Virus record (IMG/VR): IMGVR_UViG_3300021255_000032
Direction: 5' to 3' (one strand)
DNA length: 51,814 nt
Source of the DNA: a virus
Part shown: positions 1 to 51,814 of the stretch, piece by piece
How positions within the stretch are numbered: the first letter of the stretch is position 1
How the letters are laid out: every line of letters starts with the position of its first letter
Notes under the pieces: model-generated
The model's input: the letters and a program-made list of their open reading frames with translations, nothing else
Told to the model about the DNA's origin: nothing
Database searches by the model: none
Translations under genes and position numbers: made by a program

Positions 1-107
1 CCCCACCTACCACGGGGCGAACGCAACCATCAAGCCGGAGCCTGACCAGGTATTCCTCAAGTGGGAAGCTCAGGTTACAGATGTTGTCGAGAAGATTTTC
101 TCGAATT
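1..107. repeat. Terminal direct repeat, identical to nt 51708-51814 (circular-assembly overlap or terminal redundancy)
   Basis: Both copies were read base by base: CCCCACCTACCACGGGGCGAACGC...GAAGATTTTCTCGAATT. The repeat lies inside the tail sheath ORF, which gives a 51707-bp unit genome. Confidence 0.95.
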
Positions 108-121
108 TTGTTTGCAAATAA
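1..121 (+). CDS. Tail sheath protein, C-terminal end (continuation of 50353..51814 across the circular junction)
   Basis: The frame of the ORF starting at 50353 continues through the repeat and stops at TAA 119-121 (...VVEKIFSNFVCK*). The joined product is 491 aa. Confidence 0.85.
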   Translation, partial: PTYHGANATIKPEPDQVFLKWEAQVTDVVEKIFSNFVCK

Positions 122-140
122 GAGGGAGGTTTAAGGAATT

Positions 141-587
141 ATGCCTTATGGAGCAGGTTTTGACTCCGTTCGTGCCGTTGTCGGCACGTTCGGGTACATT
201 TACAAAGAGGGCAAGTGGTTGAGCCAGTACAACAAGTGTCAAGCGAGCGTTGATATTGGCAAGGCCGAAATTAAGCCCGCTGGCGACCGTTGGGTGCGTC
301 ACAAAGTTATCTCGCTGAAAGGCACGGGCAGTATTTCCGGCTACAAAGTTACGGACGAACTTCTCAACGAAGTTTCCGTAGTTGCACACAGCGACAAGCC
401 GTCCATGCGTACAGAGCTTATCATCACTCTTGCCGACCCGGAGGCGTGGGGCGCAGAGCGTATCCGCCTGCAAAATGTCATGTTCGATAACATCGACATT
501 GCGAACTGGGAGCACTCGAAAGAGATTGAGGAAGAATGGAAGTTCACCTTTGAAGGCTATGAACTTCTGGACATTATCGAAGAGTAA
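141..587 (+). CDS. Tail tube protein (XkdM-like)
   Basis: 148 aa, immediately after the sheath gene, with GGGAGG upstream. Size and position match the tube gene of PBSX-like contractile tails. Confidence 0.75.
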   Translation: MPYGAGFDSVRAVVGTFGYIYKEGKWLSQYNKCQASVDIGKAEIKPAGDRWVRHKVISLKGTGSISGYKVTDELLNEVSVVAHSDKPSMRTELIITLADPEAWGAERIRLQNVMFDNIDIANWEHSKEIEEEWKFTFEGYELLDIIEE

Positions 588-620
588 AATACACCGCTAC
601 ACATTAGGAGGAAGATTAAA

Positions 621-1052
621 ATGGCAAAAGAGAATTTCACCGAAATTGACGAAAATATGCAGGAGGCCGATATTATCGCAAAGCTGATGGCGGCTGACCC
701 GGACAATGTGCCGACTATGGTTATACCGTTGAAGCGTTTGGGGATTCCTGTCACGCTGAAAGCGTTGACGGGTAAGCAGGTTTCCAGACTGCGCGACCGC
801 AACACGCAGACCATCAAGACGAAGAACGGTCCGGTGGACAAGCTGGACACGGAGGCATACGGGATTGCGCTCATTGCGGCCTCTAGCGTGAAGCCGAATT
901 TTGCTGACCCCAAACTTTTGGAGAAATTCAAGGCCTCCAGTGCCAACGAAGTTATCAAGCGTCTTTTGCTGGCGGGCGAATTGAACCTGCTTAGCGACGG
1001 CGTTCTTGAGGTTTCCGGCTATAATATGACGCTTGACGACATAAAAAACTGA
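621..1052 (+). CDS. Tail assembly chaperone (XkdN-like), zero-frame product
   Basis: 143 aa between the tube and tape measure genes. It ends ATA AAA AAC TGA, a slippery heptamer directly before the stop. Confidence 0.7.
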   Translation: MAKENFTEIDENMQEADIIAKLMAADPDNVPTMVIPLKRLGIPVTLKALTGKQVSRLRDRNTQTIKTKNGPVDKLDTEAYGIALIAASSVKPNFADPKLLEKFKASSANEVIKRLLLAGELNLLSDGVLEVSGYNMTLDDIKN

Positions 1053-1234
1053 TTGCGGGCGGGAAAACCTTTTTGTCGGTTCTCCATGCCCTCAGTGTGA
1101 GGCGGCATATTACACCGGGACAATTCTTTGCTATGCCAGTTATGGAGCAGAAATTTTTAGTCTGCTCCATTTTGGTAGAGCTAGAAGCAGACAAAGCGAT
1201 TATGGATAAAATAGAGGCATTAAGAAATGGCTGA
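1049..1234 (+). CDS. -1 frameshift extension of the tail assembly chaperone (G/GT-type long form, about 204 aa in total)
   Basis: The slippery A_AAA_AAC is at 1043-1049. The -1 frame from 1049 is open for 61 codons (LIAGGKTFLSVLHALSVRRHITPGQFFAMPVMEQKFLVCSILVELEADKAIMDKIEALRNG*). It stops at TGA 1232-1234, overlapping the tape measure start. Otherwise 1053-1226 would be 174 nt of non-coding sequence. Confidence 0.6.
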   Translation: MIAGGKTFLSVLHALSVRRHITPGQFFAMPVMEQKFLVCSILVELEADKAIMDKIEALRNG

Positions 1235-4200
1235 TAAAGAATTTTATCGCTTGAACCTTGTTCTTGATATGCAAGACAAGCTGACCTCGAAACTTTCCCG
1301 GATTGACGGGAGAGTTAATCAGGTCGAAGCAAGATTTAAGCGAACGGAAACCGCCGTAAAAAGCCTCGGCAATGCGAGAGCTGAACCGAGGGTAACGGCG
1401 CACACAGAGGACGCAGAAAGCAAGCTGAACAGGCTTGAGAGCAACGTCCGAAAAATTGACCGATTGACAGCCCGCGCAAGAGTTGACGCTGACGACAGAG
1501 CCACGGGCAAGACGCAGCAGGTACAAAGCCGATTGCGCAGCATTACGGGCAAGGCTTGGAAAGTTACCTTGTCACTCAAAGACGAAGTAAGCAACAAGCT
1601 GACCGCGATTAAAAGCGGCCTTTCTTCCCCGTTGGCAGCGATGGGCTTGGGCGCGGCGACGATGGGCGTAGGCGGTTTCGCGATTGATTCCGCGCAGAAA
1701 GCTATGGATTTCTCCTATCAGATTTCCAACATTGCAGCCCTAACCAACAAAAGCGAAAAGGAGCTTGAAGGAGTACGGAAAAAAGCCCTCGACCTTGGAG
1801 CTGCGACGCAGTTCTCGTCAACAGAGGCGGCGCAGGGCATGACTGAACTACTCAAGGCAGGTTTGGACATTGAGCAAGTGTTGAATGGCGCGGCTGACGC
1901 GGCCTTGAATTTGGCGGCGGCGGGTGAGCTGGCGCTGCCAGAGGCGGCAGAAATTATGTCCACGGCTATGAACTCTTTTGGATTAGAGGACGCGGCTCAC
2001 GCAGCGGATATTTTAGCCGGGGCGGCGAATGCGTCTGCTACTGATGTTCACGAAATGAAATACGCATTGGCGAGCGTTGCCTCCGTAGCGTCTGCCGTGG
2101 GTATGAGTTTCGACGACACCAACACCGCGCTTGCAGTGTTCGCCTCGAAGGGCTTGAAAGGTTCTGACGCAGGTACATCACTAAAAACGATGTTGATGAG
2201 ATTGCAGCCGGAAACCAAAGCGCAGTATCAAGCGTTTGAGCGTTTAGGCTTACTTACAGAGCAGGGGACAAGCAAATTTTATGACGCAGAGGGGCGTATG
2301 AAGTCTCTCGCTGAAATTGCAGACCTTCTCAGCACAAGCATGGCCGGATTGAACCAGATGGAGCAGCAATCAATGCTTTCCACGATGTTTGGCTCAGACG
2401 CTATCCGAGGCGGCGCGATTCTCACGAAGATGGGCGGCAAAGGTGTACGAGACATGGCGGGAGCTATGACAAAGTACACAGCAGCCGAAGTCGCGAAAAA
2501 GAAGTGGGACAACGCAAAAGGCGACCTTGTCCGCTTACAGTCAGCTTTTCAGAATTTCCAGGTACAAGCATTAGCACCGCTTGAACCTGCTATCGGCAAG
2601 GTTGCGAAAGGGCTAGGCGATTTCTTTAGCGGCAACGTCGAAGGGGCGGCTAACAGCATGGAAAGTCTGTCGAACCGGATTGTCGGCTTTATGGATAGTT
2701 TGGCAGGAGACGAAAAGTTTCAGCAGATGGAATGGGGAGATAAAGTCGTTTATGTTCTTGATAAAATGCTGGAGGCCATTGACGAATGGGTCAGCGGTCC
2801 AGGCGGGCAGCAGTTCGGAAAGGTTCTTGAAAAGCTCGCGGAAATTGGCATGAGGGCGTTTATGGCCGCGCTTATGGGATTGTTCAAAGGGGCAATTAAA
2901 AGCCTGTTTGAAGGCAATTTCGTAGGGGCAGCAGGGCTCGGCCTTGGCTTTACGATGTTAGGCGGCGGGAAGATTCTCGGCGGCTTGGCGAAGGGAGCAA
3001 AGGCAGTCGGCAAAGTTGCCATCGGCGGCGAAAAGGCCGGGGCGATTTTCAGCGACGCAAAAGCACTCGCGCAGGAAAGCGGCAGGGGCAAAATTATGTC
3101 CACGATTGACGCGGCGCAGTTCACAGTCGAAACAAGCCCGGTAGGGAAGTTCTTTCAAGCGGCGAAGCAGTTACCTGCCACGGTCGCAGAAAGCCCCGTA
3201 GGGAAGGCGTTCTCAGCTATTGCAGAAACCCCGGCAGCAAAGGCAGTCGGCAAAGTTGCAAGCAAAGCGGCAGCACCTTTAGCGGCGGCTACGGACGCAT
3301 ACGACCTTGCTACCAGTGATAACAAAGGCGAAAAGGCCGGAGCTATTGCAGGACATTGGGCAGGGGCGGCGGTCGGAGCTAAAGCAGGGGCAGCGGGCGG
3401 CGCGGCCGTCGGCTCGTTGTTTGGCGTTGCAGGAGCTGCACCGGGGGCGGCTATTGGCGGTGCTTTAGGAGGCATTGCGGGCTTTATTGGCGGCGACAAG
3501 GTCGGCGGCATGATAGGAGACTTTATGTCGAAATTCGATTTTTCAGCGGCAAAAGAAAAAGCCGGGGCAATGTTCGACGGCGTCAAAGAGAAAGCCGCAA
3601 ACGCTTTCACAGGAGCAAAAGAACAGGCCGCGAACATCTTCACAGGCGCGAAGGAGCAAGCTGGAGCAATGTTTGACGGGGCAAAAGAGAGGGTAGCAAA
3701 AGCCCTTGATTTCTCGGAGTACATTGACAAGGCAAAAGACCGTTTCGCAAGCATGAAGGAAACCATAGCGCAGACCTTCACGGCTGAAAATATCGGTTTT
3801 GCCATTGGATATGCTTTTGAGCGTTTGCAGATGTTACCGGGGGAGGCTGAACAATATTTAACCGACCTTGGGGAGCGCATAAAGACGGCTTTTTCCGACG
3901 CAGTAACAGCCGCCGGGGAGCAGTTTGACCAATTTGTTACAGAGTCAAAAGCCTATTTTGACCAGCTTATTACAGACGCGGGAACGTGGCTAGACGAATT
4001 TGTTACCAACAATCAGCAGTATTTTGGGCAGCTCGTCGAGGACGCGGGAACGTGGTTGAGTGAATTGCCGGGGAGAGTTGGAGCATGGTACGAGAACACA
4101 AAGACAGCCGCCGGACAGTATTTGTCCCAGATGGCCGAAGATGTTTCTAAGTGGTTCTCAGAATTACCGGGGAGAGCTGAACAGGGATTGAGTGCCCTTT

Positions 4201-4856
4201 ATACAAATGTTTCCAATTGGTGCTCGAACATTATATCTGACGTCCGCAATTGGTTCTCACAGTTACCGGGCATTATTGCCGGGGCATTTGAGCAGGCAGC
4301 GGCGGCGGTTCAGAGCAAATGGACGGCCTTGAAAAGTTGGGTAAGCGAAAAGGCAAGCAGTTTCTCGTTTGGATTCAACGCAGGTCAGCAGACAGCCCGC
4401 CGGGGATTTGCTAACGGTGGTTTCGTAAACCGGGCAGAGACGGTCAACGTTGCAGAGGGCAACAGGCTTGAGGCCATTATTCCTCTTGACCCCTCGAAGC
4501 GTACGCGGGGCGTCTCCTTGTGGCAACAGGCAGGAGCTATGCTAGGCATGGACACCGCCGGGACTACACAAAACGGTAGTGGATCTACTTCTTTCACGCA
4601 GCAGGTCGTCCAATTCCTCCAGGAAAGCGGCAGCGGGCAAGTTGTTTCCGCATTGTCGAGTATGCAACCTGCATTTGCAGGGGCGGCAGGTTTCGGCAGC
4701 GGGGGAGCAAGCGAAGCACCGCAAGGAGGAAATAGTTTCACTTTTAGCGGTATGAATATTTCCATGGGAAACAATATGTCGGAGGAAGATATGGCGGTAG
4801 CCATTGGCAAGCGTATTATGGCTGAGATTCGGCAGAGTTTTGAGAACAGGGGGTGA
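1227..4856 (+). CDS. Tail tape measure protein
   Basis: 1209 aa, following the chaperone pair. It has a coiled-coil N-terminus, a Gly/Ala-rich hydrophobic segment, tandem about 11-aa repeats of GAKEQA type, and repeated W-x-SELPGR units. Confidence 0.9.
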   Translation: MADKEFYRLNLVLDMQDKLTSKLSRIDGRVNQVEARFKRTETAVKSLGNARAEPRVTAHTEDAESKLNRLESNVRKIDRLTARARVDADDRATGKTQQVQSRLRSITGKAWKVTLSLKDEVSNKLTAIKSGLSSPLAAMGLGAATMGVGGFAIDSAQKAMDFSYQISNIAALTNKSEKELEGVRKKALDLGAATQFSSTEAAQGMTELLKAGLDIEQVLNGAADAALNLAAAGELALPEAAEIMSTAMNSFGLEDAAHAADILAGAANASATDVHEMKYALASVASVASAVGMSFDDTNTALAVFASKGLKGSDAGTSLKTMLMRLQPETKAQYQAFERLGLLTEQGTSKFYDAEGRMKSLAEIADLLSTSMAGLNQMEQQSMLSTMFGSDAIRGGAILTKMGGKGVRDMAGAMTKYTAAEVAKKKWDNAKGDLVRLQSAFQNFQVQALAPLEPAIGKVAKGLGDFFSGNVEGAANSMESLSNRIVGFMDSLAGDEKFQQMEWGDKVVYVLDKMLEAIDEWVSGPGGQQFGKVLEKLAEIGMRAFMAALMGLFKGAIKSLFEGNFVGAAGLGLGFTMLGGGKILGGLAKGAKAVGKVAIGGEKAGAIFSDAKALAQESGRGKIMSTIDAAQFTVETSPVGKFFQAAKQLPATVAESPVGKAFSAIAETPAAKAVGKVASKAAAPLAAATDAYDLATSDNKGEKAGAIAGHWAGAAVGAKAGAAGGAAVGSLFGVAGAAPGAAIGGALGGIAGFIGGDKVGGMIGDFMSKFDFSAAKEKAGAMFDGVKEKAANAFTGAKEQAANIFTGAKEQAGAMFDGAKERVAKALDFSEYIDKAKDRFASMKETIAQTFTAENIGFAIGYAFERLQMLPGEAEQYLTDLGERIKTAFSDAVTAAGEQFDQFVTESKAYFDQLITDAGTWLDEFVTNNQQYFGQLVEDAGTWLSELPGRVGAWYENTKTAAGQYLSQMAEDVSKWFSELPGRAEQGLSALYTNVSNWCSNIISDVRNWFSQLPGIIAGAFEQAAAAVQSKWTALKSWVSEKASSFSFGFNAGQQTARRGFANGGFVNRAETVNVAEGNRLEAIIPLDPSKRTRGVSLWQQAGAMLGMDTAGTTQNGSGSTSFTQQVVQFLQESGSGQVVSALSSMQPAFAGAAGFGSGGASEAPQGGNSFTFSGMNISMGNNMSEEDMAVAIGKRIMAEIRQSFENRG

Positions 4857-4862
4857 TAATCT

Positions 4863-5648
4863 ATGTTTGGCGGCATTGGTATAAGTTCTTACACCGCAAG
4901 AAACGCGCTGTGGAACGGCATAAGCAGCGGGCAGAGTTTAGGGCAGATAGCCGGAGGACTTCTCAACGAAGCCCTCGGACTGGACACCTTTATAAACAAG
5001 GTCAACTGCTTTATTATTGACCAGCAGACAGGCATAGAAATGCAGCTACCTGTCAACCCGGAAAAGATAAAACTGAGGTGGGGGAGAAAGACCGAAACAG
5101 TCAATATCCTAAACCTCGGCGAAGTCGATTTTACGACCGGGGACAAGTTGACAGAGGTTTCTTTTGAGAGTTTTTTTCCGGCGCAGTATGTACCTACGTA
5201 TTGTGTAACCGCAATGCCGCCGTCGCCAGACAGCGCAAACGCGGTTATGAACGCATGGAAAAGCCGCTTTCAAGAGCCTGTCAAAAACCTAAAAGACCCC
5301 ATACAGCTTATTATTACAGGGGCACAGGATATAAATATGCTGTGCCTTTTGAGTTCTTATGAGTCTGATGAACATGGCGGCGAGCCGGGGGACATTTATT
5401 ATACGGCTACTTTCCGAGAGTGGAGGGAGATAAACGTCCGAAAAGAGTCGGAGGAAAAGCAAGACCCGCGCGTCAATATGAAGCCACGGCCTACGCTTGT
5501 CAAAATGCCCGCGACCGTTGACGGGATTTTCGGGACTCAAGAAGGATTGTGGAAGTTGGCGAAGCAGCATTATGGAGACGGCGAAAGCTGGAGCCGGATT
5601 GCTATCAAAAACGCCACAAGGGGCATAGGGGGCGGGATTAGGTTATGA
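4863..5648 (+). CDS. LysM-domain tail protein (XkdP-like)
   Basis: C-terminal LysM-like GLWKLAKQHYGDGESWSRIAIKNA. Lies directly after the tape measure, as in PBSX. Confidence 0.7.
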   Translation: MFGGIGISSYTARNALWNGISSGQSLGQIAGGLLNEALGLDTFINKVNCFIIDQQTGIEMQLPVNPEKIKLRWGRKTETVNILNLGEVDFTTGDKLTEVSFESFFPAQYVPTYCVTAMPPSPDSANAVMNAWKSRFQEPVKNLKDPIQLIITGAQDINMLCLLSSYESDEHGGEPGDIYYTATFREWREINVRKESEEKQDPRVNMKPRPTLVKMPATVDGIFGTQEGLWKLAKQHYGDGESWSRIAIKNATRGIGGGIRL

Positions 5649-6658
5649 TTCAGCCGGGAGTATGCAAATACGATGTTATTCTGCAGGACAAATATTACTT
5701 GCGGGAATGTATTCAGCGTTTAGAGCTTGAGGACAGACTGGACGAAATAGCCTACTGCGCAAAAGTTCGACTCGCTGTACCGGGCGACCAATTCACAGGC
5801 CTACCGAAGATTTTACCCGGCATGGAAATACGGGTAAGCGGCACGAAGTTTGGGGAGGATAAATACTCATATATTATTCAACCCGGCGTCGTTTGGGAAG
5901 TGAATATAGATAACAGGGCGCGTCGTAATTGGGATTTGACCATTTACGACCGTACGATTTATCTTGCCAAAAGCAAAGACGAATTTCTTTTCCCAGAGGG
6001 GAGCACCGCCACAGACCGCATAAAGGAAATTTGCGGAAAATGGAATATCCCCATAGCGAACCTTCCCAATACGGGGCAAGCCCTCGCGAAAGAGGCAAGC
6101 CGCGTAACCCCTATATGGAACATTATGAAGAAAGCTCTAGTCGAGACGGGCAGCAAAAGCGGGAAGCTATACACCCTGCGAATGCAGCCGGACGGCCTAG
6201 AGCTTTTTGAAATTGGTTCAAATAAAGATGTTTGGGTATTTGAGTTTGGAGCGAACCTACGCACCGTCTCACAGAAACAGACACTTGAAGGAGCTTGTAC
6301 GAAAGTCAAGGTATTGGGGAAGAAATCGAAAGGCAGTTTGTCTCCGGTTTCTTCTACGGCCAGTGCCGACACAGATAAGTACGGCACAATTCAAGACGTT
6401 CTGCAGGACGAAAAAGCCATCGACGCGGGGACGGCAAACAGTAAAGCCCAAAATATGCTAGGCGGGATTCAGGAAGTCGTAAAGGTTGAGGCGATTGACA
6501 TCAATACAATTCGCAAAGGGGACAAGGTTATCGTGCAGGGCTGGGAAGATGGCTTATATGTTATCAGCGTACGACACGAATTAGGAAGCCCCGGCAAAAT
6601 GCAAATGGAGCTTGCACCGTTGGACTACATAAGGAGGAAATACTACCGTGAAAGATAA
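5645..6658 (+). CDS. Baseplate hub / late-control-D-like tail protein (XkdQ-like)
   Basis: 337 aa. ATGA start/stop overlap with the upstream gene. Assigned by synteny within the Xkd-type baseplate block. Confidence 0.55.
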   Translation: MIQPGVCKYDVILQDKYYLRECIQRLELEDRLDEIAYCAKVRLAVPGDQFTGLPKILPGMEIRVSGTKFGEDKYSYIIQPGVVWEVNIDNRARRNWDLTIYDRTIYLAKSKDEFLFPEGSTATDRIKEICGKWNIPIANLPNTGQALAKEASRVTPIWNIMKKALVETGSKSGKLYTLRMQPDGLELFEIGSNKDVWVFEFGANLRTVSQKQTLEGACTKVKVLGKKSKGSLSPVSSTASADTDKYGTIQDVLQDEKAIDAGTANSKAQNMLGGIQEVVKVEAIDINTIRKGDKVIVQGWEDGLYVISVRHELGSPGKMQMELAPLDYIRRKYYRER

Positions 6659-7037
6659 CCCTTTTAAGCAGCTTGCAGGCGTTCTTGACGAACAAATGAA
6701 GAAGCGGGCGAACGAGGGGATGAATGGCCGATGGAGTATGCACGAACTGGGAACGATTGTCGCGGGTATGGGCTTGAAGTTGGATAATTTCGGTCCCGTT
6801 ATCTACGATTACAAGGTCAACAGGATTCTGACCGACAAAGAGCCTTATGTCACCGATACGAAAGTCGTTGGAGGCGGCGGCGGGTATGCAGAATACGAGC
6901 CGCATAGTCACCCGGTTATTACACCGCCGGAGCAGTTGCCGCTACACGTTGGCGACAGGGTATTAGTGGCGCCCGTTGATAATGGGCAGGTTTTTGTCGT
7001 GGAATGCGTTGTTGTTGACGGTCCAGGGGGAGGCTGA
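6648..7037 (+). CDS. Small baseplate protein (XkdR-like)
   Basis: 129 aa, overlapping its neighbours. Assigned by position in the Xkd-type block. Confidence 0.5.
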   Translation: MKDNPFKQLAGVLDEQMKKRANEGMNGRWSMHELGTIVAGMGLKLDNFGPVIYDYKVNRILTDKEPYVTDTKVVGGGGGYAEYEPHSHPVITPPEQLPLHVGDRVLVAPVDNGQVFVVECVVVDGPGGG

Positions 7038-7039
7038 CT

Positions 7040-7501
7040 ATGGCTGAAAATTTATTCCCAACCGTTGGAGTGGAGGCGGCAGAATACGACACAAGCGACA
7101 CCGCTGCGAATGGCGATGTCGCTTATGGTTCTACCGTACAATTCGATTTTGAAAAACATGAGTTTATTCTTTCCCCCACAGGAAAGCAAAAGGAAGTTAC
7201 AGAGGCAGACGCATGGGGCGAATGGTGCGTAAAAGCATTATGTACAGAGCGTTTCAATTACCTTGTGTACGACTCGAACTATGGGGAAGAACTGGACACC
7301 CTTCTAGGCACCAGCAGACCCCACGAAGTAATAGAGTCGGAAATTAGGCGCATGGTAAAAGAATGTTTGATGTGCGATAAGCGAACCGCGAGCGTCAGCG
7401 AGTTTTCTTTCCAGTGGGTCGAAGATGGGATTATTTTTTCCTGCCGTATTACCAATACGCTAGGAGACGATATGACATTAACGCGAAAGGTGGTGAGGTA
7501 A
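7040..7501 (+). CDS. Baseplate wedge protein (XkdS / gp25-like position)
   Basis: 153 aa, immediately upstream of the baseplate J-like gene. Confidence 0.5.
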   Translation: MAENLFPTVGVEAAEYDTSDTAANGDVAYGSTVQFDFEKHEFILSPTGKQKEVTEADAWGEWCVKALCTERFNYLVYDSNYGEELDTLLGTSRPHEVIESEIRRMVKECLMCDKRTASVSEFSFQWVEDGIIFSCRITNTLGDDMTLTRKVVR

Positions 7502-7504
7502 AAA

Positions 7505-8629
7505 ATGAGTATTGAGAACCCGGATTATTTAGTCACGGCTGACACGACAGAGGAAGCCATACGAAACAGGCTTTTGAGTCATGTGCCGGATTCCGTAGAC
7601 AAAAGTCAAGGCTCATATATTTGGGACGCACACGCTCCCGTAGCTATCGAGCTTGTTTTTGCCCGTATGGCATTGCAGAAAATTATTCAGCTTGGTTTTG
7701 CAGAAACAAGCGACATAGAGCACCTCACCATGAGGGCGCGGGAACACGGCGTAGAGCGCAAGGAAGCAACATACGCCACGGGTACAATAACGATTACAGG
7801 GACACCGGGAACAATTGTCCCGGCAGGATTCAGAGTAGCCACAGAGGCAGACGCTGACATCAATATCCCGAGCGTATTTTTTGCCACGACGGCGGCGGCG
7901 ACAATACCGGCAGAGGGAACGGTGGACATACCTATCAAAGCTGAGGAAGCAGGGCAAGCCGGAAATGTTGCGGCGGGTTGTGTTGTTGTCTTGGGACAGA
8001 GCCGGGACGGCGTTATCAGCGTAACGAACCCCTCACCAACCACAGGCGGCACGGAGAATGAAGATTTTGATTCACTTCTCGCCCGGTATTTGACGAAGGT
8101 TAGAAACCCCGGCACATCGGGGAACGAGGACGACTACCAGCAATGGGCGTTGAGTGTTCCCGGCGTTGGTGGGGCGCACGTTCAATCCCTATGGAATGGG
8201 GAAGGGACTGTAAGAGTTATCATCATCGACGAAAATAAACAGCCCGCAAACGCTGAACTTGTTGCAGCGGTGCAGGAGTTTTTGATGGTGAACGCAGGAG
8301 CAGGAGACAGAAAAGCCCCCATAGGGGCGACTGTCACCGTAGCAAGCGCGAACACGGTCATGGTCAATGTCGAGGCGACGGTTATCCTCAGCCAAGGGGA
8401 GACAATAGCAACGGTACAAGAGGCTTTCCAGACGGCATTAGAAGCATACCTCAAAAGGATTGCTTTTCAGGTCGGTACTATTCGCTATGCACGGATAGGG
8501 GCGACCCTCTTAGACATTCCCGGCGTAGTTGATTACAGCAGTCTGAAAGTAAACGGGCAGGAAGATAATATCACGGTTGGCAACGAAGATGTTGCACTAT
8601 TGGGGACGGTGACGCTCCATGCCGAATAA
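7505..8629 (+). CDS. Baseplate J-like protein (XkdT-like)
   Basis: 374 aa. Typical size and position, with the conserved style of N-terminus (...SQGSYIWDAHAPVAIEL...). Confidence 0.8.
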   Translation: MSIENPDYLVTADTTEEAIRNRLLSHVPDSVDKSQGSYIWDAHAPVAIELVFARMALQKIIQLGFAETSDIEHLTMRAREHGVERKEATYATGTITITGTPGTIVPAGFRVATEADADINIPSVFFATTAAATIPAEGTVDIPIKAEEAGQAGNVAAGCVVVLGQSRDGVISVTNPSPTTGGTENEDFDSLLARYLTKVRNPGTSGNEDDYQQWALSVPGVGGAHVQSLWNGEGTVRVIIIDENKQPANAELVAAVQEFLMVNAGAGDRKAPIGATVTVASANTVMVNVEATVILSQGETIATVQEAFQTALEAYLKRIAFQVGTIRYARIGATLLDIPGVVDYSSLKVNGQEDNITVGNEDVALLGTVTLHAE

Positions 8630-10115
8630 TATTACGCGATTTGAGGAAATGATGCGCTTCCTGCCTTGGTACTATCAAGACAGCGAAATTATGAACGGGA
8701 TTATGCAGGGCGACGCAAAAGAGATTGAGGCATTGCGGGCGGGGATTCTGTTTGTATTGGCTCAGTTATACGTTGACACCGCGACCGACTACGGCCTAAA
8801 GCTGTGGGAGCGTGAACTTGGGATTACACCCAAAGAAGGCGCGTCCATAGAATTGCGGCGGGCGCAGATTAAAGCGAAGCTGCAGATGGCCACAATTATG
8901 ACTCCGAAGCAGATTGAAAATATCGCGAACCTTTTCACCAAAGAAGGGCTGGCGCAAGTCTCGGAAGTTCCCAAAAGCTACCACTTTCACATCAAAGTAC
9001 CTTATACGGATTTGAAGTGGCCAAAGGAGCTGAAAGAGGCCATCAACAAAGCAAAGCCCGCGCACCTTGGTTACGATGTTATTTTGTCGTGGGGGCGGCG
9101 ATTTTTCCTCAATTGCGCCGGGGGCGTTGACCTTGTTGAGATTCCCGGCAGGGAATGGACAGAGACGCAGACTCATATCCTTTTTGACGACGGGCTGAAC
9201 GCAGCCGGGGAGACGGAAACCATCACCCACACCGAAACCACCACCACAGAGCATAGAGATTATGTTTATGGGGCGGGGACGGTAAACGGCAGATTGCAGC
9301 TAAACCGTACAGGGGAATTTTCCCGCGAAGAAAAGGACATGGGCGGGGAGGTTACAGAGCGTTGGAGCGTGTTTATCGGAGCGCGAACCAATTCGAGGGC
9401 GTCCCCTTCTACAAACAACGCAGCTAAAGAGGCTCGCAGTCGGACATATCACGTTGCAGACTGGCAGGAAGTTGAGAACCGCCACGGAAAAGCCTTGAAC
9501 GCGGCAGGCGGCGGCAAGATAAAACGCTGGACGACTACGGACACAAGAACGTGGACGGAAAAGCGGTACAAGAAACCCGCCCCATACTACGCCTTGAACA
9601 AGGCAGGGACAAAGACTGTCACCCGGCAGGACGTTGGGGAAGATGTGACCGTACAGGAAATTATCTTCAAGGGAGACACCACCAACGGCGGCAAGCCGGA
9701 AATGCGGCAGGAAGAAACCACTACAACGAAGATAACCCGTAATATTATCTTCTTGGACGGCGGGCGGCTGAATGCCAGAGGCGCGGCAAAGCTGAACGCG
9801 GCAGAGAGTCGGCAGGATAGCCAGACGGAAACGACAACGAAGGTCAACACCTTCTGCCTTTTCCACGGGGCTACCCTCAACGGCGGCTTGAAGGCAAACA
9901 GCGGTCAGCACGAAACCCGGCAGAAAACAATCCATATACCGAAGTGGCGCGATGTTATCAAGCGCAGCGGGGCGACCGTTACGAACAACACAAAGCACCA
10001 CAGCACAACGGTAGAGATTAAGCACACCATACCCGGCAGGACAGAAAAGAAGTTCAACCCGAAGCGGGGGACGCTCCTTAATAACCATGCCGTGTTGGGA
10101 TATATGACACTTTAG
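8619..10115 (+). CDS. XkdU/DUF2313-like tail protein with a repetitive C-terminal extension
   Basis: The N-terminal about 170 aa (MPNNITRFEEMMRFLPWYYQDSEIM...) resembles the XkdU-type baseplate protein. The C-terminal about 330 aa is built of three degenerate about 100-aa repeats, marked by (C/T)TGAACGC at 9195, 9495 and 9792. Confidence 0.6.
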   Translation: MPNNITRFEEMMRFLPWYYQDSEIMNGIMQGDAKEIEALRAGILFVLAQLYVDTATDYGLKLWERELGITPKEGASIELRRAQIKAKLQMATIMTPKQIENIANLFTKEGLAQVSEVPKSYHFHIKVPYTDLKWPKELKEAINKAKPAHLGYDVILSWGRRFFLNCAGGVDLVEIPGREWTETQTHILFDDGLNAAGETETITHTETTTTEHRDYVYGAGTVNGRLQLNRTGEFSREEKDMGGEVTERWSVFIGARTNSRASPSTNNAAKEARSRTYHVADWQEVENRHGKALNAAGGGKIKRWTTTDTRTWTEKRYKKPAPYYALNKAGTKTVTRQDVGEDVTVQEIIFKGDTTNGGKPEMRQEETTTTKITRNIIFLDGGRLNARGAAKLNAAESRQDSQTETTTKVNTFCLFHGATLNGGLKANSGQHETRQKTIHIPKWRDVIKRSGATVTNNTKHHSTTVEIKHTIPGRTEKKFNPKRGTLLNNHAVLGYMTL

Positions 10116-10131
10116 AAGGAGGATTCACAAG

Positions 10132-11781
10132 ATGAGTGAAAACATCGTCAGATACGCGGGGGACAGCACGACCCGCGAATTATGGGAGAATGGCCCTACG
10201 GCGGCTACTGGTTTTTCCAGAGTTTTAAGCCCCGGCCAGCGCAATTTCTCGATGGTGGCGTTTCAGCAGGCAAAGCCCCTGCTCGACTCCGAGCTGAACC
10301 TTGTTCAGCAGATTCAGAACAAGCTCAGAGCAGACCTTGTCAGAACGATGTTGAAACCGGGCATTATCACCCTCAACATGGAGACGAACATCACCGACAA
10401 GAAAAACACCGTTAGATTGTCGAACGGCCTTGCGAATATGAACGGTTGGTTCATTAACCTGTACGGCCAGAATAGAAACGACAATAAAAGCGATGTTATT
10501 TTCCCGGCAGCACCTTACAATGGCACCCGTGAGGATTTGGCTTTCCTCGAATGTTGGTTCGAGGAAGTTGCACCGACTGGAAGCCCAGAGGACGACAGCG
10601 AAAGCGTATACAAATACGGCGGCGTCAATTCCGGGACGGTAGCGAACGATATTCTCGACCCCACCGCCGAAGATGAAACCACGCGCCGGATTCAGCTCCG
10701 CTGGAACATTCGCACCGTAACCGATGTGAATTTCACAAACTATCCGAACGGCGTTGACAACAGCGCACGAGTCAAGGCGAAAGGCGGCAATAGCACCGAA
10801 ACAGATTATGCCTTCACTCATGTAGGCGACGGCCTGTACAGAGCAGGAGACGGCTCAAATGCGGCTTGCACGGCGTTATATTGCGTAGACGGGTATGTAT
10901 ATGCAATTCCGCTTATTCGTGCCCACAGGCGTAATCAGACGGCGTATGACGCAACGGAAAACCCCTACGGCGCACCGACATATGGTAGCGGCGTTGAGAT
11001 TCCTACGCGACTTTATCACGATGTTATCGACGCGCAGGACGTCCAGGTGCTTTTCCCGGTTGCCACGGCCTACCAGCAGGGCGGCGACTACGAGAGCGAA
11101 AAGACCATTATGAAAGAACTTTTTCAGCAGGTTCGGCAGCATGGCGTCGAGCTCGAGACTTGGAAAAATCAGCGGATTCAGCAGGGCGTGGCCATGATTT
11201 CAAACAAGTTTGTTATCAGCGGCGCGGTCGTGAACCCTATCGCAGGTACGCGCAATGTTAAGGTGACAAAGACCGGGACTTACACAGCGGGCAATTATTC
11301 CCTGCTTTATGTCGATGGCCATATCATCAGCATTACAGACACGCAGGACAGCGTAGCGGCAGTACCGACGAACGACACCGCCGAAAGCAAGACCTACTAC
11401 GCCTATATCGACGGCAGCGGGGAGACTTACACCGTACAGGTCGGCGCAGAAGTTCCCACGGGCAAGCTCGGCCTTTACCGTATCATTGTTCCGGCAGGAG
11501 ACAGCGCAGCTAACCTCAATTCTGTCTCCTTTACGGATATTCGCAGAGTCGAGAGTAATTACAGGAATTTCTACAACGTTCTCCCCACAACGCAGGTGGA
11601 TCTACCGTACAGCGCAATTGGCGAAAACTACGACGTAGATTTGACCGTAGAGAGCACGGCTCGCAACCGTAACACCGTTGTTGAGGTTACGCAGAAAACA
11701 GAGGATTTCTTTGTTATCACCAGCCGGGGCGAAGCGGATAACATTATGGTGCGCTGGACACTCAAGCAGCCCAAAGCGTAA
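10132..11781 (+). CDS. Tail fibre / XkdV-like structural protein
   Basis: 549 aa after the XkdU-like gene, with a strong AAGGAGG RBS. No motif recognised beyond position. Confidence 0.5.
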   Translation: MSENIVRYAGDSTTRELWENGPTAATGFSRVLSPGQRNFSMVAFQQAKPLLDSELNLVQQIQNKLRADLVRTMLKPGIITLNMETNITDKKNTVRLSNGLANMNGWFINLYGQNRNDNKSDVIFPAAPYNGTREDLAFLECWFEEVAPTGSPEDDSESVYKYGGVNSGTVANDILDPTAEDETTRRIQLRWNIRTVTDVNFTNYPNGVDNSARVKAKGGNSTETDYAFTHVGDGLYRAGDGSNAACTALYCVDGYVYAIPLIRAHRRNQTAYDATENPYGAPTYGSGVEIPTRLYHDVIDAQDVQVLFPVATAYQQGGDYESEKTIMKELFQQVRQHGVELETWKNQRIQQGVAMISNKFVISGAVVNPIAGTRNVKVTKTGTYTAGNYSLLYVDGHIISITDTQDSVAAVPTNDTAESKTYYAYIDGSGETYTVQVGAEVPTGKLGLYRIIVPAGDSAANLNSVSFTDIRRVESNYRNFYNVLPTTQVDLPYSAIGENYDVDLTVESTARNRNTVVEVTQKTEDFFVITSRGEADNIMVRWTLKQPKA

Positions 11782-11799
11782 GAAGGAGGTTATGGCTCA

Positions 11800-12198
11800 A
11801 TGTTTGTAAAGAAGGTTACAAAGAAATGGCGTAAATGTGAGTATGTACCGTACGGCGTAGTATGCAGCGTCCTTTTTGTCGGCACGGGCGAAAATACGGT
11901 AAGTATTGACCTCGAAGCTGAACAGTCAGACCGGGCAAAGTCAATCCGCATTGCGCAGGATTACAACGGTACGCTCGTTTTTGAAAACAGCAAGTACCGT
12001 ACGGCGTTGCTTTTGGATATCCCGCCGGAAAGAACGCGGCTCGTGGAAACCGGGGAACTCAACGAAAAAGACGAACCTATCAAGATTGTTGAAAAGATTC
12101 CCGTTGACGTTGACAATTGCTCGATTACTCTTTTCCCGTTGGAGTTCCCGCTTGAAAAAGAGGACGCAGGGCATACCAATAACAATACCGTTATGTGA
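11800..12198 (+). CDS. Hypothetical protein (tail fibre module)
   Basis: 132-aa ORF with a GAAGGAGG RBS, between the fibre gene and the DGR target gene. Confidence 0.4.
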   Translation: MFVKKVTKKWRKCEYVPYGVVCSVLFVGTGENTVSIDLEAEQSDRAKSIRIAQDYNGTLVFENSKYRTALLLDIPPERTRLVETGELNEKDEPIKIVEKIPVDVDNCSITLFPLEFPLEKEDAGHTNNNTVM

Positions 12199-12220
12199 GA
12201 GTTGAAAGGAGACTACAAAC

Positions 12221-13210
12221 ATGGAAAGTTTCATCATTGACAAAGACAGAAAAGCAGTAGAGCACGTTTCCGGCGGCAAAATGACGCTGATTTATGACAA
12301 CGCGGGTAACCCGTCTGTCATGTGTGTGATTCCGAAATTCCGCATGGAAGATGTTGACGCGAACCTTGGAACGGGCGTACACCCGGCTTTCCTGGTGCAC
12401 GGAAAAGAAGTGCCGGAAATTTTTATCTCGAAGTATCAGAACGTTATCGCAAACGGCAGAGCCTACTCGCTTGCGCATGAAGACCCGAAAGCCTACATCA
12501 CTTTTGACCAGTCGAAAGCAGCTTGCGACGCAAAAGGCCGGGGCTGGCACATTATGACTCGCGCAGAGTGGGCAGCTATTGCTTTGTGGTGCAAAGCTAA
12601 CGGCTTTATGCCTCGCGGCAACACGGCCTCCGGCAGAGCTTATGACGCCCTGCATGAATGCGGCGTTATGGGCGGCGACGCTCGCACCCTCACGGGCAGC
12701 GGTCCCGTGACGTGGAACCACGACAACACCCCGTACGGCATTAGCGACATGTGCGGTAACATCTGGGAATGGAACGACGGCATGAAGATTATTGATGGCC
12801 ATATCTACATTCACGGCGAAGATGGTGTAGCCATGAACAATTTCGACACCGCGAACATTGAAAACAATGTCAGCGGCTGGGTAAATACAAACGCTTTCTA
12901 CATGGGCGACGGTATGAAGATTGGCGCAGCTCGTGCCAACGCAAAGGGCTATGACGGCAACTTCAAAGACCTTGTAGCCAACAGCGGCTTTACGATTCCG
13001 AACACTCTTAAGCAGCTCGCGCTCGCTCCTACTACGGGCAACACGACTGACGACCATTTCTGGTGCAACACCGAAGGTGAGCGTATCCCGTTCTCGGGTG
13101 GCAATTGGAACCGCGGCTCGACTGCGGGCTTGTTCGTTTTGTCTTTGGACTACGTTCGTTCGCACTCGCACGGCGACATCGGTTTCCGCTCCGCTTATAT
13201 TGCGATTTGA
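12221..13210 (+). CDS. DGR target (variable) protein, FGE-sulfatase / C-type-lectin-fold receptor-binding candidate
   Basis: 329 aa. The VR occupies the last about 43 codons. FGE/CLec-like motifs are present (GWHIMTRAEWAAIALWC, CGNIWEWNDG, GGNWNxG...GFRSA). It is the last gene of the tail fibre module. Confidence 0.9.
   Translation: MESFIIDKDRKAVEHVSGGKMTLIYDNAGNPSVMCVIPKFRMEDVDANLGTGVHPAFLVHGKEVPEIFISKYQNVIANGRAYSLAHEDPKAYITFDQSKAACDAKGRGWHIMTRAEWAAIALWCKANGFMPRGNTASGRAYDALHECGVMGGDARTLTGSGPVTWNHDNTPYGISDMCGNIWEWNDGMKIIDGHIYIHGEDGVAMNNFDTANIENNVSGWVNTNAFYMGDGMKIGAARANAKGYDGNFKDLVANSGFTIPNTLKQLALAPTTGNTTDDHFWCNTEGERIPFSGGNWNRGSTAGLFVLSLDYVRSHSHGDIGFRSAYIAI
13082..13196 (+). repeat. DGR variable repeat (VR)
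   Basis: A 115-nt match to TR (offset 580 nt) with 12 mismatches, each at a TR adenine. It ends in the GC-rich GGTTTCCGCTCCGCTT (IMH-like). Confidence 0.95.
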
Positions 13211-13232
13211 CCCTTGATACTTGTGTTTTGCA

Positions 13233-13254
13233 GGGACGGGCGATAGCCCGTCCC
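13233..13254 (+). other. Hairpin downstream of VR (DGR retrohoming hairpin/cruciform candidate, possibly also a terminator)
   Basis: GGGACGGGC-GATA-GCCCGTCCC: a 9-bp GC-rich stem with a 4-nt loop, 22 nt after the target gene stop. The position matches the VR-proximal hairpin described for the Bordetella phage DGR. Confidence 0.6.
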
Positions 13255-13283
13255 CAGCTTTATAAATAAAACATTTTGAAAGG

Positions 13284-13628
13284 TTGAGAACAACGAACAA
13301 ACTAACCATAATTACAAAAACGAATGATTTACTAGACGAAATTTACGACGCAATAGCACAATATCCGAAGTCGGAAAAATTCGCATTGGGAGCAGACACC
13401 AAACAGACCGGATTAAACTTTTATAGGTTAATCATTACGGCGGCGAAGAAGTATTATAAGAAAACGACATTGAGGGACGCTGATGTAGAATTATTTGTAT
13501 TAAAGAATTTTATCCGTATGGGACATAACCGCAGATACATGAACACAAAACGCTACGAACGATTATCGCGGGCAATCGAAGAAGTAGGCAGAATGTTAGG
13601 CGGTTGGATTCAAACAACGGAAAAATAA
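13284..13628 (+). CDS. avd: DGR accessory variability determinant (Avd-like four-helix-bundle protein)
   Basis: 114 aa, basic, lying between VR and TR. Avd / 23S-rRNA-IVS-family style motif DEIYDAIAQYPKSEKFALGADTKQ. The start codon is uncertain (TTG 13284). Confidence 0.8.
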   Translation: MRTTNKLTIITKTNDLLDEIYDAIAQYPKSEKFALGADTKQTGLNFYRLIITAAKKYYKKTTLRDADVELFVLKNFIRMGHNRRYMNTKRYERLSRAIEEVGRMLGGWIQTTEK

Positions 13629-13661
13629 AAAATAAAAATATTATTGGGGAATAGCTATTTA

Positions 13662-13776
13662 CGTATCCCGTTATCGGGTGGCAATTGGAACAACGGCTCG
13701 AATGCGGGCTTGTTCGATTTGAATTTGAACAACGTTCGTTCGAACTCGAACGGCAACATCGGTTTCCGCTCCGCTT
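13662..13776 (+). repeat. DGR template repeat (TR)
   Basis: Non-coding copy of VR. In the VR frame it reads IPLSGGNWNNGSNAGLFDLNLNNVRSNSNGNIGFRSA with 10 AAY codons. By my count it has 24 adenines, 12 of them substituted in VR. Confidence 0.95.
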
Positions 13777-13979
13777 TACTTCACTCGTCAGAAGTTATAA
13801 CCTCATGGGGTTATATCCAGTACAGAAGTATTAAAGGAGTTATTCTCCATTATTGCAGGGGAAATATACTGCAATAAAAAAATAAAAACGGAACGATACA
13901 GTTAGTAGCTGACCGCGAAAAATGTATCGTTGTTTATGGTAGACAATATTTTAGTAACCCTAAAGGAAGTATTAAACAC
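13777..13979 (+). ncRNA. DGR RNA spacer between TR and RT (structured)
   Basis: No credible ORF. Two hairpins: 13796-13815 (7 bp) and AACGATACA/TGTATCGTT at 13892-13900 / 13923-13931 (9 bp). By analogy, the TR-RT spacer of characterised DGRs is part of the priming RNA. Confidence 0.5.
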
Positions 13980-15044
13980 ATGAAACGGATAAACCATATT
14001 TACAGTAAAATCTATGACTTTGAGAATTTATACGCGGCTTATATGGAAGCGCGGAAAGCGAAAAGGTATAGGCACGATGTTATGAGGTTCACAGCGAACC
14101 TCGAAGAAAATCTCATAGAGCTTCAAAACGAACTCATTTACAAGACTTACAAAGTAGGTCGGTACAATGAGTTTTTTGTTTATGACCCTAAGAAACGACT
14201 TATCATGTCCCTGCCTTTTCGGGACAGAGTTGTGCAATGGGCGATTTACCGCCAGATTAACCCGCTTTTCGATAAGCGATATATTTCAACCTCGTATGGT
14301 TGCAGAGTTGGCGGCGGCGCGCATAGAGCCGTGAAGAAGTTGAAGGAATACATCAGGGCGCAGCCGGGGACAGCTTACGTCCTAAAGATGGATATTAGCA
14401 AATATTTTTATCGCATAAACCATGATGTGCTGATGGGAACGCTTAGAGGCATGATAAAAGACGAAGATTTATTATGGCTTTTGGAAACCATTATACGCGG
14501 CGAACATGATTTTGGGATTGAGGTAGACGATTGGGATTATACAGGGCGACGGCTTTCTAATGTCGGTATGCCGATTGGAAATTTATCCTCACAGATGTTT
14601 GCTAATCTTTATCTTAATGCGGCAGACCATTTTGCCAAAGAAGTATTGAGATGTAAATATTATATCCGTTACATGGACGATATGGTTATCGTCGATACCG
14701 ATAAGAAACGATTGCGGGAAGTGTTGCGGGAAATGGACAGCTTTCTTGTCAATAAATTGGCGTTGAAGCTGAATAATAAAACCTGTATACGGACGGCAAC
14801 ACAGGGCGTTGACTTTTGCGGGTACAGAGTTTGGGGGACTCATATCCGTCTACGTAAAAAATCAGCGATAAAAATGAAACATAGGCTAAAACATCTGCAA
14901 AAAGAATTTTCCAAAGGGAGAATTAAAACGGACACGTTCAGAAATAGCCTAATGAGCTATATGGGAATGTTGGAGCATTGCGACTCCTATTCCTTAAAGA
15001 ACAAGATTTTTGATTCTATTGTTTTGACAAAAGGAGGAAGATAA
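13980..15044 (+). CDS. DGR reverse transcriptase
   Basis: 354 aa. Has the DGR-type motif PIGNLSSQMFANLYL and the catalytic YIRYMDDMVIV (YMDD). Immediately downstream of TR. Confidence 0.95.
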   Translation: MKRINHIYSKIYDFENLYAAYMEARKAKRYRHDVMRFTANLEENLIELQNELIYKTYKVGRYNEFFVYDPKKRLIMSLPFRDRVVQWAIYRQINPLFDKRYISTSYGCRVGGGAHRAVKKLKEYIRAQPGTAYVLKMDISKYFYRINHDVLMGTLRGMIKDEDLLWLLETIIRGEHDFGIEVDDWDYTGRRLSNVGMPIGNLSSQMFANLYLNAADHFAKEVLRCKYYIRYMDDMVIVDTDKKRLREVLREMDSFLVNKLALKLNNKTCIRTATQGVDFCGYRVWGTHIRLRKKSAIKMKHRLKHLQKEFSKGRIKTDTFRNSLMSYMGMLEHCDSYSLKNKIFDSIVLTKGGR

Positions 15045-15046
15045 TT

Positions 15047-15388
15047 ATGCTGAAAAAAATTCATTTCGCCGTTTTGGCGGTTATGTTGATGATAGGGCTT
15101 TTTACTACCCCGGCTTTTTGCTCGGCGGGAGGAATAGACAGGGACAAGCAAATGCACATCGGAGCAAGTGCGGCGGTCGAAGTCTTTATGGCTCATAATA
15201 AGCCGTTTAATAGCTGGGCACCTTGGCAGCGTTCTTTGTTTAATGTGGTTGTTATCGGCGGGGCGAAAGAACTATATGACAGCAGACACCCGGATAGACA
15301 TTCAGCGGATTGGGGCGATATTGGAGCAGACGCAATAGGGGCATTTGGAGCTGAAGGTATGATTTGGCTTGTTCATACAACGTGGTAA
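15047..15388 (+). CDS. Secreted/membrane protein, function unknown
   Basis: N-terminal signal-like MLKKIHFAVLAVMLMIGLFTTPAFCSAGG. 113 aa, between the RT and the holin. Confidence 0.5.
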   Translation: MLKKIHFAVLAVMLMIGLFTTPAFCSAGGIDRDKQMHIGASAAVEVFMAHNKPFNSWAPWQRSLFNVVVIGGAKELYDSRHPDRHSADWGDIGADAIGAFGAEGMIWLVHTTW

Positions 15389-15462
15389 TAGGAGAGGTTG
15401 AAAATATGGCAGAAAGAGCACCGCCGTGGAGGGCGGTTTTAGAAAAGTCAGGAGGAACGAAC

Positions 15463-15948
15463 ATGAACGAAGGGACAAAGGATATGAATAATGCCATTTT
15501 GGAGTTTTTGAAGTCACTTATTCCTGTACGGTTAGAGGCCGTATGGGGGGTGGTTGTGGGCGTGGTAGGAACATTTGCAAGTTACATTTGCGGAATGTGG
15601 AACAGTGCCATAGAAACACTTGTCATTCTCATGGTGCTTGACTATTTGAGCGGTATGCTGGCGGCCTGTATCAATCCCGGCTTAGCTCTTAATTCACAAA
15701 AAGGATTCAAAGGGATTGCCAGGAAACTATTTATTTTCATACTGGTAACAGTCGCCTATTTTATTGATTCACGTCTGGGCACCCACGAGATTTGTACGAT
15801 GACCACGTTCTTCTATATTGCCAATGAAGGTTTGTCGATTATAGAAAACGCAGCTAAAGCAGGTGTTCCAATCCCTAACGCGTTAAAAGATACGCTTGAG
15901 CAATTATCTCACGAGAAGAAAGCGCGAGAGAAAACGGAGGGAAAATGA
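15463..15948 (+). CDS. Holin (TcdE / phage_holin_4-like)
   Basis: Motifs LMVLDYLSGML...KGFKGIARKL...ANEGLSIIENAAKAGVPIPNAL. ATG 15463 follows GGAGGA 15451-15456 and is preferred over the track start 15364, which overlaps the upstream gene. Confidence 0.8.
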   Translation: MNEGTKDMNNAILEFLKSLIPVRLEAVWGVVVGVVGTFASYICGMWNSAIETLVILMVLDYLSGMLAACINPGLALNSQKGFKGIARKLFIFILVTVAYFIDSRLGTHEICTMTTFFYIANEGLSIIENAAKAGVPIPNALKDTLEQLSHEKKAREKTEGK

Positions 15949-16115
15949 ATGGTTTAGCATGGACAGAACTGTACGAAAAATTTTACGCGTTTGCCTACGT
16001 AGCAAGGCGGCAAGGTTTTTACCCGAAACAGATTCAAGAAATGGAATACTCATTATTTGAGATGTGTCCGTTTCCGAGAAATTACCGCCCCGACAAGCGA
16101 TGGAAAAGAAAATAA
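15945..16115 (+). CDS. Small hypothetical protein (56 aa, below the ORF-track cutoff)
   Basis: ATGA overlap with the holin stop. Product MNGLAWTELYEKFYAFAYVARRQGFYPKQIQEMEYSLFEMCPFPRNYRPDKRWKRK*. Confidence 0.35.
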   Translation: MNGLAWTELYEKFYAFAYVARRQGFYPKQIQEMEYSLFEMCPFPRNYRPDKRWKRK

Positions 16116-16171
16116 TAGAACCTCGCAAAGAAACAAGAGAACCTCGCAGAAACGAAAGGAGAAGAAGAAAA

Positions 16172-16900
16172 ATGAGTGTTGATATTAAAGAGACTGACCT
16201 CAGTTTTAACAGCTTATCCGAAAGAAGCTACACGGACATGGTCGTTATTCACCACACAGGCGGCAACGATATCGACGCCTCCGCCGAAGAAATCCACGGA
16301 TGGCATTTGAACAACGGCTGGGCGGGCATCGGTTACCACTATGTTATCCGAAAGGACGGCACTATTGAGCGCGGCAGACCGGAGTGGGCAATCGGCAGCC
16401 ACGCATACGGCGAAAACTCGCATACCATCGGTATTCACCTTTCCGGGGATTTTGAGAACGCAGAGCCGACGGCAGAGCAGCTTGACCGTTGCGGCGCACT
16501 TGTTTCAGACATCTGCGACCGCTACGGGATTCCCATTGACCGCGACCATATCGTAGGTCATGGAGAGCTTATGGCAACCTCTTGCCCCGGTACAAACCTG
16601 CAAGCCCTTCTTGACGATGGCACGATTACGGGGAAGGCCATCTTCTACTACAACCAGACGCACGGCATAGTAGACACCGCAGAGGCCGAAAACACCACCC
16701 CGGCAGAGCAGGACGGCGGCAAGCAGGGCGGCAGAGGCATGGAGCGATTCAATACCGTGGACGCTGTACCGGATTGGGCGAAACCGACGGTCGAAAAGAT
16801 GATTAGCAAAGGGCTGCTGCAGGGCAACGGCGAAAGCCTCGATCTATCCCTCGATATGCTCCGTACGTTTGTTATCAACGACCGGGCAGGACTTTATTGA
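16172..16900 (+). CDS. Endolysin: N-acetylmuramoyl-L-alanine amidase (Amidase_2/PGRP) with a C-terminal SLH-like domain
   Basis: Motifs VVIHHTGG...GWAGIGYHYVI...HTIGIHLSGDF...GHGELMATSCPG. The C-terminus FNTVDAVPDWAKPTVEKMISKGLLQGNG resembles an S-layer-homology motif. ATG 16172 is preferred over 16064. Confidence 0.9.
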   Translation: MSVDIKETDLSFNSLSERSYTDMVVIHHTGGNDIDASAEEIHGWHLNNGWAGIGYHYVIRKDGTIERGRPEWAIGSHAYGENSHTIGIHLSGDFENAEPTAEQLDRCGALVSDICDRYGIPIDRDHIVGHGELMATSCPGTNLQALLDDGTITGKAIFYYNQTHGIVDTAEAENTTPAEQDGGKQGGRGMERFNTVDAVPDWAKPTVEKMISKGLLQGNGESLDLSLDMLRTFVINDRAGLY

Positions 16901-16950
16901 GTTAGGCACGAGTTAAAAACGAGTTAAAAACGAGTTAGGAGGAATTAGTT

Positions 16951-17271
16951 ATGAGTAGCAAATGGGTACAGGTTCGCGATAGCGCATTGGAGGCCATCAA
17001 GGCAGAGGAAGTCGGCAAGGCCGTCAAAGACCGCCTTGTAGGTTGGGCTGAAAAGGAAGGCATTGAGTTTATCGAGCAGTTTGCGGACGGCGTTATCGAC
17101 GAATGCCGCAAGGACGCAGCGACTGAAACGGGCTGGTGCAAAGTTCGCGACGCTTTCGTCCTCCCCGTTGCCATCACGGGCGGCGTATTCGTTCTCAAAC
17201 TTGTTCTGACCAAAGCGGCAGACAAAGCGAAAGGCGGTGACGCTCCGGCAGCAGAGCCGGAGCGAGAATAA
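16951..17271 (+). CDS. Membrane-anchored hypothetical protein (end of lysis cassette)
   Basis: 106 aa with a C-terminal hydrophobic helix FVLPVAITGGVFVLKLVLT and a GGAGGA RBS. Confidence 0.5.
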   Translation: MSSKWVQVRDSALEAIKAEEVGKAVKDRLVGWAEKEGIEFIEQFADGVIDECRKDAATETGWCKVRDAFVLPVAITGGVFVLKLVLTKAADKAKGGDAPAAEPERE

Positions 17272-17314
17272 GCGACAGAGGCCGGGAAGGCTACTTCTCA
17301 ATTCGCATTGACAT

Positions 17315-17348
17315 GACAGGCAGGGATTTTCCTTGCCTGTCTTTTTTT
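17315..17348 (+). terminator. Rho-independent terminator ending the late/lysis operon
   Basis: An 11-bp stem GACAGGCAGGG/CCTTGCCTGTC with loop ATTTT, followed by a T7 run. Confidence 0.8.
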
Positions 17349-17411
17349 ATTTTGTTTATACTCTAAATTCAAACTATATAAATAAAATATGGCTTTTTAT
17401 AATAAAAAGTA

Positions 17412-17440
17412 TTGACTTTTTATTTAGAATTGAGTATGAT
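17412..17440 (+). promoter_or_regulatory. Sigma-70-type promoter of the accessory island
   Basis: TTGACT (17412-17417), 17-nt spacer, TATGAT (17435-17440), inside a very AT-rich stretch. Confidence 0.6.
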
Positions 17441-17485
17441 TGAATCAAGATAAAGAGAGGCACGAAAGAGAAGGAGGCCAACACA

Positions 17486-17713
17486 ATGTGGAGCAAAGGA
17501 ATTTTAGAGATTGACGGCGTTAAGGTTGAGTACCAGGTCAAGCACTACGAAGAAGGTTCGACGTTCGGAATTGAAGAAGGGAAAATCTCAAAGCTATTCT
17601 GCTACGTCGGACGGGACGAAGTTATCAACTACGACAGAGGCGAATGGAGCAAGAAACCGAAAACGGCAGTCAGCCGGAAAGCATACAAAGCCCTTCTGGA
17701 AAGATTCAACTAA
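17486..17713 (+). CDS. Hypothetical protein
   Basis: 75 aa, GAAGGAGG RBS, first gene after the promoter. Confidence 0.6.
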   Translation: MWSKGILEIDGVKVEYQVKHYEEGSTFGIEEGKISKLFCYVGRDEVINYDRGEWSKKPKTAVSRKAYKALLERFN

Positions 17714-17770
17714 GCCGAAACCGCCGAAAGGCGGTCATAGCAGGACAGCAACCTGTTATCTGATGATGGC
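17714..17770 (+). ncRNA. Type II hammerhead ribozyme candidate (copy 1)
   Basis: GCC|GAA|A-CCGCC-GAAA-GGCGG-U|C^|AUAGCAGG-ACAGCAA-CCUGUUAU|CUGAUGA|U|GGC. All core nucleotides are present: CUGAUGA, GAA, the A15.1-U16.1 pair and a GUC cleavage triplet. Predicted cleavage is after C17736. Confidence 0.65.
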
Positions 17771-17793
17771 AAGCTAAAAGGAGGATACAGACC

Positions 17794-18237
17794 ATGAAAC
17801 ATATTCATATTGACCAGTACACCGCCATTTTTAACGCTTTTCTCAAGGAGCACGGCGAACACAAGGAAACCTGCGACAAAAGCGACTGGGGCGACACCTA
17901 CAAAGAGATTTCTTTCAGCGACGGGGCGACTTGGAACGAATGCCGCCGGGCAGATGGCACCTTGGAATTTTGGAACAGCAAGGACAGCAAAAGCCGCATG
18001 GTGGACGAAGGAGCAGAAAATGAATGGTTGAGCTTGGGCGGCGGTTTCACAATCCCCCTCAACGAAAAGTATTCAAAGAGCTTCACGCTCGCGAACTTCT
18101 ACCTCACGAAGAACGGCAAGTACATGAAGGTTAAGTTACAGAGCAATTGGAACAGCAGCTACAACGAAACCCGCTTTCACAACGTAGAAAATTGCGGCGG
18201 CACTCCGATGAATGTTATTGCAGAGTATACGAGATAA
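17794..18237 (+). CDS. Hypothetical protein
   Basis: 147 aa, AAAGGAGGA RBS. Confidence 0.6.
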   Translation: MKHIHIDQYTAIFNAFLKEHGEHKETCDKSDWGDTYKEISFSDGATWNECRRADGTLEFWNSKDSKSRMVDEGAENEWLSLGGGFTIPLNEKYSKSFTLANFYLTKNGKYMKVKLQSNWNSSYNETRFHNVENCGGTPMNVIAEYTR

Positions 18238-18250
18238 GGAGGAACACATC

Positions 18251-18484
18251 ATGGAATTTGTACAGATTGAAGCCGCAAGACAGGGTTACAGCCCCTCGGA
18301 CATTGCAGGAAAGACCTTGACCGTGGCAGAGCTTAGGGAACTTCTCGACCAATACCCGGACGATATGCCCGTGATTTTATCCCACGACAACGGCTACACC
18401 TACGGCGGCATTGGTTACAACGATGTTACCGACGGATATTATGCAGACGAAAACGAAGATAGCTACGGCGAAGGGGAAGAATGA
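18251..18484 (+). CDS. Hypothetical acidic protein
   Basis: 77 aa from ATG 18251 (AAGGAGGA RBS), preferred over the track start 18212. Acidic C-terminal tail YYADENEDSYGEGEE. Confidence 0.6.
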   Translation: MEFVQIEAARQGYSPSDIAGKTLTVAELRELLDQYPDDMPVILSHDNGYTYGGIGYNDVTDGYYADENEDSYGEGEE

Positions 18485-18544
18485 GCCGAAACCTCCCACA
18501 CGGGAGGTCGCCGGGGGATTGACCACCCCCGGCCTGATGATGGC
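18485..18544 (+). ncRNA. Type II hammerhead ribozyme candidate (copy 2)
   Basis: GCC|GAA|A-CCUCCC-ACAC-GGGAGG-U|C^|GCCGGGGG-AUUGACCA-CCCCCGGC|CUGAUGA|U|GGC. Same architecture and identical core as copy 1, with entirely different but still complementary stems I and III. Predicted cleavage is after C18509. Confidence 0.65.
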
Positions 18545-18571
18545 AGGTTGAGAGAAAAGGAGGATTCAAAT

Positions 18572-19369
18572 ATGAACACTTATGAAGAAAAACAAGCCCG
18601 TAGAAGGGAATACTACGAGGCCAAAGCGGCAGCAGCTAGGGCAGAAAGCCACGAGCAGTACAACACCTTCAAAAAGATGGCTGATGTTATCCCGATGGGG
18701 CAGCCGATTCTCGTTGGACACCACAGCGAAAAGAGCGATAGAGCCTATCGCGGCAGAATGACGGGGCACATGGACAAAAGTATCGAGCTCAGCAAGAAGG
18801 CCGAATACTATCAGCAGAAGGCCGAAAGCGTAGGGCAGGGTGGCATAAGCGGGTACGACCCGGACGCGGTTACGAAGTTGAAGGAGAAGCTGGACAAGCT
18901 GAAGGAGCAGCAGGAACGCATGAAGGCGGCAAACAAAGCCCTCCGGCTTAAGGACACCGAAAAGGGCAACGCAAGACTCCGTGAGCAGGGTTATTCTGAA
19001 AAGCAGATTGAAGAACTCCGTACGCCGGATTGTTTCGGGTGCATTGGTTTCGCAAGCTACACCCTCACGAACAACAACGCGAGCATACACCGGATTGAAA
19101 AGCGCATAAAGCAATTGGAGGCAGCCAAAGAGCACGAAGGGGAGGAAAAGGAAACCGACCTTTACAGCTACCGCATAGAGGACGCGCGGGTACAATTCAC
19201 ATTTGACGGCAAGCCAGAGCCGTGCGTAAGGGACATTCTGAAAAGGCACGGATTCAAGTGGGCACCGTCCAGGGGCGCATGGGTAAGACAGGCGACCGCG
19301 AACGGCAGATACGCGGCAAAGAGCGTTATGCAGGAATTAGATGATTTGGAGGCGTTCGATAATGAGTGA
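18572..19369 (+). CDS. DUF3560-like protein
   Basis: GQPILVGHHSEKSDRAYRGRM motif and a C-terminal KRHGFKWAPSRGAWV module, as I recall for DUF3560 proteins of plasmids and phages. ATG 18572 after AAGGAGGA is preferred over TTG 18548. Confidence 0.5.
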   Translation: MNTYEEKQARRREYYEAKAAAARAESHEQYNTFKKMADVIPMGQPILVGHHSEKSDRAYRGRMTGHMDKSIELSKKAEYYQQKAESVGQGGISGYDPDAVTKLKEKLDKLKEQQERMKAANKALRLKDTEKGNARLREQGYSEKQIEELRTPDCFGCIGFASYTLTNNNASIHRIEKRIKQLEAAKEHEGEEKETDLYSYRIEDARVQFTFDGKPEPCVRDILKRHGFKWAPSRGAWVRQATANGRYAAKSVMQELDDLEAFDNE

Positions 19370-19697
19370 GCTGAAAGTAAAGACCTTTGACGGGTGGCAT
19401 AAATATGCAGAAAAGACCGGGAAACACAGCTACGAGGACTACGCGCAGCCGGGGGACAAAATCGACCGGGAAACATACGACTACTTCATGAATTGTCTGC
19501 CGCCCGCCACGATGGGGTACGGATATTTCCAGATGGGGGAGGAACACGATTACAGGGAGGTGGACGGCAAAATGCGAGCCACCTACATGACCTTCCTGCA
19601 CGAAGGCGGGGACAGCTATTTCTACCTCGGCGACCTTCCCGCCGGGTACACGCGAGAGCCTAATGGAAAAATTCGCAGATTGTTGCTAAAATGTTGA
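19362..19697 (+). CDS. Hypothetical protein
   Basis: 111 aa from ATG 19362, overlapping the upstream stop by 8 nt. Confidence 0.55.
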   Translation: MSELKVKTFDGWHKYAEKTGKHSYEDYAQPGDKIDRETYDYFMNCLPPATMGYGYFQMGEEHDYREVDGKMRATYMTFLHEGGDSYFYLGDLPAGYTREPNGKIRRLLLKC

Positions 19698-19723
19698 TGG
19701 AGAAAATTGAAGGGGGTTTGAAT

Positions 19724-19939
19724 ATGACAGCAGAAAAAGAGCCGGAAAAGAAACGGGGAAGGGGGCGTCCGAGAGTCGCACCAGAGGACAGCAAAGCCCG
19801 CCCTCCCCACATGATAAAGGCGTTTGACAATGAGTTCGCATTGGTTAAGCGGTTCAACCGCTTGACCCGGACTCACCCGGAGGAATGCGAGAAGATTTTG
19901 GAGGCATTGGAGAACTGGAAAGGAGGGCGGCAGGAATGA
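19724..19939 (+). CDS. Hypothetical protein with an AT-hook-like basic N-terminus
   Basis: MTAEKEPEKKRGRGRPRVAPE... ATG 19724 follows GAAGGGGG. Confidence 0.5.
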   Translation: MTAEKEPEKKRGRGRPRVAPEDSKARPPHMIKAFDNEFALVKRFNRLTRTHPEECEKILEALENWKGGRQE

Positions 19940-20157
19940 GTTTTCAAGACAATCAAGGACTGAAAAAACCGAAACGTAGTTGCCCCTTTTGCGGCGGCCA
20001 TGATATTGAGATTTACGAGCATTACGGGACAGCGGTAGGGATTGACTACGGCGGCTTTTTCCCGGAGTGTACCGAATGCGGTTGCAGGTTGACCTATTAC
20101 CATAGCAGGGAAGCCGCCATAGACGCATGGGACAGGAGGTGGGGTGAAGATGAATGA
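19936..20157 (+). CDS. Lar-family restriction-alleviation-like protein (copy 1)
   Basis: CPFCGGHDIEI...CTECGC...REAAIDAWDRRW: a Zn-ribbon plus the (E/D)A...AWN/DRR ending typical of Lar-family proteins. ATGA overlap with the upstream gene. Confidence 0.6.
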   Translation: MSFQDNQGLKKPKRSCPFCGGHDIEIYEHYGTAVGIDYGGFFPECTECGCRLTYYHSREAAIDAWDRRWGEDE

Positions 20158-20353
20158 AAACAAGCCTTGCCCCTTTTGCGGGGCGACCATGACGAAGATT
20201 ATGAAGAAGGGCAGCAAGCGACCAAACACGCATACAATTTACATGATGTGCAAGAAGTGTCACAGCCGCGGTCCTACCTCATTTTTCGAGGAAGGGAGCA
20301 GCCCGGAGGAAGAAGAACGAGCCGCAAGAGACACATGGAATAACAGGCCGTGA
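20144..20353 (+). CDS. Lar-family restriction-alleviation-like protein (copy 2)
   Basis: KPCPFCGATM...CKKCHSRG...ERAARDTWNNRP. Overlaps copy 1. Confidence 0.6.
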   Translation: MKMNENKPCPFCGATMTKIMKKGSKRPNTHTIYMMCKKCHSRGPTSFFEEGSSPEEEERAARDTWNNRP

Positions 20354-20432
20354 ATATCGTTTTAATCGAGAACCACTGGACATAGGTTCACGATACACAC
20401 AAGTTCATAACCCCCACAAGGATATAAAACAA

Positions 20433-20458
20433 CCCTCCCGGATTTGGGAGGGCTTTTT
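20433..20458. terminator. Bidirectional rho-independent terminator between the accessory island (+) and the integrase (-)
   Basis: CCCTCCC-GGATTT-GGGAGGG, followed by CTTTTT on the + strand and by TTGTTTTA on the - strand. Confidence 0.75.
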
Positions 20459-20460
20459 CT

Positions 20461-21957
20461 TTACTTGAAAACGAAGTCGAAGTCGAGCAGGTACTTATGG
20501 CCATAGTTATAATCGCGCCGGATTACAGAAACCTTTTCGAGGATTTCAAGCACGACCCTACGCCTAGCCTCTAACGTTGGCGGGCAATTGCGAACCACCG
20601 CGACAATATCAGCCGGGGCATTTTGTTCTGCAGGGGCGGCAGATGTTTTCTCCGACTCGGCCAACTCATTCTGCAGCCGGGATTCCTCTGCCTTCAAGGC
20701 GGTCAGCTTTTCCGTAGCCTCGGACTGGCCTAGAAGAGATTGAGAAAACCACGCCATGACGGCTTGCCTTTCTGAATGGATCTTCTCTATTCGCTTGAGT
20801 ATCTTCTGCCGCTTGTTTTGGGCAGGGGCGGCAGATGTTTTTCCGTCAGCACGTTTTCCGATGTAGGCCGTCAAGGTTTCTTCATTGGTGCAGATTTGTT
20901 CCAGAGTTGACCAAAAGAGAGCGTCAGCGACAGGCAGCTCCATATAGCGGGAAGGGCATTTGCCGCCGTTACGCGGGGCAGATTCAGGACATTGATACCA
21001 TCGACGACCGCGCTTCCCGTCTGTGCAGATTCTTATGCGCGTACCACAATGACCGCAATAAGCAAGCCCCTGCAGCAGCCCTATGTCATTGTTTTTCTTC
21101 CATGTTTTGTAGGTACGTTTTTTAGATTTGATTTCGAGGGCTTTTTCATGTAGTTCAGCCGGGATAATTGCGGGGCAGGTCATTTCTATCCATTCTTCAC
21201 GCGGGCGGGGGATTTTCTTGTAGGATTTCGGTCCCGTCTTTTTGTGGTACTTTGTGTTGGCAAAGTAGCGACCTGTATAGTGGGGGCGGTGGATTATGTT
21301 ACGCACCGAACTGGCGCACCACTTCACGCCTGTGGGGGAGGGTATGCCCTGTTTGTTGAGCATATCGGCAATGACTTCACAGCCGCCGACCCTGTCCTCC
21401 ACGTACCATTGGTACACGCGCTTGACGATTTCAGCCTCGGCAGGATTCACGACATAGCAGCAGGTTTCCCGGTCGAAGTCGTAGCCATAGATGTGACTGT
21501 CATTTATTGCCTTCCCGGCGCGAAGTTTGGCACGCTTCCCGCGCATTGTTCGCTCCCTTATTTTGGCGCGTTCGTATTCAGCAAATACGCCTTTCATCTG
21601 ATAGGACATATTGCCCTCAGGGGTATTGTCGAACCGTTCGAGCACGAACACGGGACGGCAGCCAGCTTTCTCCAATTCCTCTGTCAAGATAAGCTGATGT
21701 ATCAATTTCCGCGCCATACGGTCAGCGTCGTGGAAAATTACAGCCTCGTACAGGCCGTCTTGGACAGCGTCGCGCAGATTGTCCAGGGCAGGACGTTCGA
21801 GGAAGCCGCCGGAATAGCCATCGTCGATGTATTCTTTCACGACAAAAGCACCCATCTCAGCAGCCTTTTTCCGGCAAGCCTCTATTTGCGTACCGATGGA
21901 ATAGCCGTGCTCGGCTTGCCATTCCGTAGATACGCGGGCATATATAGCAACGTTCAT
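20461..21957 (-). CDS. int: Large serine recombinase (integrase)
   Basis: Resolvase-type N-terminus MNVAIYARVSTEWQAEHGYSIGTQ, a recombinase domain, a Zn-ribbon (CGHCGTRI...C) and a C-terminal coiled coil. ATG 21957 is preferred over the track start 22059. Confidence 0.9.
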   Translation of the reverse strand: MNVAIYARVSTEWQAEHGYSIGTQIEACRKKAAEMGAFVVKEYIDDGYSGGFLERPALDNLRDAVQDGLYEAVIFHDADRMARKLIHQLILTEELEKAGCRPVFVLERFDNTPEGNMSYQMKGVFAEYERAKIRERTMRGKRAKLRAGKAINDSHIYGYDFDRETCCYVVNPAEAEIVKRVYQWYVEDRVGGCEVIADMLNKQGIPSPTGVKWCASSVRNIIHRPHYTGRYFANTKYHKKTGPKSYKKIPRPREEWIEMTCPAIIPAELHEKALEIKSKKRTYKTWKKNNDIGLLQGLAYCGHCGTRIRICTDGKRGRRWYQCPESAPRNGGKCPSRYMELPVADALFWSTLEQICTNEETLTAYIGKRADGKTSAAPAQNKRQKILKRIEKIHSERQAVMAWFSQSLLGQSEATEKLTALKAEESRLQNELAESEKTSAAPAEQNAPADIVAVVRNCPPTLEARRRVVLEILEKVSVIRRDYNYGHKYLLDFDFVFK

Positions 21958-22089
21958 GTGGTCAAAATTTCCCCTTTCATTTATGCAAAAAAATATTCCA
22001 TTGTTTGGATTGAAATTATTCCATTGCGCACAATGTAAAAACGCAAGGCGAAAAGTCAAGCAAACTGCAAAAATCGAAGAAAAGTAAAG

Positions 22090-22118
22090 TAAAAGCCCCG
22101 GCCTTTAGGCTAGGGCTT
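22090..22118 (-). terminator. Terminator of the CI / MuF-paralog operon
   Basis: On the minus strand: AAGCCCUAGCC-UAAA-GGCCGGGGCUU followed by UUACUUUACUUUU. It separates the repressor operon from int. Confidence 0.55.
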
Positions 22119-22126
22119 GTTTTCTG

Positions 22127-22456
22127 TCAAAGATTGTCCTTGTTTTTCTGAAACCATTCTTCTAAATCCGGGTGGGAAGCAGGATTTTTATGCCATTCAA
22201 GTATATCGCTAACAGGACGCGGCTCGAGGATAAGACAGCACTTACAGCCGTCATGGGCAGGATAGGGCGGGCACTCGTCCGGGGAATAAACCCCGTCGCC
22301 ATTCACACCACCATGAGCGTATTGGTCGCATATATCTTTTTCCTCATGTGTATTCGACAACGCCCATCGAATTTTACAGCCCGGTGCTTTTTTAGCTTGC
22401 TCGATTGTGCGAAGCCCGCACTGCCGCGTAAACTCAGTATCTTCTTTGATTCCCAT
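22127..22456 (-). CDS. Stand-alone Phage_Mu_F-like domain protein (paralog of the core of the 42955 ORF)
   Basis: 109 aa from ATG 22456 (AAAGGAG RBS). KIRWALSNTHEEKDICDQYAHGGVNGDGVYSPDECPPYPAHDGCKC aligns with VKWVLSNTHPRTDICDQYAHGGKNGDGVYAAGDCPISPAHPNCLC of the head MuF protein. Confidence 0.7.
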   Translation of the reverse strand: MGIKEDTEFTRQCGLRTIEQAKKAPGCKIRWALSNTHEEKDICDQYAHGGVNGDGVYSPDECPPYPAHDGCKCCLILEPRPVSDILEWHKNPASHPDLEEWFQKNKDNL

Positions 22457-22514
22457 TACAAAGCTCCTTTTTATGTAATTTGACCCACCTAGAAACCTCC
22501 CGGGATAAAAACCT

Positions 22515-22901
22515 TTATTCTGTCCCTGTCCTCTTGTTCTCCCCCTTAGATACTTGTTTCTGGTATTCAAGGTAGTTGTAGAATTGTTCCAGTTGGGCAA
22601 GGGTTTGAGCGTCGGCCTGCGACACTTTGGAAGCAAGCTGAGCGGCGGGGGAGTTTTCAGAGGTGACGGATTCCTCACCTATAAGCCAGCCCACAGAAAC
22701 GCCCTCTATACGAGCGATTTTTTTCAGCATACTTATGCTTGGCTCACTTTTTCCGAGCAGCCAGCCTTTAAGCTGACCCTCCGACACTCCTAAGCGTTCG
22801 CGATATTCTTTTTGTGTACCACGCATACCGGGGCGTGATTGAAACCTTCTAAAAAGGTAGTTGATACGCTCGCAGAACGCTCCTGCGTCCTCGTTGTTCA
22901 T
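22515..22901 (-). CDS. CI-like repressor (XRE-family HTH)
   Basis: HTH: TQKEYRERLGVSEGQLKGWLLGKSEPSISMLKKIARIEGVSVGWLIGE. Divergent from the cro-like gene. ATG 22901 follows GGGGGTG. Confidence 0.75.
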   Translation of the reverse strand: MNNEDAGAFCERINYLFRRFQSRPGMRGTQKEYRERLGVSEGQLKGWLLGKSEPSISMLKKIARIEGVSVGWLIGEESVTSENSPAAQLASKVSQADAQTLAQLEQFYNYLEYQKQVSKGENKRTGTE

Positions 22902-22973
22902 AGATTTCACCCCCACTACACTATACCATAAAATATAAATTTTGTCCTTTTGTGATTAAATTTATCTAAAAAA

Positions 22974-23062
22974 GTATAAAAAATATCTTTACAAGTATAA
23001 ATTTTAGCGTTATAATGTGTTCAACAGATAAAAAATATCTGGTAAGCAGATAAATAATATCC
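22974..23062. promoter_or_regulatory. Operator cluster 1: copies of the 15-mer AGATAAAAAATATCT
   Basis: One perfect copy at 23026-23040. Degenerate copies at 22974-22988 (GTATAAAAAATATCT, overlapping the -35) and 23048-23062 (AGATAAATAATATCC). The arms AGATA/TATCT form an inverted repeat. Confidence 0.6.
22988..23016 (+). promoter_or_regulatory. Rightward early promoter (PR-like)
   Basis: TTTACA (22988-22993), 17-nt spacer, TATAAT (23011-23016), flanked by operator copies. Confidence 0.6.
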
Positions 23063-23094
23063 ATAGCCACAGCAAAAGGGGGAGGTGCAAAAGG

Positions 23095-23277
23095 GTGGAC
23101 ATTTCCATCAAGGGCGAAATTGCCCGCAGAAACTTGAAGTACAACGAAGTTGCCAAAGCCGTAGGGATTAAGCCGCAAACGTTTTACAGAAAGCTGGACA
23201 AAAACTCATTCAGCCTACAAGAGGCGGCAAAGATTTTTAGATTCCTTGGTATCAAGGTGGCCGTTGTAGAGGCGTGA
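23095..23277 (+). CDS. Cro-like HTH regulator
   Basis: 60 aa, GTG start after GGGGGAGG. HTH KYNEVAKAVGIKPQTFYRKL. Confidence 0.7.
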   Translation: MDISIKGEIARRNLKYNEVAKAVGIKPQTFYRKLDKNSFSLQEAAKIFRFLGIKVAVVEA

Positions 23278-23296
23278 TATTTTTTTGCCAACGAGC

Positions 23297-23333
23297 AGAT
23301 AAAAAATATCTACACACAAGATAAAAAATATCT
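23297..23333. promoter_or_regulatory. Operator cluster 2: two perfect AGATAAAAAATATCT copies
   Basis: 23297-23311 and 23319-23333, between the cro-like gene and the next ORF. Confidence 0.6.
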
Positions 23334-23347
23334 AAAGGAGGAACGCG

Positions 23348-23527
23348 ATGGAATACAAGGACGGCCATACATACACCTTCCACGTAGGTGAATGTACGGC
23401 GCGGGTTACGCTTCACAATTTCACCCCGGCAGTCAAGGAGAATTTCAGCAGAGCATTAGGCCGGGAACTATTCAAGGCATATACAGAAAGGGCGGGATTG
23501 AATGAAGGACTTCACAGAGCAGATTGA
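23348..23527 (+). CDS. Small hypothetical protein (59 aa, below the track cutoff)
   Basis: ATG 23348 after AAAGGAGGA. Product MEYKDGHTYTFHVGECTARVTLHNFTPAVKENFSRALGRELFKAYTERAGLNEGLHRAD*. Confidence 0.4.
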   Translation: MEYKDGHTYTFHVGECTARVTLHNFTPAVKENFSRALGRELFKAYTERAGLNEGLHRAD

Positions 23528-23861
23528 GGCAAAGCAGAGCCGTAAGCGGCATATCGAAAACGCAATAAAGAAAACGCTGGCAGGGGCAGCCCTTGTTGGC
23601 GCGGCGGTTTTGTTTACGGGATTTTACAACGGCGACCAACGACTCGTCACAGAAACGTACACCGTCAAAGAGGGGGACACGCTGTGGAGCATTGCCACAG
23701 AATACCTCAAGAAAAATACAGGCGGGCGGCGGTACATTCTTGAGTTCAAGGAAGGCATTATCGAGAATAACCCGGAATTGCAAAACGGCAACGCGGGTCA
23801 TATCCGGCCAGGGCAGGAAATAATCATCAACTACTTTGTGAAGGAGGAAAAAGAGCAATAA
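23502..23861 (+). CDS. Membrane-anchored LysM-domain protein
   Basis: TM helix LAGAALVGAAVLFTGF, then LysM YTVKEGDTLWSIATEYL...IRPGQEIII. Confidence 0.65.
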   Translation: MKDFTEQIEAKQSRKRHIENAIKKTLAGAALVGAAVLFTGFYNGDQRLVTETYTVKEGDTLWSIATEYLKKNTGGRRYILEFKEGIIENNPELQNGNAGHIRPGQEIIINYFVKEEKEQ

Positions 23862-23906
23862 GCCCGTTATCTATTCTAATTCTTGCATAGTTTGGAGGGT
23901 TAGACG

Positions 23907-24392
23907 ATGAACGAACGGTGCGCGGAAATGGCATTTAAGGCACGGCATTGTGCAGGATTGACAAGGGAATGTGCGTCAGAGATTTTGGGCATTGCGCCCC
24001 GGACGCTTGCTTACTACGAAGGAGGCAGGGACATACCAGACGAGATTATAGCCAAAATGGTGATGGCATACAAAAGCCCGGAATTAGGCTATCACTACTT
24101 GAGCAACGACCTAGAAACCGGGCGACTGATTTTGCCGCGATTAGAGGCGGCGGGGATTTCTTCTAGTGCTTTACGGTTGCGGGTAGTTATGAGACGGGCA
24201 ACGGCGGTTATTGAGCTGATAGAAGAAATTTGTCAAGACGATGTTATCACGGCTGACGAAGGTGAACCCTTCCAGCGGTGTGCAGCTCCAATCAAAGAGT
24301 TGGCAGCAGCTTGTATGGGAATTGGTTTATGGGCATTAAAAAAGCCCGTTGGGCGACCGACCCAACAGGCTAGGGATTCAAAACGCGACTGA
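23907..24392 (+). CDS. XRE-family HTH regulator
   Basis: GLTRECASEILGIAPRTLAYYEGGRDIPDEIIAKM. Confidence 0.65.
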   Translation: MNERCAEMAFKARHCAGLTRECASEILGIAPRTLAYYEGGRDIPDEIIAKMVMAYKSPELGYHYLSNDLETGRLILPRLEAAGISSSALRLRVVMRRATAVIELIEEICQDDVITADEGEPFQRCAAPIKELAAACMGIGLWALKKPVGRPTQQARDSKRD

Positions 24393-24452
24393 GCAGAGTC
24401 ACTTTTGAACACTTACAACGTCATTATAGCACAAGCAAAGGAGAATGACAAA

Positions 24453-26408
24453 ATGAAATTGAGCAGAGTTTTTATAGAGCACTTCAAAGGGCTCGACAAA
24501 ATGGACGTCGCCCCGGAAGGCAAAGACGTAACGGTGCGCGGCAAGAACGGCAGCGGCAAGACGACTATCGCTGACGCTTACGCTTGGTGCATGACCGGGA
24601 AGGGGTTCGACGGCAAGACCATCGACACGCAGATTAAAAAGCGGGCTGAAGATGGATCTACTCCGAACGACGGCGGCGTGGAACACGCTGTGGAAGTTGT
24701 TCTTGAGAACGAAGGGCGGCTGATTACCCTCCGGCGCGAGTTTAAGGAAAAATGGGAAAAGCACCGGGGAACGGCTGACAGAGAGTTTAAGGGACACACC
24801 ACCGTATACAGCATTGACGGCGTGCCTATGCAGAAAAAGGAATTTGAACGCCGGGTAAGCGACCTTGTCAAAGGCGATACTTTTCAGATTCTTTCTATGC
24901 CGCTGCACTTCTGCACGGTCGTCAAATGGCAAGACCGCCGGAAGGTGCTTATGGCCATGTGTGGCGATACGCCAGATGAAAAGATTATCGACGAAAACCC
25001 ATCTTTAGAGCCTCTCCGTAAAGAGCTTGAGAACAAGACCATAGCAGACTTGCGTAAGGTCATTCAGAGCAAGATGAAGAAGAACAACGAGGAAGCCAAA
25101 AACATTCCTGCAAGGATTGACGAACTCACAGGAATGATGGCTGAAACCTCCGGTAACAAAGATGTGCTCGATACCGAATTAAAGAGCCTCGAAAAGCAAA
25201 AGGCAGATAAGGAAAAAGAGCTTGTCGGCATTAAGAACGGCGGCGAAATTGCAGAAAACAAAAAGCGCATTGCAGAGCTCGAAGCCAAAATGACAAAGTT
25301 CGTTGCAGAGTTTGAGGCCGATTACAGCCGTAAGGCCGGGGAGGCTGAAAGAGTTGTCGCCGGGTGCAGGGCAAAAATTGAGCGTTTAGGGGAAACCATT
25401 GAGCGTAACCAGACGGAGATAGGGCGGTCAAAGACGGCGGCAGAAACCGCTGACAAATTGGCAGCAGGACTCCGTGAGGAATGGGGCAAGGTTCAAAAAG
25501 AGGCTTTCCCGGACAATATCAAAGATACCTGTCCTTGCTGCGGGCAAAAGCTCCCGCCGGAACAAATCGAAGAATTACGGCAAAAGGAGCTGGACAAGTT
25601 CAACCTCGACAAGGCGGCGAAGCTGAAAGCCATCAACGAAAAGGGCAAGCGGATTATGGCAGACAAAGCCAAAGACCTTGATAAGGTTTCTGTATTGGAA
25701 GCCGCTAATACAGAGGCGCAAGCCCGAATTGATGAACTTTCAAAGAGTCTCGAGGACTCCGAAAAGATGTTGGCGGGCTTGGATAAGCCGGAGGCGACCA
25801 AACAGCCGGAATACCTCACCATGAAAGAAGAAGTTCAGTTCACGGAAAACATTATCAAGAGTCTGCAGGCGGGCGGCGAACAAGAAGCACGGGCGGCAGA
25901 AATTGAGATAGCAAACCTTGGTGCAGAGATTTCAGCACGGCAAGAAAAGCTCGCGGCCTTCAAGCAGAATGAGGCTATGGAAGCCCGCATAGAGGAATTG
26001 AAAGACCGGGAAAAGACGCTCGGCAAGATGTACTCCGACCTTGAAAAGCAGCTATTCCTCACAGAGGAATTTTTGCGGGCAAAGGTTAAGGCGACAGAGG
26101 ATAACATCAATAGCCATTTTAAGTACGTCAAGTTCAAGATGTTTGAGCAGAAAATCAACGGGGCGTTGGAGGAATGTTGCGAACCGATTATCGACGGCGT
26201 ACCTTTCAACGACGGCCTCAACAAGGGCAATCGCATGAAGGCGGCCTTGGATATTGTCAACGCCTTAAGCAAGTATTATGGCGTATCGCTCCCGATATTC
26301 ATTGACGACTGTGAAAGCTACACCAGCCTTCCAGATGTTGACGCTCAAGTTATTAAGCTCATAGCCGACGGGGCGCATGACGAACTGTCGGTAGAGATAG
26401 ATGATTAA
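24453..26408 (+). CDS. Rad50/SbcC-like SMC-family ATPase
   Basis: Walker A GKNGSGKTT at the N-terminus, a long coiled coil with a central CPCC hook-like motif (25530-25541), and a Walker-B-like LPIFIDDCES at the C-terminus. ATG 24453 follows AAAGGAGA. Confidence 0.8.
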   Translation: MKLSRVFIEHFKGLDKMDVAPEGKDVTVRGKNGSGKTTIADAYAWCMTGKGFDGKTIDTQIKKRAEDGSTPNDGGVEHAVEVVLENEGRLITLRREFKEKWEKHRGTADREFKGHTTVYSIDGVPMQKKEFERRVSDLVKGDTFQILSMPLHFCTVVKWQDRRKVLMAMCGDTPDEKIIDENPSLEPLRKELENKTIADLRKVIQSKMKKNNEEAKNIPARIDELTGMMAETSGNKDVLDTELKSLEKQKADKEKELVGIKNGGEIAENKKRIAELEAKMTKFVAEFEADYSRKAGEAERVVAGCRAKIERLGETIERNQTEIGRSKTAAETADKLAAGLREEWGKVQKEAFPDNIKDTCPCCGQKLPPEQIEELRQKELDKFNLDKAAKLKAINEKGKRIMADKAKDLDKVSVLEAANTEAQARIDELSKSLEDSEKMLAGLDKPEATKQPEYLTMKEEVQFTENIIKSLQAGGEQEARAAEIEIANLGAEISARQEKLAAFKQNEAMEARIEELKDREKTLGKMYSDLEKQLFLTEEFLRAKVKATEDNINSHFKYVKFKMFEQKINGALEECCEPIIDGVPFNDGLNKGNRMKAALDIVNALSKYYGVSLPIFIDDCESYTSLPDVDAQVIKLIADGAHDELSVEIDD

Positions 26409-26437
26409 TCATTTTTAGACCATTAGGAGGAATTACA

Positions 26438-27253
26438 ATGGCAAAAGAAATTCAAGTGGCAGACACGCAGGAAACCCGTCCCGGCTTTTTCAGCTCGGCG
26501 GCGATTGAACAGCTCAAGACAATTACGAACATCTTCAACAACTCCGCGCTCGTGCCGGAAACATATCGCGGTCAGCATAATTTCGGCAACTGCGCTATCG
26601 TGCTTGCAATGGCAGCCCGTATGAACGCAGACCCGCTGATGATGTTGCAAAACGTTTATGTGGTGTACGGCACACCTGCCCTCAGCTCCAAAATGTTGAT
26701 TGCGCTTTTCAACACGTGCGGGCGGTTCGGCTCGATTCATTACAAAGAGACGGGCAAGAAAGGGACTGACTCGCAGGGCGTTATCGCATGGGCGAAAGAG
26801 CTTGCGACCGGGGATATTTTGGAAGGTCCAGAGGTTACAATCGCGATTGCAAAAGCCGAAGGTTGGTACAAGAAGAACGGCAGCAAGTGGCAGACGATGC
26901 CTGACCAGATGTTGCGCTACCGCGCAGCGTCTTGGTTCATTCGCACGACCGCGCCAGAATTGTCCGTAGGCTTGCAGACCGATGATGAAGTGATTGATGT
27001 TACTCCGCAGAATGTCACCGAAGAAATTAAGGTGAACGCGAACCGGGAAGAATTTGTCCCGGAGGCACCTGCCCCGGCCATTACTCCAGGGCATAAGGTT
27101 ACAATGGACGATTTGAACAAGGCCGAAAAGGACGCGAAGGAGGCCGTACCGGTCGAAGCCCCGGCAAAGAAGGAAGCACCCGCGAAAAAGGCAGCAGCCG
27201 AAAAGCAGGAAGCTCCGCAGCAGGAAACCTTGATGGAAGGTCCGGGATTCTAA
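26438..27253 (+). CDS. recT: RecT-family single-strand annealing protein
   Basis: ALVPETYRGQ...NCAIVLAMAARMNADPLMMLQNVYVV...GWYKKNGSKWQTMPDQMLRYRAASWFIR pattern, plus synteny with nuclease genes. Confidence 0.7.
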   Translation: MAKEIQVADTQETRPGFFSSAAIEQLKTITNIFNNSALVPETYRGQHNFGNCAIVLAMAARMNADPLMMLQNVYVVYGTPALSSKMLIALFNTCGRFGSIHYKETGKKGTDSQGVIAWAKELATGDILEGPEVTIAIAKAEGWYKKNGSKWQTMPDQMLRYRAASWFIRTTAPELSVGLQTDDEVIDVTPQNVTEEIKVNANREEFVPEAPAPAITPGHKVTMDDLNKAEKDAKEAVPVEAPAKKEAPAKKAAAEKQEAPQQETLMEGPGF

Positions 27254-27961
27254 ATGCTTAAGATAGCAGTACACGCAAGTGGATCTAGCGGGAACTGCTA
27301 CACGGTGACGAACGGGAACGCCACGGTCATCATGCTTGACTGTGGTTTACCCTATCGCCGTATTCAGCAGTTGACAGGATTCCAACACCCGGACGCAGTT
27401 TTTGTCACGCACGAACACAACGACCATATCAAAGCCGCGAAGGACTTTATGAAAAAAGGCGTTGATGTTTATATGAGCCGGGGAACGATGGAGGCGGCAG
27501 GACTTGAAAAAAGTCACCGCTTGAACATCTTGAAAAATCGTCAATCGGTTTCGATTGAAGGAATTGTCGTCAGCGCATTTGACACACAGCATGACGCGGT
27601 TGAGCCTTTAGGATTTTTGATTGACGATGGAGACGACAGAATACTATACGCCACAGATACATATTATCTGCATTACAAATTTCCGGGACTGACAAAAATT
27701 ATGATTGAGGCGAATTATTCAGAGCCTATTCTGGAGGAAAATGTTTATCGCGGCAGCGTTCCCGAAAAGCTAAGAAAAAGACTGAGGCAAAGCCATTTTT
27801 CCTTGGAGAATTTGAAAGGATTTTTCAAAGAAAACGACCTGTCCAAAGTCAAGGAAATATGGCTGATTCATTTATCGAATGGAAACGCCGACCCTGTGAG
27901 ATTTAGAAACGAGATTGAAACTTTGACCGGGCGGCCTGTTTATGTGGCGGGCATTGATTAG
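27254..27961 (+). CDS. Metallo-beta-lactamase-fold hydrolase (putative recombination nuclease)
   Basis: HxHxDH motif (THEHNDH). Directly follows recT. Confidence 0.8.
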   Translation: MLKIAVHASGSSGNCYTVTNGNATVIMLDCGLPYRRIQQLTGFQHPDAVFVTHEHNDHIKAAKDFMKKGVDVYMSRGTMEAAGLEKSHRLNILKNRQSVSIEGIVVSAFDTQHDAVEPLGFLIDDGDDRILYATDTYYLHYKFPGLTKIMIEANYSEPILEENVYRGSVPEKLRKRLRQSHFSLENLKGFFKENDLSKVKEIWLIHLSNGNADPVRFRNEIETLTGRPVYVAGID

Positions 27962-27973
27962 GAGGTACACATT

Positions 27974-28507
27974 TTGGAGAATGGAAAAATCGTCATAGAC
28001 AAGATTAAATTTATGGACAAACAGGGGCGTATCAAGATTGATTTCAAGAACGACGGCGACACCAACGGCGGGCAGTTCTCCGGCATCTATTCTGAACCTG
28101 CTGACCCTGTTTTCTACGAAACGATGAAAAGCCTCAGGGAGTCGGCAGCAAATATCCTCGAATTGCCGGGGGATTTATCCCTCAGACTCATTCCTTTTGC
28201 AGTTACTTTTCACTATTCGCAGGGCGGCAGAATGGGCGCGATTATTACCAGCCGTTTTATGATTCCAGATTTGGGCAATGAAACCGTTATTCAAACACCG
28301 ATGATGAAGTGTTTCGACGGCGGCAATGATGAAGACAAGTGCTTCACGGAGGGGACAGCCAAAAAGCTATGGGCACTCGAAAAGGAAGCGCGGCGGTACT
28401 TAGCCGGGGAGAGAGCACAAACGAACCTGTTTGACGGGGAGCAGCAGCCGAAGGAAACCACGGACGCGCCCGCCTTGGAAGAAGATATGAAGATGGTGGA
28501 GGGATAA
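27974..28507 (+). CDS. Hypothetical protein
   Basis: 177-aa ORF with a TTG start after GGAGG. No motif recognised. Confidence 0.5.
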   Translation: MENGKIVIDKIKFMDKQGRIKIDFKNDGDTNGGQFSGIYSEPADPVFYETMKSLRESAANILELPGDLSLRLIPFAVTFHYSQGGRMGAIITSRFMIPDLGNETVIQTPMMKCFDGGNDEDKCFTEGTAKKLWALEKEARRYLAGERAQTNLFDGEQQPKETTDAPALEEDMKMVEG

Positions 28508-28533
28508 TATGGAGCGGCTTTTGAGAAAAGGGG

Positions 28534-29562
28534 GTGATTCTATTGGCTAGGCCGCAGAAAGCAGGGCTTGAATATTTCCCGCTTGATGTAGATATGGCGA
28601 ACGATGAGCGAGTGGAATTTCTTGAGGCGAAATACGGCGTCGAAGGTTTCGGGACGCTTATCCATCTACTGTCAGCGATTTATCGCAACGGTTACTATCT
28701 TCCGTGGGGGGAAATTCAGATTTATACCACAGCTAAACGAATTAATCTGCCCGTAACCCATCTAACTAACATAGTTAATCTATGTATAACCATAGGACTA
28801 TTCGACGTTTATCTATGGGAAACCTACGGAATTTTGACCTCGCATGGCATTCAAGCCCGCTATATCAAGGCTTGCGACTACCGTAAGAAGATAAAGATGG
28901 TTAAGGAGTTTTGTTTGATTACCCCGGACGACGGCGTGAAAGAAGGTCGTTTTCAGTACATTGACGCTCCAAAAGCGGTTTCCCTGCGAAAAACCCCCAT
29001 TTCCCACAGAGAAACCATAGAGAAACCCGTTGAGGTTGAGCAATTAAGTGAAGAAAAACCCCCACAAAGTAAAGTAAAGGAAAGTAATAAAGATGTTGTT
29101 GTTGTTACCCCCTATAATCCCCCTCAAAAGGGGGACGAAGATATGGAGCTAGAAACAGAGGTGACAGAAAAGGACGAAGCGACCGCTAACGTATTTACCC
29201 TCTTTGAGAACAATATCCACCCTATCACAGGGCAGATAGAGACAGACACGCTGTCAGACCTCTTAGACCATTACGGGGAACATTGGACGACAGAGGCCAT
29301 CAAGGAAGCAGCATTGCGGAATGGACGCTCGGTGAAATATATCCAGTCAATTCTTGAGGCTTGGGAGCGTGACGGATTCAAAGCACCAAAGCCGGAAAGG
29401 AGCAAGAAGAATGAACGAGGACTTCAAAGCACTCGTAGAAAAAATCAACGCGAACAGGGCGAAGATGAACCCTCAGAAAGCCGAAAAGAGTTCTACGCAA
29501 GTATTGAGCGCGTCAAAAACCGCCCCAAACCGTGGGAAGTACAGCGAGCTGACGGACAGTGA
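28534..29562 (+). CDS. Replication initiation/organiser protein (DUF4373-like N-terminus plus DnaD-like domain)
   Basis: GLEYFPLDVDMANDERVEFLEAKYGVEGFGTLIHLL and SDLLDHYGEHWTTEAIKEAALRNGRSVKYIQSILEAWERDG. Confidence 0.75.
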   Translation: MILLARPQKAGLEYFPLDVDMANDERVEFLEAKYGVEGFGTLIHLLSAIYRNGYYLPWGEIQIYTTAKRINLPVTHLTNIVNLCITIGLFDVYLWETYGILTSHGIQARYIKACDYRKKIKMVKEFCLITPDDGVKEGRFQYIDAPKAVSLRKTPISHRETIEKPVEVEQLSEEKPPQSKVKESNKDVVVVTPYNPPQKGDEDMELETEVTEKDEATANVFTLFENNIHPITGQIETDTLSDLLDHYGEHWTTEAIKEAALRNGRSVKYIQSILEAWERDGFKAPKPERSKKNERGLQSTRRKNQREQGEDEPSESRKEFYASIERVKNRPKPWEVQRADGQ

Positions 29563-30346
29563 GTACGAGGCGCACAAGGACGACATAGCCGCTATTGAAG
29601 CGGCGCAAGATGTTTGCCGGGGGTGCAGGGGCGCAAGTTGCCACCAGAGCGTTACGGGCATGGTTCCCGTAGTTGCCCCGGATAACGGCAGATTCTACAC
29701 GGCTATGAGAATGTGCAAGTGGGAAAAATTGCGCCGCGAAAACCGAAAGAAAGAACGGCTTTTCAGCAGGGCGCGCGTGCCGTTTGCATATAGCCGGGAC
29801 AGTTTCGCCACCTATCAAGTCACGCCGGATAACAAAGTCGCTGTGGAGGCGGCAAAGTGGAGCTTGGAAGCAGGAAACAGGCGCGGCCTATTCCTCTACG
29901 GCTCGCCGGGGACGGGCAAGACGAAGTTAGCGGCAGTCATAGCGAATGAAAAAGCGGGGCGCGGGCAGCAGGTTTTATTTTCAAGTGTCCCGGACTTCTT
30001 AGCAGACCTTAGAGCAAGCTACGGAAAGGATACAACCGCCGAAACAATGGAACTTGCGCGGGATATTCCCTGCTTGATTCTTGATGATTTAGGGGCAGAA
30101 CGGCTGAATGATTGGGTCGGTGAGCAGTTGTTTTGCCTATTGAACCACCGCTACAACGAAGGCTTGCAGACTATCATCACGAGCAACTACGCGCCGGAAA
30201 AGATTTATGACCGTCTCACGGTTAGATGCCGGGACGGCAGGGAAGATGATACGCACGCAAAGCGCATTATGAGCCGGATTTACGGAATGTGCGAAACCGT
30301 AGAGCTTAGCGGCAAGGACTGGAGAGAGGGAGGATTTACACTTTGA
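29411..30346 (+). CDS. DnaC/IstB-like helicase-loader ATPase
   Basis: Walker A GSPGTGKTKLA and Walker B CLILDDLGAE. ATG 29411 follows AAAGGAG. Overlaps the upstream ORF by 152 nt. Confidence 0.8.
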   Translation: MNEDFKALVEKINANRAKMNPQKAEKSSTQVLSASKTAPNRGKYSELTDSEYEAHKDDIAAIEAAQDVCRGCRGASCHQSVTGMVPVVAPDNGRFYTAMRMCKWEKLRRENRKKERLFSRARVPFAYSRDSFATYQVTPDNKVAVEAAKWSLEAGNRRGLFLYGSPGTGKTKLAAVIANEKAGRGQQVLFSSVPDFLADLRASYGKDTTAETMELARDIPCLILDDLGAERLNDWVGEQLFCLLNHRYNEGLQTIITSNYAPEKIYDRLTVRCRDGREDDTHAKRIMSRIYGMCETVELSGKDWREGGFTL

Positions 30347-30855
30347 AAATCGACAAAGATACGCCGTTTTGTTTCACCATACCGGGGCAGCCAGCAACGA
30401 AGAAAAACAGCCCCGTCCTCGTAAGGGGGCGGGCGGTTGTTTTGCCGAGCAAGGCATACAAAGCATACGAGAAGGCTTTTCGCAAGGAGCTGGAACGGAT
30501 AGAGGCAGAAAGGGGAGGGCTACCGCACTACGACGGTCCCGTCCAACTGTGGGCAAGGTATTTTCTGCAGGACAGGAGAGCCTACCCGGATTTGAACGGG
30601 CTTATCCAGGCAACGCAGGACATCATCAGCGACGAATATAGCCACAAAGACCACCGCAAGACCTTGAAGCGGCGGTGGATTCTTGCAGACGACCGTCTCG
30701 TGAAAAGTCTTGACGGGTGCAGGATAGCAGGGATAGACAAGGATTGTCCGCGCGTTGAGATTTACATAGAGCCGTTGGAGGTTGACCCGGAGCAGGAGAC
30801 AGACCCGGCAATAGTACGACTGATTAAAGAGCGAATGCAACAAGGGCTTTTCTAA
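30343..30855 (+). CDS. rusA: RusA-family Holliday junction resolvase
   Basis: FTIPGQPATKKNSP..., DLNGLIQATQDIISD, ILADDRLV. TTG start overlapping the upstream stop. Confidence 0.65.
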   Translation: MKIDKDTPFCFTIPGQPATKKNSPVLVRGRAVVLPSKAYKAYEKAFRKELERIEAERGGLPHYDGPVQLWARYFLQDRRAYPDLNGLIQATQDIISDEYSHKDHRKTLKRRWILADDRLVKSLDGCRIAGIDKDCPRVEIYIEPLEVDPEQETDPAIVRLIKERMQQGLF

Positions 30856-30872
30856 GCTAGGAGGCGGGAGCT

Positions 30873-31067
30873 ATGGCAAGCGACTGGAACATAGAGCATT
30901 ATCGAGACCCCACCGCGAATGCGGCGATACGGGACGAAGCAAGGGAAATGTGGAGGGCGAAGGCCAAAGAGGCCATATACGCAGCTAGAGCCGCCTTGAA
31001 GGCGCACGGATTTGAGGCCGTAGGCAGGATTACGATAATTGACCGCAAGACGGGGAAAATGTTCTGA
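30873..31067 (+). CDS. Hypothetical protein
   Basis: 64 aa, GGAGG RBS. Confidence 0.5.
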   Translation: MASDWNIEHYRDPTANAAIRDEAREMWRAKAKEAIYAARAALKAHGFEAVGRITIIDRKTGKMF

Positions 31068-31182
31068 CCGTCTGAGAGCCGTTTTGAGGGCGGTGAAAAC
31101 GTGTGTACGAGTATTTACACCCAAAAGCGATTAAAAAGCCCCCTGCGGGGCGTGAGGCGCGAATTAGGGCATATTTAGCGAG

Positions 31183-31815
31183 GTGGAAAGAGTGAGTTTT
31201 GCAAAGAAGTTGGCAAGGAACATCAAGAAAAATGCCAACACCGGGGACAAGAAAGCCCGGAGAGAGTATGCGAAGGTAAGACAGAGTGTGAAGGACAGTT
31301 ATGTGAACCAGCTCAAGCGTGACCGGGCTTGCAGGAAAGAGGCAATGCATAACCTCATGGGGTGCTTTCTCTTGACCATGCACGATAGGTACAGGTTTGG
31401 ACGGGGCAAGCTCGAACGGCTGCGGGACAAAATGCAGAGCGAAGTAGACGCGATGGGTGCCGGGAATGTCAGCGTTGAGGAAATAGCGGCCTTTCTGGAG
31501 GAAGAATTGGAGCTGAGCATAGGCGTGGTCGGAACGCGACCGGGGGCAGGGCATTATGAGCAGATTGAGGACATCGTGGTACAGCAAATGACAGCCGCCT
31601 TTCTGATGGCCTTGCTTGACGAATTTGATTACAAGCGGCTGCGGCTCGAACGGGCTTACAATTTCGTCGCGGAGTTATGCGACCGGGTGTGGGTTGACGA
31701 AATTACCTACCCGGAGGTTCACAGCAGGGTAGACGAAATTATGAAAAGGCCGCTGAGAACCGACAGGACGCGATTTAGTGCAGTTACCCACACAGATACT
31801 AGGGCAAGTGCATAG
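31183..31815 (+). CDS. Hypothetical protein
   Basis: 210 aa, GTG start after GAGGTGGAAAG. Confidence 0.5.
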   Translation: MERVSFAKKLARNIKKNANTGDKKARREYAKVRQSVKDSYVNQLKRDRACRKEAMHNLMGCFLLTMHDRYRFGRGKLERLRDKMQSEVDAMGAGNVSVEEIAAFLEEELELSIGVVGTRPGAGHYEQIEDIVVQQMTAAFLMALLDEFDYKRLRLERAYNFVAELCDRVWVDEITYPEVHSRVDEIMKRPLRTDRTRFSAVTHTDTRASA

Positions 31816-31885
31816 AAACGATTCTAGGGGCAATGTTACCGAGCACAAACGAAAAATAAGAACATACCGAAGGGAGAGAAAACGC

Positions 31886-32200
31886 ATGGAGCAGAAAAAG
31901 AGCAGTTACCCGCTCCAGGAATTTTTGAAAGGGCAAGTAAAGCCCTGTTTGAGCACTGAGGATTATACAAAGCTGTTAAGGCTTATCAATGATTTTGTGA
32001 GGATAAGATTTCTTGAATTAGCCAAAAAGGAAAATCAAAGGGAACGGCTGATTTATTCAGCACAAGAAATTAAAGCTATTTGCAAAACAATAAAATGCAA
32101 GGATTGTCCCTTTTGTTACGGCTTTCGAGATTTTACTTATTTATGCCTTATGGATAGAAAAGATAATGACGGTGCTATGCCTAAAGAATGGGTAGTTTAA
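31886..32200 (+). CDS. Hypothetical Cys-rich protein
   Basis: 104 aa from ATG 31886 (GAAGGGAGAG RBS), preferred over the track start 31778. Confidence 0.5.
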   Translation: MEQKKSSYPLQEFLKGQVKPCLSTEDYTKLLRLINDFVRIRFLELAKKENQRERLIYSAQEIKAICKTIKCKDCPFCYGFRDFTYLCLMDRKDNDGAMPKEWVV

Positions 32201-32222
32201 CCGACTAAAAGGAGAATTTGAA

Positions 32223-32705
32223 ATGAGAAAAAAACACAACAATAACAACGGCGCATGGGCAGCAGTTTGCAGCCTCACGAAAGAGCTTTATTTCATGGGA
32301 AAAGCTGTCAGAGCATTGGCAGGTTGGACGGCAAAAATTGACAACGATATCAGCGAAATAAAGAAGTCGGTCAAGCGAACGGAAAAGAAAAAACCTTTGC
32401 TTTTATTGGCGATTCCAAAGCCCTGCAATGGGGAGCTTTACAAGGACTGGACAATCGAAGATTATACGAAGAAGGTTGACGAAGAACACGCGGAAATGGT
32501 AGAGGCTTTTGTCGTGTGGAAAGCTACGGGGGAGGAAGTAGACCGTCATAAATTCTTGCGTGAATGCACGGATACTATCGTGGCCATTACCAGCCTCATG
32601 GATAAGGCCGGGGCAAATATTCACGAACGGCAGAAAGTTTTGTGCGAGGTCAACCGGAGCAACGAAGTACGGGACGGCGGCAGGAGATTGAAAAAGGAGG
32701 AATGA
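32223..32705 (+). CDS. Hypothetical protein, possibly a MazG-like all-alpha NTP pyrophosphohydrolase
   Basis: DEEHAEMVEAFVVWK...ECTDTIVAITSLMDKAG resembles the MazG EExxE / ExxD pattern. This is a weak call. Confidence 0.4.
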   Translation: MRKKHNNNNGAWAAVCSLTKELYFMGKAVRALAGWTAKIDNDISEIKKSVKRTEKKKPLLLLAIPKPCNGELYKDWTIEDYTKKVDEEHAEMVEAFVVWKATGEEVDRHKFLRECTDTIVAITSLMDKAGANIHERQKVLCEVNRSNEVRDGGRRLKKEE

Positions 32706-32709
32706 CACC

Positions 32710-33417
32710 ATGCAGGCGGTTTGGACAGTAAAGGCCGAAAGGGATTATGAGAAAAAGCACCCCGGCAAGAAAAACCTGCGCAAGGCAGGTACGGCGGTTA
32801 TGTTTGACGGTAAGCCCGTAGTTGTGTCCATGGCCGATAATGCCATCTTTAGAGGGTATAAAGAACGCGGGTGGGTGAAGGTTATTCACGAGAAGGGCGA
32901 TGGATCTATCCGGCGGGCTACGAGTCCTCGCCCTAACAATTGCCTGTCGGACGAAGCACGGGAAGAACGATGGCGGCAGCTACAAAATTATTTCGGCAGC
33001 GAGGAAAATTACAGCATGAAAGAGATTACAGATTTTATGGGGCTGACCTGCACCGATACGCTGAAACATTTTGTCGTTAAGTATGGCAAGGAAATGGCGG
33101 CCAGGTACGGAAAGTTGCCATACAAAAAAGGCTTGGGAGCTATCTACACAGCATTGATGGAAAAGCCGCCGAAAGAGCCGCCGAAACTGGACGCGAGGGT
33201 CGCGAAGCAGAATAAGCGGTGGAAGATTCTTTGCAAGGAGATACGGCAAAAGAAAGACCTGCAGCAGATTGTTAGAGATTTAGGGCTCGGGAGAACGGAT
33301 TCCCTGCGGGACTTTTTCAGTAAGCACGGGGAAAGGCTTTTTAATGAGCTTGGGGCGTTACCTTATTCCCCTGTATTGCCAAAGTATATGCGGAAATATA
33401 TGGAGGGCGCGGCATGA
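32710..33417 (+). CDS. Hypothetical protein with two internal about 37-aa repeats
   Basis: ITDFMGLTCTDTLKHFVVKYGKEMAARYGKLPY versus IVRDLGLGRTDSLRDFFSKHGERLFNELGALPY. Confidence 0.55.
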   Translation: MQAVWTVKAERDYEKKHPGKKNLRKAGTAVMFDGKPVVVSMADNAIFRGYKERGWVKVIHEKGDGSIRRATSPRPNNCLSDEAREERWRQLQNYFGSEENYSMKEITDFMGLTCTDTLKHFVVKYGKEMAARYGKLPYKKGLGAIYTALMEKPPKEPPKLDARVAKQNKRWKILCKEIRQKKDLQQIVRDLGLGRTDSLRDFFSKHGERLFNELGALPYSPVLPKYMRKYMEGAA

Positions 33418-33542
33418 CGGATTATTACATCGGGATTATTGTAGGCGGCCTTATTGGCTACGGCCTGTCTCTTTTGACCATGTTATTTGTTTGGAGCTTG
33501 TGCGTAGCTTCAGCGCAGGACGATAGGAGGAAAGACCATTGA
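33414..33542 (+). CDS. Small single-TM protein (42 aa, below the track cutoff)
   Basis: ATGA overlap with the upstream stop. Product MTDYYIGIIVGGLIGYGLSLLTMLFVWSLCVASAQDDRRKDH*. Confidence 0.35.
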   Translation: MTDYYIGIIVGGLIGYGLSLLTMLFVWSLCVASAQDDRRKDH

Positions 33543-33757
33543 GTGGAATTTGTACACCGATTAAAGAAACCATTTACCTCAAAGGGCAGAACAGCGAAAT
33601 TGCCATCAAACTTACCCCTGGCAGTGACTGGAACTTTTTCCCGGACGTTTATCATGCGGACAGATTGATGGTAGACGACAACAAAGGCATCGTGGCCAGT
33701 ATTACCGTCAGCAGGTTCTATGAGTATTTCGAGGTTAAGGAGCGTAGAGAGGCATGA
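33539..33757 (+). CDS. Hypothetical protein
   Basis: 72 aa, TTG start overlapping the upstream stop. Confidence 0.45.
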   Translation: MSGICTPIKETIYLKGQNSEIAIKLTPGSDWNFFPDVYHADRLMVDDNKGIVASITVSRFYEYFEVKERREA

Positions 33758-33972
33758 GCATTTGCAGGAACACCATGCAGGAAGTTGCTGCCCTTTATGA
33801 CAAACGTTTGGGAGAGGGCTTCAGGATTGAGTCGAACGTCCACAAAGTGACCGCCTTAGTGCGGTTCACTCAGGACGGGATTCAGTATTATGACAAGATG
33901 TGTGACAAGTGGTTCTTTACAGATGGATTTCTGAAAGAGCTGTTAAGCGGAAAGGCCGTGATTTTGGATTGA
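33754..33972 (+). CDS. Hypothetical protein
   Basis: 72 aa, ATGA overlap with the upstream gene. Confidence 0.5.
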   Translation: MSICRNTMQEVAALYDKRLGEGFRIESNVHKVTALVRFTQDGIQYYDKMCDKWFFTDGFLKELLSGKAVILD

Positions 33973-34288
33973 CGCAGACCAACGGAAAGACCCATAAGCA
34001 TACGAGAATTTCCCCGGAGTGGGGCGAAGAATACAGCTACTTTGAACGGCGGATACAGAAAAGAAAAGCCCATGAGCTTTCTGAACATCACCGCCACGAA
34101 GGAAGGCGGCTAAGACATTGAAGGCAGCACTTAGGAAACTGGCGTACAAGTTCAAGCGCATAGCATTCAGGGTACAGCCTCCAAAACAGGTAAAGAAGCG
34201 AAAGAGAAGGAAAAGAGAAGTAAAAGACAGAATGCGGGTGAGAGGTTACTTTAGAGAGTAAGGAAAGAGGCAGGGCGAAAGCCCTGCT

Positions 34289-34873
34289 ATGCTTTTGCAC
34301 TACTATCTGGAAAAGGAGTATAATAGTTCTCATGGAAATAACCTTACATCACCAGCAAAGGAGCGAGCGCAATTGAGAGAGTATAGCGATTTTATCGAAG
34401 CAACACGCGGATACTTAAAGCGATACAACCAATTCCAGGTTACTATCGCGAACCTTAATGACGACATTGAAGCAATGGAACACGCCATCGAATTAGAAAT
34501 TGCGGCTCCTATTTCTAAATACGGCGGGCAGCCGGGCGGGGGAGGTTCAGAATTGACACCTACCGAGCAGGGCGCGTCGAGGATTTCAAAGGCGCAGGAC
34601 TTCATCAGGAAGAACAAGGAGAGCATACGGAACATTGAGCGCATTTTGCGCAAGGTTGACCGTGCTATTGCGCAGTTGAAACCAGACGACCAATGGCTCA
34701 TAAGAGGGCATTTTATCGACCATCGAAGCTGGGGAGAGCTGAGTGCTGAAAAGTTTTTTACTGAGAAATGGGCGCGGGAACGTTCAAGGAAAGCCATCAA
34801 GAAAATGGCATTTATGATATTTGGCAATAGGGCATTGCCGGAACAACAAAATTTATTCATCTTCTACGAATGA
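34289..34873 (+). CDS. Late-gene transcriptional activator (ArpU/RinA / sigma-70 region-4-like)
   Basis: C-terminal HTH-like DQWLIRGHFIDHRSWGELSAEKFFTEKWARERSRKAIKKMAF. It is the last gene before the late operon. The track start ATG 34289 lies in the tail of a hairpin; TTG 34373 after AAAGGAG is a plausible alternative start. Confidence 0.55.
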   Translation: MLLHYYLEKEYNSSHGNNLTSPAKERAQLREYSDFIEATRGYLKRYNQFQVTIANLNDDIEAMEHAIELEIAAPISKYGGQPGGGGSELTPTEQGASRISKAQDFIRKNKESIRNIERILRKVDRAIAQLKPDDQWLIRGHFIDHRSWGELSAEKFFTEKWARERSRKAIKKMAFMIFGNRALPEQQNLFIFYE

Positions 34874-34875
34874 GA

Positions 34876-34900
34876 ACGGGGGCGGAAGCCCCTGTTTTTT
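34876..34900 (+). terminator. Rho-independent terminator
   Basis: ACGGGGGC-GGAA-GCCCCTGT followed by a T6 run. Confidence 0.7.
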
Positions 34901-34901
34901 A

Positions 34902-35039
34902 TTGTGGATAATGTGGGTAAAATTGTGGAAAACTAAAGCCTTGAAAAAGTGTGGCATTTTTGGTTTATTTTAACAGCAATTTTGTGGATAAAATCATGGT
35001 CATAATGGTGCGGTTTTTGCCGTTCAAACGTGCGATAAT
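34902..35039 (+). promoter_or_regulatory. Candidate late promoter region with iterated TGTGG boxes
   Basis: TTGTGGATAA at 34902-34911 and 34982-34991. TGTGG also at 34912, 34924 and 34950. Extended -10-like TGCGATAAT at 35031-35039, with no obvious -35. Confidence 0.4.
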
Positions 35040-35114
35040 GGTATCATCGAAAAATGAAGGACACGGGGCGCGGGTGAAACATTCGCGGCCTTTTCTATTG
35101 GAGGGCAGGCACTG

Positions 35115-36053
35115 ATGGAAAATAACTGGCCATACAAGCCGAATATAATTCAAATAGAAACCGTGCAGGGGTGCAATCGGCGTTGCACTTTTTGTGGAAC
35201 GATGGGCATGAAAAGAGAATTTCATTTTGCCGAAAGAAAAACCATTATTCACGCTTGCAAGTTGATAAAGAAAGCAAAACTGAATAGTCGGATTTTGTTG
35301 GCTTGCCACGGCGAGCCAACGCTACACCCTCATATAGTAGGTATTGTTAAGGATATACGAAGAATATTGCCAAATAACATGATTCACCTGTTTACGAACG
35401 GTACTATTATCGAGAAAAAGGAATTATTAGTACCGGCACTTTTTGAGGCCGGATTAAATGACCTTATTTTTGATGAATATAGCGACCATCGTGTAGGTGA
35501 GTTTGTTAGGAAGAGCCATGTATGCAATATGTTTGATATTGTAGAGCAAGGAGCAGGCGTACCGTTATTTGCAAGCAAGAAATTAAACGAGCAAAGGATT
35601 TGCATTGTCCCTCCGATTGACGGTGAAGGGAATACTATAAGCAGAAAAATAATAAACCATTGCGGGGCAGGAGGTAAAGGATTGGACAAGCCTAGTAGCA
35701 AAAAGTGCTCCGTTATTTTCAGAGATTTCATGGTGCGATGGGACGGGAATGTTGCAATTTGTTGCAATGATTTTCGCGGCGAATATTTTGTAACGAATAT
35801 CATGCAACACAATGACCTGAAAGACGTTTATTTCCACCCGCGACTCGAAAGCGCAAGAAAATATTTAATGCTAGGACAAAGAAAGGACATTCACCCTTGC
35901 GATATTTGCAATACTACGCCAATACGGGTAGGGCTTTTGCCAGATAGTGCGGGGAAACTTACACTCAAGAAGCCTAACGAAATTGATAGAACTATTGTCA
36001 GCAAGGTTTATAAGCCGTTGGCAAGCATTGAAAAGAGGGCGTGGGAAAAATGA
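35115..36053 (+). CDS. Radical SAM enzyme with a SPASM/twitch-like Cys-rich C-terminus
   Basis: CxxxCxxC: VQGCNRRCTFCG. C-terminal Cys cluster CSVIFRDFMVRWDGNVAICCNDF...HPCDICN. GGAGGG RBS. Confidence 0.85.
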   Translation: MENNWPYKPNIIQIETVQGCNRRCTFCGTMGMKREFHFAERKTIIHACKLIKKAKLNSRILLACHGEPTLHPHIVGIVKDIRRILPNNMIHLFTNGTIIEKKELLVPALFEAGLNDLIFDEYSDHRVGEFVRKSHVCNMFDIVEQGAGVPLFASKKLNEQRICIVPPIDGEGNTISRKIINHCGAGGKGLDKPSSKKCSVIFRDFMVRWDGNVAICCNDFRGEYFVTNIMQHNDLKDVYFHPRLESARKYLMLGQRKDIHPCDICNTTPIRVGLLPDSAGKLTLKKPNEIDRTIVSKVYKPLASIEKRAWEK

Positions 36054-36955
36054 GAGCCGCTATAATCGAATGTTTTCAGAATAGCGAAGGCGCAAAACAA
36101 GGTACTTCTATTTTGGCGCACATCAAAAACGGAAAAATCATTGCTCATTATTTAGGGATTCCCTATTTTATCAGCCCGGCAGATTTGGGATATGCAGCAG
36201 TACAAAAGTTTGACACTTTGATTTTTACTGCAAGCAGCAGATTTGCAGAGCACGAGCACATAAAGCGAATAATCGCGAATAACAAAGACGCGCGGTTTAT
36301 TTACATATCCAACGATTATAATACTACCCCTCATTCAGAATTGAATAAGTACGGGTTTGAAACGATTTGCGCCTATGAAACAGGTGAGCGCGATACTTAC
36401 TTTTTGAACCTTAATGCACTTATGGCAAAAAAGCCGCTGAAACAGATTCCAAAGAAGTATGATTGCCTTTATTGGGGAAGTTTCAGAGAGGGCAGGGAAA
36501 AGGATTTTAAGAGGTATTTGCATAGCGGCGTTTATTTGAGCACGATGAACAAGTCGCAAAAGTATTTTACGGCGGCAGGTTGTACGCCAAATTTTGTGCA
36601 GAAAATCGACTGGAATAAAAGCATTGCAAGCCTTTTCAGATATTCGCTTTATATCGAGGATGAAGAAACACACTCAAATTTTTGTAACCTTGCCAACAGA
36701 TGGTATGAGGCAGGGACTTACAATATGGTGACTTTCTTTGATAAAAAGTGCAGGCGCACGATTGAGCGGTCGGAGATTGCAAAAGTATACGACGACTTCT
36801 ACACCGTGGACAGCTACGAAACGCTGATGAAAAGAGTTTTGGAGTGCAACAAGGATTTCCAAAAACATCTTAAGCAGCAGCAGGAATGGCACAAGTTGGA
36901 TTTTGTTGCGAAAGAAAAGACCTTGGAACAGATAAGACAGATAGTTATGCGATAG
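36041..36955 (+). CDS. Hypothetical protein, possibly glycosyltransferase-like
   Basis: 304 aa. The YWGSFREGREKDFKRYL and LANRWYEAGTYNMVTFFD segments faintly resemble GT-B C-terminal motifs. This is a weak call. Confidence 0.5.
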   Translation: MGKMRAAIIECFQNSEGAKQGTSILAHIKNGKIIAHYLGIPYFISPADLGYAAVQKFDTLIFTASSRFAEHEHIKRIIANNKDARFIYISNDYNTTPHSELNKYGFETICAYETGERDTYFLNLNALMAKKPLKQIPKKYDCLYWGSFREGREKDFKRYLHSGVYLSTMNKSQKYFTAAGCTPNFVQKIDWNKSIASLFRYSLYIEDEETHSNFCNLANRWYEAGTYNMVTFFDKKCRRTIERSEIAKVYDDFYTVDSYETLMKRVLECNKDFQKHLKQQQEWHKLDFVAKEKTLEQIRQIVMR

Positions 36956-36976
36956 GATTTAGGAGGCAGGGCAGAA

Positions 36977-37627
36977 ATGGAAACAAAGAAATTTAGGCTG
37001 ATTGACATTAATCCGGCACCGTACAACCCGCGAAAGGATTTACAGCCGGGGGACGCACAATATGAGGCCATCAAAAACAGCATAGAACGGTTTGGATTTG
37101 TTGAACCGCTTATCGTCAATGTACGGGACGGCGGCAACGTTCTCGTAGGCGGTCACCAGCGGTACAAGATTTTACTGGCGCAGGGCGTACAGGAGGTTGA
37201 GGCCGTTGTGGTCGATCTATCGGAAAACGAAGAAAAAGCCCTTAATGTCGGCTTGAATAAAATCGAGGGCGAATGGGATTACGGGAAATTGAAAGACCTT
37301 GTCGCAGAGCTTGACCGGGACGACGTAACCTCCATTGGTTTCAGTAAAGAGGAAGTGGACAGCCTTCTGCAGGAATTAGAGCAGGAAAGCGGCGACGAAG
37401 ATGTAGCTGACGACCCCGGAGAGGTCCGAGACGGGACGGACGACGAAGAAGGGGACGACGACACCGGGGAGAGTGAAAACACCGCTGAGAGGCCGTTTGA
37501 GGTTTATTTGAGCTTTCCGACACAGGAAGCGGCTGAAAGTTGGCTGGAGGCGCACGGCATAGATAAGGCTTTTGACAGTTCAAGAAATGTCATTCTCGAC
37601 TTTACGAAGGAGGCGCAGGAAGCGTGA
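36977..37627 (+). CDS. ParB/Srx-like N-terminal-domain protein (copy 1)
   Basis: PYNPRKDL...VGGHQRY...NVGLNKIEGEWD, then an acidic linker and a small C-terminal domain. Confidence 0.8.
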   Translation: METKKFRLIDINPAPYNPRKDLQPGDAQYEAIKNSIERFGFVEPLIVNVRDGGNVLVGGHQRYKILLAQGVQEVEAVVVDLSENEEKALNVGLNKIEGEWDYGKLKDLVAELDRDDVTSIGFSKEEVDSLLQELEQESGDEDVADDPGEVRDGTDDEEGDDDTGESENTAERPFEVYLSFPTQEAAESWLEAHGIDKAFDSSRNVILDFTKEAQEA

Positions 37628-38226
37628 GACTGGAAGAAAAGAACATAAGCGAGCTGAACGCAGCGAAGTATAACCCGCGCGTCACCTTAGAGCCGGGGAT
37701 GGAGGAATTTGAAAAGCTCCGGCGCAGTATTGAGCATTTTGGAGATGTTGAACCCATCGTATGGAACGAGCGCACCGGGAACGTGGTAGGCGGCCATCAG
37801 CGGCTGCAGGTTATGAAGTTCTTAGGCCGCGATACGGCAAAGGTTTCAGTCGTGGATATGCCAGAGGAAGAAGAAAAGCTCCTTAACATTGCCTTGAACA
37901 AGGCCAAAGGCGAATGGGATAACGCAAAGCTGGAAAGCCTTCTGCGGGACATTGACACCGAAACTCTTGATTTTACAGGTTTTGGAGCTGATGAAGTAGC
38001 GATTTTACTTGCAAGCAACGACGGGATAGATGATTCCGACCTCGAAGAAGATACCCCAGACGACTGGCAGGACGGAATAGAGTTCTACGGCGCGTCTTTT
38101 GTTGTTACGCTGAGATTTGCAGGAATAAACGAGGCGCGGGAATGGATAGCCAAAGAAGGATTGGATTTGGCATTGCAGGAAAACAGTCACACAAGCGTAT
38201 ACCGTTTTGGGGAGGGCGAAGTATGA
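37624..38226 (+). CDS. ParB/Srx-like N-terminal-domain protein (copy 2, tandem paralog)
   Basis: KYNPRVTL...VGGHQRL...NIALNKAKGEWD. GTG start overlapping the upstream stop. Confidence 0.8.
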   Translation: MRLEEKNISELNAAKYNPRVTLEPGMEEFEKLRRSIEHFGDVEPIVWNERTGNVVGGHQRLQVMKFLGRDTAKVSVVDMPEEEEKLLNIALNKAKGEWDNAKLESLLRDIDTETLDFTGFGADEVAILLASNDGIDDSDLEEDTPDDWQDGIEFYGASFVVTLRFAGINEAREWIAKEGLDLALQENSHTSVYRFGEGEV

Positions 38227-39524
38227 GTGAGAATAAAAAGCCGGAATTAAAACAGAATTATCCTTCCCCGCGTTGGAGCATGGAAATTCCAGATTGCTCC
38301 ATGCCTATGACGTTCGACACTTATAGCAAGTGCGCATACAATTGCCTGTACTGTTTTGCTTTCTTCCAGAAAAGCCATACGCTGAAAGGCTATAACAGCA
38401 AAAAGAACGCGGGCAAGATTGAGATACGCAGCGTAGACCCTAAGAAGGTTATTGACCTGTTTGAGAAAGCCTTTGCCCACGACGAAAGCGCAAGCGCAGT
38501 ACAAAAGCAATTCTTCCCCTATATCCAGGCAAGGAAGATTATGCAGTGGGGCGGCCTTGCAGACGAATTTGACGAATGGGAACGGCGGTACGGCGTGACC
38601 TTGGAACTTCTCAAGTATTTCGACAAGATAGATTATCCCTTGTCTTTCAGCACCAAAGCGGCGTGGTGGACGCAGGACGAACGGTACATGAGCCTTTTCC
38701 GCAAGCACAAGCACAACTGGCACGTCAAGATTTCGATTATCACGGCTGACGACCACAAAGCAAAACAGATGGAGAAGGGCGTCCCCAGCTCCACGGCGCG
38801 GCTCAGAGCTATTCAGAATTTAGCTAAAGCCGGGATTCATGTCACTTTGAGATTGCGGCCTTTCATTATTGGCGTAAGCAACGACTGGAAGGAGCTTATC
38901 AGCAAAGCCGCTGCGGCTGGCGCGGATTCTGTGACTACGGAATTTTTCTGCATGGAGAGCAGGGCAGACAATGAGCTGAAAGCCCGGTATGCAGCTATGA
39001 GCAAAATTTGTGGATTTGACATTCACAAATTCTATATGAGCAACAGTAAGCAGAACGGGTACAAGCGGCTGAACCGCAGCATTAAAGCACCGATTATCCG
39101 TGAAATGCGGGATTTTGCGCATAAGCTCGGCTTGAGATTTCATGTCAGCGACGCTTTCTGCAGAGAGTGTAACGACGCTTGCAATTGTTGCGGCGTCCCC
39201 CCCGAATGGAACGTGAGCCAGACGGGGCAAATCGGACAGGCTATCATCATCGCCCGGACGAAGGGCGAAGTCAGATTTTCGGATATCAAGCCCCATATAT
39301 ACCAATTTTTCAACGGTTTCAGATGGGCAAGTGCGCAGGAGTACAACACCGGGAGTAACAAAGCCCGCGCCTTGAAATACGATATGACGATGGCAGAGTT
39401 TTTGCGGAACAACTGGAACAATGTCAACGGGGCGACTTCACCCGCAAAGGGTTACGGCGGCATTTTGAAGCCCTGCGGCGTTGATGAAAATGGAGATGTT
39501 ATATACAAGTACAATGGGAAATAA
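38223..39524 (+). CDS. Radical SAM enzyme (SplB / DNA-repair-photolyase-like style of cluster motif)
   Basis: CxxxCxxC: YSKCAYNCLYCFAF. 433 aa from ATG 38223, with an ATGA overlap with ParB copy 2. Confidence 0.85.
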   Translation: MSENKKPELKQNYPSPRWSMEIPDCSMPMTFDTYSKCAYNCLYCFAFFQKSHTLKGYNSKKNAGKIEIRSVDPKKVIDLFEKAFAHDESASAVQKQFFPYIQARKIMQWGGLADEFDEWERRYGVTLELLKYFDKIDYPLSFSTKAAWWTQDERYMSLFRKHKHNWHVKISIITADDHKAKQMEKGVPSSTARLRAIQNLAKAGIHVTLRLRPFIIGVSNDWKELISKAAAAGADSVTTEFFCMESRADNELKARYAAMSKICGFDIHKFYMSNSKQNGYKRLNRSIKAPIIREMRDFAHKLGLRFHVSDAFCRECNDACNCCGVPPEWNVSQTGQIGQAIIIARTKGEVRFSDIKPHIYQFFNGFRWASAQEYNTGSNKARALKYDMTMAEFLRNNWNNVNGATSPAKGYGGILKPCGVDENGDVIYKYNGK

Positions 39525-39551
39525 AGACCATGACAAGAGGGGGAAGGAGGA

Positions 39552-40055
39552 ATGAGGAAAGCCAAAATAGAGCCGTGGGAACGGCAGCCGGGAGAGTCGG
39601 AAAAGGCGTACGAGGCTTTTCTGATTTTCAAAAATCAAGGTCCAGGGCGAACGTTCAAAGAAGTTGCACAAAAGTTGCACAAAAGTTACACCCTGATACG
39701 GCGTTGGAAAGAGCAATTTGAATGGGAAAGCAGGGCGGCAGATTACGACCGCGAGAACGAACGGAAAGAGCAGATAGCCACCCAGCAAGCCCGTAAAAAG
39801 ATGATTGAACGCCATATCAAGATAGGCACATCTTTACAGGGCAAAGCCTTACAGGCGTTGGAGACTATTAAACCCGGCGAAATGAAGCCACAGGACATAG
39901 AGAGATTCTTGCAGTTCGGGACAAAGTTAGAGAGTGAGAACCGGGCAAAGCAGGAGGCAAAGCAAGCAGGGCAAGGCCAAAGCGCGGCGGCTATGCTTGC
40001 AGCAGTTTTAGAAAAGGCATGGGGGAGCGATACGGACGATGGCGGCGAACATTGA
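39552..40055 (+). CDS. terS: Terminase small subunit
   Basis: 167 aa with an N-terminal HTH-like WERQPGESEKAYEAFLIFKNQGPGRTFKEVAQKL. Overlaps the TerL start. Confidence 0.7.
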   Translation: MRKAKIEPWERQPGESEKAYEAFLIFKNQGPGRTFKEVAQKLHKSYTLIRRWKEQFEWESRAADYDRENERKEQIATQQARKKMIERHIKIGTSLQGKALQALETIKPGEMKPQDIERFLQFGTKLESENRAKQEAKQAGQGQSAAAMLAAVLEKAWGSDTDDGGEH

Positions 40056-41442
40056 AGAACTGGCGCAGCAGATGAAAAGATATATAACTGACCCGGCGGC
40101 GTTTGTTGTCAATGTTCTTGACGCTCACCCGGACAAGTGGCAGGAGGAAGCCTTGCAGGCTATTGGCACAAAGCCGCGTATTTCTGTACGCTCCGGCCAC
40201 GGCGTAGGCAAGACGGCTTTTGAAGCGTGGTGCGTCTCTTGGTTTCTGTTTACGCGGCCTTTTCCAAAGATTCCCTGCACAGCACCGACTCAACAGCAGC
40301 TTTTCGACATTCTATGGCCGGAAATTTCAAAGTGGCTTAAGCGGTCACCGTTGCTTGACGAACTTTTTGAGTGGCAAAAGACCAAAGTCGTGATGAAGGA
40401 AATGCCCGAAAGATGGTTTGCAACCGCGAGGACAGCGAGCAAGCCGGAAAATATGGCAGGTTTCCACGAAGAACATCTTTTATTCATTTGTGACGAGGCC
40501 AGCGGCATAGACGATAGTATCTATGAAACCATCGAAGGCGCGTTGACCACCACGGACGCGAAGCTGATTCTTTGCGGCAACCCCACGAAAAACAGCGGCA
40601 TTTTCAAGCGGTCGTTTTTCGAGGATAGGGAGCTGTACTGGACAAAGAAGGTTTCCTGCTTTGAAGCAGCACGGGTAGCAGACGAATATAGCCAACGACT
40701 CATAAAGCAGTACGGCATGGATTCCGATGTTGTCCGGGTGCGTGTTTTGGGGGAATTTCCGAAAGCAGAGCCGGACGGCCTTATACCGCTTGAACTGGTT
40801 GAGGCGGCTATGATGAGGGACGCAGATATGGAAGCAGACCCGGAAACAATGCTCGAAGTCGGCGCGGATATAGCGCGATTTGGCGACGACGAAACAATTA
40901 TCGTCCCCCGGATAGGCGGCAAGGTTCTTGGCCTTCACCACTTCACGAAGCAAGACCTCATGACTACCTGCGGCAAGGTGTTGAGCATTACCAAAGGAGC
41001 TATGAAGGATTACGCAAAGCCACACGCCACGATACGCGTTGATGATGATGGTGTTGGCGGCGGCGTTACAGACCGTTTGCGGGAGGTTATTCTCGAAGAT
41101 GGGCTGAACATTGATGTTATTGCTTGCCACAACGGCGGCAGGGCAAACGACAAGGAGCATTATGCAAATTGGGTAACAGAGCAGTGGTGCGGCCTTAAAG
41201 AGCGACTTGCGGACGGGGATATTTCCCTGCCACAGGACGATGAACTCGCGGCGCAGCTATCTACGCGCAAGTATTCCATCAACAGCCGTGACCAGATTAT
41301 TTTAGAGGACAAGAAAAGCTATAAGAAAAGGATTCACAGGTCGCCTGACCGGGCTGACGCCTTAGTGCTCGCTTTTGCGAACGGGGGCGAAACAGACCCC
41401 GGACTAGCGGCGTTATTGGGAGGGGCAAAGCTATATGGCTAA
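40039..41442 (+). CDS. terL: Terminase large subunit
   Basis: Walker A SGHGVGKT, Walker B LLFICDEASG, and a C-terminal nuclease region. Confidence 0.9.
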   Translation: MAANIEELAQQMKRYITDPAAFVVNVLDAHPDKWQEEALQAIGTKPRISVRSGHGVGKTAFEAWCVSWFLFTRPFPKIPCTAPTQQQLFDILWPEISKWLKRSPLLDELFEWQKTKVVMKEMPERWFATARTASKPENMAGFHEEHLLFICDEASGIDDSIYETIEGALTTTDAKLILCGNPTKNSGIFKRSFFEDRELYWTKKVSCFEAARVADEYSQRLIKQYGMDSDVVRVRVLGEFPKAEPDGLIPLELVEAAMMRDADMEADPETMLEVGADIARFGDDETIIVPRIGGKVLGLHHFTKQDLMTTCGKVLSITKGAMKDYAKPHATIRVDDDGVGGGVTDRLREVILEDGLNIDVIACHNGGRANDKEHYANWVTEQWCGLKERLADGDISLPQDDELAAQLSTRKYSINSRDQIILEDKKSYKKRIHRSPDRADALVLAFANGGETDPGLAALLGGAKLYG

Positions 41443-42958
41443 TGTTATACAACGGTGGTTAGAAAGGGCACAGGGCGAAATGAGCCGCCTCAGAACGGCG
41501 AACTGGTTTTTCAATGTGCGAAATATGTATTCAGCACCTTACTCGCTAGGCATTGCAGGTCATGTCGATTATAAGCGGGCGCGGGATTTGTATTATAACC
41601 GGGACGACAATTACAAGCTCGGCGCGGGATTTGCAAAGCCAATCATCAACACCTTGGCAGGATTCATGGGCGTGCCGTCTTTTGTATGCGCCGACGAAAA
41701 AGCGCAGGAAGCCTTGGACGGATTCAGCAAAGACCTTGCAAGCGTTATGCAGCGGGTACATCAGAAAAACCTTATAGACGGCGAATGTTTCCTACGGCTT
41801 GTGAACCTTCCAGCCGATACGACCCTTTACCCGGAAAACAACACAAAGACGCGGCTAGGGTGCGTTATTATCCCACCGGAGCAGATACCTACGGGCGGGA
41901 TTGAGTACGACCCTGTCACGCACGACTACACCGCCATAACCATCTTGACGAAAAACAGATGGATAGACGACAACGGTGACCAGCAGGAGTACAAGTACAG
42001 GCAGCGGATTACAAAAAGCGAAGTCATAACCACGATTGAGGGGAACGCCCCGGAGGGCGTGGAGAGTTCGAGGGAGGCTAATCCGTGGGGATTTATTCCC
42101 ATTGTCCATTTTAAGAATGAGCCAGACGAAACAGAGCTTCACGGGTACAGCGAGCTTGAACCCATTGAGCCATTTTTGAAGGCGTATCACGATGTTATGA
42201 TTCACGCCATCAGTGGATCCAAAATGCACAGCACACCGAAAGTCGCCTTCAAGCTGAACGACGTGAAGCAGTTTCTGCAGAACAATTTCCCGGACGCACT
42301 CAAGGCCATTGCAGACGGCAGAGAGGCGACCATCGACATGAACGGGAAAGACCTTTTCCTAATCAAAGCCGATGAAGAAGCGAAGTTCATCGAATGCAAT
42401 AGCGCAATTGGGGACACATCAACCCTTTTGGAGTTTATCTTTTATTGCATTATTGACACCTCGGAAGTGCCGGAGTTTGCTTTTGGCGTCCATATCGCAA
42501 GTTCACAGGCCAGCACCAAAGAGCAAAGCCCTATCCTTTGCCGCCGGATTGACCGCAAGCGGGAGCAGGTAGAAGGAAGTTGGCAGTTATTCGCTCGTAT
42601 GGCGTTGGCAATGTTGTCCAGTACAACGGGTACAAGGTTTCCCTCTTTTGCCACAGATGTGACATGGGAAGCGGTTATGGACAAGGACGAACAAGCAGAC
42701 GCGCAGACCCTCTACAATGTTGTGCAAGCCCTCACAATGGCTGTGGGGAGCAACATTATTTCTGTAGAAAGCGCGGTCAATTACCTTGCAGGCTATATTT
42801 CCACAATGAAGGAGTGGGAAGGCAAGGACGGCGAAGCCGGGGAGAAGGAACGCATAGAAGAAAGCAAGATGTTGAACCAGCCCATAGAAGAAGCCTTTTC
42901 TCAGCAGCAGCAGGAAAAGGAAATTGACGACGAACTGAACCGGGGAGGCAGTGAATGA
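41435..42958 (+). CDS. Portal protein
   Basis: 507 aa, directly after and overlapping terL. Confidence 0.85.
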   Translation: MANVIQRWLERAQGEMSRLRTANWFFNVRNMYSAPYSLGIAGHVDYKRARDLYYNRDDNYKLGAGFAKPIINTLAGFMGVPSFVCADEKAQEALDGFSKDLASVMQRVHQKNLIDGECFLRLVNLPADTTLYPENNTKTRLGCVIIPPEQIPTGGIEYDPVTHDYTAITILTKNRWIDDNGDQQEYKYRQRITKSEVITTIEGNAPEGVESSREANPWGFIPIVHFKNEPDETELHGYSELEPIEPFLKAYHDVMIHAISGSKMHSTPKVAFKLNDVKQFLQNNFPDALKAIADGREATIDMNGKDLFLIKADEEAKFIECNSAIGDTSTLLEFIFYCIIDTSEVPEFAFGVHIASSQASTKEQSPILCRRIDRKREQVEGSWQLFARMALAMLSSTTGTRFPSFATDVTWEAVMDKDEQADAQTLYNVVQALTMAVGSNIISVESAVNYLAGYISTMKEWEGKDGEAGEKERIEESKMLNQPIEEAFSQQQQEKEIDDELNRGGSE

Positions 42959-44865
42959 GTAGCCGGGAATTGGCAGAAATAAAAGCCACGGCAGGGAAAT
43001 GGCAGTTACAGGCATTGCAGAGCCGTAAAAAGCTATTGCGAGCCTTGAGCGTTTCCGACCGCCACGTAGCGAAGATTTATAACAACGCATTGCGGCGGGT
43101 GCTTAGAGATTATCAGGCAAACAGGGGCGTAGAAAGCCTATTGGAGGCCATTGATACGGATTTCAAGGACAGTATTCTGTTTAGGGATTTGAGCCTTGAA
43201 ATTGAGAACGCCATCAACACCGGGGCGGCGGCGGGGATTACATTCTCGAAAGATGTTTCTTTAGATGTTTTGCGGGCGGCAGGGCTTGAAGTCGCGCCTA
43301 TGGTTAGGGCTATGAACTTTCAGCGGCAAAGAGCAGTCGCGGCCTGCAATGCGAGAATTTACCGGGACGGGCTGACGATTTCAGACCGTATCTGGAGGAT
43401 TTCAGAGGAAGCACGGGACAGCATGAAGGCGATTGTCCAGGTCGGCATTGGCGAGGACGCGGTCAAAGTTGCGAGAGCCTTGGAGACTTATGTCAATCAA
43501 GGCGCAGCAGTTACGGCGGCGAAGTTCCCAAATATGATGAGTCGAATGGGCAGCAGGATTCCCGCGAATATCGACTACAACGCCTTGCGCTTGGCAAGAA
43601 CAGAGCTGACGACGGCATACAGTCAAGGGACGATAGCGGCGGCGAAAGCAAGCCCCGCCATCAAGAATGTTAAGTGGGTACTATCCAACACGCACCCCCG
43701 GACGGATATATGCGACCAATACGCTCACGGCGGCAAGAACGGCGACGGCGTTTATGCGGCAGGGGATTGTCCTATTTCCCCGGCTCACCCTAATTGCCTC
43801 TGCACGATTCAACCCGCGCCAGAGGATATGGATAGCCTTGTGAAACGGCTGAAGGAGTGGAGGCAAGACCCTAGCAGCCAAAAGGACATTGAGAAGTGGT
43901 ACAAGACCCACTACAAGCCCTATGAGGACGGCGGGAAACCTGTCATAACGCCTGTTATCCAGCGGACGGAAAAGAAGGTTATAACCCCACCGAAGAAGGA
44001 GGAAAAGACCCTTGGGAACCTCCGCGAACGCTACAAGATTCTCCCTACCATGACGGCGGCAGAAAGAGAAACCGCAATAAAGGCGGCGGGGAAGGAATTA
44101 TTGGCCGATGTGACGAAAAACCCCATATGGGAGCAGCGGCGCAAAGCCCTGCAGAAAGCCGAAAAAGCCTTTGCAGAGGCAAGGGAGGCGTACCACAAGA
44201 TACCTATAATCGAAAGCCGTTGGGACGACTTGAACGCGGCAGGGGAAGCCTTGGACGCGGCAAGGAAGAAGCTGCAAACCCTCCAAAGCAAGACCTTGGA
44301 GGAAAACGCGCTGACTCTTTCAACGCACCTTGGCAAGGTTCGGACGGTTGGAGTTGACGAAGCAGACCTCAAAAGCCATTTTAAGGGCAATAGCAAAATG
44401 CGACCTGTCGTAGAGAAGGCGTACAGATTCTACCCGCAAGACTGGACAGACAAATCCTTTGCGCGGGGGAAGTTGAGCGTCCGAAAGGTAGGGCGCGGCT
44501 ATTACAACGACTACGACGGGGTTATAGCGATTTCCGGCAACGGGAACGGGCGTAGCCTTAAGACCGCCATACATGAGATAGGCCACCGCATAGAATACTC
44601 AATCCCGGATATTCTGCAAGCTGAAAAGGCTTTTTATGAGCGCAGGACAGAGGGTGAAGATTTAGAGTGGCTAGGAAGCGGCTATGGAAAGAGCGAAAAA
44701 GCCCGCCGGGATAACTTCTTGAGTATGTACATGGGGAAGGATTACGGCGGCAGAGCTTACGAGCTTGTTTCTATGGGGTTCGAGCTGGCCTACACAGACC
44801 CGCTTGAGCTTGCCAAAGATAAAGACATGGCAGAATGGATTTTCGGCTTGTTGGCCTTGATTTAG
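42955..44865 (+). CDS. Minor head protein: Phage_Mu_F / SPP1 gp7-like domain fused to a C-terminal HExxH metallopeptidase-like domain
   Basis: MuF core VKWVLSNTHPRTDICDQYAHGG...PAHPNCLC. HEIGH at nt 44572-44586, followed by ...YELVSMGFE. Directly after the portal gene. Confidence 0.85.
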   Translation: MSSRELAEIKATAGKWQLQALQSRKKLLRALSVSDRHVAKIYNNALRRVLRDYQANRGVESLLEAIDTDFKDSILFRDLSLEIENAINTGAAAGITFSKDVSLDVLRAAGLEVAPMVRAMNFQRQRAVAACNARIYRDGLTISDRIWRISEEARDSMKAIVQVGIGEDAVKVARALETYVNQGAAVTAAKFPNMMSRMGSRIPANIDYNALRLARTELTTAYSQGTIAAAKASPAIKNVKWVLSNTHPRTDICDQYAHGGKNGDGVYAAGDCPISPAHPNCLCTIQPAPEDMDSLVKRLKEWRQDPSSQKDIEKWYKTHYKPYEDGGKPVITPVIQRTEKKVITPPKKEEKTLGNLRERYKILPTMTAAERETAIKAAGKELLADVTKNPIWEQRRKALQKAEKAFAEAREAYHKIPIIESRWDDLNAAGEALDAARKKLQTLQSKTLEENALTLSTHLGKVRTVGVDEADLKSHFKGNSKMRPVVEKAYRFYPQDWTDKSFARGKLSVRKVGRGYYNDYDGVIAISGNGNGRSLKTAIHEIGHRIEYSIPDILQAEKAFYERRTEGEDLEWLGSGYGKSEKARRDNFLSMYMGKDYGGRAYELVSMGFELAYTDPLELAKDKDMAEWIFGLLALI

Positions 44866-44878
44866 GAGGAATGGAGTT

Positions 44879-45178
44879 ATGGCAAAGATTGTTGCAGTTG
44901 GTATTTTATGGGGTCAGGAGATAACAACCACGGTCACGAACGACGATGGATCCGTTAAGGTTCTTTTCGACGGCAAGGAAAACCGGGTATTATTGCGCGA
45001 CCTTGACGCAATGACAAGCCTAGCACCCACAATGGCGAACGGTTACAGCCCAGAGGCGGGAACAATGCTCGCCTACTACAATTCTCTTTCCACGAACTTC
45101 TACAACAAGCTGAAAAAGATTGAGGTTGAGGGGGAGCTGGAAGAAATTCCGACCTACGAGGGGGCGAACCTTTACTGA
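44879..45178 (+). CDS. Hypothetical protein downstream of the MuF fusion
   Basis: 99 aa, GGAGGA RBS. Followed by a hairpin at 45197-45221. Confidence 0.5.
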   Translation: MAKIVAVGILWGQEITTTVTNDDGSVKVLFDGKENRVLLRDLDAMTSLAPTMANGYSPEAGTMLAYYNSLSTNFYNKLKKIEVEGELEEIPTYEGANLY

Positions 45179-45262
45179 TGAAAAATATATTAAATTGGGC
45201 ACTTGCCAAAACGGTGAGTGCCTTTATTATGGGCAAAATTCCACGAAAGGAGGTGAAAAACG

Positions 45263-46576
45263 ATGGGAAAAAGTAGATTTATTGCACTCACGGCGAAAAT
45301 TTCCGGGGAGATGTCGGTGGACGATATTCCCATAGCAGGTTGGGCAGATGTTGAGGCATTGAAGAAGGGCGACGACGACCCGCTCGAAGTTGTTATGGCC
45401 GTACCAGCCGGAAAGAGCACGCGCGGGTGGAATTACACCGCGAACGCGCTGAACAGCATTGTAGGCGAAGTCAATAGCGTTGGCTTGCCCGGTTTCTTGG
45501 GACACCAAAAGGCCGAAAACGTAGCTACGGAGTTTCCGCAGCCTGTCACGCATTGGATAGGAGCGAAGATGGACAAGGGCGTTGCGTATTTTCGCGGCCT
45601 TATTGACAAGTCAGCCCCGGATTTGAAACGGTGGGTGCGCGGGAAAGCAGTTTCGCAGGTTTCTATTTATGGCTATCCTCAGTTGGAGCAGAACGCTGTC
45701 ACGGGGGAAACCGATGTTACAGACTACCGTGGACTTTCAATCGACTGGACACCGCTGAACCGGGCAGGAATGCCTACGAGTGTAGCGGCTATATCTGGAG
45801 AAATGGACAGTATTTCCACGGCGGCAGACACGAGCCATGAAGAACTTAGGGAGGCATTACGCGGCGCGGCTTACACAAAGTTGGGGGCAGGTGAGCGCGA
45901 TTATGTTTATGTGAATTCTGTTTACGACGGGTACTTCATTGCCAGTCTCGACCGGGACGGCAACAAAACGAAGTCATACAAAATTGCTTATTCCAAAGAC
46001 CCGGACAGCGGCAACTACCTTTTAGGAGAGCCGTCCGAGGTTAGGGAAAAGCGGGTATGGGAACCCATTGTAGCAGGAGAGCAGAAAGGAGCAGAAACAG
46101 GAATGAAAAAAGAGATTAAAGACCTGCTGGACGCAGGGAAAATCACCCTCGCGGATATGAAAGCCGCTTGTGGGGAAATGGACGACAGCGGGGAGCAGGA
46201 CAAGGCCAACGCCTTTGAAAAGGCTTGCGGCGAAATGTTCGGCGGTAAGACCGGGGACGAACTTATGAACGCGGTCAAGGACGCGGCGAAGCTCGTAGAC
46301 GCAGCGAAAGCAAAGACCGCTGACGAACTTATCGACAAGACGATTAAAGAGAAGGTCAGCGGCGAAATGGCGCAGGGACTTGTAAAGAAGATGTTGCGCC
46401 TCCCGGAAAATCCGACCGCTGAACAGATTTCCGGGGAGATTGACAGCGTACTTGCAGACAACACGGTCAAAGCCGTATTGGCACAGGCGCATATTGACAC
46501 CGTACCTCCGCAGGGCGGCGAGGAAAGCAACGATAACTCCGATGGCTTTTTCACGAAAGCTACGGTAGCACTTTAA
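45263..46576 (+). CDS. Prohead protease-like N-terminus fused to a scaffolding-like C-terminus
   Basis: LPGFLGHQ...THWIG and VSQVSIYGY resemble HK97-type (S78) protease motifs. The C-terminal half is helical and acidic, like a scaffold. Confidence 0.55.
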   Translation: MGKSRFIALTAKISGEMSVDDIPIAGWADVEALKKGDDDPLEVVMAVPAGKSTRGWNYTANALNSIVGEVNSVGLPGFLGHQKAENVATEFPQPVTHWIGAKMDKGVAYFRGLIDKSAPDLKRWVRGKAVSQVSIYGYPQLEQNAVTGETDVTDYRGLSIDWTPLNRAGMPTSVAAISGEMDSISTAADTSHEELREALRGAAYTKLGAGERDYVYVNSVYDGYFIASLDRDGNKTKSYKIAYSKDPDSGNYLLGEPSEVREKRVWEPIVAGEQKGAETGMKKEIKDLLDAGKITLADMKAACGEMDDSGEQDKANAFEKACGEMFGGKTGDELMNAVKDAAKLVDAAKAKTADELIDKTIKEKVSGEMAQGLVKKMLRLPENPTAEQISGEIDSVLADNTVKAVLAQAHIDTVPPQGGEESNDNSDGFFTKATVAL

Positions 46577-46594
46577 GAGGGGAGAGAAAGAACA

Positions 46595-47035
46595 ATGTCG
46601 TTTAATGGACAGCCAGTAGCAACCACAGTCACCCATATTTCTCAGTTGAAAGTGAGCGACGGCAAAAGCGTACAGGTTACTGTACCCGCCGAAACGGGCG
46701 TAGTTGCAGGAAACTTCTACGTTATCGACGGCTTTTTCGGCGCAGTATTGAAAACGGTCAAGGCCGAGGACAACACCGCCGGGACAAAGGTAGCTTTACA
46801 GCTTGAACCTTGCGAGTATATCACTGACCAGATTTTGGTGAGCAAGACTTTCGCAATGGGCGCAGAGCTGTACTACAACAAGTCTACGAAGAAATTCACG
46901 GACGAAGCTGCAGCAGGGCTTTTGCTTGTTGGCAAGGTTTCTGCACCGAAAGACGGCGCAAATACGATTCAGTTTATCCGCTATCCGCAGGTTACTGAAG
47001 TACAGGCCGCTGAAGTTTCCGGCGGCGAAGGTTAA
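46595..47035 (+). CDS. Head decoration / DUF2190-like protein
   Basis: 146 aa between the scaffold and the capsid gene. GNFYVIDGFFGAV motif. Confidence 0.55.
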   Translation: MSFNGQPVATTVTHISQLKVSDGKSVQVTVPAETGVVAGNFYVIDGFFGAVLKTVKAEDNTAGTKVALQLEPCEYITDQILVSKTFAMGAELYYNKSTKKFTDEAAAGLLLVGKVSAPKDGANTIQFIRYPQVTEVQAAEVSGGEG

Positions 47036-47052
47036 GAAGGAGGATTCACAAT

Positions 47053-48090
47053 ATGAATATTGTATCTCAGGAGACGATGAGCGAAGCTCGCAGAAAATAC
47101 ACGGGTACGAAAAAGATTCCCTTTTTGCTGAACGGTCAGCAGGAGTTTGCCGAAAAGAAAATCGTCAACGGCGAAATGGAAGTTATGCGCTTCAACAAGC
47201 CCATCGGCGAAATGATTTCCTACGGCGGTTCCAACGTGTCCAAAGAACTTCTGCGTAAAGTTGTTCTTGATGTTGAGATTGGCCGCGAGGAAGTGCAGCC
47301 CCTTTATCACCCCATCTACGACACGATTTCCGACAGCAACCTGCCGGAGGTATTGGACGCTAAATGGGCTATGCGCGGCGCGTGCGTGTTCTCCCAGAGT
47401 TTTGAAGGCGACGAAGTAAAGTTCGGCACCATCGAAGCAGAGAACGGTCCTACGGCTCGCATTAACACCTACACGGCAGGTTTCGAGTTTACGAAGCAGA
47501 TTAAAGACTTTAATCAGTCCTTCCAGGTCGAAATGCTGAACAAAGCTATGGGCGAAGCCTATAACGCATTGCTGAACCATCTGCATTTTGCGCCGATTCT
47601 CACAGCTACCTATGGCACCAACAACAAGACCGCGTACAAAGGCACGGCGAACGACGGCGCACCTTTTGTTGGCCTGTACAACACCATCAAGGAAGGCTTG
47701 AAGCAGACCATCATCAAGAAACGCCCCGCGACCGTTCTTCTCGCGAGCCGCGCTAATCAGATTGACATTGAACAGGCGTTGCGAGGCGGCTATACGTTCA
47801 ATGGCACGACCCTGCCGCCGATTTCCGGCATTACGACCATCATCTATTACGACGGTTGGACGCAGAATGTCGGCAAGAAGGTAACGACCTACGGCGGCGT
47901 ACCTGTCAACAAAGCATACCTTATCCGTCCGAAACGCGGCTTTAAGGAGCTTTTGAAGCAGGATTTGCGCATCGAGGCCAACGGCGGCGACCTTACCCGC
48001 CTTGTCGAACAGCAGATTGTCGGCTATGCGTATCGCGGCGTATTCGCAGCCATTGACGAAAACGTACAGGAGCTGACCATCACGGGCTGA
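47053..48090 (+). CDS. Major capsid protein
   Basis: 345 aa, strong AAGGAGGA RBS, assigned by position after the scaffold and decoration genes. Confidence 0.8.
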   Translation: MNIVSQETMSEARRKYTGTKKIPFLLNGQQEFAEKKIVNGEMEVMRFNKPIGEMISYGGSNVSKELLRKVVLDVEIGREEVQPLYHPIYDTISDSNLPEVLDAKWAMRGACVFSQSFEGDEVKFGTIEAENGPTARINTYTAGFEFTKQIKDFNQSFQVEMLNKAMGEAYNALLNHLHFAPILTATYGTNNKTAYKGTANDGAPFVGLYNTIKEGLKQTIIKKRPATVLLASRANQIDIEQALRGGYTFNGTTLPPISGITTIIYYDGWTQNVGKKVTTYGGVPVNKAYLIRPKRGFKELLKQDLRIEANGGDLTRLVEQQIVGYAYRGVFAAIDENVQELTITG

Positions 48091-48112
48091 TGATGGAAGG
48101 AGGCAAGGCCGC

Positions 48113-48475
48113 ATGATTATCACGGACGAAGCCGTCCGAAAGGTGCGTAGGTATTTGAACGAGGTTATCCCGGAGGGCGGCACTCCCGCCGATACGGGAT
48201 TTAGCGAGCGGGATATAGTGGATCTACTCACGGACTCGACAAACATCTACGCGGCGGCGGCGCAGGGCTGGCGGTTGAAAGCCGCCACGGCCTCCCAGCA
48301 AGCCGGGGAGCTGAAAAAGTACACCATAGGGCAAGAAAGCTATGAGCGCACCACAGGGAGCGACTACGCAGAGTATTGCCTCGAAATGGCGAAAATGTAC
48401 GACGGTATGGCGGCGAAGGCTGACCCGTTTGAAAGCGGGCGGGTTATATCATTGCGGAGGCCGAAAGTGATATGA
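48113..48475 (+). CDS. Head-tail connector protein
   Basis: 120 aa, assigned by position after the capsid gene. Confidence 0.5.
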   Translation: MIITDEAVRKVRRYLNEVIPEGGTPADTGFSERDIVDLLTDSTNIYAAAAQGWRLKAATASQQAGELKKYTIGQESYERTTGSDYAEYCLEMAKMYDGMAAKADPFESGRVISLRRPKVI

Positions 48476-48858
48476 ACTTTGTTGAGCAAAGAAAAAAAGA
48501 TGTTGCCTTCACCATTGCCGAAAACCCCACAGAAATAACCATAGAGCGCGAAGAATATATCCCCTCCGGGGGAGGGCGTAAAAAGGTTAAGTCTACGGTC
48601 GGTCCGTTCCGGGTGCGGATATTCACGCAGGGCGGCAAACAGATGGCCGTCAAAGTTGTATCTGGCACGGCAGGGACAAAACACGACGATGATACATGGG
48701 CTTTTTTGGCAGATTCCGAGGCCGATATTAGAGCCGGGGCGAATGTTATCGACGAATTTACCATAGACGGGATTAGATTCAGAGTAACAATGGCCATACC
48801 GCGCTATTGGCAAGGACAGAGGACAAGCATAGATGGGACTTTGAAGGTGGTGAGTTAA
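48472..48858 (+). CDS. Head closure / head-tail adaptor protein
   Basis: 128 aa, ATGA overlap with the upstream gene. Confidence 0.5.
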   Translation: MNFVEQRKKDVAFTIAENPTEITIEREEYIPSGGGRKKVKSTVGPFRVRIFTQGGKQMAVKVVSGTAGTKHDDDTWAFLADSEADIRAGANVIDEFTIDGIRFRVTMAIPRYWQGQRTSIDGTLKVVS

Positions 48859-48859
48859 G

Positions 48860-49267
48860 ATGTTTTGCGACGGCGTAAGGGACGAAATTCAGAGGGCAAG
48901 GGCTATGGCCATGCTGATTGGCGACAATGTTGCAGCAGGTATGGAGAGGTATGCCAAAGATAACGCACCTTGGAAAGACCGTACCGCACACGCACGGCAG
49001 AGCATTAACGGCAGGAGCACCGCACACGGGAACGCTATCACCATGACGATTGCGCACGGCGTAAGATACGGGCAGTATTTGGAGCAGGGGACACCCCCTC
49101 ACATCATCAAGCCCAAAAAGAAAAAGGCGTTATTTTGGAACGGCGCGAACCACCCGGTGAAACTTGTTCATCACCCCGGTACAGAGCCTCACGCGGCTAT
49201 TGTCCCAGCTGCAGAAGAAGGAGCAGCGAAGCTGAAAAAAGCCGTCGAAGAATTGTGGGGAGGTTGA
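48860..49267 (+). CDS. HK97 gp10-like tail-component protein
   Basis: YAKDNAPWKDRTAHARQSINGRS...GVRYGQYLEQG pattern. Confidence 0.55.
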   Translation: MFCDGVRDEIQRARAMAMLIGDNVAAGMERYAKDNAPWKDRTAHARQSINGRSTAHGNAITMTIAHGVRYGQYLEQGTPPHIIKPKKKKALFWNGANHPVKLVHHPGTEPHAAIVPAAEEGAAKLKKAVEELWGG

Positions 49268-49271
49268 TATT

Positions 49272-50138
49272 TTGCGAGAAATTATAAGGCAAGCCCTTAT
49301 AGAGGGCGTCCCGGAGGTTGAAGGCCGCGTTTATGAGCCTTGGGTAGCAGACGCGGACACGGAAAAGCCGTACTTAGTTGTCCGGGAGACAGCCGAAAGC
49401 GATAACACCGAATGGGCAGGATTCAGAGGGCGCATAGAGGTTTGGCCTTATGTAGACCGGGAAAGCCTGTCAGCGGTTGACAGCCTCGCAAAAGCGGTCA
49501 ACGAAGCCTTACATATGCGTTTTTTGACCGACGACGAAAGCGGCGAAGCCTTGACCTGCATAGCTGACGGCATGGGAGAAGATATATCAGACCCAGATTG
49601 GGACGCGCTGACGCGGTGCGTCTCTTTTTATACGCTTGCTATCCAGCCAACAGAAACGCGGGGAGAGGTTGAGAACGACCCTTGGATAGATTCACTCGTT
49701 GAGTGGACGCAGGGTATTTTAGGGGAAGGCTATGAGGTTTACGGGGGCAAGATACCCGCCACTTATCAGCGACCTGCTATATTATGGCGGCTGGACTCGA
49801 TGGAGATTACAGACGCGGGAGCATTTGCCTTTGATGTAAGCAAAAAAGTAGCCTGTCATGTGTTCGGCAGAAATTCTGTCGAAGAGACAAATATAGCGGT
49901 TTTTATCTCAGAGCAGATGGGGGCGGCGTACAAGATACCGCTGAAACTCGCTGAGAGACGCTATATGACCCTTCAAGACCTAAACACGACACTTTATACG
50001 GATTCTATGAAACAAGGGCATATAAGGGCGATTTTGAGCCGCAAGACGCAAAAGCCGCAAGAGGAATTTGCCGTCATGCGGGAAGTTTACCCACAGGGCA
50101 TGATAAACAGAAAAGGAGGCCAAAAAAATGGCAGATAA
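49272..50138 (+). CDS. Tail completion / sheath-proximal structural protein
   Basis: 288 aa, TTG start, assigned by position upstream of the sheath. Confidence 0.45.
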   Translation: MREIIRQALIEGVPEVEGRVYEPWVADADTEKPYLVVRETAESDNTEWAGFRGRIEVWPYVDRESLSAVDSLAKAVNEALHMRFLTDDESGEALTCIADGMGEDISDPDWDALTRCVSFYTLAIQPTETRGEVENDPWIDSLVEWTQGILGEGYEVYGGKIPATYQRPAILWRLDSMEITDAGAFAFDVSKKVACHVFGRNSVEETNIAVFISEQMGAAYKIPLKLAERRYMTLQDLNTTLYTDSMKQGHIRAILSRKTQKPQEEFAVMREVYPQGMINRKGGQKNGR

Positions 50139-50337
50139 GAAAACCACCACGGTGGCTGAACCCGCTGTGGCTTGCAAGTACACGGTCGATGAATTTAAGG
50201 CCGCGTCCTTTGACCTGTTTGGACAGGGCGACCACATTGTGGACGGGGCGTTTTACGGCAAGGATTTGACCGCAACGTACACCGTAGCAGAGGCAAGGAA
50301 GTTCGTTAAGGATTTTCTTGCGAAGCCTGTAAAGTAA
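50128..50337 (+). CDS. Hypothetical small protein
   Basis: 69 aa, overlapping the upstream gene. Confidence 0.45.
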   Translation: MADKKTTTVAEPAVACKYTVDEFKAASFDLFGQGDHIVDGAFYGKDLTATYTVAEARKFVKDFLAKPVK

Positions 50338-50352
50338 AGGAGGAACACGATT

Positions 50353-51814
50353 ATGGCAGGTGGCGAATGGGAGATTACAGACCTCCCCAAATTACCCGGA
50401 TTGTACATGAACTTCAAGGCGGCGGCATTGGCAACAGTCTCCACGGGCGACCGTGGGACGGTAGTTGTGCCGTATAAAGCGCATTGGGGCAAGGTAGGAG
50501 GCTTTACGGAGCTGTACAGGGAAACCGATATTTTGACCGTTTTCGGCAGTATCGAGGATACCAACGGCAGCACCTTCTACAAAACGCTTAGAATGTGTTG
50601 CCTTGGCAGCCCGAAAAAGATTCTCGGATACCGTCTTGCTTCCAGCGCAGCGGCAAAAGCCGCGCTGACGTTGAAGGACGGGGAGAATGCGGATAAGGTT
50701 ACTCTTTCCGCGAAGTACGAAGGCGAACGCGGGAACGCTTTCAAGGCAACTCTCGCAGCAAGCCTCACAGACGAAGGCGTTTATACGCTGAAACTCTACG
50801 AGAACACCACCCTTTTGAAAACGTATGAGTTCACGACCTGGCAGGGGCTTGTGGACGCAGTCAACGCTGATAACTCTTATGTAACGGCGGCAAAAGCGGC
50901 GGCAGACACCGACCTTAGCGGGAATACGTTCAAGATTGTTTCCTCGGCGGCCTTCACGGGCGGTAATTCCGGCATTACAGGAGTTACGGCGGCTGACTAT
51001 CTGGCCATGCTGAATGTGTTGGAGCAGGAAACCTTTAATATTCTGACCTTGGACGGCGTGACTGACCCCAGTATTCAGACTACCGTTGCAACGTGGGTTA
51101 AGAATATGCGTAAGAACGGCAAAAAGATTGTGGCCTTTATGGGCGGCAGCAAAGAGGACGATACCTGCGATGAAGCCGTTTCGCGCACGATTTCCCGCTC
51201 GGCAGGTTTCAACCACGAAGGCATTATCAACGTGGGCGTAGGCGTTGTTCTCGACGATGTTTCCTACTCCTCGGCAGAAGTCGCGCCCTATGCGGCCGGA
51301 TTGATGGCAGGGCAGAAAATGACCGAAAGCACCACCTACGCGGCAACGCCTTTCGACGATGTTACCCGCCGTTGGAAGGGCGGCAGAAGTTCGGAGCAGG
51401 AAAAGGCCGTGACTAATGGTGTATTCCTGTTTGTCTTTGATGGTCGTATCGTCAAGGTTCTGCAGGGCATTAACAGCCTTATCACCTTGCGGCAAGACCA
51501 GAATAACGCCTTCAAGAAAATCCGTAGCATTCGCACTATGGACGCTATCGACAGCGATATGCAGCAGACCGCCGAAGATAACTACATCGGCAAGATTAAC
51601 AACACCGAAGAAGGGCGACAGGCTTTAATCGGTGCTTGCAAGCAGTACATGGAGGTTTGCGCACAGGGCGGCATTATCGAAAAGGGTACGTATGATGTGT
51701 ATTGCGACCCCACCTACCACGGGGCGAACGCAACCATCAAGCCGGAGCCTGACCAGGTATTCCTCAAGTGGGAAGCTCAGGTTACAGATGTTGTCGAGAA
51801 GATTTTCTCGAATT
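50353..51814 (+). CDS. Tail sheath protein (XkdK-like), runs off the window end and continues at nt 1-121
   Basis: ATG 50353 after AAGGAGGA. I translated the frame by hand and it is open to the window end. Typical sheath segments include NILTLDGV, AFMGG and NGVFLFVFDGRIVKVLQGINSL. The ORF is absent from the ORF track, which shows only the antisense shadow ORF 50392..51495. Confidence 0.9.
   Translation, partial: MAGGEWEITDLPKLPGLYMNFKAAALATVSTGDRGTVVVPYKAHWGKVGGFTELYRETDILTVFGSIEDTNGSTFYKTLRMCCLGSPKKILGYRLASSAAAKAALTLKDGENADKVTLSAKYEGERGNAFKATLAASLTDEGVYTLKLYENTTLLKTYEFTTWQGLVDAVNADNSYVTAAKAAADTDLSGNTFKIVSSAAFTGGNSGITGVTAADYLAMLNVLEQETFNILTLDGVTDPSIQTTVATWVKNMRKNGKKIVAFMGGSKEDDTCDEAVSRTISRSAGFNHEGIINVGVGVVLDDVSYSSAEVAPYAAGLMAGQKMTESTTYAATPFDDVTRRWKGGRSSEQEKAVTNGVFLFVFDGRIVKVLQGINSLITLRQDQNNAFKKIRSIRTMDAIDSDMQQTAEDNYIGKINNTEEGRQALIGACKQYMEVCAQGGIIEKGTYDVYCDPTYHGANATIKPEPDQVFLKWEAQVTDVVEKIFSN
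51708..51814. repeat. Second copy of the 107-nt terminal repeat
   Basis: Identical to nt 1-107. Confidence 0.95.

Follow-up and report, generated by a model that had tools for sequence, protein, structure and literature searches.

A complete and apparently active diversity-generating retroelement of the Bordetella-phage type in a rumen phage, probably of Selenomonas

Described elements and the layout of the cassette

The prototype of the diversity-generating retroelements (DGRs) is the mtd-avd-TR-brt element of phage BPP-1. In this element, cDNA synthesis depends on the reverse transcriptase (RT), is mutagenic at adenines and is primed from the spacer RNA, and the cDNA is integrated at VR (PMC6182149). 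A GC-rich inverted repeat with a 4-nt GRNA loop, which follows VR and is absent after TR, has been defined experimentally in BPP-1, and the distances of such hairpins tabulated in 2011 range from 4 to 34 bp (PMC3240598). The RTs of DGRs carry the signature [I/V/L]GxxxSQ in place of QGxxxSP (PMC7826257), and the order of target gene with VR, avd, TR, spacer RNA and RT is known as architecture B1 (Wu et al. 2018). The source paper of the RNA motif RT-14 (Weinberg et al. 2017) tied only RT-10 to a DGR, as the spacer of BPP-1, and its authors raised the speculative possibility that further RT motifs have a role in DGRs or retrons. A DGR in a prophage of Thermus aquaticus has TaqVP as its variable protein (PDB 5VF4), and phage DGRs with CLec-type VRs are also present in the Bacillus phage BalMu-1 and in the Vibrio phages VHML and VP585.

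We analysed a stretch of viral DNA of 51,814 nt (IMG/VR record IMGVR_UViG_3300021255_000032), here called the window. Positions 12221–15044 of its + strand contain a target gene with VR, avd, TR, a spacer and an RT gene in the order of architecture B1. This order had been proposed in a preliminary description of the DNA, and it agrees with the ORF calls and with the family matches of the encoded proteins. We are highly confident that the cassette is a functional DGR, that its architecture is the commonest one and that its carrier is a temperate phage or prophage with a contractile tail whose hosts are rumen Negativicutes, probably Selenomonas. The element is complete and apparently active. As a DGR of the Bordetella-phage type, it falls into a class that has been catalogued extensively, and it is an ordinary example of this class. 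Its features are as follows:

12221–13210, + strand: target (variable-protein) gene, 329 aa, single-domain FGE-subtype CLec of the TaqVP type with a C-terminal VR
13082–13196, + strand: VR, 115 nt, target codons 288–326, differs from TR at 12 positions, each a TR adenine
13179–13196, + strand: adenine-free constant VR 3' end TCGGTTTCCGCTCCGCTT, IMH-like, same as TR 13759–13776, encodes the conserved GFRSA motif
13233–13254, + strand: GC-rich inverted repeat GGGACGGGC-GATA-GCCCGTCCC, 9-bp stem and GATA loop, DGR target-recognition hairpin/cruciform
13284–13628, + strand: avd (accessory variability determinant), 114 aa, pI 9.9, bAvd / DivGenRetAVD / phrog_3206
13662–13776, + strand: TR, 115 nt, non-coding, 24 adenines, 10 AAY codons in the target frame
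13774–13933, + strand: structured spacer RNA, Rfam RF02921 (RT-14), 84 bits compared to a gathering score of 48.1, full-length model
13980–15044, + strand: DGR RT, 354 aa, Pfam RVT_1, closest solved structure BPP-1 bRT

When comparing this element to that of BPP-1, we find the same gene order, TR/VR differences at adenines only and the same Avd family. The RTs share IG..[ST]SQ, YMDD and the equivalents of R74 and I181. Furthermore, both elements have a C-terminal VR in an FGE-type lectin fold, a GC hairpin with a GRNA tetraloop after VR and a structured RNA between TR and RT. They differ in the spacer, which is RT-14 here and RT-10 in BPP-1, and in the length of VR, which is 115 nt here compared to 134 nt. 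The hairpin here is 36 nt away from the VR end, a little outside the range tabulated in 2011, and within the repeat we see no IMH/IMH* mismatch. In addition, the host here is a Gram-negative-type Firmicute, and over the whole chain the target reaches a Foldseek TM score of only about 0.3 with Mtd.

Among the deposited phages (INPHARED), we found no near relative; none of them matches over more than 10% of the cassette, and BalMu-1 comes closest (10% of the query, 75% identity). The similarity to BalMu-1 extends over TR, the spacer and the start of the RT gene (about 75% nucleotide identity) and that to VHML and VP585 over TR only (about 77%), whereas the rest of these three genomes has no match to the window. 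Closer relatives are six rumen or gut phage contigs in IMG/VR (L001–L006) and a prophage of Selenomonas ruminantium S137 (L082), whose RTs are 83–98% and whose targets are 80–94% identical to those of the window. These relatives have the same cassette, hairpin and RT-14, but each of them has its own VR, and their TRs differ at 0–7 non-adenine positions. The cassette is complete in the S137 prophage, and with a near relative in a cultured host the element is open to experiment. Tens of thousands of members of this class have been catalogued; the element is one more well-formed phage DGR, changes no concept and provides a clean and complete example from phages of rumen Negativicutes.

Adenine-only differences in the repeats and VR variation among relatives

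A repeat search of the window detected TR and VR as a direct repeat of 115 nt with 90% identity. The preliminary description had listed 12 differences between the two copies, and our script recovered exactly those TR positions and VR bases. All 12 mismatches are located on TR adenines, and the 91 non-A positions are the same in both repeats. A count likewise returned 24 adenines in TR, half of which are substituted, and the quoted TR and VR peptides, including the 10 AAY codons, match the translation. With 24 A in 115 bases, 12 mismatches placed at random would all hit an A with a hypergeometric probability of 4.4e-10. Both strands of the window were also scanned with TR after masking its adenines; only VR and TR were returned, with no third repeat copy, extra VR or remote target. 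The 14 adenine-containing codons (10 of them AAY) give a theoretical repertoire of 7.4e13 protein variants, and no stop codon can be reached by substitution of TR adenines. The repertoire had been estimated at near 10^13; our figure is nearer 1e14.

Of the 30 closest relatives in IMG/VR, about 24 have the cassette with adenine-only mismatches, and the RT ORF is intact in all ten relatives that were checked, so a loss of RT function in all relatives does not apply. TR is identical in L001, whose RT is 98% identical to that of the window, and that of L004 has a single nucleotide difference. In L002, L003 and L004, non-adenine changes of TR have been copied into the VR of the same genome. To assess natural variation, we used contigs of relatives that are 95–98% identical to the window. 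The VRs of close relatives differ from that of the window only at codons that contain an adenine in TR. For instance, the near-identical proteins P0131, P0001 and P0002 have differences at 7–9 of 287 non-VR residues compared to 11–13 of 38 VR residues, and each of these VR differences sits at an adenine-containing TR codon.

Searches of IMG/VR and of a metagenome collection with the flanking anchors alone yielded three loci, which represent two distinct contigs, and the population test therefore comprises few sequences. One locus retrieved in this way, L085, has upstream DNA that is 95% identical to the window. Its VR differs from the TR of the window at 14 A sites and at no non-A site, and from the VR of the window at 19 of 115 positions. 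Both L085 and L001 stem from one metagenome; they overlap by 151 nt with 5 differences, all of which are at TR-adenine sites. Natural VR variation is confined to TR-adenine sites in these contigs of relatives, including the two variants in one metagenome, and neither an invariant VR nor variation outside these sites, which the preliminary description had named as contrary results, was observed; the number of sequences is small. The single other contig that holds an identical target protein also has an identical VR.

The homology between VR and TR had been described to end at a GC-rich, IMH-like segment, and we find that it stops exactly there. The A-free segment that ends both repeats has 18 nt with 61% GC and is identical in VR and TR, and the two sequences diverge fully right after it. 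The same or a near-identical 16-mer closes VR in most relatives. As the A-free 3' segment is identical in both repeats, IMH and IMH* are not distinguishable in the repeat; Wu et al. note DGRs with such identical ends and suggest that recognition extends downstream. Downstream of VR, the proposed 9-bp GC stem with a GATA loop is present and starts 22 nt past the TGA stop of the target and 36 nt past the VR end. Its DNA fold has an energy of -15.5 kcal/mol (z=-5.0). In all 25 loci examined (the window and 24 relatives), we observed a GC stem of 6–11 bp with a 4-nt GRNA loop located 24–40 nt past VR. The loops are GATA, GGTA, GAGA, GGCA or GGGA, and the stem sequences covary.

Reverse transcriptase, Avd and spacer RNA

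The two motifs that had been reported for the RT were both located, IGNLSSQ at residues 199–205 (nt 14574–14594) and YMDD at residues 231–234 (nt 14670–14681). The best PDB match of the RT is BPP-1 bRT (8ub7; 161 bits, E=4e-46), compared to 84 bits (1e-22) for the best group II RT, and all group II and retron RTs score at most 84 bits. By these best matches, the RT sides with the Bordetella DGR RT and not with retrons or group II introns. It aligns residue by residue with the published R74 and I181 of BPP-1 bRT, where the equivalent of R74 is residue 73. No non-DGR RT model of NCBIfam is matched by the RT above its cut-off. An assignment as group II intron RT/maturase was rejected (TIGR04416, 132.9 bits compared to a cut-off of 300), and Rfam detected no group II intron RNA in the window. 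The same applies to an assignment as retron RT (NF038233, 49.3 bits compared to a cut-off of 235), and no retron RNA family was matched.

The Avd protein matches Pfam bAvd with 103.9 bits (cut-off 40) and the NCBIfam equivalog DivGenRetAVD with 107.6 bits (cut-off 80), and it belongs to phrog_3206, 'Avd protein of DGR'. A sequence search of the PDB gave no match at E<=0.1, and the family membership is based on Pfam and NCBIfam. The start of avd is uncertain; a TTG is located directly after GAAAGG.

The spacer between TR and the RT gene had been described as structured and about 200 nt long. It has 203 nt, its RNA fold has a z-score of -4.1, and it contains the match to RT-14. In all 15 related loci that were scanned, RT-14 abuts TR and always starts 2–3 nt inside the TR 3' end. 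According to RNAalifold, 12 of the 17 predicted pairs of the spacer keep pairing through changes on both sides. These matches tie the Rfam family RT-14 to the spacer between TR and RT in a bona fide lineage of DGRs; our literature search for a paper linking RT-14 to DGRs found none. The RT-14 spacer presumably corresponds to the Sp RNA from which cDNA synthesis is primed in BPP-1, and inspection by eye for a TR-spacer pairing equivalent to the BPP-1 priming duplex gave nothing convincing. On balance, we favour the view that RT-14, an orphan family in Rfam, is the priming and scaffolding spacer RNA of a large lineage of DGRs in Firmicute and rumen or gut phages and that it is structurally distinct from RT-10. 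If this is true, template-primed cDNA synthesis by the RT-Avd complexes of DGRs relies on several RNA architectures that are not homologous, and the S. ruminantium S137 prophage would be a cultured test system.

The preliminary description had concluded that the locus undergoes adenine-specific mutagenic retrohoming, and the corresponding parts were all found: adenine-only mismatches, Avd, a DGR-type RT, a lectin-fold target, the hairpin and the spacer RNA. We infer the biochemical steps by analogy to BPP-1. The complex of RT and Avd would bind a transcript that spans the end of avd, TR and the RT-14 spacer, and cDNA synthesis would be primed within the spacer RNA and proceed back through TR. 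The RT would be faithful at C, G and U and would insert random nucleotides opposite adenines. At the 3' end of the target gene, the cDNA would then replace VR while TR stays unchanged, and the target site would be marked by the A-free, GC-rich end of VR together with the GC hairpin that follows it. This would randomise 14 codons (10 AAY) on the predicted ligand-binding face of the TaqVP-like lectin fold, with up to 7.4e13 variants.

The target protein and alternative explanations

The target matches Pfam FGE-sulfatase with 23.9 bits (cut-off 23.3), and no NCBIfam family was found for it. Its best PHROG is phrog_2889 (5e-119), a family of unknown function, and secondary matches include 'tail protein' families, for instance phrog_5302 at 1e-20. 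The closest solved relative is TaqVP, which phmmer detects over the full length with about 33% identity (PDB 5vf4, E=2.8e-64). In the preliminary description, the target had been taken for a lectin-fold protein; this is borne out by an AlphaFold model (pLDDT 93.6), for which the top Foldseek match is again TaqVP with a TM score of 0.89–0.91, followed by Mtd and TvpA. The VRs of the target and of TaqVP align. Both proteins are prophage-encoded, single-domain FGE-subtype CLecs with VR at the extreme C-terminus, whereas TaqVP has 381 aa and longer inserts than the 329-aa target. This compact TaqVP-like lectin scaffold might be of interest for molecular display with DGR variable proteins.

Diversification of VR most likely alters the recognition of host receptors by the virion, which we infer from gene position and homology. 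The target gene directly follows genes for Baseplate_J, a Mu Gp48-like protein, a 549-aa protein at the tail-fibre position and a 132-aa protein; these genes share its strand, and the gaps between them are short. It also has secondary matches to tail proteins and no signal peptide, and a global survey found that viral DGR targets are mostly tail proteins (PMC8144416). These observations argue against an active DGR that diversifies something other than the virion's receptor-binding protein, which could be a decoration or adhesin protein with affinity for polysaccharide or host mucus, or a protein that the prophage expresses and that acts at the cell surface. In the last case, diversification would serve something other than host-range switching. 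We consider such a target unlikely, although several points are in its favour. The best PHROG has no known function, no tail-fibre attachment domain was recognised in the target, and the gene sits at the boundary to the lysis cassette with its holin and amidase genes, which is a frequent place of accessory genes. Furthermore, the target has a single TaqVP-like domain, and the published TaqVP is a monomer of unknown ligand and virion location, so that it does not settle the function of the target.

The adenine pattern might instead record the past activity of a fossil DGR that has ceased to mobilise in this genome, as could be suggested by the single other contig that has the same protein and the same VR. 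We regard this as very improbable, as all ORFs are intact with their catalytic motifs, the hairpin and the spacer RNA are intact, and VR has turned over among relatives with 95–98% identity, including two variants in one sample. In addition, none of the 91 non-A positions differs between TR and VR, and therefore no drift has occurred since the last homing event. A further explanation is an ordinary duplication or gene-conversion tract beside an unrelated retron or group II intron RT, with an adenine bias that arose by chance. The GenBank label of the BalMu-1 homologue, 'retron-type RNA-directed DNA polymerase', and the group II RT/maturase model as the top-scoring NCBIfam match of the RT would fit this explanation. 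However, the chance of the adenine bias is 4e-10, and the same bias is observed in about 24 independent loci. The RT scores far below the cut-offs of the group II model (132.9 compared to 300 bits) and of the retron model (49 compared to 235 bits), Rfam detects RT-14 and no group II intron or retron RNA, and the DGR-specific Avd is present. We thus consider a chance duplication to be refuted.

The segment of avd, TR and RT had been described as AT-rich and as a sign of modular acquisition. The GC content is indeed lower in avd (0.38), the spacer (0.34) and the RT gene (0.41) compared to the target (0.53) and the upstream structural genes (0.52). A recent acquisition was rejected: avd and RT are below the GC content of the target in 12 of 13 relatives, with RT identities of 54–87%. 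Since the dip is lineage-wide, the low GC content is not evidence of a recent event. The low GC content is a constant feature of this cassette, and the proteins encoded by avd and the RT gene are basic and Lys-rich, with a pI of 9.7–9.9.

Repeat pair and potential repertoire

A repeat search of the region returned a single strong direct repeat (13082–13196 and 13662–13776, 115 nt, 90% identity), the variable repeat (VR) and template repeat (TR) of a diversity-generating retroelement (DGR). When the copies were compared position by position, we observed 12 mismatches, and all of them (12/12) fall on adenines of the downstream copy, the TR, exactly where the preliminary description had placed them. 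Of the 115 TR bases, 24 are adenines, and the remaining 91 all agree with the VR; the chance that 12 randomly placed mismatches would all hit adenines is 4.4e-10. The homology is not extendable by even one base on either side, and no third copy was found on either strand of the window. The VR lies in frame at codons 288–326 of the 329-codon target ORF, and the TR is intergenic. The quoted TR and VR peptides, and the 10 AAY codons of the TR, were also recovered.

From the 14 adenine-containing codons we predict a repertoire of 7.4e13 protein variants, with no stop codon reachable. The earlier estimate, near 1e13, was too low in its order, as the computed value is nearer 1e14. The 16-mer previously called 'IMH-like' is present, but it is part of an 18-nt A-free segment at the repeat end that TR and VR share without any difference. 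Any distinction between IMH and IMH* would therefore have to sit further downstream, and Wu et al. have described such cases before.

Components of the cassette

Two elements surround the TR:
13284–13628, between VR and TR: avd, 114 aa (Pfam bAvd, 104 bits)
Starting 3 nt inside the TR: spacer RNA, full-length match to Rfam RT-14 (84 bits; gathering score 48.1)

The 114-aa ORF reaches 107.6 bits with the NCBI curated DGR Avd equivalog model (cut-off 80), and its product is basic (pI 9.9). The only conventional start of avd is a TTG that directly abuts a GAAAGG Shine-Dalgarno-like sequence with zero spacing (13278–13290), so that the true start or the mode of translation is uncertain; the Pfam match in the product starts at residue 8.

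The best solved relative of the 354-aa reverse transcriptase (RT) is the DGR enzyme of Bordetella phage BPP-1 (8ub7, E=4e-46, 161 bits), and group II intron RTs score at most 84 bits. The RT carries the IGNLSSQ and YMDD motifs, as described before. In the alignment to 8ub7, IGNLSSQ stands opposite IGSLTSQ of the BPP-1 enzyme (bRT), and [I/V/L]GxxxSQ is the published signature of DGR RTs (PMC7826257). The equivalents of bRT Arg74 and Ile181, which have been shown to promote adenine mutagenesis (PMC7826257), are conserved. With the group II, retron, DRT and AbiA models the RT scores far under each cut-off, and a group II or retron identity was rejected.

The spacer between TR and RT, described as about 200 nt long, measures 203 nt. 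RT-14 follows the TR in 15/15 related loci scanned, and in their aligned spacers 12 of 17 predicted pairs still pair despite changes on both sides. In the original description of the RT motifs, RT-10 was shown to be the TR-RT spacer of BPP-1, and the authors speculated that other DGRs use other motifs of this group. Our results allow RT-14 to be assigned to this position in a genuine DGR lineage, which is the sole mildly new point of our analysis.

The hairpin described after the target stop was confirmed: its 9-bp GC stem, closed by a GATA loop, begins 22 nt beyond the stop. It fits the BPP-1-type element of Guo et al., which is needed for efficient retrohoming and consists of a GC stem of 7–10 bp and a GRNA loop of 4 nt, its distance from the VR being variable (PMC3240598); at 36 nt from the VR end, it lies marginally outside the 4–34 bp range tabulated in 2011 (PMC3240598). 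A GC hairpin occurs 24–40 nt past the VR in 25/25 loci examined (loops GATA, GGTA, GAGA, GGCA or GGGA), and its stems differ in sequence while complementarity is kept.

Along its whole length, the target aligns with PDB 5VF4 (E=2.8e-64), the structure of TaqVP. TaqVP is a DGR variable protein from a Thermus aquaticus prophage, with an FGE-subtype C-type-lectin fold and a C-terminal VR. An AlphaFold model from 62 homologues (mean pLDDT 93.6) superposes on TaqVP with a TM of 0.89–0.91, which bears out the lectin fold proposed earlier. After TaqVP, the structural search ranks the other two variable proteins of bacterial DGRs, Mtd and TvpA.

Variation and composition among relatives

We found 320 RT relatives in IMG/VR. 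About 24 of the closest 30 have a VR/TR pair of 110–123 nt with the same spacing and essentially adenine-only mismatches. In three related loci (L002, L003 and L004), the non-adenine changes of the TR relative to the window TR recur in each locus's own VR; these shared changes are the footprint of information transfer from TR to VR. The closest relatives of the target protein (P0131, P0001 and P0002) differ from it at 7–9 of 287 residues outside the VR and at 11–13 of 38 inside, all of the latter at adenine-containing TR codons.

A second search used only the VR flanking anchors as query and left the VR itself unconstrained. It retrieved L085, a contig also listed as L087, which shares 95% identity with the window over the upstream 800 nt. 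All differences between its VR and the window TR are at adenines, and 19/115 positions distinguish this VR from that of the window. L085 stems from the same source metagenome as L001, a locus whose TR equals that of the window and whose RT is 98% identical to the window RT. Both overlap by 151 nt over the VR end, with five differences, all at TR-adenine sites, and this is VR polymorphism within one sample. Such polymorphism is probably the reason for the assembly breaks at this overlap. L085/L087 ends 108 nt beyond the VR, L001 begins inside it, and the 57.5-kb ENA contig L084, which encodes a protein identical to the target, ends 373 nt past the gene. Microdiversity of the VR, together with the TR/VR repeat, could account for this fragmentation of metagenome assemblies.

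An invariant VR, variation beyond TR-adenine sites, an RT grouping with retrons or group II introns or disrupted RT genes in relatives had been named as evidence against the element, and we encountered none of these: VR variation was restricted to TR-adenine sites in the relatives compared, and the RT ORF with both motifs is intact in 10/10 relatives checked. Target homologues of 80–84% identity occur in Selenomonas ruminantium S137 and a Megasphaera MAG, each with a complete cassette; no close deposited phage genome was found. A more distant relative, L019 (IMGVR_UViG_2588253772_000001, RT 52% identical), has a TR-like sequence repeated three times in tandem, every 304 nt, ahead of its RT (3102–3826). 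The second and third copies hardly differ from one another and show many non-adenine differences from the only VR of the locus; the first has mismatches at 14 adenines and 10 non-adenine positions. L019 may be a multi-TR DGR with targets beyond the fetched stretch.

The lower GC content noted for avd, TR and RT is real: avd, spacer and RT (13200–15050, and the equivalents in L002–L029) lie 10–15 GC points under the target and flanking structural genes. The proposed modular acquisition is not indicated as a recent event in this genome, as the dip is common to the window and 12/13 relatives that span 54–87% RT identity. It is a stable compositional property of the cassette rather than a mark of recent transfer.

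Proposed mechanism and role, and neighbouring genes

Anatomy, part families and adenine-only variation all agree with a complete DGR that targets a lectin-fold protein, as proposed. The anatomy and natural variation observed here are best explained by canonical mutagenic retrohoming of the kind established in BPP-1. By analogy, the avd-TR-spacer RNA would be bound by an RT-Avd complex, and cDNA would be primed from the spacer, as it is from the 2'-OH of Sp A56 in BPP-1 (PMC6182149). Reverse transcription would be selectively unfaithful at adenines, and the cDNA would replace the VR, directed there by the downstream hairpin and the GC-rich, adenine-free end of the VR.

The window represents a temperate contractile-tailed phage or prophage. 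It encodes a tail tube protein, an XkdN-like chaperone, a tape measure protein, a YQBQ-like protein, a sheath initiator, Baseplate_J, a Mu Gp48-like protein, a large serine recombinase, and RecT-like, portal and capsid proteins. The target lies at the distal end of the baseplate/tail-fibre block, preceded by 549-aa and 132-aa ORFs of no recognised family; the DGR is followed by a small lipoprotein-like ORF and the lysis genes, a holin and an Amidase_2 endolysin. We infer a role in receptor switching from this position, from weak PHROG matches to tail proteins and from a global survey in which viral DGR targets are mostly tail proteins (PMC8144416); a different biological role of the target is less likely. 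The layout is architecture B1, the commonest among DGRs (Wu et al.). Target fold, accessory protein, hairpin and curated spacer RNA family are already known, and the ecosystem is covered by the global survey (PMC8144416). The observation is correct and was well made, but the DGR is ordinary.

Further elements were found in the window:
18484–18552, + strand: type II hammerhead ribozyme (Rfam RF02276, 43.7 bits; gathering score 37)
35115–36053 and 38142–39524, + strand: two radical-SAM-type genes upstream of the portal gene
15047–15388, + strand: 113-aa ORF with a signal-peptide or lipoprotein-like N-terminus (MLKKIHFAVLAVMLMIGLFTTPAFCSAGG)
16064–16900, + strand: endolysin, Amidase_2 and a weak C-terminal SLH-domain match (E=0.008, below cut-off)

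The hammerhead spans the interval from the stop codon of a 90-aa ORF (18212–18484) to the start of a DUF3560 gene (18548–19369), and equivalents occupy the same relative position in the IMG/VR relative L003 (8437–8502) and the S. ruminantium S137 prophage L082 (16202–16267). Radical_SAM and SPASM domains occur together in one radical-SAM-type gene, and the second matches Radical_SAM only weakly; such genes are unusual phage cargo. The 113-aa ORF begins 2 nt past the RT stop, overlaps the holin ORF call and has weak PHROG matches, one of them to a 'lipoprotein' family; its product may resemble a spanin or act in exclusion. The SLH-domain match in the endolysin would fit a Negativicutes host.

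Follow-up and report, generated by a model that had tools for sequence, protein, structure and literature searches.

A candidate type II hammerhead ribozyme in a two-hammerhead accessory operon of a temperate Clostridia phage

We found that 62 bases (17714-17775, plus strand) of a 51,814-nucleotide stretch of viral DNA, IMG/VR record IMGVR_UViG_3300021255_000032, carry all the invariant core bases of a hammerhead in the order of the type II class. This whole stretch is called the window below. We put the probability that this element, hammerhead A, encodes a functional self-cleaving ribozyme at about 0.8. Judged from its sequence, it is a real and probably active type II ribozyme. It may be slow at physiological Mg2+, because it can form only three pseudoknot pairs and pseudoknot shortening in another type II hammerhead reduced activity 20-fold or more (PMC3088659).

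Structure and setting of hammerhead A

The gene content of the whole window is that of a temperate, siphovirus-like phage of Clostridia. It includes genes for a tape-measure protein, a portal, an SMC-like ATPase and an HTH repressor-like protein, and the window also encodes a diversity-generating retroelement, a holin and an amidase. A discrete accessory unit is situated between the lysis genes and a serine integrase gene (Table 1). Its operon runs from the DUF7678 gene through hammerhead A, the 147-aa gene, the 77-aa gene and hammerhead B to the DUF3560 gene and small ORFs. The terminator scan found no terminator between the promoter-like site and the bidirectional hairpin at the operon end, which fits the claim of an earlier, sequence-only reading that the genes starting at 17486 and 17794 share one transcript. 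Sequence searches of Pfam, PHROGs, NCBIfam and the PDB gave no function for the 147-aa, 77-aa and DUF7678 proteins.

Hammerhead A occupies part of the 80 nt that separate the DUF7678 gene from the 147-aa gene. Each of the two hammerheads starts at the edge of the preceding stop codon, and the next ribosome-binding site follows within a few bases. This setting is typical of the class: the element is intergenic, phage genes occur throughout the window, an integrase gene is nearby, and a second hammerhead lies 770 nt away.

Table 1. Features of the accessory unit and parts of hammerhead A (window coordinates)
Feature	Position	Strand	Basis or remark
Strong terminator-like hairpin	17315-17341		Precedes the operon promoter-like site
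Promoter-like site TTGACT-17-TATGAT	17412-17440	+	Consensus scan only; 10/12 hexamer matches
DUF7678 gene, 75 aa	17486-17713	+	PF24726, E = 1.7e-23; TAA 17711-17713 directly abuts hammerhead A
Stem II, 3' strand GCC (11.3-11.1)	17714-17716	+	Pairs with GGC 17768-17770
Core G12-A13-A14 (GAA)	17717-17719	+	Sequence, Rfam alignment
Stem III hairpin ACCGCC-GAAA-GGCGGU	17720-17735	+	6 bp including A15.1-U16.1; GAAA loop
C17 and predicted scissile bond C17736/A17737	17736-17737	+	Predicted by the hammerhead rule (3' of position 17) on the Rfam alignment
Stem I hairpin AUAGCAGG-ACAGCAA-CCUGUUAU	17737-17759	+	8 bp, heptaloop; A17747-G17748-C17749 in pseudoknot
Core C3-U4-G5-A6-U7-G8-A9 (CUGAUGA)	17760-17766	+	Sequence, Rfam alignment
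Extra U between A9 and G10.1	17767	+	Rfam alignment, viral relatives, literature precedent
Stem II, 5' strand GGC (10.1-10.3)	17768-17770	+	Sequence, minimum-free-energy fold
3'-tail GCU, after AA	17773-17775	+	Pairs with loop I AGC 17747-17749 (pseudoknot)
Shine-Dalgarno GGAGG 17780-17784 and ATG 17794-17796	17780-17796	+	Directly 3' of the ribozyme tail
147-aa gene, downstream of hammerhead A	17794-18237	+	No known family
77-aa gene (phrog_3939)	18251-18484	+	TGA stop abuts hammerhead B
Hammerhead B, type II	18484-18552	+	Rfam 43.7 bits, above threshold; C17 at 18509
Operon remainder: DUF3560 protein, small ORFs, Lar-family homologue	18572-20157	+
Lar-family restriction-alleviation homologue	19885-20157	+	TIGR03655, 40.8 bits against a cut-off of 39.6
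Bidirectional terminator-like hairpin, operon end	20433-20452		Terminator scan
Serine integrase gene	20461-22059	-	Beyond the terminator-like hairpin at the operon end

The hammerhead class is defined by the core C3-U4-G5-A6-N7-G8-A9, G12-A13-A14, the pair A15.1-U16.1 and H (not G) at position 17. All of these are present in hammerhead A, and the sole deviation is a U inserted between A9 and G10.1. Three helices can be assigned, with stems I and III (8 and 6 bp) closed by loops and stem II (3 bp) open. Loop I and the 3' tail provide the tertiary contact AGC/GCU. This contact is weaker than usual since it forms three of the usual four pairs, the fourth being absent owing to a C17746/A17776 mismatch.

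The sequence-only reading of 17711-17775 proved exact base by base. The type II topology and core assignment that it proposed are borne out by the presence of all invariant bases and by an end-to-end Rfam alignment, on which the hammerhead rule also places the predicted cleavage after C17736, as it had stated. It had raised two caveats, a stem II of only GCC/GGC and the extra U after A9. Both features are present, yet both are normal, since natural hammerheads often have no more than two base pairs in stem II (PMC3088659) and the U recurs in hammerhead B and in at least 120 viral hammerheads. The class was also correctly described as known from bacteria and prophages; type II hammerheads occur commonly in bacteria, and integrases and prophages are often close by (Perreault et al. 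2011, PMC3088659).

The Rfam Hammerhead_II model (RF02276) aligned with hammerhead A over its full length (1-66) with 32.4 bits. The E-value was 0.0092 for the whole window, both strands and all 4227 Rfam families, and 3.6e-5 in a 201-nt scan. The search suggested by the earlier reading thus returned a full-length match, but one under the gathering threshold of 37 bits, which is an operational and not a structural criterion. For this reason a default Rfam scan reports hammerhead B without hammerhead A. The default scan of the window additionally reports an RT-14 RNA.

The descriptor CGAAAC..GTC..CTGATGA matched the window twice, at hammerheads A and B, and had no match in 100 dinucleotide-preserving shuffles of the window. 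A relaxed scan of the window covering all three hammerhead permutations revealed no further credible hammerhead. A core-like match at 30562-30629 (minus strand) was dismissed as chance because it requires a 3-bp stem around a 53-nt insert. For 81 nt with hammerhead A, the unconstrained minimum-free-energy fold is the three-way junction (z = -2.3), and the corresponding value for hammerhead B is z = -3.3. When hammerhead A was folded in contexts of 200-560 nt, both hairpins persisted and the 3-bp stem II was out-competed by other pairings; this loss is unsurprising, as such predictions ignore tertiary contacts.

Hammerhead B shares the GCC/GGC stem II, the inserted U and the core with hammerhead A. 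It starts at the last base of the stop codon of the 77-aa gene, and the ribosome-binding site for the next gene comes after its tail. In contrast to hammerhead A, it has G/C-rich stems, an 8-nt loop I, a 4-bp pseudoknot (GACC 18521-18524 with GGUU 18546-18549) and a score above the threshold. BLAST against GenBank phages gave only short hammerhead-to-hammerhead matches, for hammerhead B, in Streptomyces phages, and nothing is annotated in the matching regions.

Conservation at the locus and covariation among relatives

Related contigs from human, bovine and other metagenomes were found through exact-protein look-ups, while single-protein locus searches in viral contigs found almost nothing. 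Hammerhead A occurs at the same place in the contigs L002-L009 with 32.4-33.2 bits, and hammerhead B in related contigs scores 42-45 bits. In all gene calls of the related contigs, hammerhead A is intergenic. The variant with the 3-bp pseudoknot was found on many independent contigs from different metagenomes.

We compared the window with L008, the most divergent of the contigs L002-L009. The ribozyme is identical at 59/62 positions, the adjacent gene at 185/228 and the leader at 35/45. Two of the three ribozyme differences lie in stem I (A-U to G-U and G-U to A-U) and keep the pairing; the third replaces C by U in loop I and so adds a fourth pair to the pseudoknot. Thus the true orthologues vary little, with three substitutions, of which two are one-sided and pair-preserving, and no double compensatory change.

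The set of surrounding genes is variable. One contig (L001) lacks window positions 17489-17777, which is the DUF7678 ORF plus hammerhead A. Two others (L006 and L007) lack the 147-aa gene, and L008 has other small genes between the two ribozymes. In two distant DUF7678 homologues (L010 and L011), the position of the ribozyme is taken by an intrinsic terminator with AT-rich promoter-like sequence behind it. This placement is consistent with a need to end the DUF7678 message there.

The core with the extra U, GCCGAAAC..GTC..CTGATGATGGC (as RNA, GCCGAAAC..GUC..CUGAUGA-U-GGC), was found in at least 120 stretches of viral contigs. Among the matches listed, 122 sequences are unique. Stem III has at least 5 bp in 119/122 of these, as does stem I (119/122). 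Stem sequences differ greatly among these listed matches, and loop I is complementary to the bases that come after GGC.

In a narrower pattern, called HH-A-like here, the lengths, the loop frame ANNNCAA and the tail AAG were the only fixed elements. This pattern matched 56 viral stretches and nine species-representative genomes, all nine of which are Clostridia (e.g., Lachnospiraceae, Ruminococcus, Hungatella, Butyribacter). We used pair counting and not a dedicated covariance model, because the pattern for the training set came from hammerhead A and a model score would be partly circular. The stem I and pseudoknot positions that were counted are unconstrained in the search pattern.

The 44 unique HH-A-like sequences come from phage contigs and Clostridia genomes. 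Pairing is seen in 96% of cells, and both-sided changes were found in six of the eight stem I pairs and three of the four pseudoknot pairs. Covariation scores 0.68, compared with 0.23 for shuffled sequences, and 0/500 shuffles reach the observed value. When the 3' partners were shifted by 1-3 columns as a control, only 22-42% paired. A tail-permutation test gave 122 paired positions among 132 variable pseudoknot positions, where 105 +/- 2.3 would be expected; 0/10,000 permutations gave as many. The helices of hammerhead A are therefore supported by covariation through its HH-A-like relatives. The loop I AGC/GCU contact suggested by the earlier reading has the same register as the pseudoknot that covaries in these 44 sequences. 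We also ran Rfam on 17 loci with HH-A-like members: seven gave matches of 28.0-35.4 bits, all below the threshold, and the other 10/17 had no Rfam hammerhead match at E <= 1.

Of 161 unique subfamily members, 142 have an ORF of 50 codons or more that ends within 30 nt upstream, and in 84 the stop codon abuts or overlaps the first G of GCC. A Shine-Dalgarno sequence, a start codon and an ORF follow downstream in 112/161, the commonest start of the Shine-Dalgarno sequence being 8 nt after GGC. Given this consistent placement, the ribozymes are intercistronic elements with a tight fit. Flanking ORFs are very short, with a median of about 88 aa, and almost none has a Pfam family; the few family matches include Mu-type transposase, LPD25, AcrIC5, PemK and Lar. 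A census of the genes beside subfamily members revealed no constant family, which agrees with a published remark on hammerhead neighbours. In a related phage, a near-identical tail and Shine-Dalgarno sequence are found between unrelated genes.

Predicted cleavage and competing explanations

Hammerhead chemistry suggests the following course of events. Stems III and I would fold as hairpins while the operon is transcribed, a folding order that we infer. GGC 17768-17770 would then close the 3-bp stem II with GCC 17714-17716, and GCU 17773-17775 would dock on the loop I AGC 17747-17749. The core would catalyse attack of the C17736 2'-OH on the adjacent phosphate. The upstream RNA would keep its stop codon and end 23 nt later with the stem III hairpin and a 2',3'-cyclic phosphate. 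The downstream RNA would have its 5'-OH flush with the stem I base, followed by the ribozyme remnant, the Shine-Dalgarno sequence and the next gene. Together with a cut by hammerhead B after C18509, a roughly 3-kb transcript would be processed into mRNAs of about 0.29, 0.77 and 1.9 kb. The purpose would most likely be to uncouple the stability and translation of neighbouring cistrons, an uncertain point, and hammerhead A would thereby act as a natural intercistronic insulator. Work on glmS by Collins and co-workers in 2007 reportedly found that a 5'-OH end can be a substrate of RNase J1 in Firmicutes, so stabilisation of the downstream fragment is not assured.

Reviews give no settled physiological role for bacterial or phage hammerheads; their working idea is that polycistronic RNA is processed into messages of different stability or translatability (PMC6765202). 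It is conceivable, though we think it unlikely, that hammerhead A cleaves for a regulatory purpose instead. The 5'-OH could mark the downstream genes for RNase J-type decay, and glmS offers a precedent in which ribozyme cleavage can destabilise an mRNA (PMC6765202). Cleavage could also be gated by ribosomes at the abutting stop codon, so that cistron stoichiometry would depend on translation of the upstream gene. Such gating is favoured by the 84/161 subfamily members whose stop codon touches or overlaps the first base of stem II, and a terminating ribosome, given known ribosome footprints, would be expected to cover GCC-GAA and half of stem III. However, simple compaction of the phage genome would give the same tight spacing, and no ligand-binding or switch element is visible. 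The predicted new 5' end is flush with an 8-bp hairpin, an arrangement that is generally protective against 5' exonucleases in Firmicutes and thus argues against decay.

A wider proposal is that a hammerhead and its adjoining ribosome-binding site form a portable intercistronic module, which travels with small accessory, possibly anti-defence, cassettes among Clostridia phages. We regard this as improbable. If it were true, self-cleavage would insulate each cassette from its neighbours, and phages could gain, lose or exchange cassettes with no need to re-tune expression; in addition, cleavage might be gated by ribosomes terminating on the stop codon at the 5' edge of the ribozyme. Several observations hint at such a module. 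The gap in L001 is exactly the DUF7678 ORF plus the ribozyme, and the intervening genes are lost or replaced elsewhere. The near-identical tail and Shine-Dalgarno sequence are reused, the flanking ORFs are tiny, and stop codons abut in about half of the members. These hints show no more than ordinary phage mosaicism and compaction.

Hammerhead A is quite unlikely to be a decaying or catalytically weak relic, whose inherited fold persists only as an intercistronic hairpin pair after the 3-bp pseudoknot, the inserted U and the A/U-rich stem I had cost it useful cleavage. Its score lies under the Rfam threshold, it has lost one pseudoknot pair that most relatives have, and the strong fall in rate on pseudoknot shortening in another type II hammerhead (PMC3088659) fits the idea. 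But the invariant core bases are all intact, and hammerhead A is better conserved than the adjacent coding sequence. The 3-bp variant recurs on many independent contigs from different metagenomes. The inserted U is the norm of the subfamily and is present in hammerhead B, which scores above the threshold. Since every tested member of the covarying HH-A-like subset is below the threshold, the low score reflects the model and not decay of hammerhead A.

Two further explanations are highly improbable. In the first, hammerheads A and B would cleave and ligate, and the 773-nt segment with the 147-aa and 77-aa genes would be excised, circularised or spliced out; hammerheads do catalyse the reverse reaction, and Perreault et al. 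considered such an outcome for hammerheads clustered in prophages, but they sought such products and found none (PMC3088659), we noticed no complementarity that would juxtapose both ends, and the genes between the ribozymes have normal Shine-Dalgarno sites and start codons. The second is a chance resemblance, in which GAAA and CUGAUGA happen to lie beside two ordinary hairpins between cistrons or beside a terminator; it has only the sub-threshold Rfam score in its favour and is effectively refuted by the computational evidence: 0/100 shuffles match, E = 0.009 after correction for all families, a second hammerhead lies in the same operon, and hammerhead A is conserved in place with covarying relatives. 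A terminator was rejected because no U-run follows either hairpin and the terminator scan lists nothing there.

Relation to known hammerheads

The preferred reading, a functional type II hammerhead, matches an arrangement that has been published for prophages since 2011. Hammerhead A fits this published picture in every tested respect, is not surprising to specialists and does not alter what is known. With hammerhead B it makes a well-supported pair in an accessory operon that is defined from promoter to terminator, in a temperate Clostridia phage of gut or rumen. The covarying set to which it belongs lies under the Rfam cut-off and combines an inserted U following A9, eight base pairs in stem I, a loop of the form ANNNCAA and a pseudoknot tail that opens with AAG, which implies that such ribozymes are under-annotated in the genomes of phages. 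Two ribozymes in a compact operon, with clear predicted products and natural variants that lack individual cassettes, would make a convenient test system for the role of these elements.

Like the type II hammerheads of Perreault et al. 2011 (RF02276), hammerhead A is open at stem II and has the consensus core and a short stem II. It shares with them the loop I/3'-tail pseudoknot and the intergenic location near an integrase in a prophage, and the two copies here flank a short block of small genes of variable identity. Multiple prophage hammerheads are known to flank single genes or short gene blocks, and clustered ones cleave during in vitro transcription (PMC3088659). Three type II hammerheads near phage-like genes in Desulfovibrio vulgaris cleave in vivo (PMC8782182). 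Unlike RF02276 members, hammerhead A and its tested HH-A-like relatives score below the threshold (28-35 bits). Read from its sequence, hammerhead A also departs from the consensus in the U after A9 and in a pseudoknot of three pairs versus four or more.

A natural counterpart of the extra nucleotide is found in the CChMVd (+) hammerhead, where an extra A lies between A9 and G10.1 (PMC3705267, after De la Pena and Flores 2001). Replacing this natural A by U raised the cleavage rate 3-4 fold (PMC3705267). Hammerhead A and CChMVd (+) each have one extra nucleotide at the same core position. The CChMVd ribozyme, unlike hammerhead A, is of type III, comes from a viroid and processes rolling-circle RNA, and its context and biology are unrelated. 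We also considered a pseudoknot hammerhead with a crystal structure (PMC11300833) as the closest relative and rejected it, because there the pseudoknot replaces helix II, a different architecture.

The triple hammerhead set around the anti-restriction gene ardA of Agrobacterium tumefaciens cleaved in vivo in E. coli (PMC3088659). Here, as in that set, several hammerheads lie in one polycistronic RNA, with gene-length pieces predicted, and an anti-restriction gene belongs to the same unit: ardA there, the Lar-family homologue at 19885-20157 here. In contrast, the phylum is different and the genes are unrelated, the Lar homologue is not directly flanked by ribozymes, and cleavage here is only predicted.

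An engineered counterpart is RiboJ, the synthetic ribozyme insulator of Lou and colleagues (2012), which is said to be derived from a satellite RNA ribozyme. In both cases a hammerhead lies just upstream of a ribosome-binding site, where cleavage removes, or in hammerhead A would remove, the upstream RNA context and leave a 5' hairpin. RiboJ acts at the 5' end of a transcript, whereas hammerhead A lies between natural cistrons.

Rfam detection and placement of hammerhead A-like ribozymes

To define the hammerhead A-like subset, we used an 8-bp stem I, the loop ANNNCAA and the tail AAG.. as its features. Scanning of 17 loci holding such hammerheads (L045, L143, L148, L149, L152, L189, L190 and ten further) with Rfam Hammerhead_II gave scores of 28.0-35.4 bits in seven, all below the gathering threshold, and 10 of the 17 had no Hammerhead_II match at E <= 1. 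Despite these sub-threshold or absent matches, the subset shows strong covariation in both stem I and the pseudoknot. The hammerhead A-like subset is under-detected by the current Hammerhead_II model and threshold.

The placement of the wider subfamily, viral type II hammerheads with an inserted U after A9, was examined in 161 unique sequences (L013-L192). In 84 of these, the upstream stop codon ends at the first base of stem II or one base into it; therefore, a terminating ribosome would cover part of the ribozyme, an arrangement that might link cleavage to translation. The downstream Shine-Dalgarno (SD) sequence most commonly starts 8 nt past stem II.

Related phages and gene content around the hammerheads

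We found a hammerhead in the related phage L063, which shares 81% DNA identity with the window across the diversity-generating retroelement (DGR) and holin region. It differs from hammerhead A in stem III and in outer stem I and shares with it the loop core, tail and SD (AAGCUAAAAGGAGG). Two small, unrelated genes lie on either side of it, on the opposite strand.

Whole small genes were found to be present or absent around the ribozymes when related loci were compared with window 17489-18483. Locus L001 lacks window 17489-17777, a segment made up of precisely the DUF7678 ORF and hammerhead A, and the junction shows SD-to-SD microhomology. The 147-aa gene (window about 17814-18235) is absent from L006 and L007, and an additional 65-aa gene precedes hammerhead B in L008.

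Distant DUF7678 homologues, with about 50% identity, were observed in L010 and L011. There, the place of the hammerhead after the homologue is taken by an intrinsic terminator (GGGGCGGGGAAACCCGCCCC and a run of T) and promoter-like, AT-rich sequence (L010:3228-3330, L011:3228-3350). The window itself has a weak promoter-like site ahead of hammerhead B, which probably arose by chance; if real, it would permit independent transcription of the distal genes.

Features of the window and of related or unrelated contigs
Feature	Location	Strand	Remarks
L063 hammerhead	L063:10570-10665	(-)	
Pistol ribozyme	L138:572-643	(-)	65.9 bits
Twister-P1-like match	L190:1017-1067	(-)	36.1 bits, sub-threshold; ~200 nt from L190 hammerhead
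Weak promoter-like site	window 18414-18442	(+)	9/12 matches; within 77-aa gene, directly upstream of hammerhead B
DGR target gene	window 12221-13210		FGE-sulfatase/C-type-lectin-like end
DGR variable repeat	window 13082-13196		115 nt
DGR template repeat	window 13662-13776		115 nt
Rfam RT-14 RNA	window 13774-13933		84 bits
DGR reverse transcriptase gene	window 13980-15044		

Diversity-generating retroelement of the window

The window also carries a complete DGR (12221-15044). The variable and template repeats differ at 12 positions, and all 12 are adenine in the template. The RT-14 RNA shares the final three bases of the template repeat, at its 3' end, and then extends downstream. RT-14 has been described in the literature only as an RT-associated motif, with no assigned role (PMC5737381).

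Probable hammerheads in actinophages and neighbouring ribozyme classes

The Streptomyces phages Salutena (MT708548.1: 37926-37992), Jevington and Marav contain stretches 81-83% identical to hammerhead B, located in regions with no annotated feature. These stretches probably represent type II hammerheads of actinophages that have escaped annotation.

Self-cleaving ribozymes of other classes were observed near hammerhead A-like ribozymes in two unrelated contigs, L138 and L190. These pistol and twister-P1-like neighbours are consistent with the known clustering of ribozyme classes.

Follow-up and report, generated by a model that had tools for sequence, protein, structure and literature searches.

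A predicted type II hammerhead ribozyme in the intercistronic gap of a temperate phage accessory operon

The window (the whole 51,814-nt stretch of DNA analyzed here, IMG/VR virus record IMGVR_UViG_3300021255_000032) contains an accessory operon which runs from promoter to terminator and is placed between a lysis cassette with holin and amidase genes and a gene coding for a serine integrase. The temperate phage of this window also carries a DGR. The features of the operon and its surroundings are the following.

17315-17341: terminator called by the consensus scan
17412..17440, + strand: promoter-like site TTGACT-17-TATGAT, 10 of 12 matches, a consensus match only
17486..17713, + strand: DUF7678 gene, 75 aa, first in the operon (PF24726, E = 1.7e-23), with copy 1 directly 3' of it
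17713..17779, + strand: hammerhead type II copy 1 (Rfam 32.4 bits), predicted cleavage after C17736
17794..18237, + strand: 147-aa gene with no family, second in the operon, with a homologue in locus L004 (see below)
18251..18484, + strand: 77-aa gene of unknown function (phrog_3939), upstream neighbor of copy 2
18558..18564, + strand: RBS AGGAGGA of the DUF3560 gene, 6 nt past the pseudoknot tail of copy 2
18572..19369, + strand: DUF3560 protein gene, 265 aa (PF12083, E = 4.6e-39; phrog_6744)
20433..20452, + strand: terminator-like hairpin closing the operon, tail-to-tail and shared with the minus-strand integrase gene
20461-22059, - strand: serine integrase gene, its 3' end about 10 nt from the operon terminator

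The 87-nt gap between the 77-aa gene and the DUF3560 gene is accounted for by copy 2, the element studied here. Copies 1 and 2 are located on the same strand, 771 nt apart, within one promoter-to-terminator unit, and the 147-aa and 77-aa genes stand together between them. The parts of copy 2 are listed below.

18482-18484, + strand: TGA stop codon of the upstream gene, whose final A is the conserved A preceding the ribozyme
18484..18552, + strand: whole element including the 3' pseudoknot tail (RF02276 match, MFE fold)
18485..18487, + strand: stem II 5' strand GCC, partner GGC at 18542-18544
18488..18490, + strand: core G12 A13 A14 (GAA), by direct reading, invariant in alignment A3
18491..18508, + strand: stem III hairpin A-CCUCCC-ACAC-GGGAGG-U, 7 bp, loop ACAC, from the fold
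18509, + strand: C17 of the triplet GUC, predicted scissile bond C18509/G18510, from its position relative to the core
18510..18533, + strand: stem I hairpin GCCGGGGG-AUUGACCA-CCCCCGGC, 8 bp, GCCGGGGG and CCCCCGGC paired, loop AUUGACCA
18519..18524, + strand: pseudoknot 5' strand UUGACC in loop I, complementary to 18546-18551
18534..18540, + strand: core C3 U4 G5 A6 U7 G8 A9 (CUGAUGA), by direct reading, in agreement with the Rfam consensus
18541, + strand: additional U separating A9 from G10.1, inserted with respect to the Rfam consensus ('ug' insert in the alignment)
18542..18544, + strand: stem II 3' strand GGC, partner GCC at 18485-18487
18545, + strand: linker A
18546..18551, + strand: pseudoknot 3' strand GGUUGA, tail past stem II, complementary to UUGACC

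Stems I and III each end in a loop and stem II is open, both ends of the element lying in it, which is the type II topology. The core nucleotides C3 U4 G5 A6 N7 G8 A9 and G12 A13 A14 are all present, as are the A15.1-U16.1 pair (A18491-U18508) and a nucleotide other than G at position 17; C18509 is presumably C17 and the cleavage site, as we assume from the hammerhead numbering rule. The pseudoknot joining loop I to the tail 3' of stem II comprises 6 bp (U-A, U.G, G.U, A-U, C-G and C-G), two of which are G.U pairs. Such a pseudoknot is a feature of the majority of type II hammerheads, not an obligatory one (Perreault 2011, PMC3088659).

In a search of the whole window on both strands, the Rfam model Hammerhead_II (RF02276, clan CL00010) matched 18484-18552 (+) over model positions 1-66 of 66 with 43.7 bits and E = 9.7e-6, the gathering score of the family being 37 bits. 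A family-specific covariance model gave 67.6 bits, with copy 2 itself included in the training set. The MFE and centroid folds of 18482-18556 are exactly the three-stem junction (-34.8 kcal/mol, z = -3.39), none of 200 shuffles being as stable, and the frame GCCGAAAC-N(8-30)-GTC-N(16-46)-CTGATGATGGC occurs twice in the window with 0.00 occurrences expected from 100 dinucleotide-preserving shuffles. In the MFE fold of a 251-nt context, computed with an energy model that cannot include the pseudoknot, hairpins I and III are kept and the weak stem II is lost to other pairings. The match, the fold of the element and the frame count agree with an earlier note on this DNA, which had described a hammerhead candidate at 18482-18551 with sequence and coordinates exact to the base: its core, its stems I (8 bp) and III (7 bp) and its open stem II are borne out by a covariance match above the Rfam threshold, its view that the motif is not due to chance is upheld by the frame count, the E-value and the shuffles, and its predicted cleavage position, after C18509 and upstream of the RBS of the DUF3560 gene, is the one expected from the sequence.

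The whole-window search (51.8 kb), performed as an Rfam E-value scan and with the unfiltered family-specific covariance model, revealed hammerhead copies 1 and 2; no third hammerhead and no other ribozyme was found in the window by either method, the next best match having 13.5 bits. Copy 1 scores 32.4 bits, below the RF02276 gathering score of 37 (E = 0.0018 in a 10-kb search and 0.0092 in the whole window), although its core and stems are intact and its MFE fold is the junction. The shortfall is explained by an A/U-rich stem I and a pseudoknot of only 3 bp (AGC/GCU). Copy 1 thus appears to be built like a type II hammerhead and is predicted to act like one, while by score it falls outside formal Rfam membership. 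Within 17714-17770 it has the same AGCCGAAAC, GGUC and CUGAUGAUGGCA segments as copy 2, with stems that differ and are fully paired.

The difference between the two copies had been taken in the earlier note as covariation, but these are two family members compared with each other, not orthologues, and it is orthologous loci and the wider family that supply the proper evidence; covariation is indeed found in them. In a viral contig whose DUF3560 protein is 99% identical (L003), a type II hammerhead with 45.0 bits occupies the same position between stop codon and RBS, and the prophage of Selenomonas ruminantium S137 (L004/L005, 74% protein identity) has one with 45.4 bits at the same position, so the ribozyme is kept directly upstream of the same DUF3560 gene. 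The stem II change relative to L004 is compensatory (GCC/GGC to GUC/GAC), as is that of stem III in the orthologous loci (CCUCCC/GGGAGG to AGGGC/GCCUU), and the changes in stem I are compensatory as well. Homologous intergenic regions without stem complementarity or core nucleotides had been named in the note as grounds for rejection; those of L003 and L004/L005 keep both. The unpaired core is retained in the window, L003, L004 and the copies from Streptomyces phages described below, while the stems drift.

The Selenomonas prophage operon possesses only the second hammerhead with the same genes kept, and the [RBS-DUF7678-copy 1] cassette present in the window is absent from this otherwise collinear operon. 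No hammerhead was found within 2-3 kb of more distant DUF3560 or DUF7678 homologues, the loci checked being those of Dialister, a Burkholderiaceae MAG, a Bartonella MAG, Yersinia phage vB_YpM_39, a Methanofastidiosa virus, several gut phages and Erysipelothrix phage phi1605. These genes can therefore do without the ribozyme, and an obligatory link with DUF3560 or DUF7678 was rejected. Viral-contig scans with the two small upstream proteins, each taken singly, yielded no contig or just the near-identical one.

The exact frame GCCGAAAC..GUC..CUGAUGAUGGC was found in at least 116 distinct viral-contig copies. In a set of 57 family sequences, 78% of cells are paired compared to 59.6 ± 0.9% in shuffles, and the covariation score is 0.437 compared to 0.139 ± 0.009 in shuffles and 0.08-0.15 in slid registers; only stems I and III and the pseudoknot were free to vary here, since most sequences had been collected with a pattern fixing the core and stem II. 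The first five tested positions of stem III are 96-100% paired, with three or four Watson-Crick pair types at each of positions 2-4 (the closing C-G was set by the search pattern), and at the first five positions of stem I 96-99% are paired, A-U, U-A, G-C, C-G and G.U all being present. Compensatory change in the helices is thus seen in L003, in L004/L005 and in the 57-sequence set. In the stems G.U is common and A.C nearly absent, a sign that the + strand RNA is under selection.

Support for the pseudoknot comes from alignment-free tests: a loop I/tail helix of at least 4 bp is formed in 87 of 100 copies compared to 40.5 ± 3.5 with permuted tails, and the longest such helix has a mean of 4.84 compared to 3.61 ± 0.08. 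At least 15 different tail tetramers occur, each with a complementary loop tetramer. On a plain MAFFT alignment only 52% of pseudoknot cells are paired because the loop registers are misaligned, and a fixed-register count on a greedy stem parse, blurred because the stems are bulged, gives 60% compared to 41-45% in shifted registers. The six-pair UUGACC/GGUUGA interaction with its G-U wobbles, as proposed in the earlier note, is thereby supported by complementarity and family covariation. Family members start a median of 0 nt past the upstream stop codon, and the next start codon follows a median of 24 nt past stem II, as would suit a site of processing between cistrons. Downstream of 100 family copies the genes are heterogeneous, with each Pfam family present in at most 4 of the 100, and the retrieved viral-contig stretches mostly contain one copy each.

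The family score, core, three helices, pseudoknot, compensatory change in orthologues and operon context were all computed here, and it is very probable that 18484-18552 encodes a type II hammerhead ribozyme, predicted to cleave itself, inside a polycistronic phage mRNA. The element is genuine. It is at the same time an ordinary find, since both this kind of element and its arrangement in prophages were already described in 2011.

The feature of copy 2 that departs from the Rfam consensus is U18541. At least 116 viral copies all have a U added after A9; this U is missing in the orthologue L004, whose stem II still has 3 bp, and copy a of the Streptomyces phage Salutena likewise carries one additional C after A9. 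In another type II hammerhead, activity can fall by orders of magnitude when insertions or additional pairs are placed around stem II and the pseudoknot (PMC3088659). The CChMVd(+) hammerhead has an extra A at the identical core position, between A9 and G10.1, and the trans-cleavage data of De la Pena and Flores 2001, as given in summary by PMC3705267, include a U in its place, with a rate 3-4 fold higher. By analogy with this tested viroid hammerhead, a U at the extra position should be compatible with high activity. CChMVd(+) differs from copy 2 in being a viroid hammerhead, one which the account of its tertiary structure in PMC2632901 gives as held by loop-loop contacts without a pseudoknot, and its role is the processing of replication intermediates.

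The extra U is also what could speak for a hammerhead-shaped relic, catalytically dead or very slow, the hairpins of which would act as passive intercistronic structures (e.g., stabilizers or barriers to RNase III/RNase E). Some predicted hammerheads are inactive, and changes in stem II/pseudoknot geometry can cost orders of magnitude in rate (Perreault et al., PMC3088659); stem II of copy 2 has just 3 bp and is lost in the long-context MFE fold. A passive hairpin would have no use for the unpaired core, yet the window, L003, L004 and the Streptomyces phages have all kept it, pseudoknot covariation makes sense only for a docked, active fold, and U at the extra position accelerated the hammerhead for which PMC3705267 gives rates. 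We therefore regard a relic as improbable.

An active copy 2 would work as follows. During RNA synthesis the G+C-rich hairpins III and I would form, and the 3-bp stem II together with the 6-bp loop I/tail pseudoknot would dock stem I beside stem II, allowing the conserved core CUGAUGA/GAA to catalyze internal transesterification after C18509. The upstream product would terminate in hairpin III and a C bearing a 2',3'-cyclic phosphate, and the downstream product would have a 5'-OH directly on the 8-bp hairpin I (a flush 5' end), with the RBS and the DUF3560 gene behind it. When this 3' product is folded in silico, 18558-18559 are unpaired and 18560-18562 take part in a short weak helix, so the RBS (18558-18564) would be only partly single-stranded. 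With a copy 1 cut after C17736, three transcript pieces would result, carrying the DUF7678 gene, the 147-aa and 77-aa genes, and the DUF3560 gene plus distal small genes, each piece having hairpin-capped ends; these ends, it is proposed, would uncouple the stability and translation of each block from those of its neighbors. Cleavage in the cell, and differential stability or expression as the purpose of the ribozymes, are what we infer from this scheme. In Bacillus subtilis, RNase J1 attacks the 5'-OH product left by the glmS ribozyme, so cleavage could lower, not raise, downstream expression. The idea of an mRNA cut into three pieces, put forward in the earlier note, is plausible by analogy, being the same hypothesis that Perreault et al. 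2011 offered for clustered prophage hammerheads (PMC3088659).

It would also be conceivable that the two ribozymes excise the 773-nt segment 17737-18509 and that the ends are ligated to give a circular or spliced RNA, either through the ribozyme reaction run backward or with an RtcB-type ligase. Ends with 5'-OH and 2',3'-cyclic phosphate are the right chemistry for RtcB, and the same-strand hammerhead pair does enclose a short block of genes (those of 147 and 77 aa). This possibility was raised by Perreault et al. for prophage clusters, but the circular or spliced products they sought were not found (PMC3088659). Moreover, the Selenomonas orthologous operon has the same genes with the second hammerhead only, so pairing of ribozymes is not required, and most of the viral-contig stretches retrieved have a single copy; excision is accordingly very improbable. 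A terminator/attenuator or a DNA-level repeat (e.g., a recombination site) with an incidental resemblance to a hammerhead is scarcely credible, since, despite the G+C-rich hairpins in an intergenic gap and the near-identical family copies between unrelated genes of different phages, the abundance of G.U and near absence of A.C in the stems indicate selection on + strand RNA, not DNA, and the covariance-model match takes in the unpaired core. A terminator or attenuator at copy 2 was rejected, as the scan calls only 17315-17341 and 20433-20452 and no U-run follows the hairpins.

For the self-cleaving ribozyme that copy 2 very probably is, a wider role can be imagined from family-level evidence, not from copy 2 itself. 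Among 56 pairs of viral-contig copies chosen for having the variable parts of the ribozyme (stems, loops and tail) at least 90% identical, both flanking genes are homologous in 15, one flank only in 21 and neither in 20. The [RBS-DUF7678-copy 1] cassette, found in the window but missing from the Selenomonas operon, is a comparable case in the lineage of the window itself. Such broken synteny in near-identical pairs hints that type II hammerheads with the extra U, fused to a stop codon and followed by an RBS, might be portable intercistronic modules marking phage mosaic junctions, a suggestion we consider doubtful. If it were true, the ribozymes might have two roles, acting as short homologous joints for swapping small accessory genes and guaranteeing context-independent expression of any gene landing alongside. 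A literature search on phage mosaicism and hammerheads yielded nothing relevant by title or abstract.

Copy 2 adds one sequence-confirmed example to a class catalogued in Rfam and known from prophages since 2011. Its value for annotation is that the element is left unannotated in comparable GenBank phage records, e.g., those of Streptomyces phages, and a simple two-ribozyme operon of a temperate phage, with a relative in a cultivable host (Selenomonas ruminantium S137), would make a reasonable system for studying the role of clustered hammerheads.

The closest known systems are the type II hammerheads with a loop I/tail pseudoknot which occur in clusters beside small prophage genes in the vicinity of integrases (Perreault et al. 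2011, PMC3088659). For some of them cleavage was shown, in vitro and, in E. coli, in vivo, and the pseudoknot is needed for fast cleavage (PMC3088659). Copy 2 shares with them and with RF02276 the same permutation, core and pseudoknot between loop I and the 3' tail; it differs from the Rfam consensus in the extra U after A9, where the consensus has none, and in a stem II of 3 bp compared to about 2 bp. The setting is also alike, namely a prophage with several ribozymes near an integrase flanking variable genes or short blocks, and so is the proposed role in processing long phage transcripts: in the window two same-strand copies flank short gene blocks near the integrase gene and downstream of the holin/amidase genes. 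The genes flanking copy 2 (phrog_3939 and DUF3560) are not among the examples named in Perreault 2011.

Three type II hammerheads from phage-like regions of Desulfovibrio vulgaris (loc 1-3) were found by cyPhyRNA-seq in 2021 to cleave in vivo, and they do so during in vitro transcription as well (PMC8782182). Their neighbors are hypothetical and phage-like genes, and two of the three share a strand at a distance of about 300 nt; the host phylum and the neighbor genes are different, and the likeness is one of setting, not of compared sequence. A pseudoknot-containing hammerhead crystallized by Lilley and co-workers has its core stabilized by a 6-bp pseudoknot (PMC11300833), but there the pseudoknot replaces helix II, and an extra stem-loop and a pistol-like topology are present, whereas copy 2 has helix II and a loop I/tail pseudoknot.

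When the 3-kb region was compared by BLASTN with 50,697 phage records, only Streptomyces phages Salutena, Jevington and Marav were hit (81-83% identity over 69 nt), and their hammerheads, unannotated in GenBank, score 51.8, 42.7 and 37.0 bits with Rfam. As in the window, they are located in intergenic gaps of co-directional small-gene arrays, two to three per 2.5 kb. These are, however, phages of Actinobacteria, the arrays include dNMP kinase and thymidylate synthase genes and are not next to an integrase, and the flanking genes are unrelated to those described here. A literature search for DUF3560 together with hammerheads found no papers.

Finally, RiboJ insulators, which Lou et al. are said to have described in 2012, reportedly employ a hammerhead just upstream of an RBS which removes the upstream RNA context and leaves a hairpin at the new 5' end, making downstream expression independent of the preceding sequence. 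They are said to be engineered from the sTRSV hammerhead and placed after promoters, not between natural cistrons. With this likeness in function only, the two-ribozyme operon would be much like a natural ribozyme insulator.

The element under study (copy 2) lies on the plus strand between the gene for a 77-aa protein and the DUF3560 gene, and had been described in the earlier note as a hammerhead ribozyme candidate; on re-reading, the sequence and coordinates of that description (18482-18551) matched exactly. Its parts, as read from the sequence, are listed below.

Layout of copy 2 (core residues in hammerhead numbering)
18482-18484, +, stop codon TGA, end of the upstream gene
18485-18487, +, GCC, 5' strand of stem II
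18488-18490, +, GAA (G12 A13 A14), core
18491-18508, +, 7-bp hairpin A-CCUCCC-ACAC-GGGAGG-U, stem III, including the A15.1-U16.1 pair
18509, +, C17 of the GUC triplet, predicted cut directly after it
18510-18533, +, 8-bp hairpin GCCGGGGG-AUUGACCA-CCCCCGGC, stem I (G1.1 = 18510)
18534-18540, +, CUGAUGA (C3-A9), core
18541, +, one extra U between A9 and G10.1
18542-18544, +, GGC, 3' strand of stem II
18545, +, single A between stem II and GGUUGA
18546-18551, +, GGUUGA, 3' strand of the pseudoknot (partner UUGACC, 18519-18524)

The Rfam scan of the whole window, performed on both strands with all 4227 families at curated thresholds, returned two matches above threshold, one of which is a full-length Hammerhead_II (RF02276) at 18484-18552 with 43.7 bits against the gathering score of 37 (E = 9.7e-6). 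All the features of type II membership that can be tested in a sequence are present, including the full core, and the three-helix junction is the exact thermodynamic fold of 75 nt for both copy 2 and copy 1, the other candidate of the same operon (z = -3.4 and -3.1). The window has two occurrences of the composite frame GCCGAAAC-N-GTC-N-CTGATGATGGC, versus 0.00 expected from dinucleotide-preserving shuffles. Copy 1 (17714-17770) is the second-best hammerhead match and possesses every structural feature while failing the Rfam score threshold (32.4 bits, E = 0.0018 in a 10-kb search); as the earlier note had it, the two copies have their unpaired segments in common, with stems that are different yet fully paired. 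No third hammerhead or other ribozyme was found in the window with the Rfam scan and a family-specific covariance model. Judged by its sequence, copy 2 is a real type II hammerhead with predicted catalysis. The GUC triplet at its cleavage site is of the favourable kind, and since C3-A9, GAA, A15.1-U16.1, C17 and G1.1 at 18510 are all in place, the cut is predicted after C18509, the residue proposed before.

The sole departure from the Rfam consensus is U18541, inserted between A9 and G10.1 next to a stem II of 3 bp. As stem II of the Selenomonas orthologue is also 3 bp long and lacks this U, the comparison supports reading U18541 as an insertion rather than a sign of a shifted helix. The hammerhead of chrysanthemum chlorotic mottle viroid also has an extra residue at this position, and a U at that site made cleavage 3-4 fold faster (PMC3705267). 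One hammerhead of Streptomyces phage Salutena (2506-2572) has CUGACGA followed by an extra C after A9.

Related loci were found via the downstream DUF3560 protein. The same stop-codon-to-RBS gap holds a type II hammerhead both in L003, a near-identical viral contig (99% protein identity; 45.0 bits), and in the Selenomonas ruminantium S137 prophage (L005) with its matching IMG/VR contig L004 (74% identity; 45.4 bits). Between copy 2 and L004 all three helices differ with pairing kept in each: stem II changes from GCC/GGC to GUC/GAC, stem III from CCUCCC/GGGAGG to AGGGC/GCCUU, and stem I from GCCGGGGG/CCCCCGGC to UGCCGGG/CCCGGUA; neither the core nor the pseudoknot nucleus GACC/GGUU has changed. 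L003 differs in loop I by a C-to-U substitution that leaves the pseudoknot with U.G in place of one C-G pair. The comparison therefore tests the earlier note's point that related intergenic regions losing stem complementarity or core nucleotides would speak against the ribozyme: L003 and L004 keep both. The ribozyme is absent at the more distant DUF3560 or DUF7678 homologues examined.

The search of viral genomes for the hammerhead frame, also proposed earlier, yielded at least 120 IMG/VR contigs with at least 116 distinct copies, of which the informative parts are stems I and III and the pseudoknot only, the collecting pattern having fixed the core and stem II. In stems I and III, pairing across the first five positions amounts to 96-100% among the matches listed, with three or four kinds of Watson-Crick pair at most positions; G.U pairs are common with nearly no A.C pairs, which is a signature of selection on RNA of the plus strand. 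The covariation score of a 57-sequence alignment is 0.437, compared to 0.139 +/- 0.009 for shuffles and at most 0.15 for slid registers. The loop I/tail pairing, suggested before as six pairs with G-U wobbles, indeed allows four Watson-Crick and two G.U pairs in copy 2. A loop/tail helix of at least 4 bp can be formed by 87 of 100 copies among the matches listed versus 40.5 +/- 3.5 with tails permuted among sequences, and complementary tetramer pairs are many (GACC/GGUC, GGUC/GACC, GCCC/GGGC, CGCC/GGCG, UGCC/GGCA), so that, at the level of sequence comparison, the predicted pseudoknot is covarying in the family.

The 5' edge of the hammerhead is fused to the upstream stop codon in the window (18484, 17713) and family-wide, the gap being a median of 0 nt (10th-90th percentile -1 to 4) over the at least 116 viral copies. 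Usually the final base of TAA or TGA supplies the conserved A that precedes GCC, or else a TAG stop overlaps stem II by the latter's first G. Among the matches listed, a median of 24 nt separates stem II from the next start codon, the genes on either side are small (medians about 82-85 aa) and the downstream genes are heterogeneous. With the edge at the stop codon, a terminating ribosome would cover stem II and part of stem III, and ribozyme folding and upstream-gene translation may hinder one another.

The surroundings of the two copies are as follows.

Genome features around the operon
13082-13196, variable repeat, at the 3' end of the plus-strand ORF 12221-13210
13662-13776, template repeat, 90% identical to the variable repeat
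13774-13933, RT-14 RNA (Rfam RF02921), 84 bits
13980-15044, reverse transcriptase (Pfam RVT_1, phrog_1423)
15364-15948, holin
16064-16900, amidase
17315-17341, terminator-like hairpin before the operon
17412-17440, strong promoter-like site, 10/12 consensus matches
20433-20452, terminator-like hairpin after the operon, common tail-to-tail with the serine integrase on the other strand

The operon runs DUF7678, copy 1, 147-aa gene, 77-aa gene, copy 2, DUF3560 and a few small genes; bounded by these promoter-like and terminator-like sites, it is a self-contained accessory unit at that end of the prophage which carries the lysis genes and the integrase. The window, which holds tail genes and a diversity-generating retroelement, looks like a complete temperate phage genome. 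The retroelement is complete (13082-15044), and 12/12 differences between its repeats are at template adenines. Tail genes, retroelement, lysis genes, accessory operon, minus-strand integrase, early genes and, at 38-50 kb, large ORFs presumed to be packaging and head genes follow each other, an order which suggests a whole, circularly permuted temperate phage genome with a Selenomonas-like (Negativicutes) host.

The S137 prophage operon shares with the window the promoter-leader (attgaatcaagataaag) and the 147-aa, 77-aa and DUF3560 genes, and lacks the cassette consisting of RBS, DUF7678 gene and copy 1 (window 17450-17793 vs L004 2170-2232), the right edge of the indel being no more than about 10 nt from the tail of copy 1. 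Near-identical type II hammerheads are also found between unrelated genes in the viral-contig loci L009-L128 (e.g. L020 9685-9744 vs L023 and L055). In 56 pairs among the matches listed, non-independent and many from one metagenome (3300045988), the variable parts are at least 90% identical, with both flanking ORFs homologous in 15, one in 21 and neither in 20. Together with the indel, this hints that ribozymes of the family sit at mosaic junctions or help to form them, or that they travel with gene cassettes; since the pairs are non-independent and many share one metagenome, it is to be taken as a lead rather than a result. Two identical or nearly identical hammerheads lie 0.7-1.7 kb apart on the same strand of some viral contigs (L069 685-742 and 2408-2465; L092 4694-4751 and 5396-5455); as direct repeats they are long enough for the genes between them to be deleted or duplicated.

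With the anatomy of copy 2 read directly, established hammerhead chemistry leads us to infer the following course. Hairpins III and I would fold first, co-transcriptionally, the 3-bp stem II and the pseudoknot would then dock the helices, and cleavage after C18509 would follow. In the type II permutation both products would keep a terminal hairpin: hairpin III and a C bearing a 2',3'-cyclic phosphate would end the upstream RNA, and the downstream RNA would start directly at the 8-bp G+C-rich hairpin I, with a 5'-OH. Ready separation would be expected because the weak stem II is the sole link between them. The predicted fold of the 3' product retains hairpin I, and the first bases of the RBS (18558-18564) are unpaired in it, with 18560-18562 taking part in a weak, short helix. 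In this host, cleavage may either raise or lower the stability of the downstream mRNA: RNase J1 degrades the 5'-OH product of the glmS ribozyme in Bacillus, and RNases that depend on the 5' end should be impeded by the flush hairpin. Together with a copy 1 cut after C17736, three RNAs would arise from one transcript, which functionally resembles engineered ribozyme insulators.

In Streptomyces phages Salutena, Jevington and Marav, two to three type II hammerheads (37-51.8 bits; L001 595-656, 2506-2572; L002 68-133, 604-665, 2506-2572) occupy intergenic gaps of a small-gene array, none of them annotated in GenBank. Type II hammerheads as a class, the loop I/3'-tail pseudoknot with its importance for speed, and the frequent location near integrases in prophages were described by Perreault et al. 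2011 (PMC3088659), as were arrangements of several ribozymes around one gene or a short block of genes whose identity varies; of such clusters, three were reported there to cleave in vitro and one to cleave in vivo in E. coli. Desulfovibrio vulgaris has three type II hammerheads in phage-like regions, two of them ~300 nt apart, and all three cleave in vivo (PMC8782182). Copy 2 adds to this already described class and is not a new kind of element, and the three-RNA processing envisaged for the window operon is the transcript-processing role put forward for hammerhead clusters of prophages by Perreault et al. 2011 (PMC3088659).

Follow-up and report, generated by a model that had tools for sequence, protein, structure and literature searches.

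A putative phage DNA hypermodification cluster with ParB-like proteins and a spore photoproduct lyase-like radical SAM enzyme at its core

The genes just ahead of the terminase in IMG/VR record IMGVR_UViG_3300021255_000032 very probably form a DNA hypermodification cluster with ParB-like proteins and a radical SAM (rSAM) enzyme, rSAM2, as its core. The window (the whole stretch analysed, 51,814 nucleotides) carries a terminal repeat of 107 nt and represents an entire circular genome. The initial annotation had proposed that a module expressed together with packaging modifies virion DNA or counters restriction, a hypothesis that the comparative evidence strongly supports. Its five-gene island consists of real reading frames upstream of the terminase, but these make up two modules, a conserved three-gene core (ParB1, ParB2 and rSAM2) and an inserted two-gene cassette. 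In the literature searched we found no described rSAM system with this gene combination, as had been suspected earlier.

All five reading frames were confirmed from the DNA sequence on the + strand at the positions first assigned, with the start of one later refined. They encode rSAM1 (35115..36053; 312 aa, CNRRCTFC), a protein resembling T4 beta-glucosyltransferase (BGT-like; 36050..36955; 301 aa), ParB1 (36977..37627; 216 aa), ParB2 (37624..38226; 200 aa) and rSAM2 (38223..39524; 433 aa, CAYNCLYC). Downstream on the same strand lie the terminase small subunit TerS (39552..40055; phrog_6299, E 1.8e-23), which follows rSAM2 in most Firmicutes-type loci, and the large subunit TerL (40039..41442; phrog_2 and phrog_5902). 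The start of the late region is marked by a phrog_36 late-gene transcriptional regulator (34289..34873, +; E 2.5e-19), which is kept upstream of ParB1 in the closest relatives. The BGT-like frame was first listed as 36041-36955 and described as a 304-aa unknown; the frame stands, whereas the start is moved to the ATG at 36050 by a 100%-identical 301-aa database protein (P0121). The last three genes had been called translationally coupled, and their start/stop overlaps are indeed present (GTGA at 37624-37627 for ParB1/ParB2, ATGA at 38223-38226 for ParB2/rSAM2); a further ATGA at 36050-36053, missed at the time, means that rSAM1 and the BGT-like gene are coupled as well.

The division into modules is visible in both composition and comparative genomics. 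The first two genes had been judged AT-richer by eye, and their GC contents are 40.9% (rSAM1) and 40.7% (BGT-like), against 49-52% for ParB1, ParB2, rSAM2, TerS and TerL and 49.9% for the whole genome. By blastn, a relative with 97% identical flanks (L006) has 100 bp where the window carries the AT-rich 1.9-kb cassette (35059..36958, +), an absence that bears out the suspected horizontal acquisition. This near-identical phage has a kinase as its module, where the window has rSAM1 and the BGT-like gene. A single five-gene unit is ruled out by the conservation of the core and the swappable, inserted nature of the pair.

The two ParB-like proteins are paralogs (37% identity over full length, E 3e-35), and neither has a methyltransferase or helix-turn-helix domain, in agreement with the first reading of them as tandem paralogs lacking an attached methyltransferase. 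ParB1 matches PF02195 (ParB_N) at 32.7 bits, above the cut-off, as well as phrog_620 over its full length (E 2.5e-45) and, in the PDB, the Spo0J N-domain. ParB2 scores 20 bits for ParB_N and matches phrog_620/498 at E 1e-39. In both, an acidic linker connects a CTPase-fold N-domain to a small C-terminal domain. The N-domain of ParB1 is 42-58% identical to ParB-methyltransferase fusions of cultured Firmicutes phages. We propose ParB1 as a DNA-loading or activating partner of rSAM2. The analogy to DndB and DpdB drawn at first is not the best one: PADLOC gave no match, and Dnd and Dpd partners are lacking.

The earlier reading of rSAM2 as SplB-like holds, since its top six PDB matches in Foldseek are spore photoproduct lyase (SPL; best E 2e-6, TM 0.45-0.55). 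At the family level it is set apart: at 23 bits it does not reach the gathering score of Pfam Radical_SAM, and for no named rSAM family does it come near the curated cut-off, the SPL equivalog included (16.5 bits versus a cut-off of 400). Invariant down to 47% identity are the CX3CX2C motif (C37/C41/C44) and four further cysteines, C25, C243, C322 and C323. SplB, its best structural match, is an rSAM enzyme of thymine-methyl chemistry inside DNA. Unlike SplB, rSAM2 is encoded by phages, occurs in light-free habitats and has an additional C-terminal region of 190 residues that contains invariant cysteines; a role in DNA repair is implausible.

Scanning IMG/VR with rSAM2 as query returned 230 relatives, and 151 sources were annotated with HMMs. 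Percentages refer to the 98 loci in which 4 kb or more of sequence precedes rSAM2; these loci are related to each other, so that counts do not represent independent events. ParB is found in 97% of these loci, a kinase in 55% and a DNA glycosyltransferase (TAGT or BGT-like) in 40%. Either a kinase or a glycosyltransferase is present in 95% and both together in 0%, an exclusivity that is not absolute (L067 and P0383 carry both). Amino-acid:DNA transferases (AADT; 38%) and GNAT proteins (32%) often accompany the kinase, and SAM synthetase is present in 22%. After de-replication at 90% rSAM2 identity, 60 of 63 lineages retain ParB and 59 of 63 a kinase or glycosyltransferase. Thus, of the five genes whose co-occurrence had been in question, the ParB/rSAM2 core is kept in relatives, whereas the rSAM1 and BGT-like pair is accessory, with rSAM1 in 13 loci. 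The HMM of the relatives' kinase matches gp54 of phage M6, a proven 5-hmdU DNA kinase (PMC8989533), at 7e-11; ADDT (PF18724, 1e-20), TAGT (PF20691) and GATase are also present in relatives. Gene fusions connect rSAM2 to the same partners, both kinases (KinA::rSAM2, rSAM2::KinB) and TAGT (TAGT::rSAM2, rSAM2::TAGT, kinase::rSAM2::TAGT), with one further fusion to an FkbM methyltransferase (rSAM2::FkbM-methyltransferase).

As an alternative to DNA base modification, the ParB-like proteins could be nucleases or partition factors in packaging, and the rSAM and glycosyltransferase genes could be morons whose products act on a peptide, a metabolite or a glycan of the host surface (lysogenic conversion). 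Proteins with a ParB-like nuclease domain are often found beside terminases, SPASM rSAM enzymes often mature peptides (as in NCBIfam matches), GT-B enzymes commonly act on glycans, and the AT-rich rSAM1 and glycosyltransferase pair is recently acquired. We nevertheless consider this reading highly improbable. The protein once credited with faint glycosyltransferase motifs has no Pfam, PHROG or NCBIfam match, but in Foldseek its AF2 model (pLDDT 92) has T4 beta-glucosyltransferase as top match (1nzd/1j39; E 3e-11, TM 0.72), a DNA-modifying enzyme that leads the next GT-B matches (1e-4) by seven orders of magnitude. The fold is common to both proteins, with no detectable sequence similarity and 14-17% identity in the structural alignment, and we regard the 301-aa protein as a putative DNA base glycosyltransferase. 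The equivalent slots in relatives hold TAGT glycosyltransferases (in the very place of the BGT-like gene), 5-hmdU DNA kinase homologs, AADTs and GATases, both rSAM2 and rSAM1 occur fused to TAGT, and the nearest relatives of the ParB N-domain are joined to DNA methyltransferases; no precursor-peptide gene or membrane glycosyltransferase features were seen.

DNA modification therefore remains the preferred reading, and within it rSAM1 is proposed to be a tailoring enzyme for the sugar. Its Radical_SAM (PF04055, 44 bits) and SPASM (PF13186, 29 bits) matches both exceed curated cut-offs, confirming the SPASM-type C-terminus predicted earlier. Glycosyltransferases are present in 13/13 loci having rSAM1, and P0307 is a natural rSAM1::TAGT fusion. 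BtrN-type SPASM/twitch sugar dehydrogenases share this architecture and a link to a carbohydrate-handling partner; the top PDB sequence match is BtrN itself (4m7t, 3e-8), although it is limited to the N-terminal 110 residues and all named NCBIfam families fall far below cut-off. TAGT, in the relatives' slot, also belongs to the TET-linked GT-B/TAGT DNA glycosyltransferases of phages (bioRxiv 10.1101/2023.12.21.572611; PMC8256090). The sugar-supply genes reported around those enzymes match neighbours here (APH-type kinase, cytidylyltransferase, UDP-glucose dehydrogenase), whereas their 5mYOX or ThyS partner has no counterpart beside the window's BGT-like protein.

The kinase, ADDT, TAGT, GATase and BGT-like enzymes need a 5-hydroxymethylpyrimidine in DNA. 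Searches with Pfam and PHROGs found no ThyA-like, TET/JBP or C5-methyltransferase gene in the complete circular genome. With E. coli ThyA as query, phmmer found no ThyA-like protein in the window or in about 155 loci, while the positive control, the hydroxymethylase of M6, was recovered at 5e-9. TET/JBP was likewise not found in related loci (±8 kb), as judged indirectly from the best 25 of 89 Pfam families. On balance we favour rSAM2 as the initiating, handle-making enzyme.

A possible but unlikely alternative is that rSAM2 acts late in a hypermodification cluster, for instance rearranging or cross-linking an appended group, on a handle from an unrecognised source, for example a hypothetical protein of the phage or a function of the host. 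Many window genes lack annotation, and the sole characterised rSAM2 homolog, M6 gp53, is such an enzyme: an SPL-like radical SAM N-alpha-glycinylthymine isomerase acting after kinase and AADT (Lee et al. 2021, PMC8989533). No other rSAM has been shown to introduce a modification into DNA. The homology is distant (20-23% identity over about 260-300 residues, BLASTP 2e-7, hhalign E 3e-5), and both proteins are SPL-like and clustered with a 5-hmdU DNA kinase homolog. In M6, however, 5-hmdU is made before replication by a ThyA-like hydroxymethylase encoded 1.5 kb from the cluster, the kind of enzyme absent from the complete genome and all loci here. Whereas gp53 is an optional step tied to AADT and a PLP decarboxylase, rSAM2 is an invariant core that also occurs with GT-only clusters and in genomes without a ThyA-like gene. 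Its constancy across GT-only, kinase-only and kinase + AADT + GNAT branches, which differ chemically, makes a single common tailoring substrate hard to see. The pairing with ParB, in turn, mirrors that of initiating dioxygenases.

Among described systems, the ParB-dependent pathway of phage thymine dioxygenases (5mYOX; O'Toole et al. 2026, PMC13229309) comes closest. Its ParB lacks a DNA-binding domain and consists of NBD, linker and CTD, and its clusters encode P-loop kinases, AADTs, GATases, glycosyltransferases and terminases. As in rSAM2 loci, a short ParB adjoins the base-acting enzyme (a putative relation), the same downstream enzymes occur, often beside terminase genes, and the logic appears post-replicative. 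The Fe(II)/2-oxoglutarate dioxygenase is replaced in rSAM2 loci by the SPL-like enzyme, and these loci differ further in usually having two ParB paralogs (Firmicutes-type) and obligate anaerobe hosts. An oxygen-independent rSAM with two ParB helpers looks to take the place that TET/JBP-type oxidases, which depend on oxygen, hold in known pathways. This fits phages that infect strictly anaerobic bacteria of the gut and rumen, and in GTDB nearly all hosts are obligate anaerobes (Selenomonas, Segatella/Prevotella, Clostridia, Oscillospiraceae, Victivallales, Spirochaetaceae and others).

In the post-replicative mechanism we propose, the genes would be the first of the late operon to be transcribed, just ahead of the packaging genes. 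ParB1 and ParB2 would bring rSAM2 onto double-stranded phage DNA after replication, or activate it there, and a 5'-deoxyadenosyl radical would take hydrogen from the thymine C5-methyl. One-electron oxidation and water capture would follow, yielding 5-hydroxymethyluracil or an equivalent handle, and the four invariant extra cysteines may be an auxiliary electron-accepting site. We found no published precedent for net thymine-methyl hydroxylation by an SPL-like rSAM. In the window phage the T4-BGT-like glycosyltransferase would add a sugar to the handle, and rSAM1 would then remodel the sugar or its nucleotide donor; in sister phages the core would feed the 5-hmdU-DNA-kinase homolog, then the amino-acid:DNA transferase and GNAT. 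The modified DNA would be packaged and may resist host restriction.

An initiating rSAM2 might also use different chemistry or another base, through radical adenosylation or alkylation of a base (with kinase or glycosyltransferase acting on the added group), action on 5-methylcytosine, or a non-hydroxymethyl handle. The breadth of reactions performed by the rSAM superfamily, the FkbM methyltransferase fusion, the putative acceptor specificity of BGT-like and TAGT proteins and the C5-methyltransferases, dCTP deaminase or ThyX of a minority of loci speak for this. It is improbable given that the kinases share homology with a DNA kinase specific for 5-hmdU, ADDT-family enzymes are known on phosphorylated 5-hmdU only, the window has no C5-methyltransferase and the SPL fold is suggestive of radical chemistry at the thymine methyl. 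Among the best 25 of 89 Pfam families, C5-methyltransferase, dCTP deaminase, dUTPase or ThyX appear in a few loci, so the target base may differ in some lineages.

Between the phrog_36 regulator and the cassette, a putative terminator-like hairpin (GGGGC-GGAA-GCCCC followed by a T run; 34879..34900, +) was read from the sequence, and an automated scan placed the same stem on the opposite strand. The late-operon leader lies downstream of this hairpin.

All five open reading frames that the initial annotation had placed upstream of the terminase genes are present as described. They encode a radical SAM enzyme with the motif CNRRCTFC (rSAM1, 35115-36053), a glycosyltransferase (GT)-like protein, two ParB proteins with the ParB N-terminal domain only (ParB1, 36977-37627; ParB2, 37624-38226) and a second radical SAM enzyme with the motif CAYNCLYC (rSAM2, 38223-39524). 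The preferred start of the second gene is ATG 36050, and its 100%-identical database protein has 301 aa. Overlapping junctions can be read from the sequence at 36050-36053 (ATGA), 37624-37627 (GTGA) and 38223-38226 (ATGA). A late-regulator gene and a terminator-like hairpin lie 5′ of the set, and the genes for TerS, TerL and portal protein lie 3′ of it. A sigma-70 promoter scan performed at chance (8 found versus 7.7 expected). The GC content of rSAM1 and the 301-aa gene is approximately 41%, compared with approximately 50% elsewhere.

Conservation of the set was assessed by tblastn with the window proteins against 230 IMG/VR relatives found by a scan for rSAM2. The initially expected co-occurrence of all five genes holds only in part: the core ParB1-ParB2-rSAM2 is kept together with TerS in most relatives, whereas rSAM1 is patchy, being present in a subset, and the 301-aa gene is nearly absent. 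Rather than a single island, the locus thus comprises two modules, a core and an exchanged cassette. In L006, a relative with 97%-identical flanks, the segment at 35059-36958 that holds rSAM1 and the 301-aa gene is missing, and a 162-aa P-loop kinase is found instead, between ParB2 and rSAM2. This marks the AT-rich pair as a cassette exchanged recently, in line with the horizontal acquisition that had been suspected for these two genes.

Profiles built from clusters of neighbouring genes allowed us to annotate the window together with 80 IMG/VR and 70 GTDB loci (151 sources in all), with shares counted over the 98 loci that have at least 4 kb upstream of rSAM2. ParB is present in 97% of these loci, a kinase in 55% and a DNA GT in 40%; 95% have a kinase or a GT and 0% have the two together. 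An amino-acid:DNA transferase (AADT) occurs in 38%, a GNAT in 32%, a SAM synthetase in 22% and rSAM1 in 13%. De-replication at 90% rSAM2 identity leaves 63 lineages, of which 60 have ParB and 59 a kinase or GT. Kinase-type and GT-type loci are both found within 3 of the 63 lineages, which indicates module swapping. The exclusivity is strong and not absolute, as both enzymes are found in locus L067 and in the database protein P0383. The variable genes around the core encode TET-associated glycosyltransferases (TAGT; PF20691, phrog_842), P-loop kinases, AADT (PF18724, 1e-20), GNAT acetyltransferases, glutamine amidotransferase, SAM synthetase, a cytidylyltransferase with an APH-type kinase, and another GT-B enzyme. 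These are the enzymes that typify DNA glycosylation and thymidine hypermodification in phages. The kinase profile matches (7e-11) gp54 of Pseudomonas phage M6, an experimentally proven 5-hmdU DNA kinase (PMC8989533).

Two recurrent neighbours were seen in addition. In loci L009-L011, L018, L035, L091-L095 and others, ParB1 is preceded by a trio of genes for a 364-aa protein of the APH-type kinase family, a cytidylyltransferase and one or two TAGTs. This suggests that the sugar donor may be CDP-activated or that the DNA glycan receives a second substituent; locus L164 has a UDP-glucose dehydrogenase instead. In 12 related loci (e.g. L103:1961-2854), a gene a few kb upstream of the cluster encodes a DUF5131 (phage Gp37/Gp68) protein whose N-terminus is Cys-rich and CxxxCxxC-like.

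Natural multidomain proteins tie the core to decorating enzymes. Fusions were found in the orders kinase-rSAM2 (L008), rSAM2-kinase (L150), TAGT-rSAM2 (P0363, P0364, P0379), rSAM2-TAGT (P0375, P0381, P0384), kinase-rSAM2-TAGT (P0383) and rSAM2-FkbM methyltransferase (P0377). rSAM1 is itself fused to a TAGT in P0307, where the gene order is ParB, ParB, UDP-glucose dehydrogenase, a 245-aa gene, rSAM1-TAGT, rSAM2. A GT family named for its association with TET is therefore joined here to a radical SAM enzyme.

All of 16 sequences reaching down to 47% identity, and 33 closer ones as well, keep the CX3CX2C motif of rSAM2 (C37-x3-C41-x2-C44) unchanged. The window protein scores 23 bits against PF04055 (gathering score 29.5); most close homologs carry a precomputed PF04055 match, and the fusion relatives reach 32-43 bits. 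The AlphaFold2 model (pLDDT 83) is predicted to have the partial TIM-barrel fold of radical SAM enzymes, with the best 16 PDB matches in Foldseek all being radical SAM enzymes and the best six being spore photoproduct lyase (SPL). Judging from the model, the similarity to SPL is at the level of fold only, and rSAM2 falls outside the SPL family (TIGR04070, 16.5 bits versus 400; PF20903, 15 versus 27). It also falls below the cut-offs of the PA0069/Rv2578c families of the COG1533 group (NF033668, 73 bits versus 360; NF038135, 52 versus 430), matches to which are limited to the N-terminal 240 residues. All family matches are partial, far below cut-off and confined to the PA0069/Rv2578c/SPL group. 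A PDB sequence search with rSAM2 returned no match, and the fold search alone was informative. The best structural match in BFVD is an unnamed protein (A0A7S5RCB4, E 6e-11). The family is sizeable: among 50%-identity representatives, a threshold of E<=1e-30 gives 168 clusters and one of E<=1e-10 gives 560. A role in DNA repair, as an SPL homolog, was considered and rejected on the grounds of the rumen habitat and the distance from the SPL cut-offs. Against 50,697 GenBank phages, tblastn of rSAM2 gave one weak partial match and no cultured-phage relative, and blastn of the five-gene island gave only a 59-nt ParB match.

Many rSAM2 homologs have, by eye, one or two intein-like insertions of approximately 300-400 aa (P0367, P0385, P0389, P0395, P0399, P0421, P0443, P0451, P0459, P0481). 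Several lie within or directly after the CX3CX2C motif, recalling the 'intein-containing Rv2578c family' model, which also matches rSAM2 weakly.

In both ParB1 (216 aa) and ParB2 (200 aa), ParB_N spans residues 5-87. An acidic linker comes next, and the C-terminus is a conserved stretch of approximately 45 aa common to the two paralogs, which share 37% identity over their full length; neither has an HTH or further Pfam domain. The ParB1 N-domain is 42-58% identical to the ParB domains of DNA-methyltransferase fusions that occur in many cultured Firmicutes phages, and this type of ParB evidently accompanies DNA-modifying catalysts. In PADLOC, the ParBs match a single model, that of a type II methyltransferase, through its ParB domain, and the five-gene set is assigned to no defence system. 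An analogy with Dnd or Dpd systems, drawn initially, was not borne out, as the five proteins gave no DndACDE or DpdA (TGT-like) match in PADLOC, Pfam or NCBIfam. A closer parallel is offered by phage thymine dioxygenases, which need a ParB-like activator. In this activator a linker joins a nucleotide-binding N-terminal domain to a C-terminal one, and a DNA-binding domain is absent (O'Toole et al., PMC13229309). The dioxygenase clusters also encode P-loop kinases, AADTs, GATases, GTs and terminases; radical enzymes are absent from that report (PMC13229309). Our loci resemble this 5mYOX system in having ParBs with a nucleotide-binding N-domain and a C-terminal segment but no HTH, and also in the associated genes: the window encodes a GT, its relatives encode kinase, AADT, GNAT, GATase and TAGT, and TerS or TerL lies directly downstream. 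They differ in that no Fe(II)/2OG dioxygenase (TET/JBP) was found in the window, an SPL-like radical SAM enzyme being present instead.

The 301-aa protein has no match in Pfam, PHROGs, NCBIfam or PADLOC. Its AlphaFold2 model (pLDDT 92) matches T4 BGT structures 1nzd, 1j39 and 1qkj in Foldseek (E 3e-11 to 6e-11, TM 0.70-0.72), with remaining GT-B enzymes at 1e-4 or worse. On this model it is a putative DNA GT with a two-Rossmann-domain GT-B fold nearest T4 BGT. Its family, known from the protein database only, has at least 210 homologs and invariant D, E and R residues; an IMG/VR pattern scan with the protein returned none. rSAM1 passes the Pfam cut-offs for PF04055 (44 bits; 29.5) and the SPASM domain PF13186 (29.1 bits; 21.5), and among proteins of solved structure its sequence is closest to that of the sugar dehydrogenase BtrN. 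A GT adjoins rSAM1 in 13 of the 13 loci that carry it. Peptide maturation by rSAM1 was rejected given the lack of a precursor gene, the constant adjacency of a GT and the TAGT fusion in P0307. Weak PADLOC matches to viperin (1e-5) are regarded as probable generic radical SAM similarity. A 39%-identical rSAM1 homolog (P0354) is found on many contigs; in the peat/wetland metagenome phage contigs L161-L163, the 7 kb flanking it on each side showed neither a ParB nor an rSAM2 gene. The rSAM1 family is thus not restricted to this system.

Characterised 5-hmdU-type kinases, AADTs, TAGTs and BGT act on or after 5-hydroxymethylpyrimidine in DNA (PMC8989533, 10.1101/2023.12.21.572611). In the complete window genome, precomputed Pfam matches for all genes and PHROGs for unannotated early genes show no ThyA-like, TET/JBP or C5-methyltransferase gene. 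A phmmer search with E. coli ThyA found none in the window or any locus (positive control, M6 dUMP hydroxymethylase, 5e-9). Among 141 representatives of unassigned neighbouring ORFs, Pfam identified a few C5-methyltransferases, dCTP deaminases and dUTPases and one ThyX; TET/JBP is not among their 25 most frequent Pfam families, a count that leaves room for a rare member. The hosts of the 70 GTDB loci with rSAM2 include Selenomonas ruminantium S137, Segatella copri (including a complete genome), Prevotella, Bacteroidales, Clostridia, Lachnospiraceae, Oscillospiraceae, Victivallales, Spirochaetaceae and Thermotogota. Aerobe or facultative labels are attached to two metagenome bins only, the other GTDB hosts being obligate anaerobes. 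O2-dependent dioxygenases do not function in obligate anaerobes. To our knowledge, all routes to 5-hydroxymethylpyrimidines in DNA rely on ThyA-like enzymes acting on the nucleotide pool or O2-dependent TET/JBP acting on the polymer, and neither explains the acceptor supply for the kinases, amino-acid transferases and GTs of strict-anaerobe phages. Since no other initiator was found, rSAM2 with ParB is by elimination the best candidate for making the handle, and it is also the sole enzyme common to all branches.

The main rival explanation is that rSAM2 tailors a pre-existing adduct, like M6 gp53, an SPL-like isomerase of N-alpha-glycinylthymine in DNA and, according to its authors, the first known case of a radical SAM enzyme that installs a DNA modification (PMC8989533). 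By sequence, rSAM2 is a distant homolog of gp53 (20-23% identity; BLASTP 2e-7; hhalign E 3e-5, probability 73%). The kinship is not close: the tblastn search of rSAM2 against GenBank phages missed M6. A gp53-type isomerase would be expected in the company of an AADT (glycine transferase) and a PLP decarboxylase. Neither is in the window, and only the minority of rSAM2 loci noted earlier have an AADT. Tailoring is disfavoured by the occurrence of rSAM2 in chemically different branches and by the lack of any other initiator.

With rSAM2 as initiator, ParB1 and ParB2 would recruit or activate the enzyme on replicated DNA. The 5′-deoxyadenosyl radical would take H from the thymine methyl, giving the allylic thymine radical also handled by SPL, and one-electron oxidation, possibly via a site formed by the invariant C25, C243, C322 and C323, and hydration would yield 5-hmU. 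The BGT-like enzyme may then glycosylate 5-hmU, with rSAM1 remodelling the sugar, and placement of the genes first in the late operon would let modification precede packaging. The initial hypothesis of a DNA-modification module is supported and becomes a specific model that can be tested. Among known pathways of post-replicative DNA hypermodification the cluster represents a new variant, and rSAM2 itself would be a new kind of enzyme if its proposed activity is real. We tentatively propose, as a reading that is plausible but falls just short of probable, that rSAM2 founds a group of O2-independent, ParB-activated radical SAM oxidases of the C5-methyl of DNA thymine (5-methylpyrimidine), an anaerobic counterpart of TET/JBP that starts hidden glycosyl- and aminoacyl-thymidine hypermodifications in phages of gut and rumen anaerobes. 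Approximately 65% of about 25,000 phage GT contigs have no 5mYOX or ThyS neighbour (10.1101/2023.12.21.572611, preprint), and the rSAM2 family could explain part of this gap. We found no description of a radical-SAM/ParB/GT DNA system in the literature searched, which left out most subscription journals. If true, the proposal would add a new enzyme activity on DNA, extend the newly found role of ParB as activator of base-modifying enzymes beyond dioxygenases, and offer a candidate explanation for many phage DNA GTs with no recognised initiator. Viromes of the gut and rumen may then hold hypermodified DNA, which would bias sequencing and resist restriction. The idea is testable in cultured hosts, namely with the S. 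ruminantium S137 prophage, the closest cultured-host relative (rSAM2 95% identical; a kinase variant of the cluster), and in S. copri HDE04 and H-2632.

The window represents a contractile-tailed temperate phage. Its two ends carry an identical direct repeat of 107 nt (1-107 and 51708-51814) and join within a tail-sheath gene, which indicates a complete circular assembly of approximately 51.7 kb. The sequence recurs in ENA and Logan metagenome assemblies, two of which are labelled bovine. A large serine recombinase (Resolvase/Recombinase/Zn_ribbon_recom; 20461-22059, minus strand) adjoins an HTH repressor-like gene, which together indicate the temperate lifestyle. Two adjoining small Lar restriction-alleviation genes (PF14354) at about 19936-20353, coordinates converted from locus L087, would by annotation be a second, independent anti-restriction function in this phage. 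A metallo-beta-lactamase-fold protein in the recombination module (27254-27961), adjoined by RecT-like and SbcC-like genes, has a faint match to Anti-Pycsar Apyc1. A diversity-generating retroelement occupies 12221-15044, an AT-rich region (approximately 41-42% GC). Its variable repeat (VR, 13082-13196) lies at the 3′ end of a tail-region gene (12221-13210) with a faint FGE-sulfatase/C-type-lectin match, the 115-nt template repeat (TR) lies at 13662-13776 and the reverse transcriptase gene (RVT_1, 13980-15044) is 3′ of the repeats; VR mismatches are confined to template adenines.
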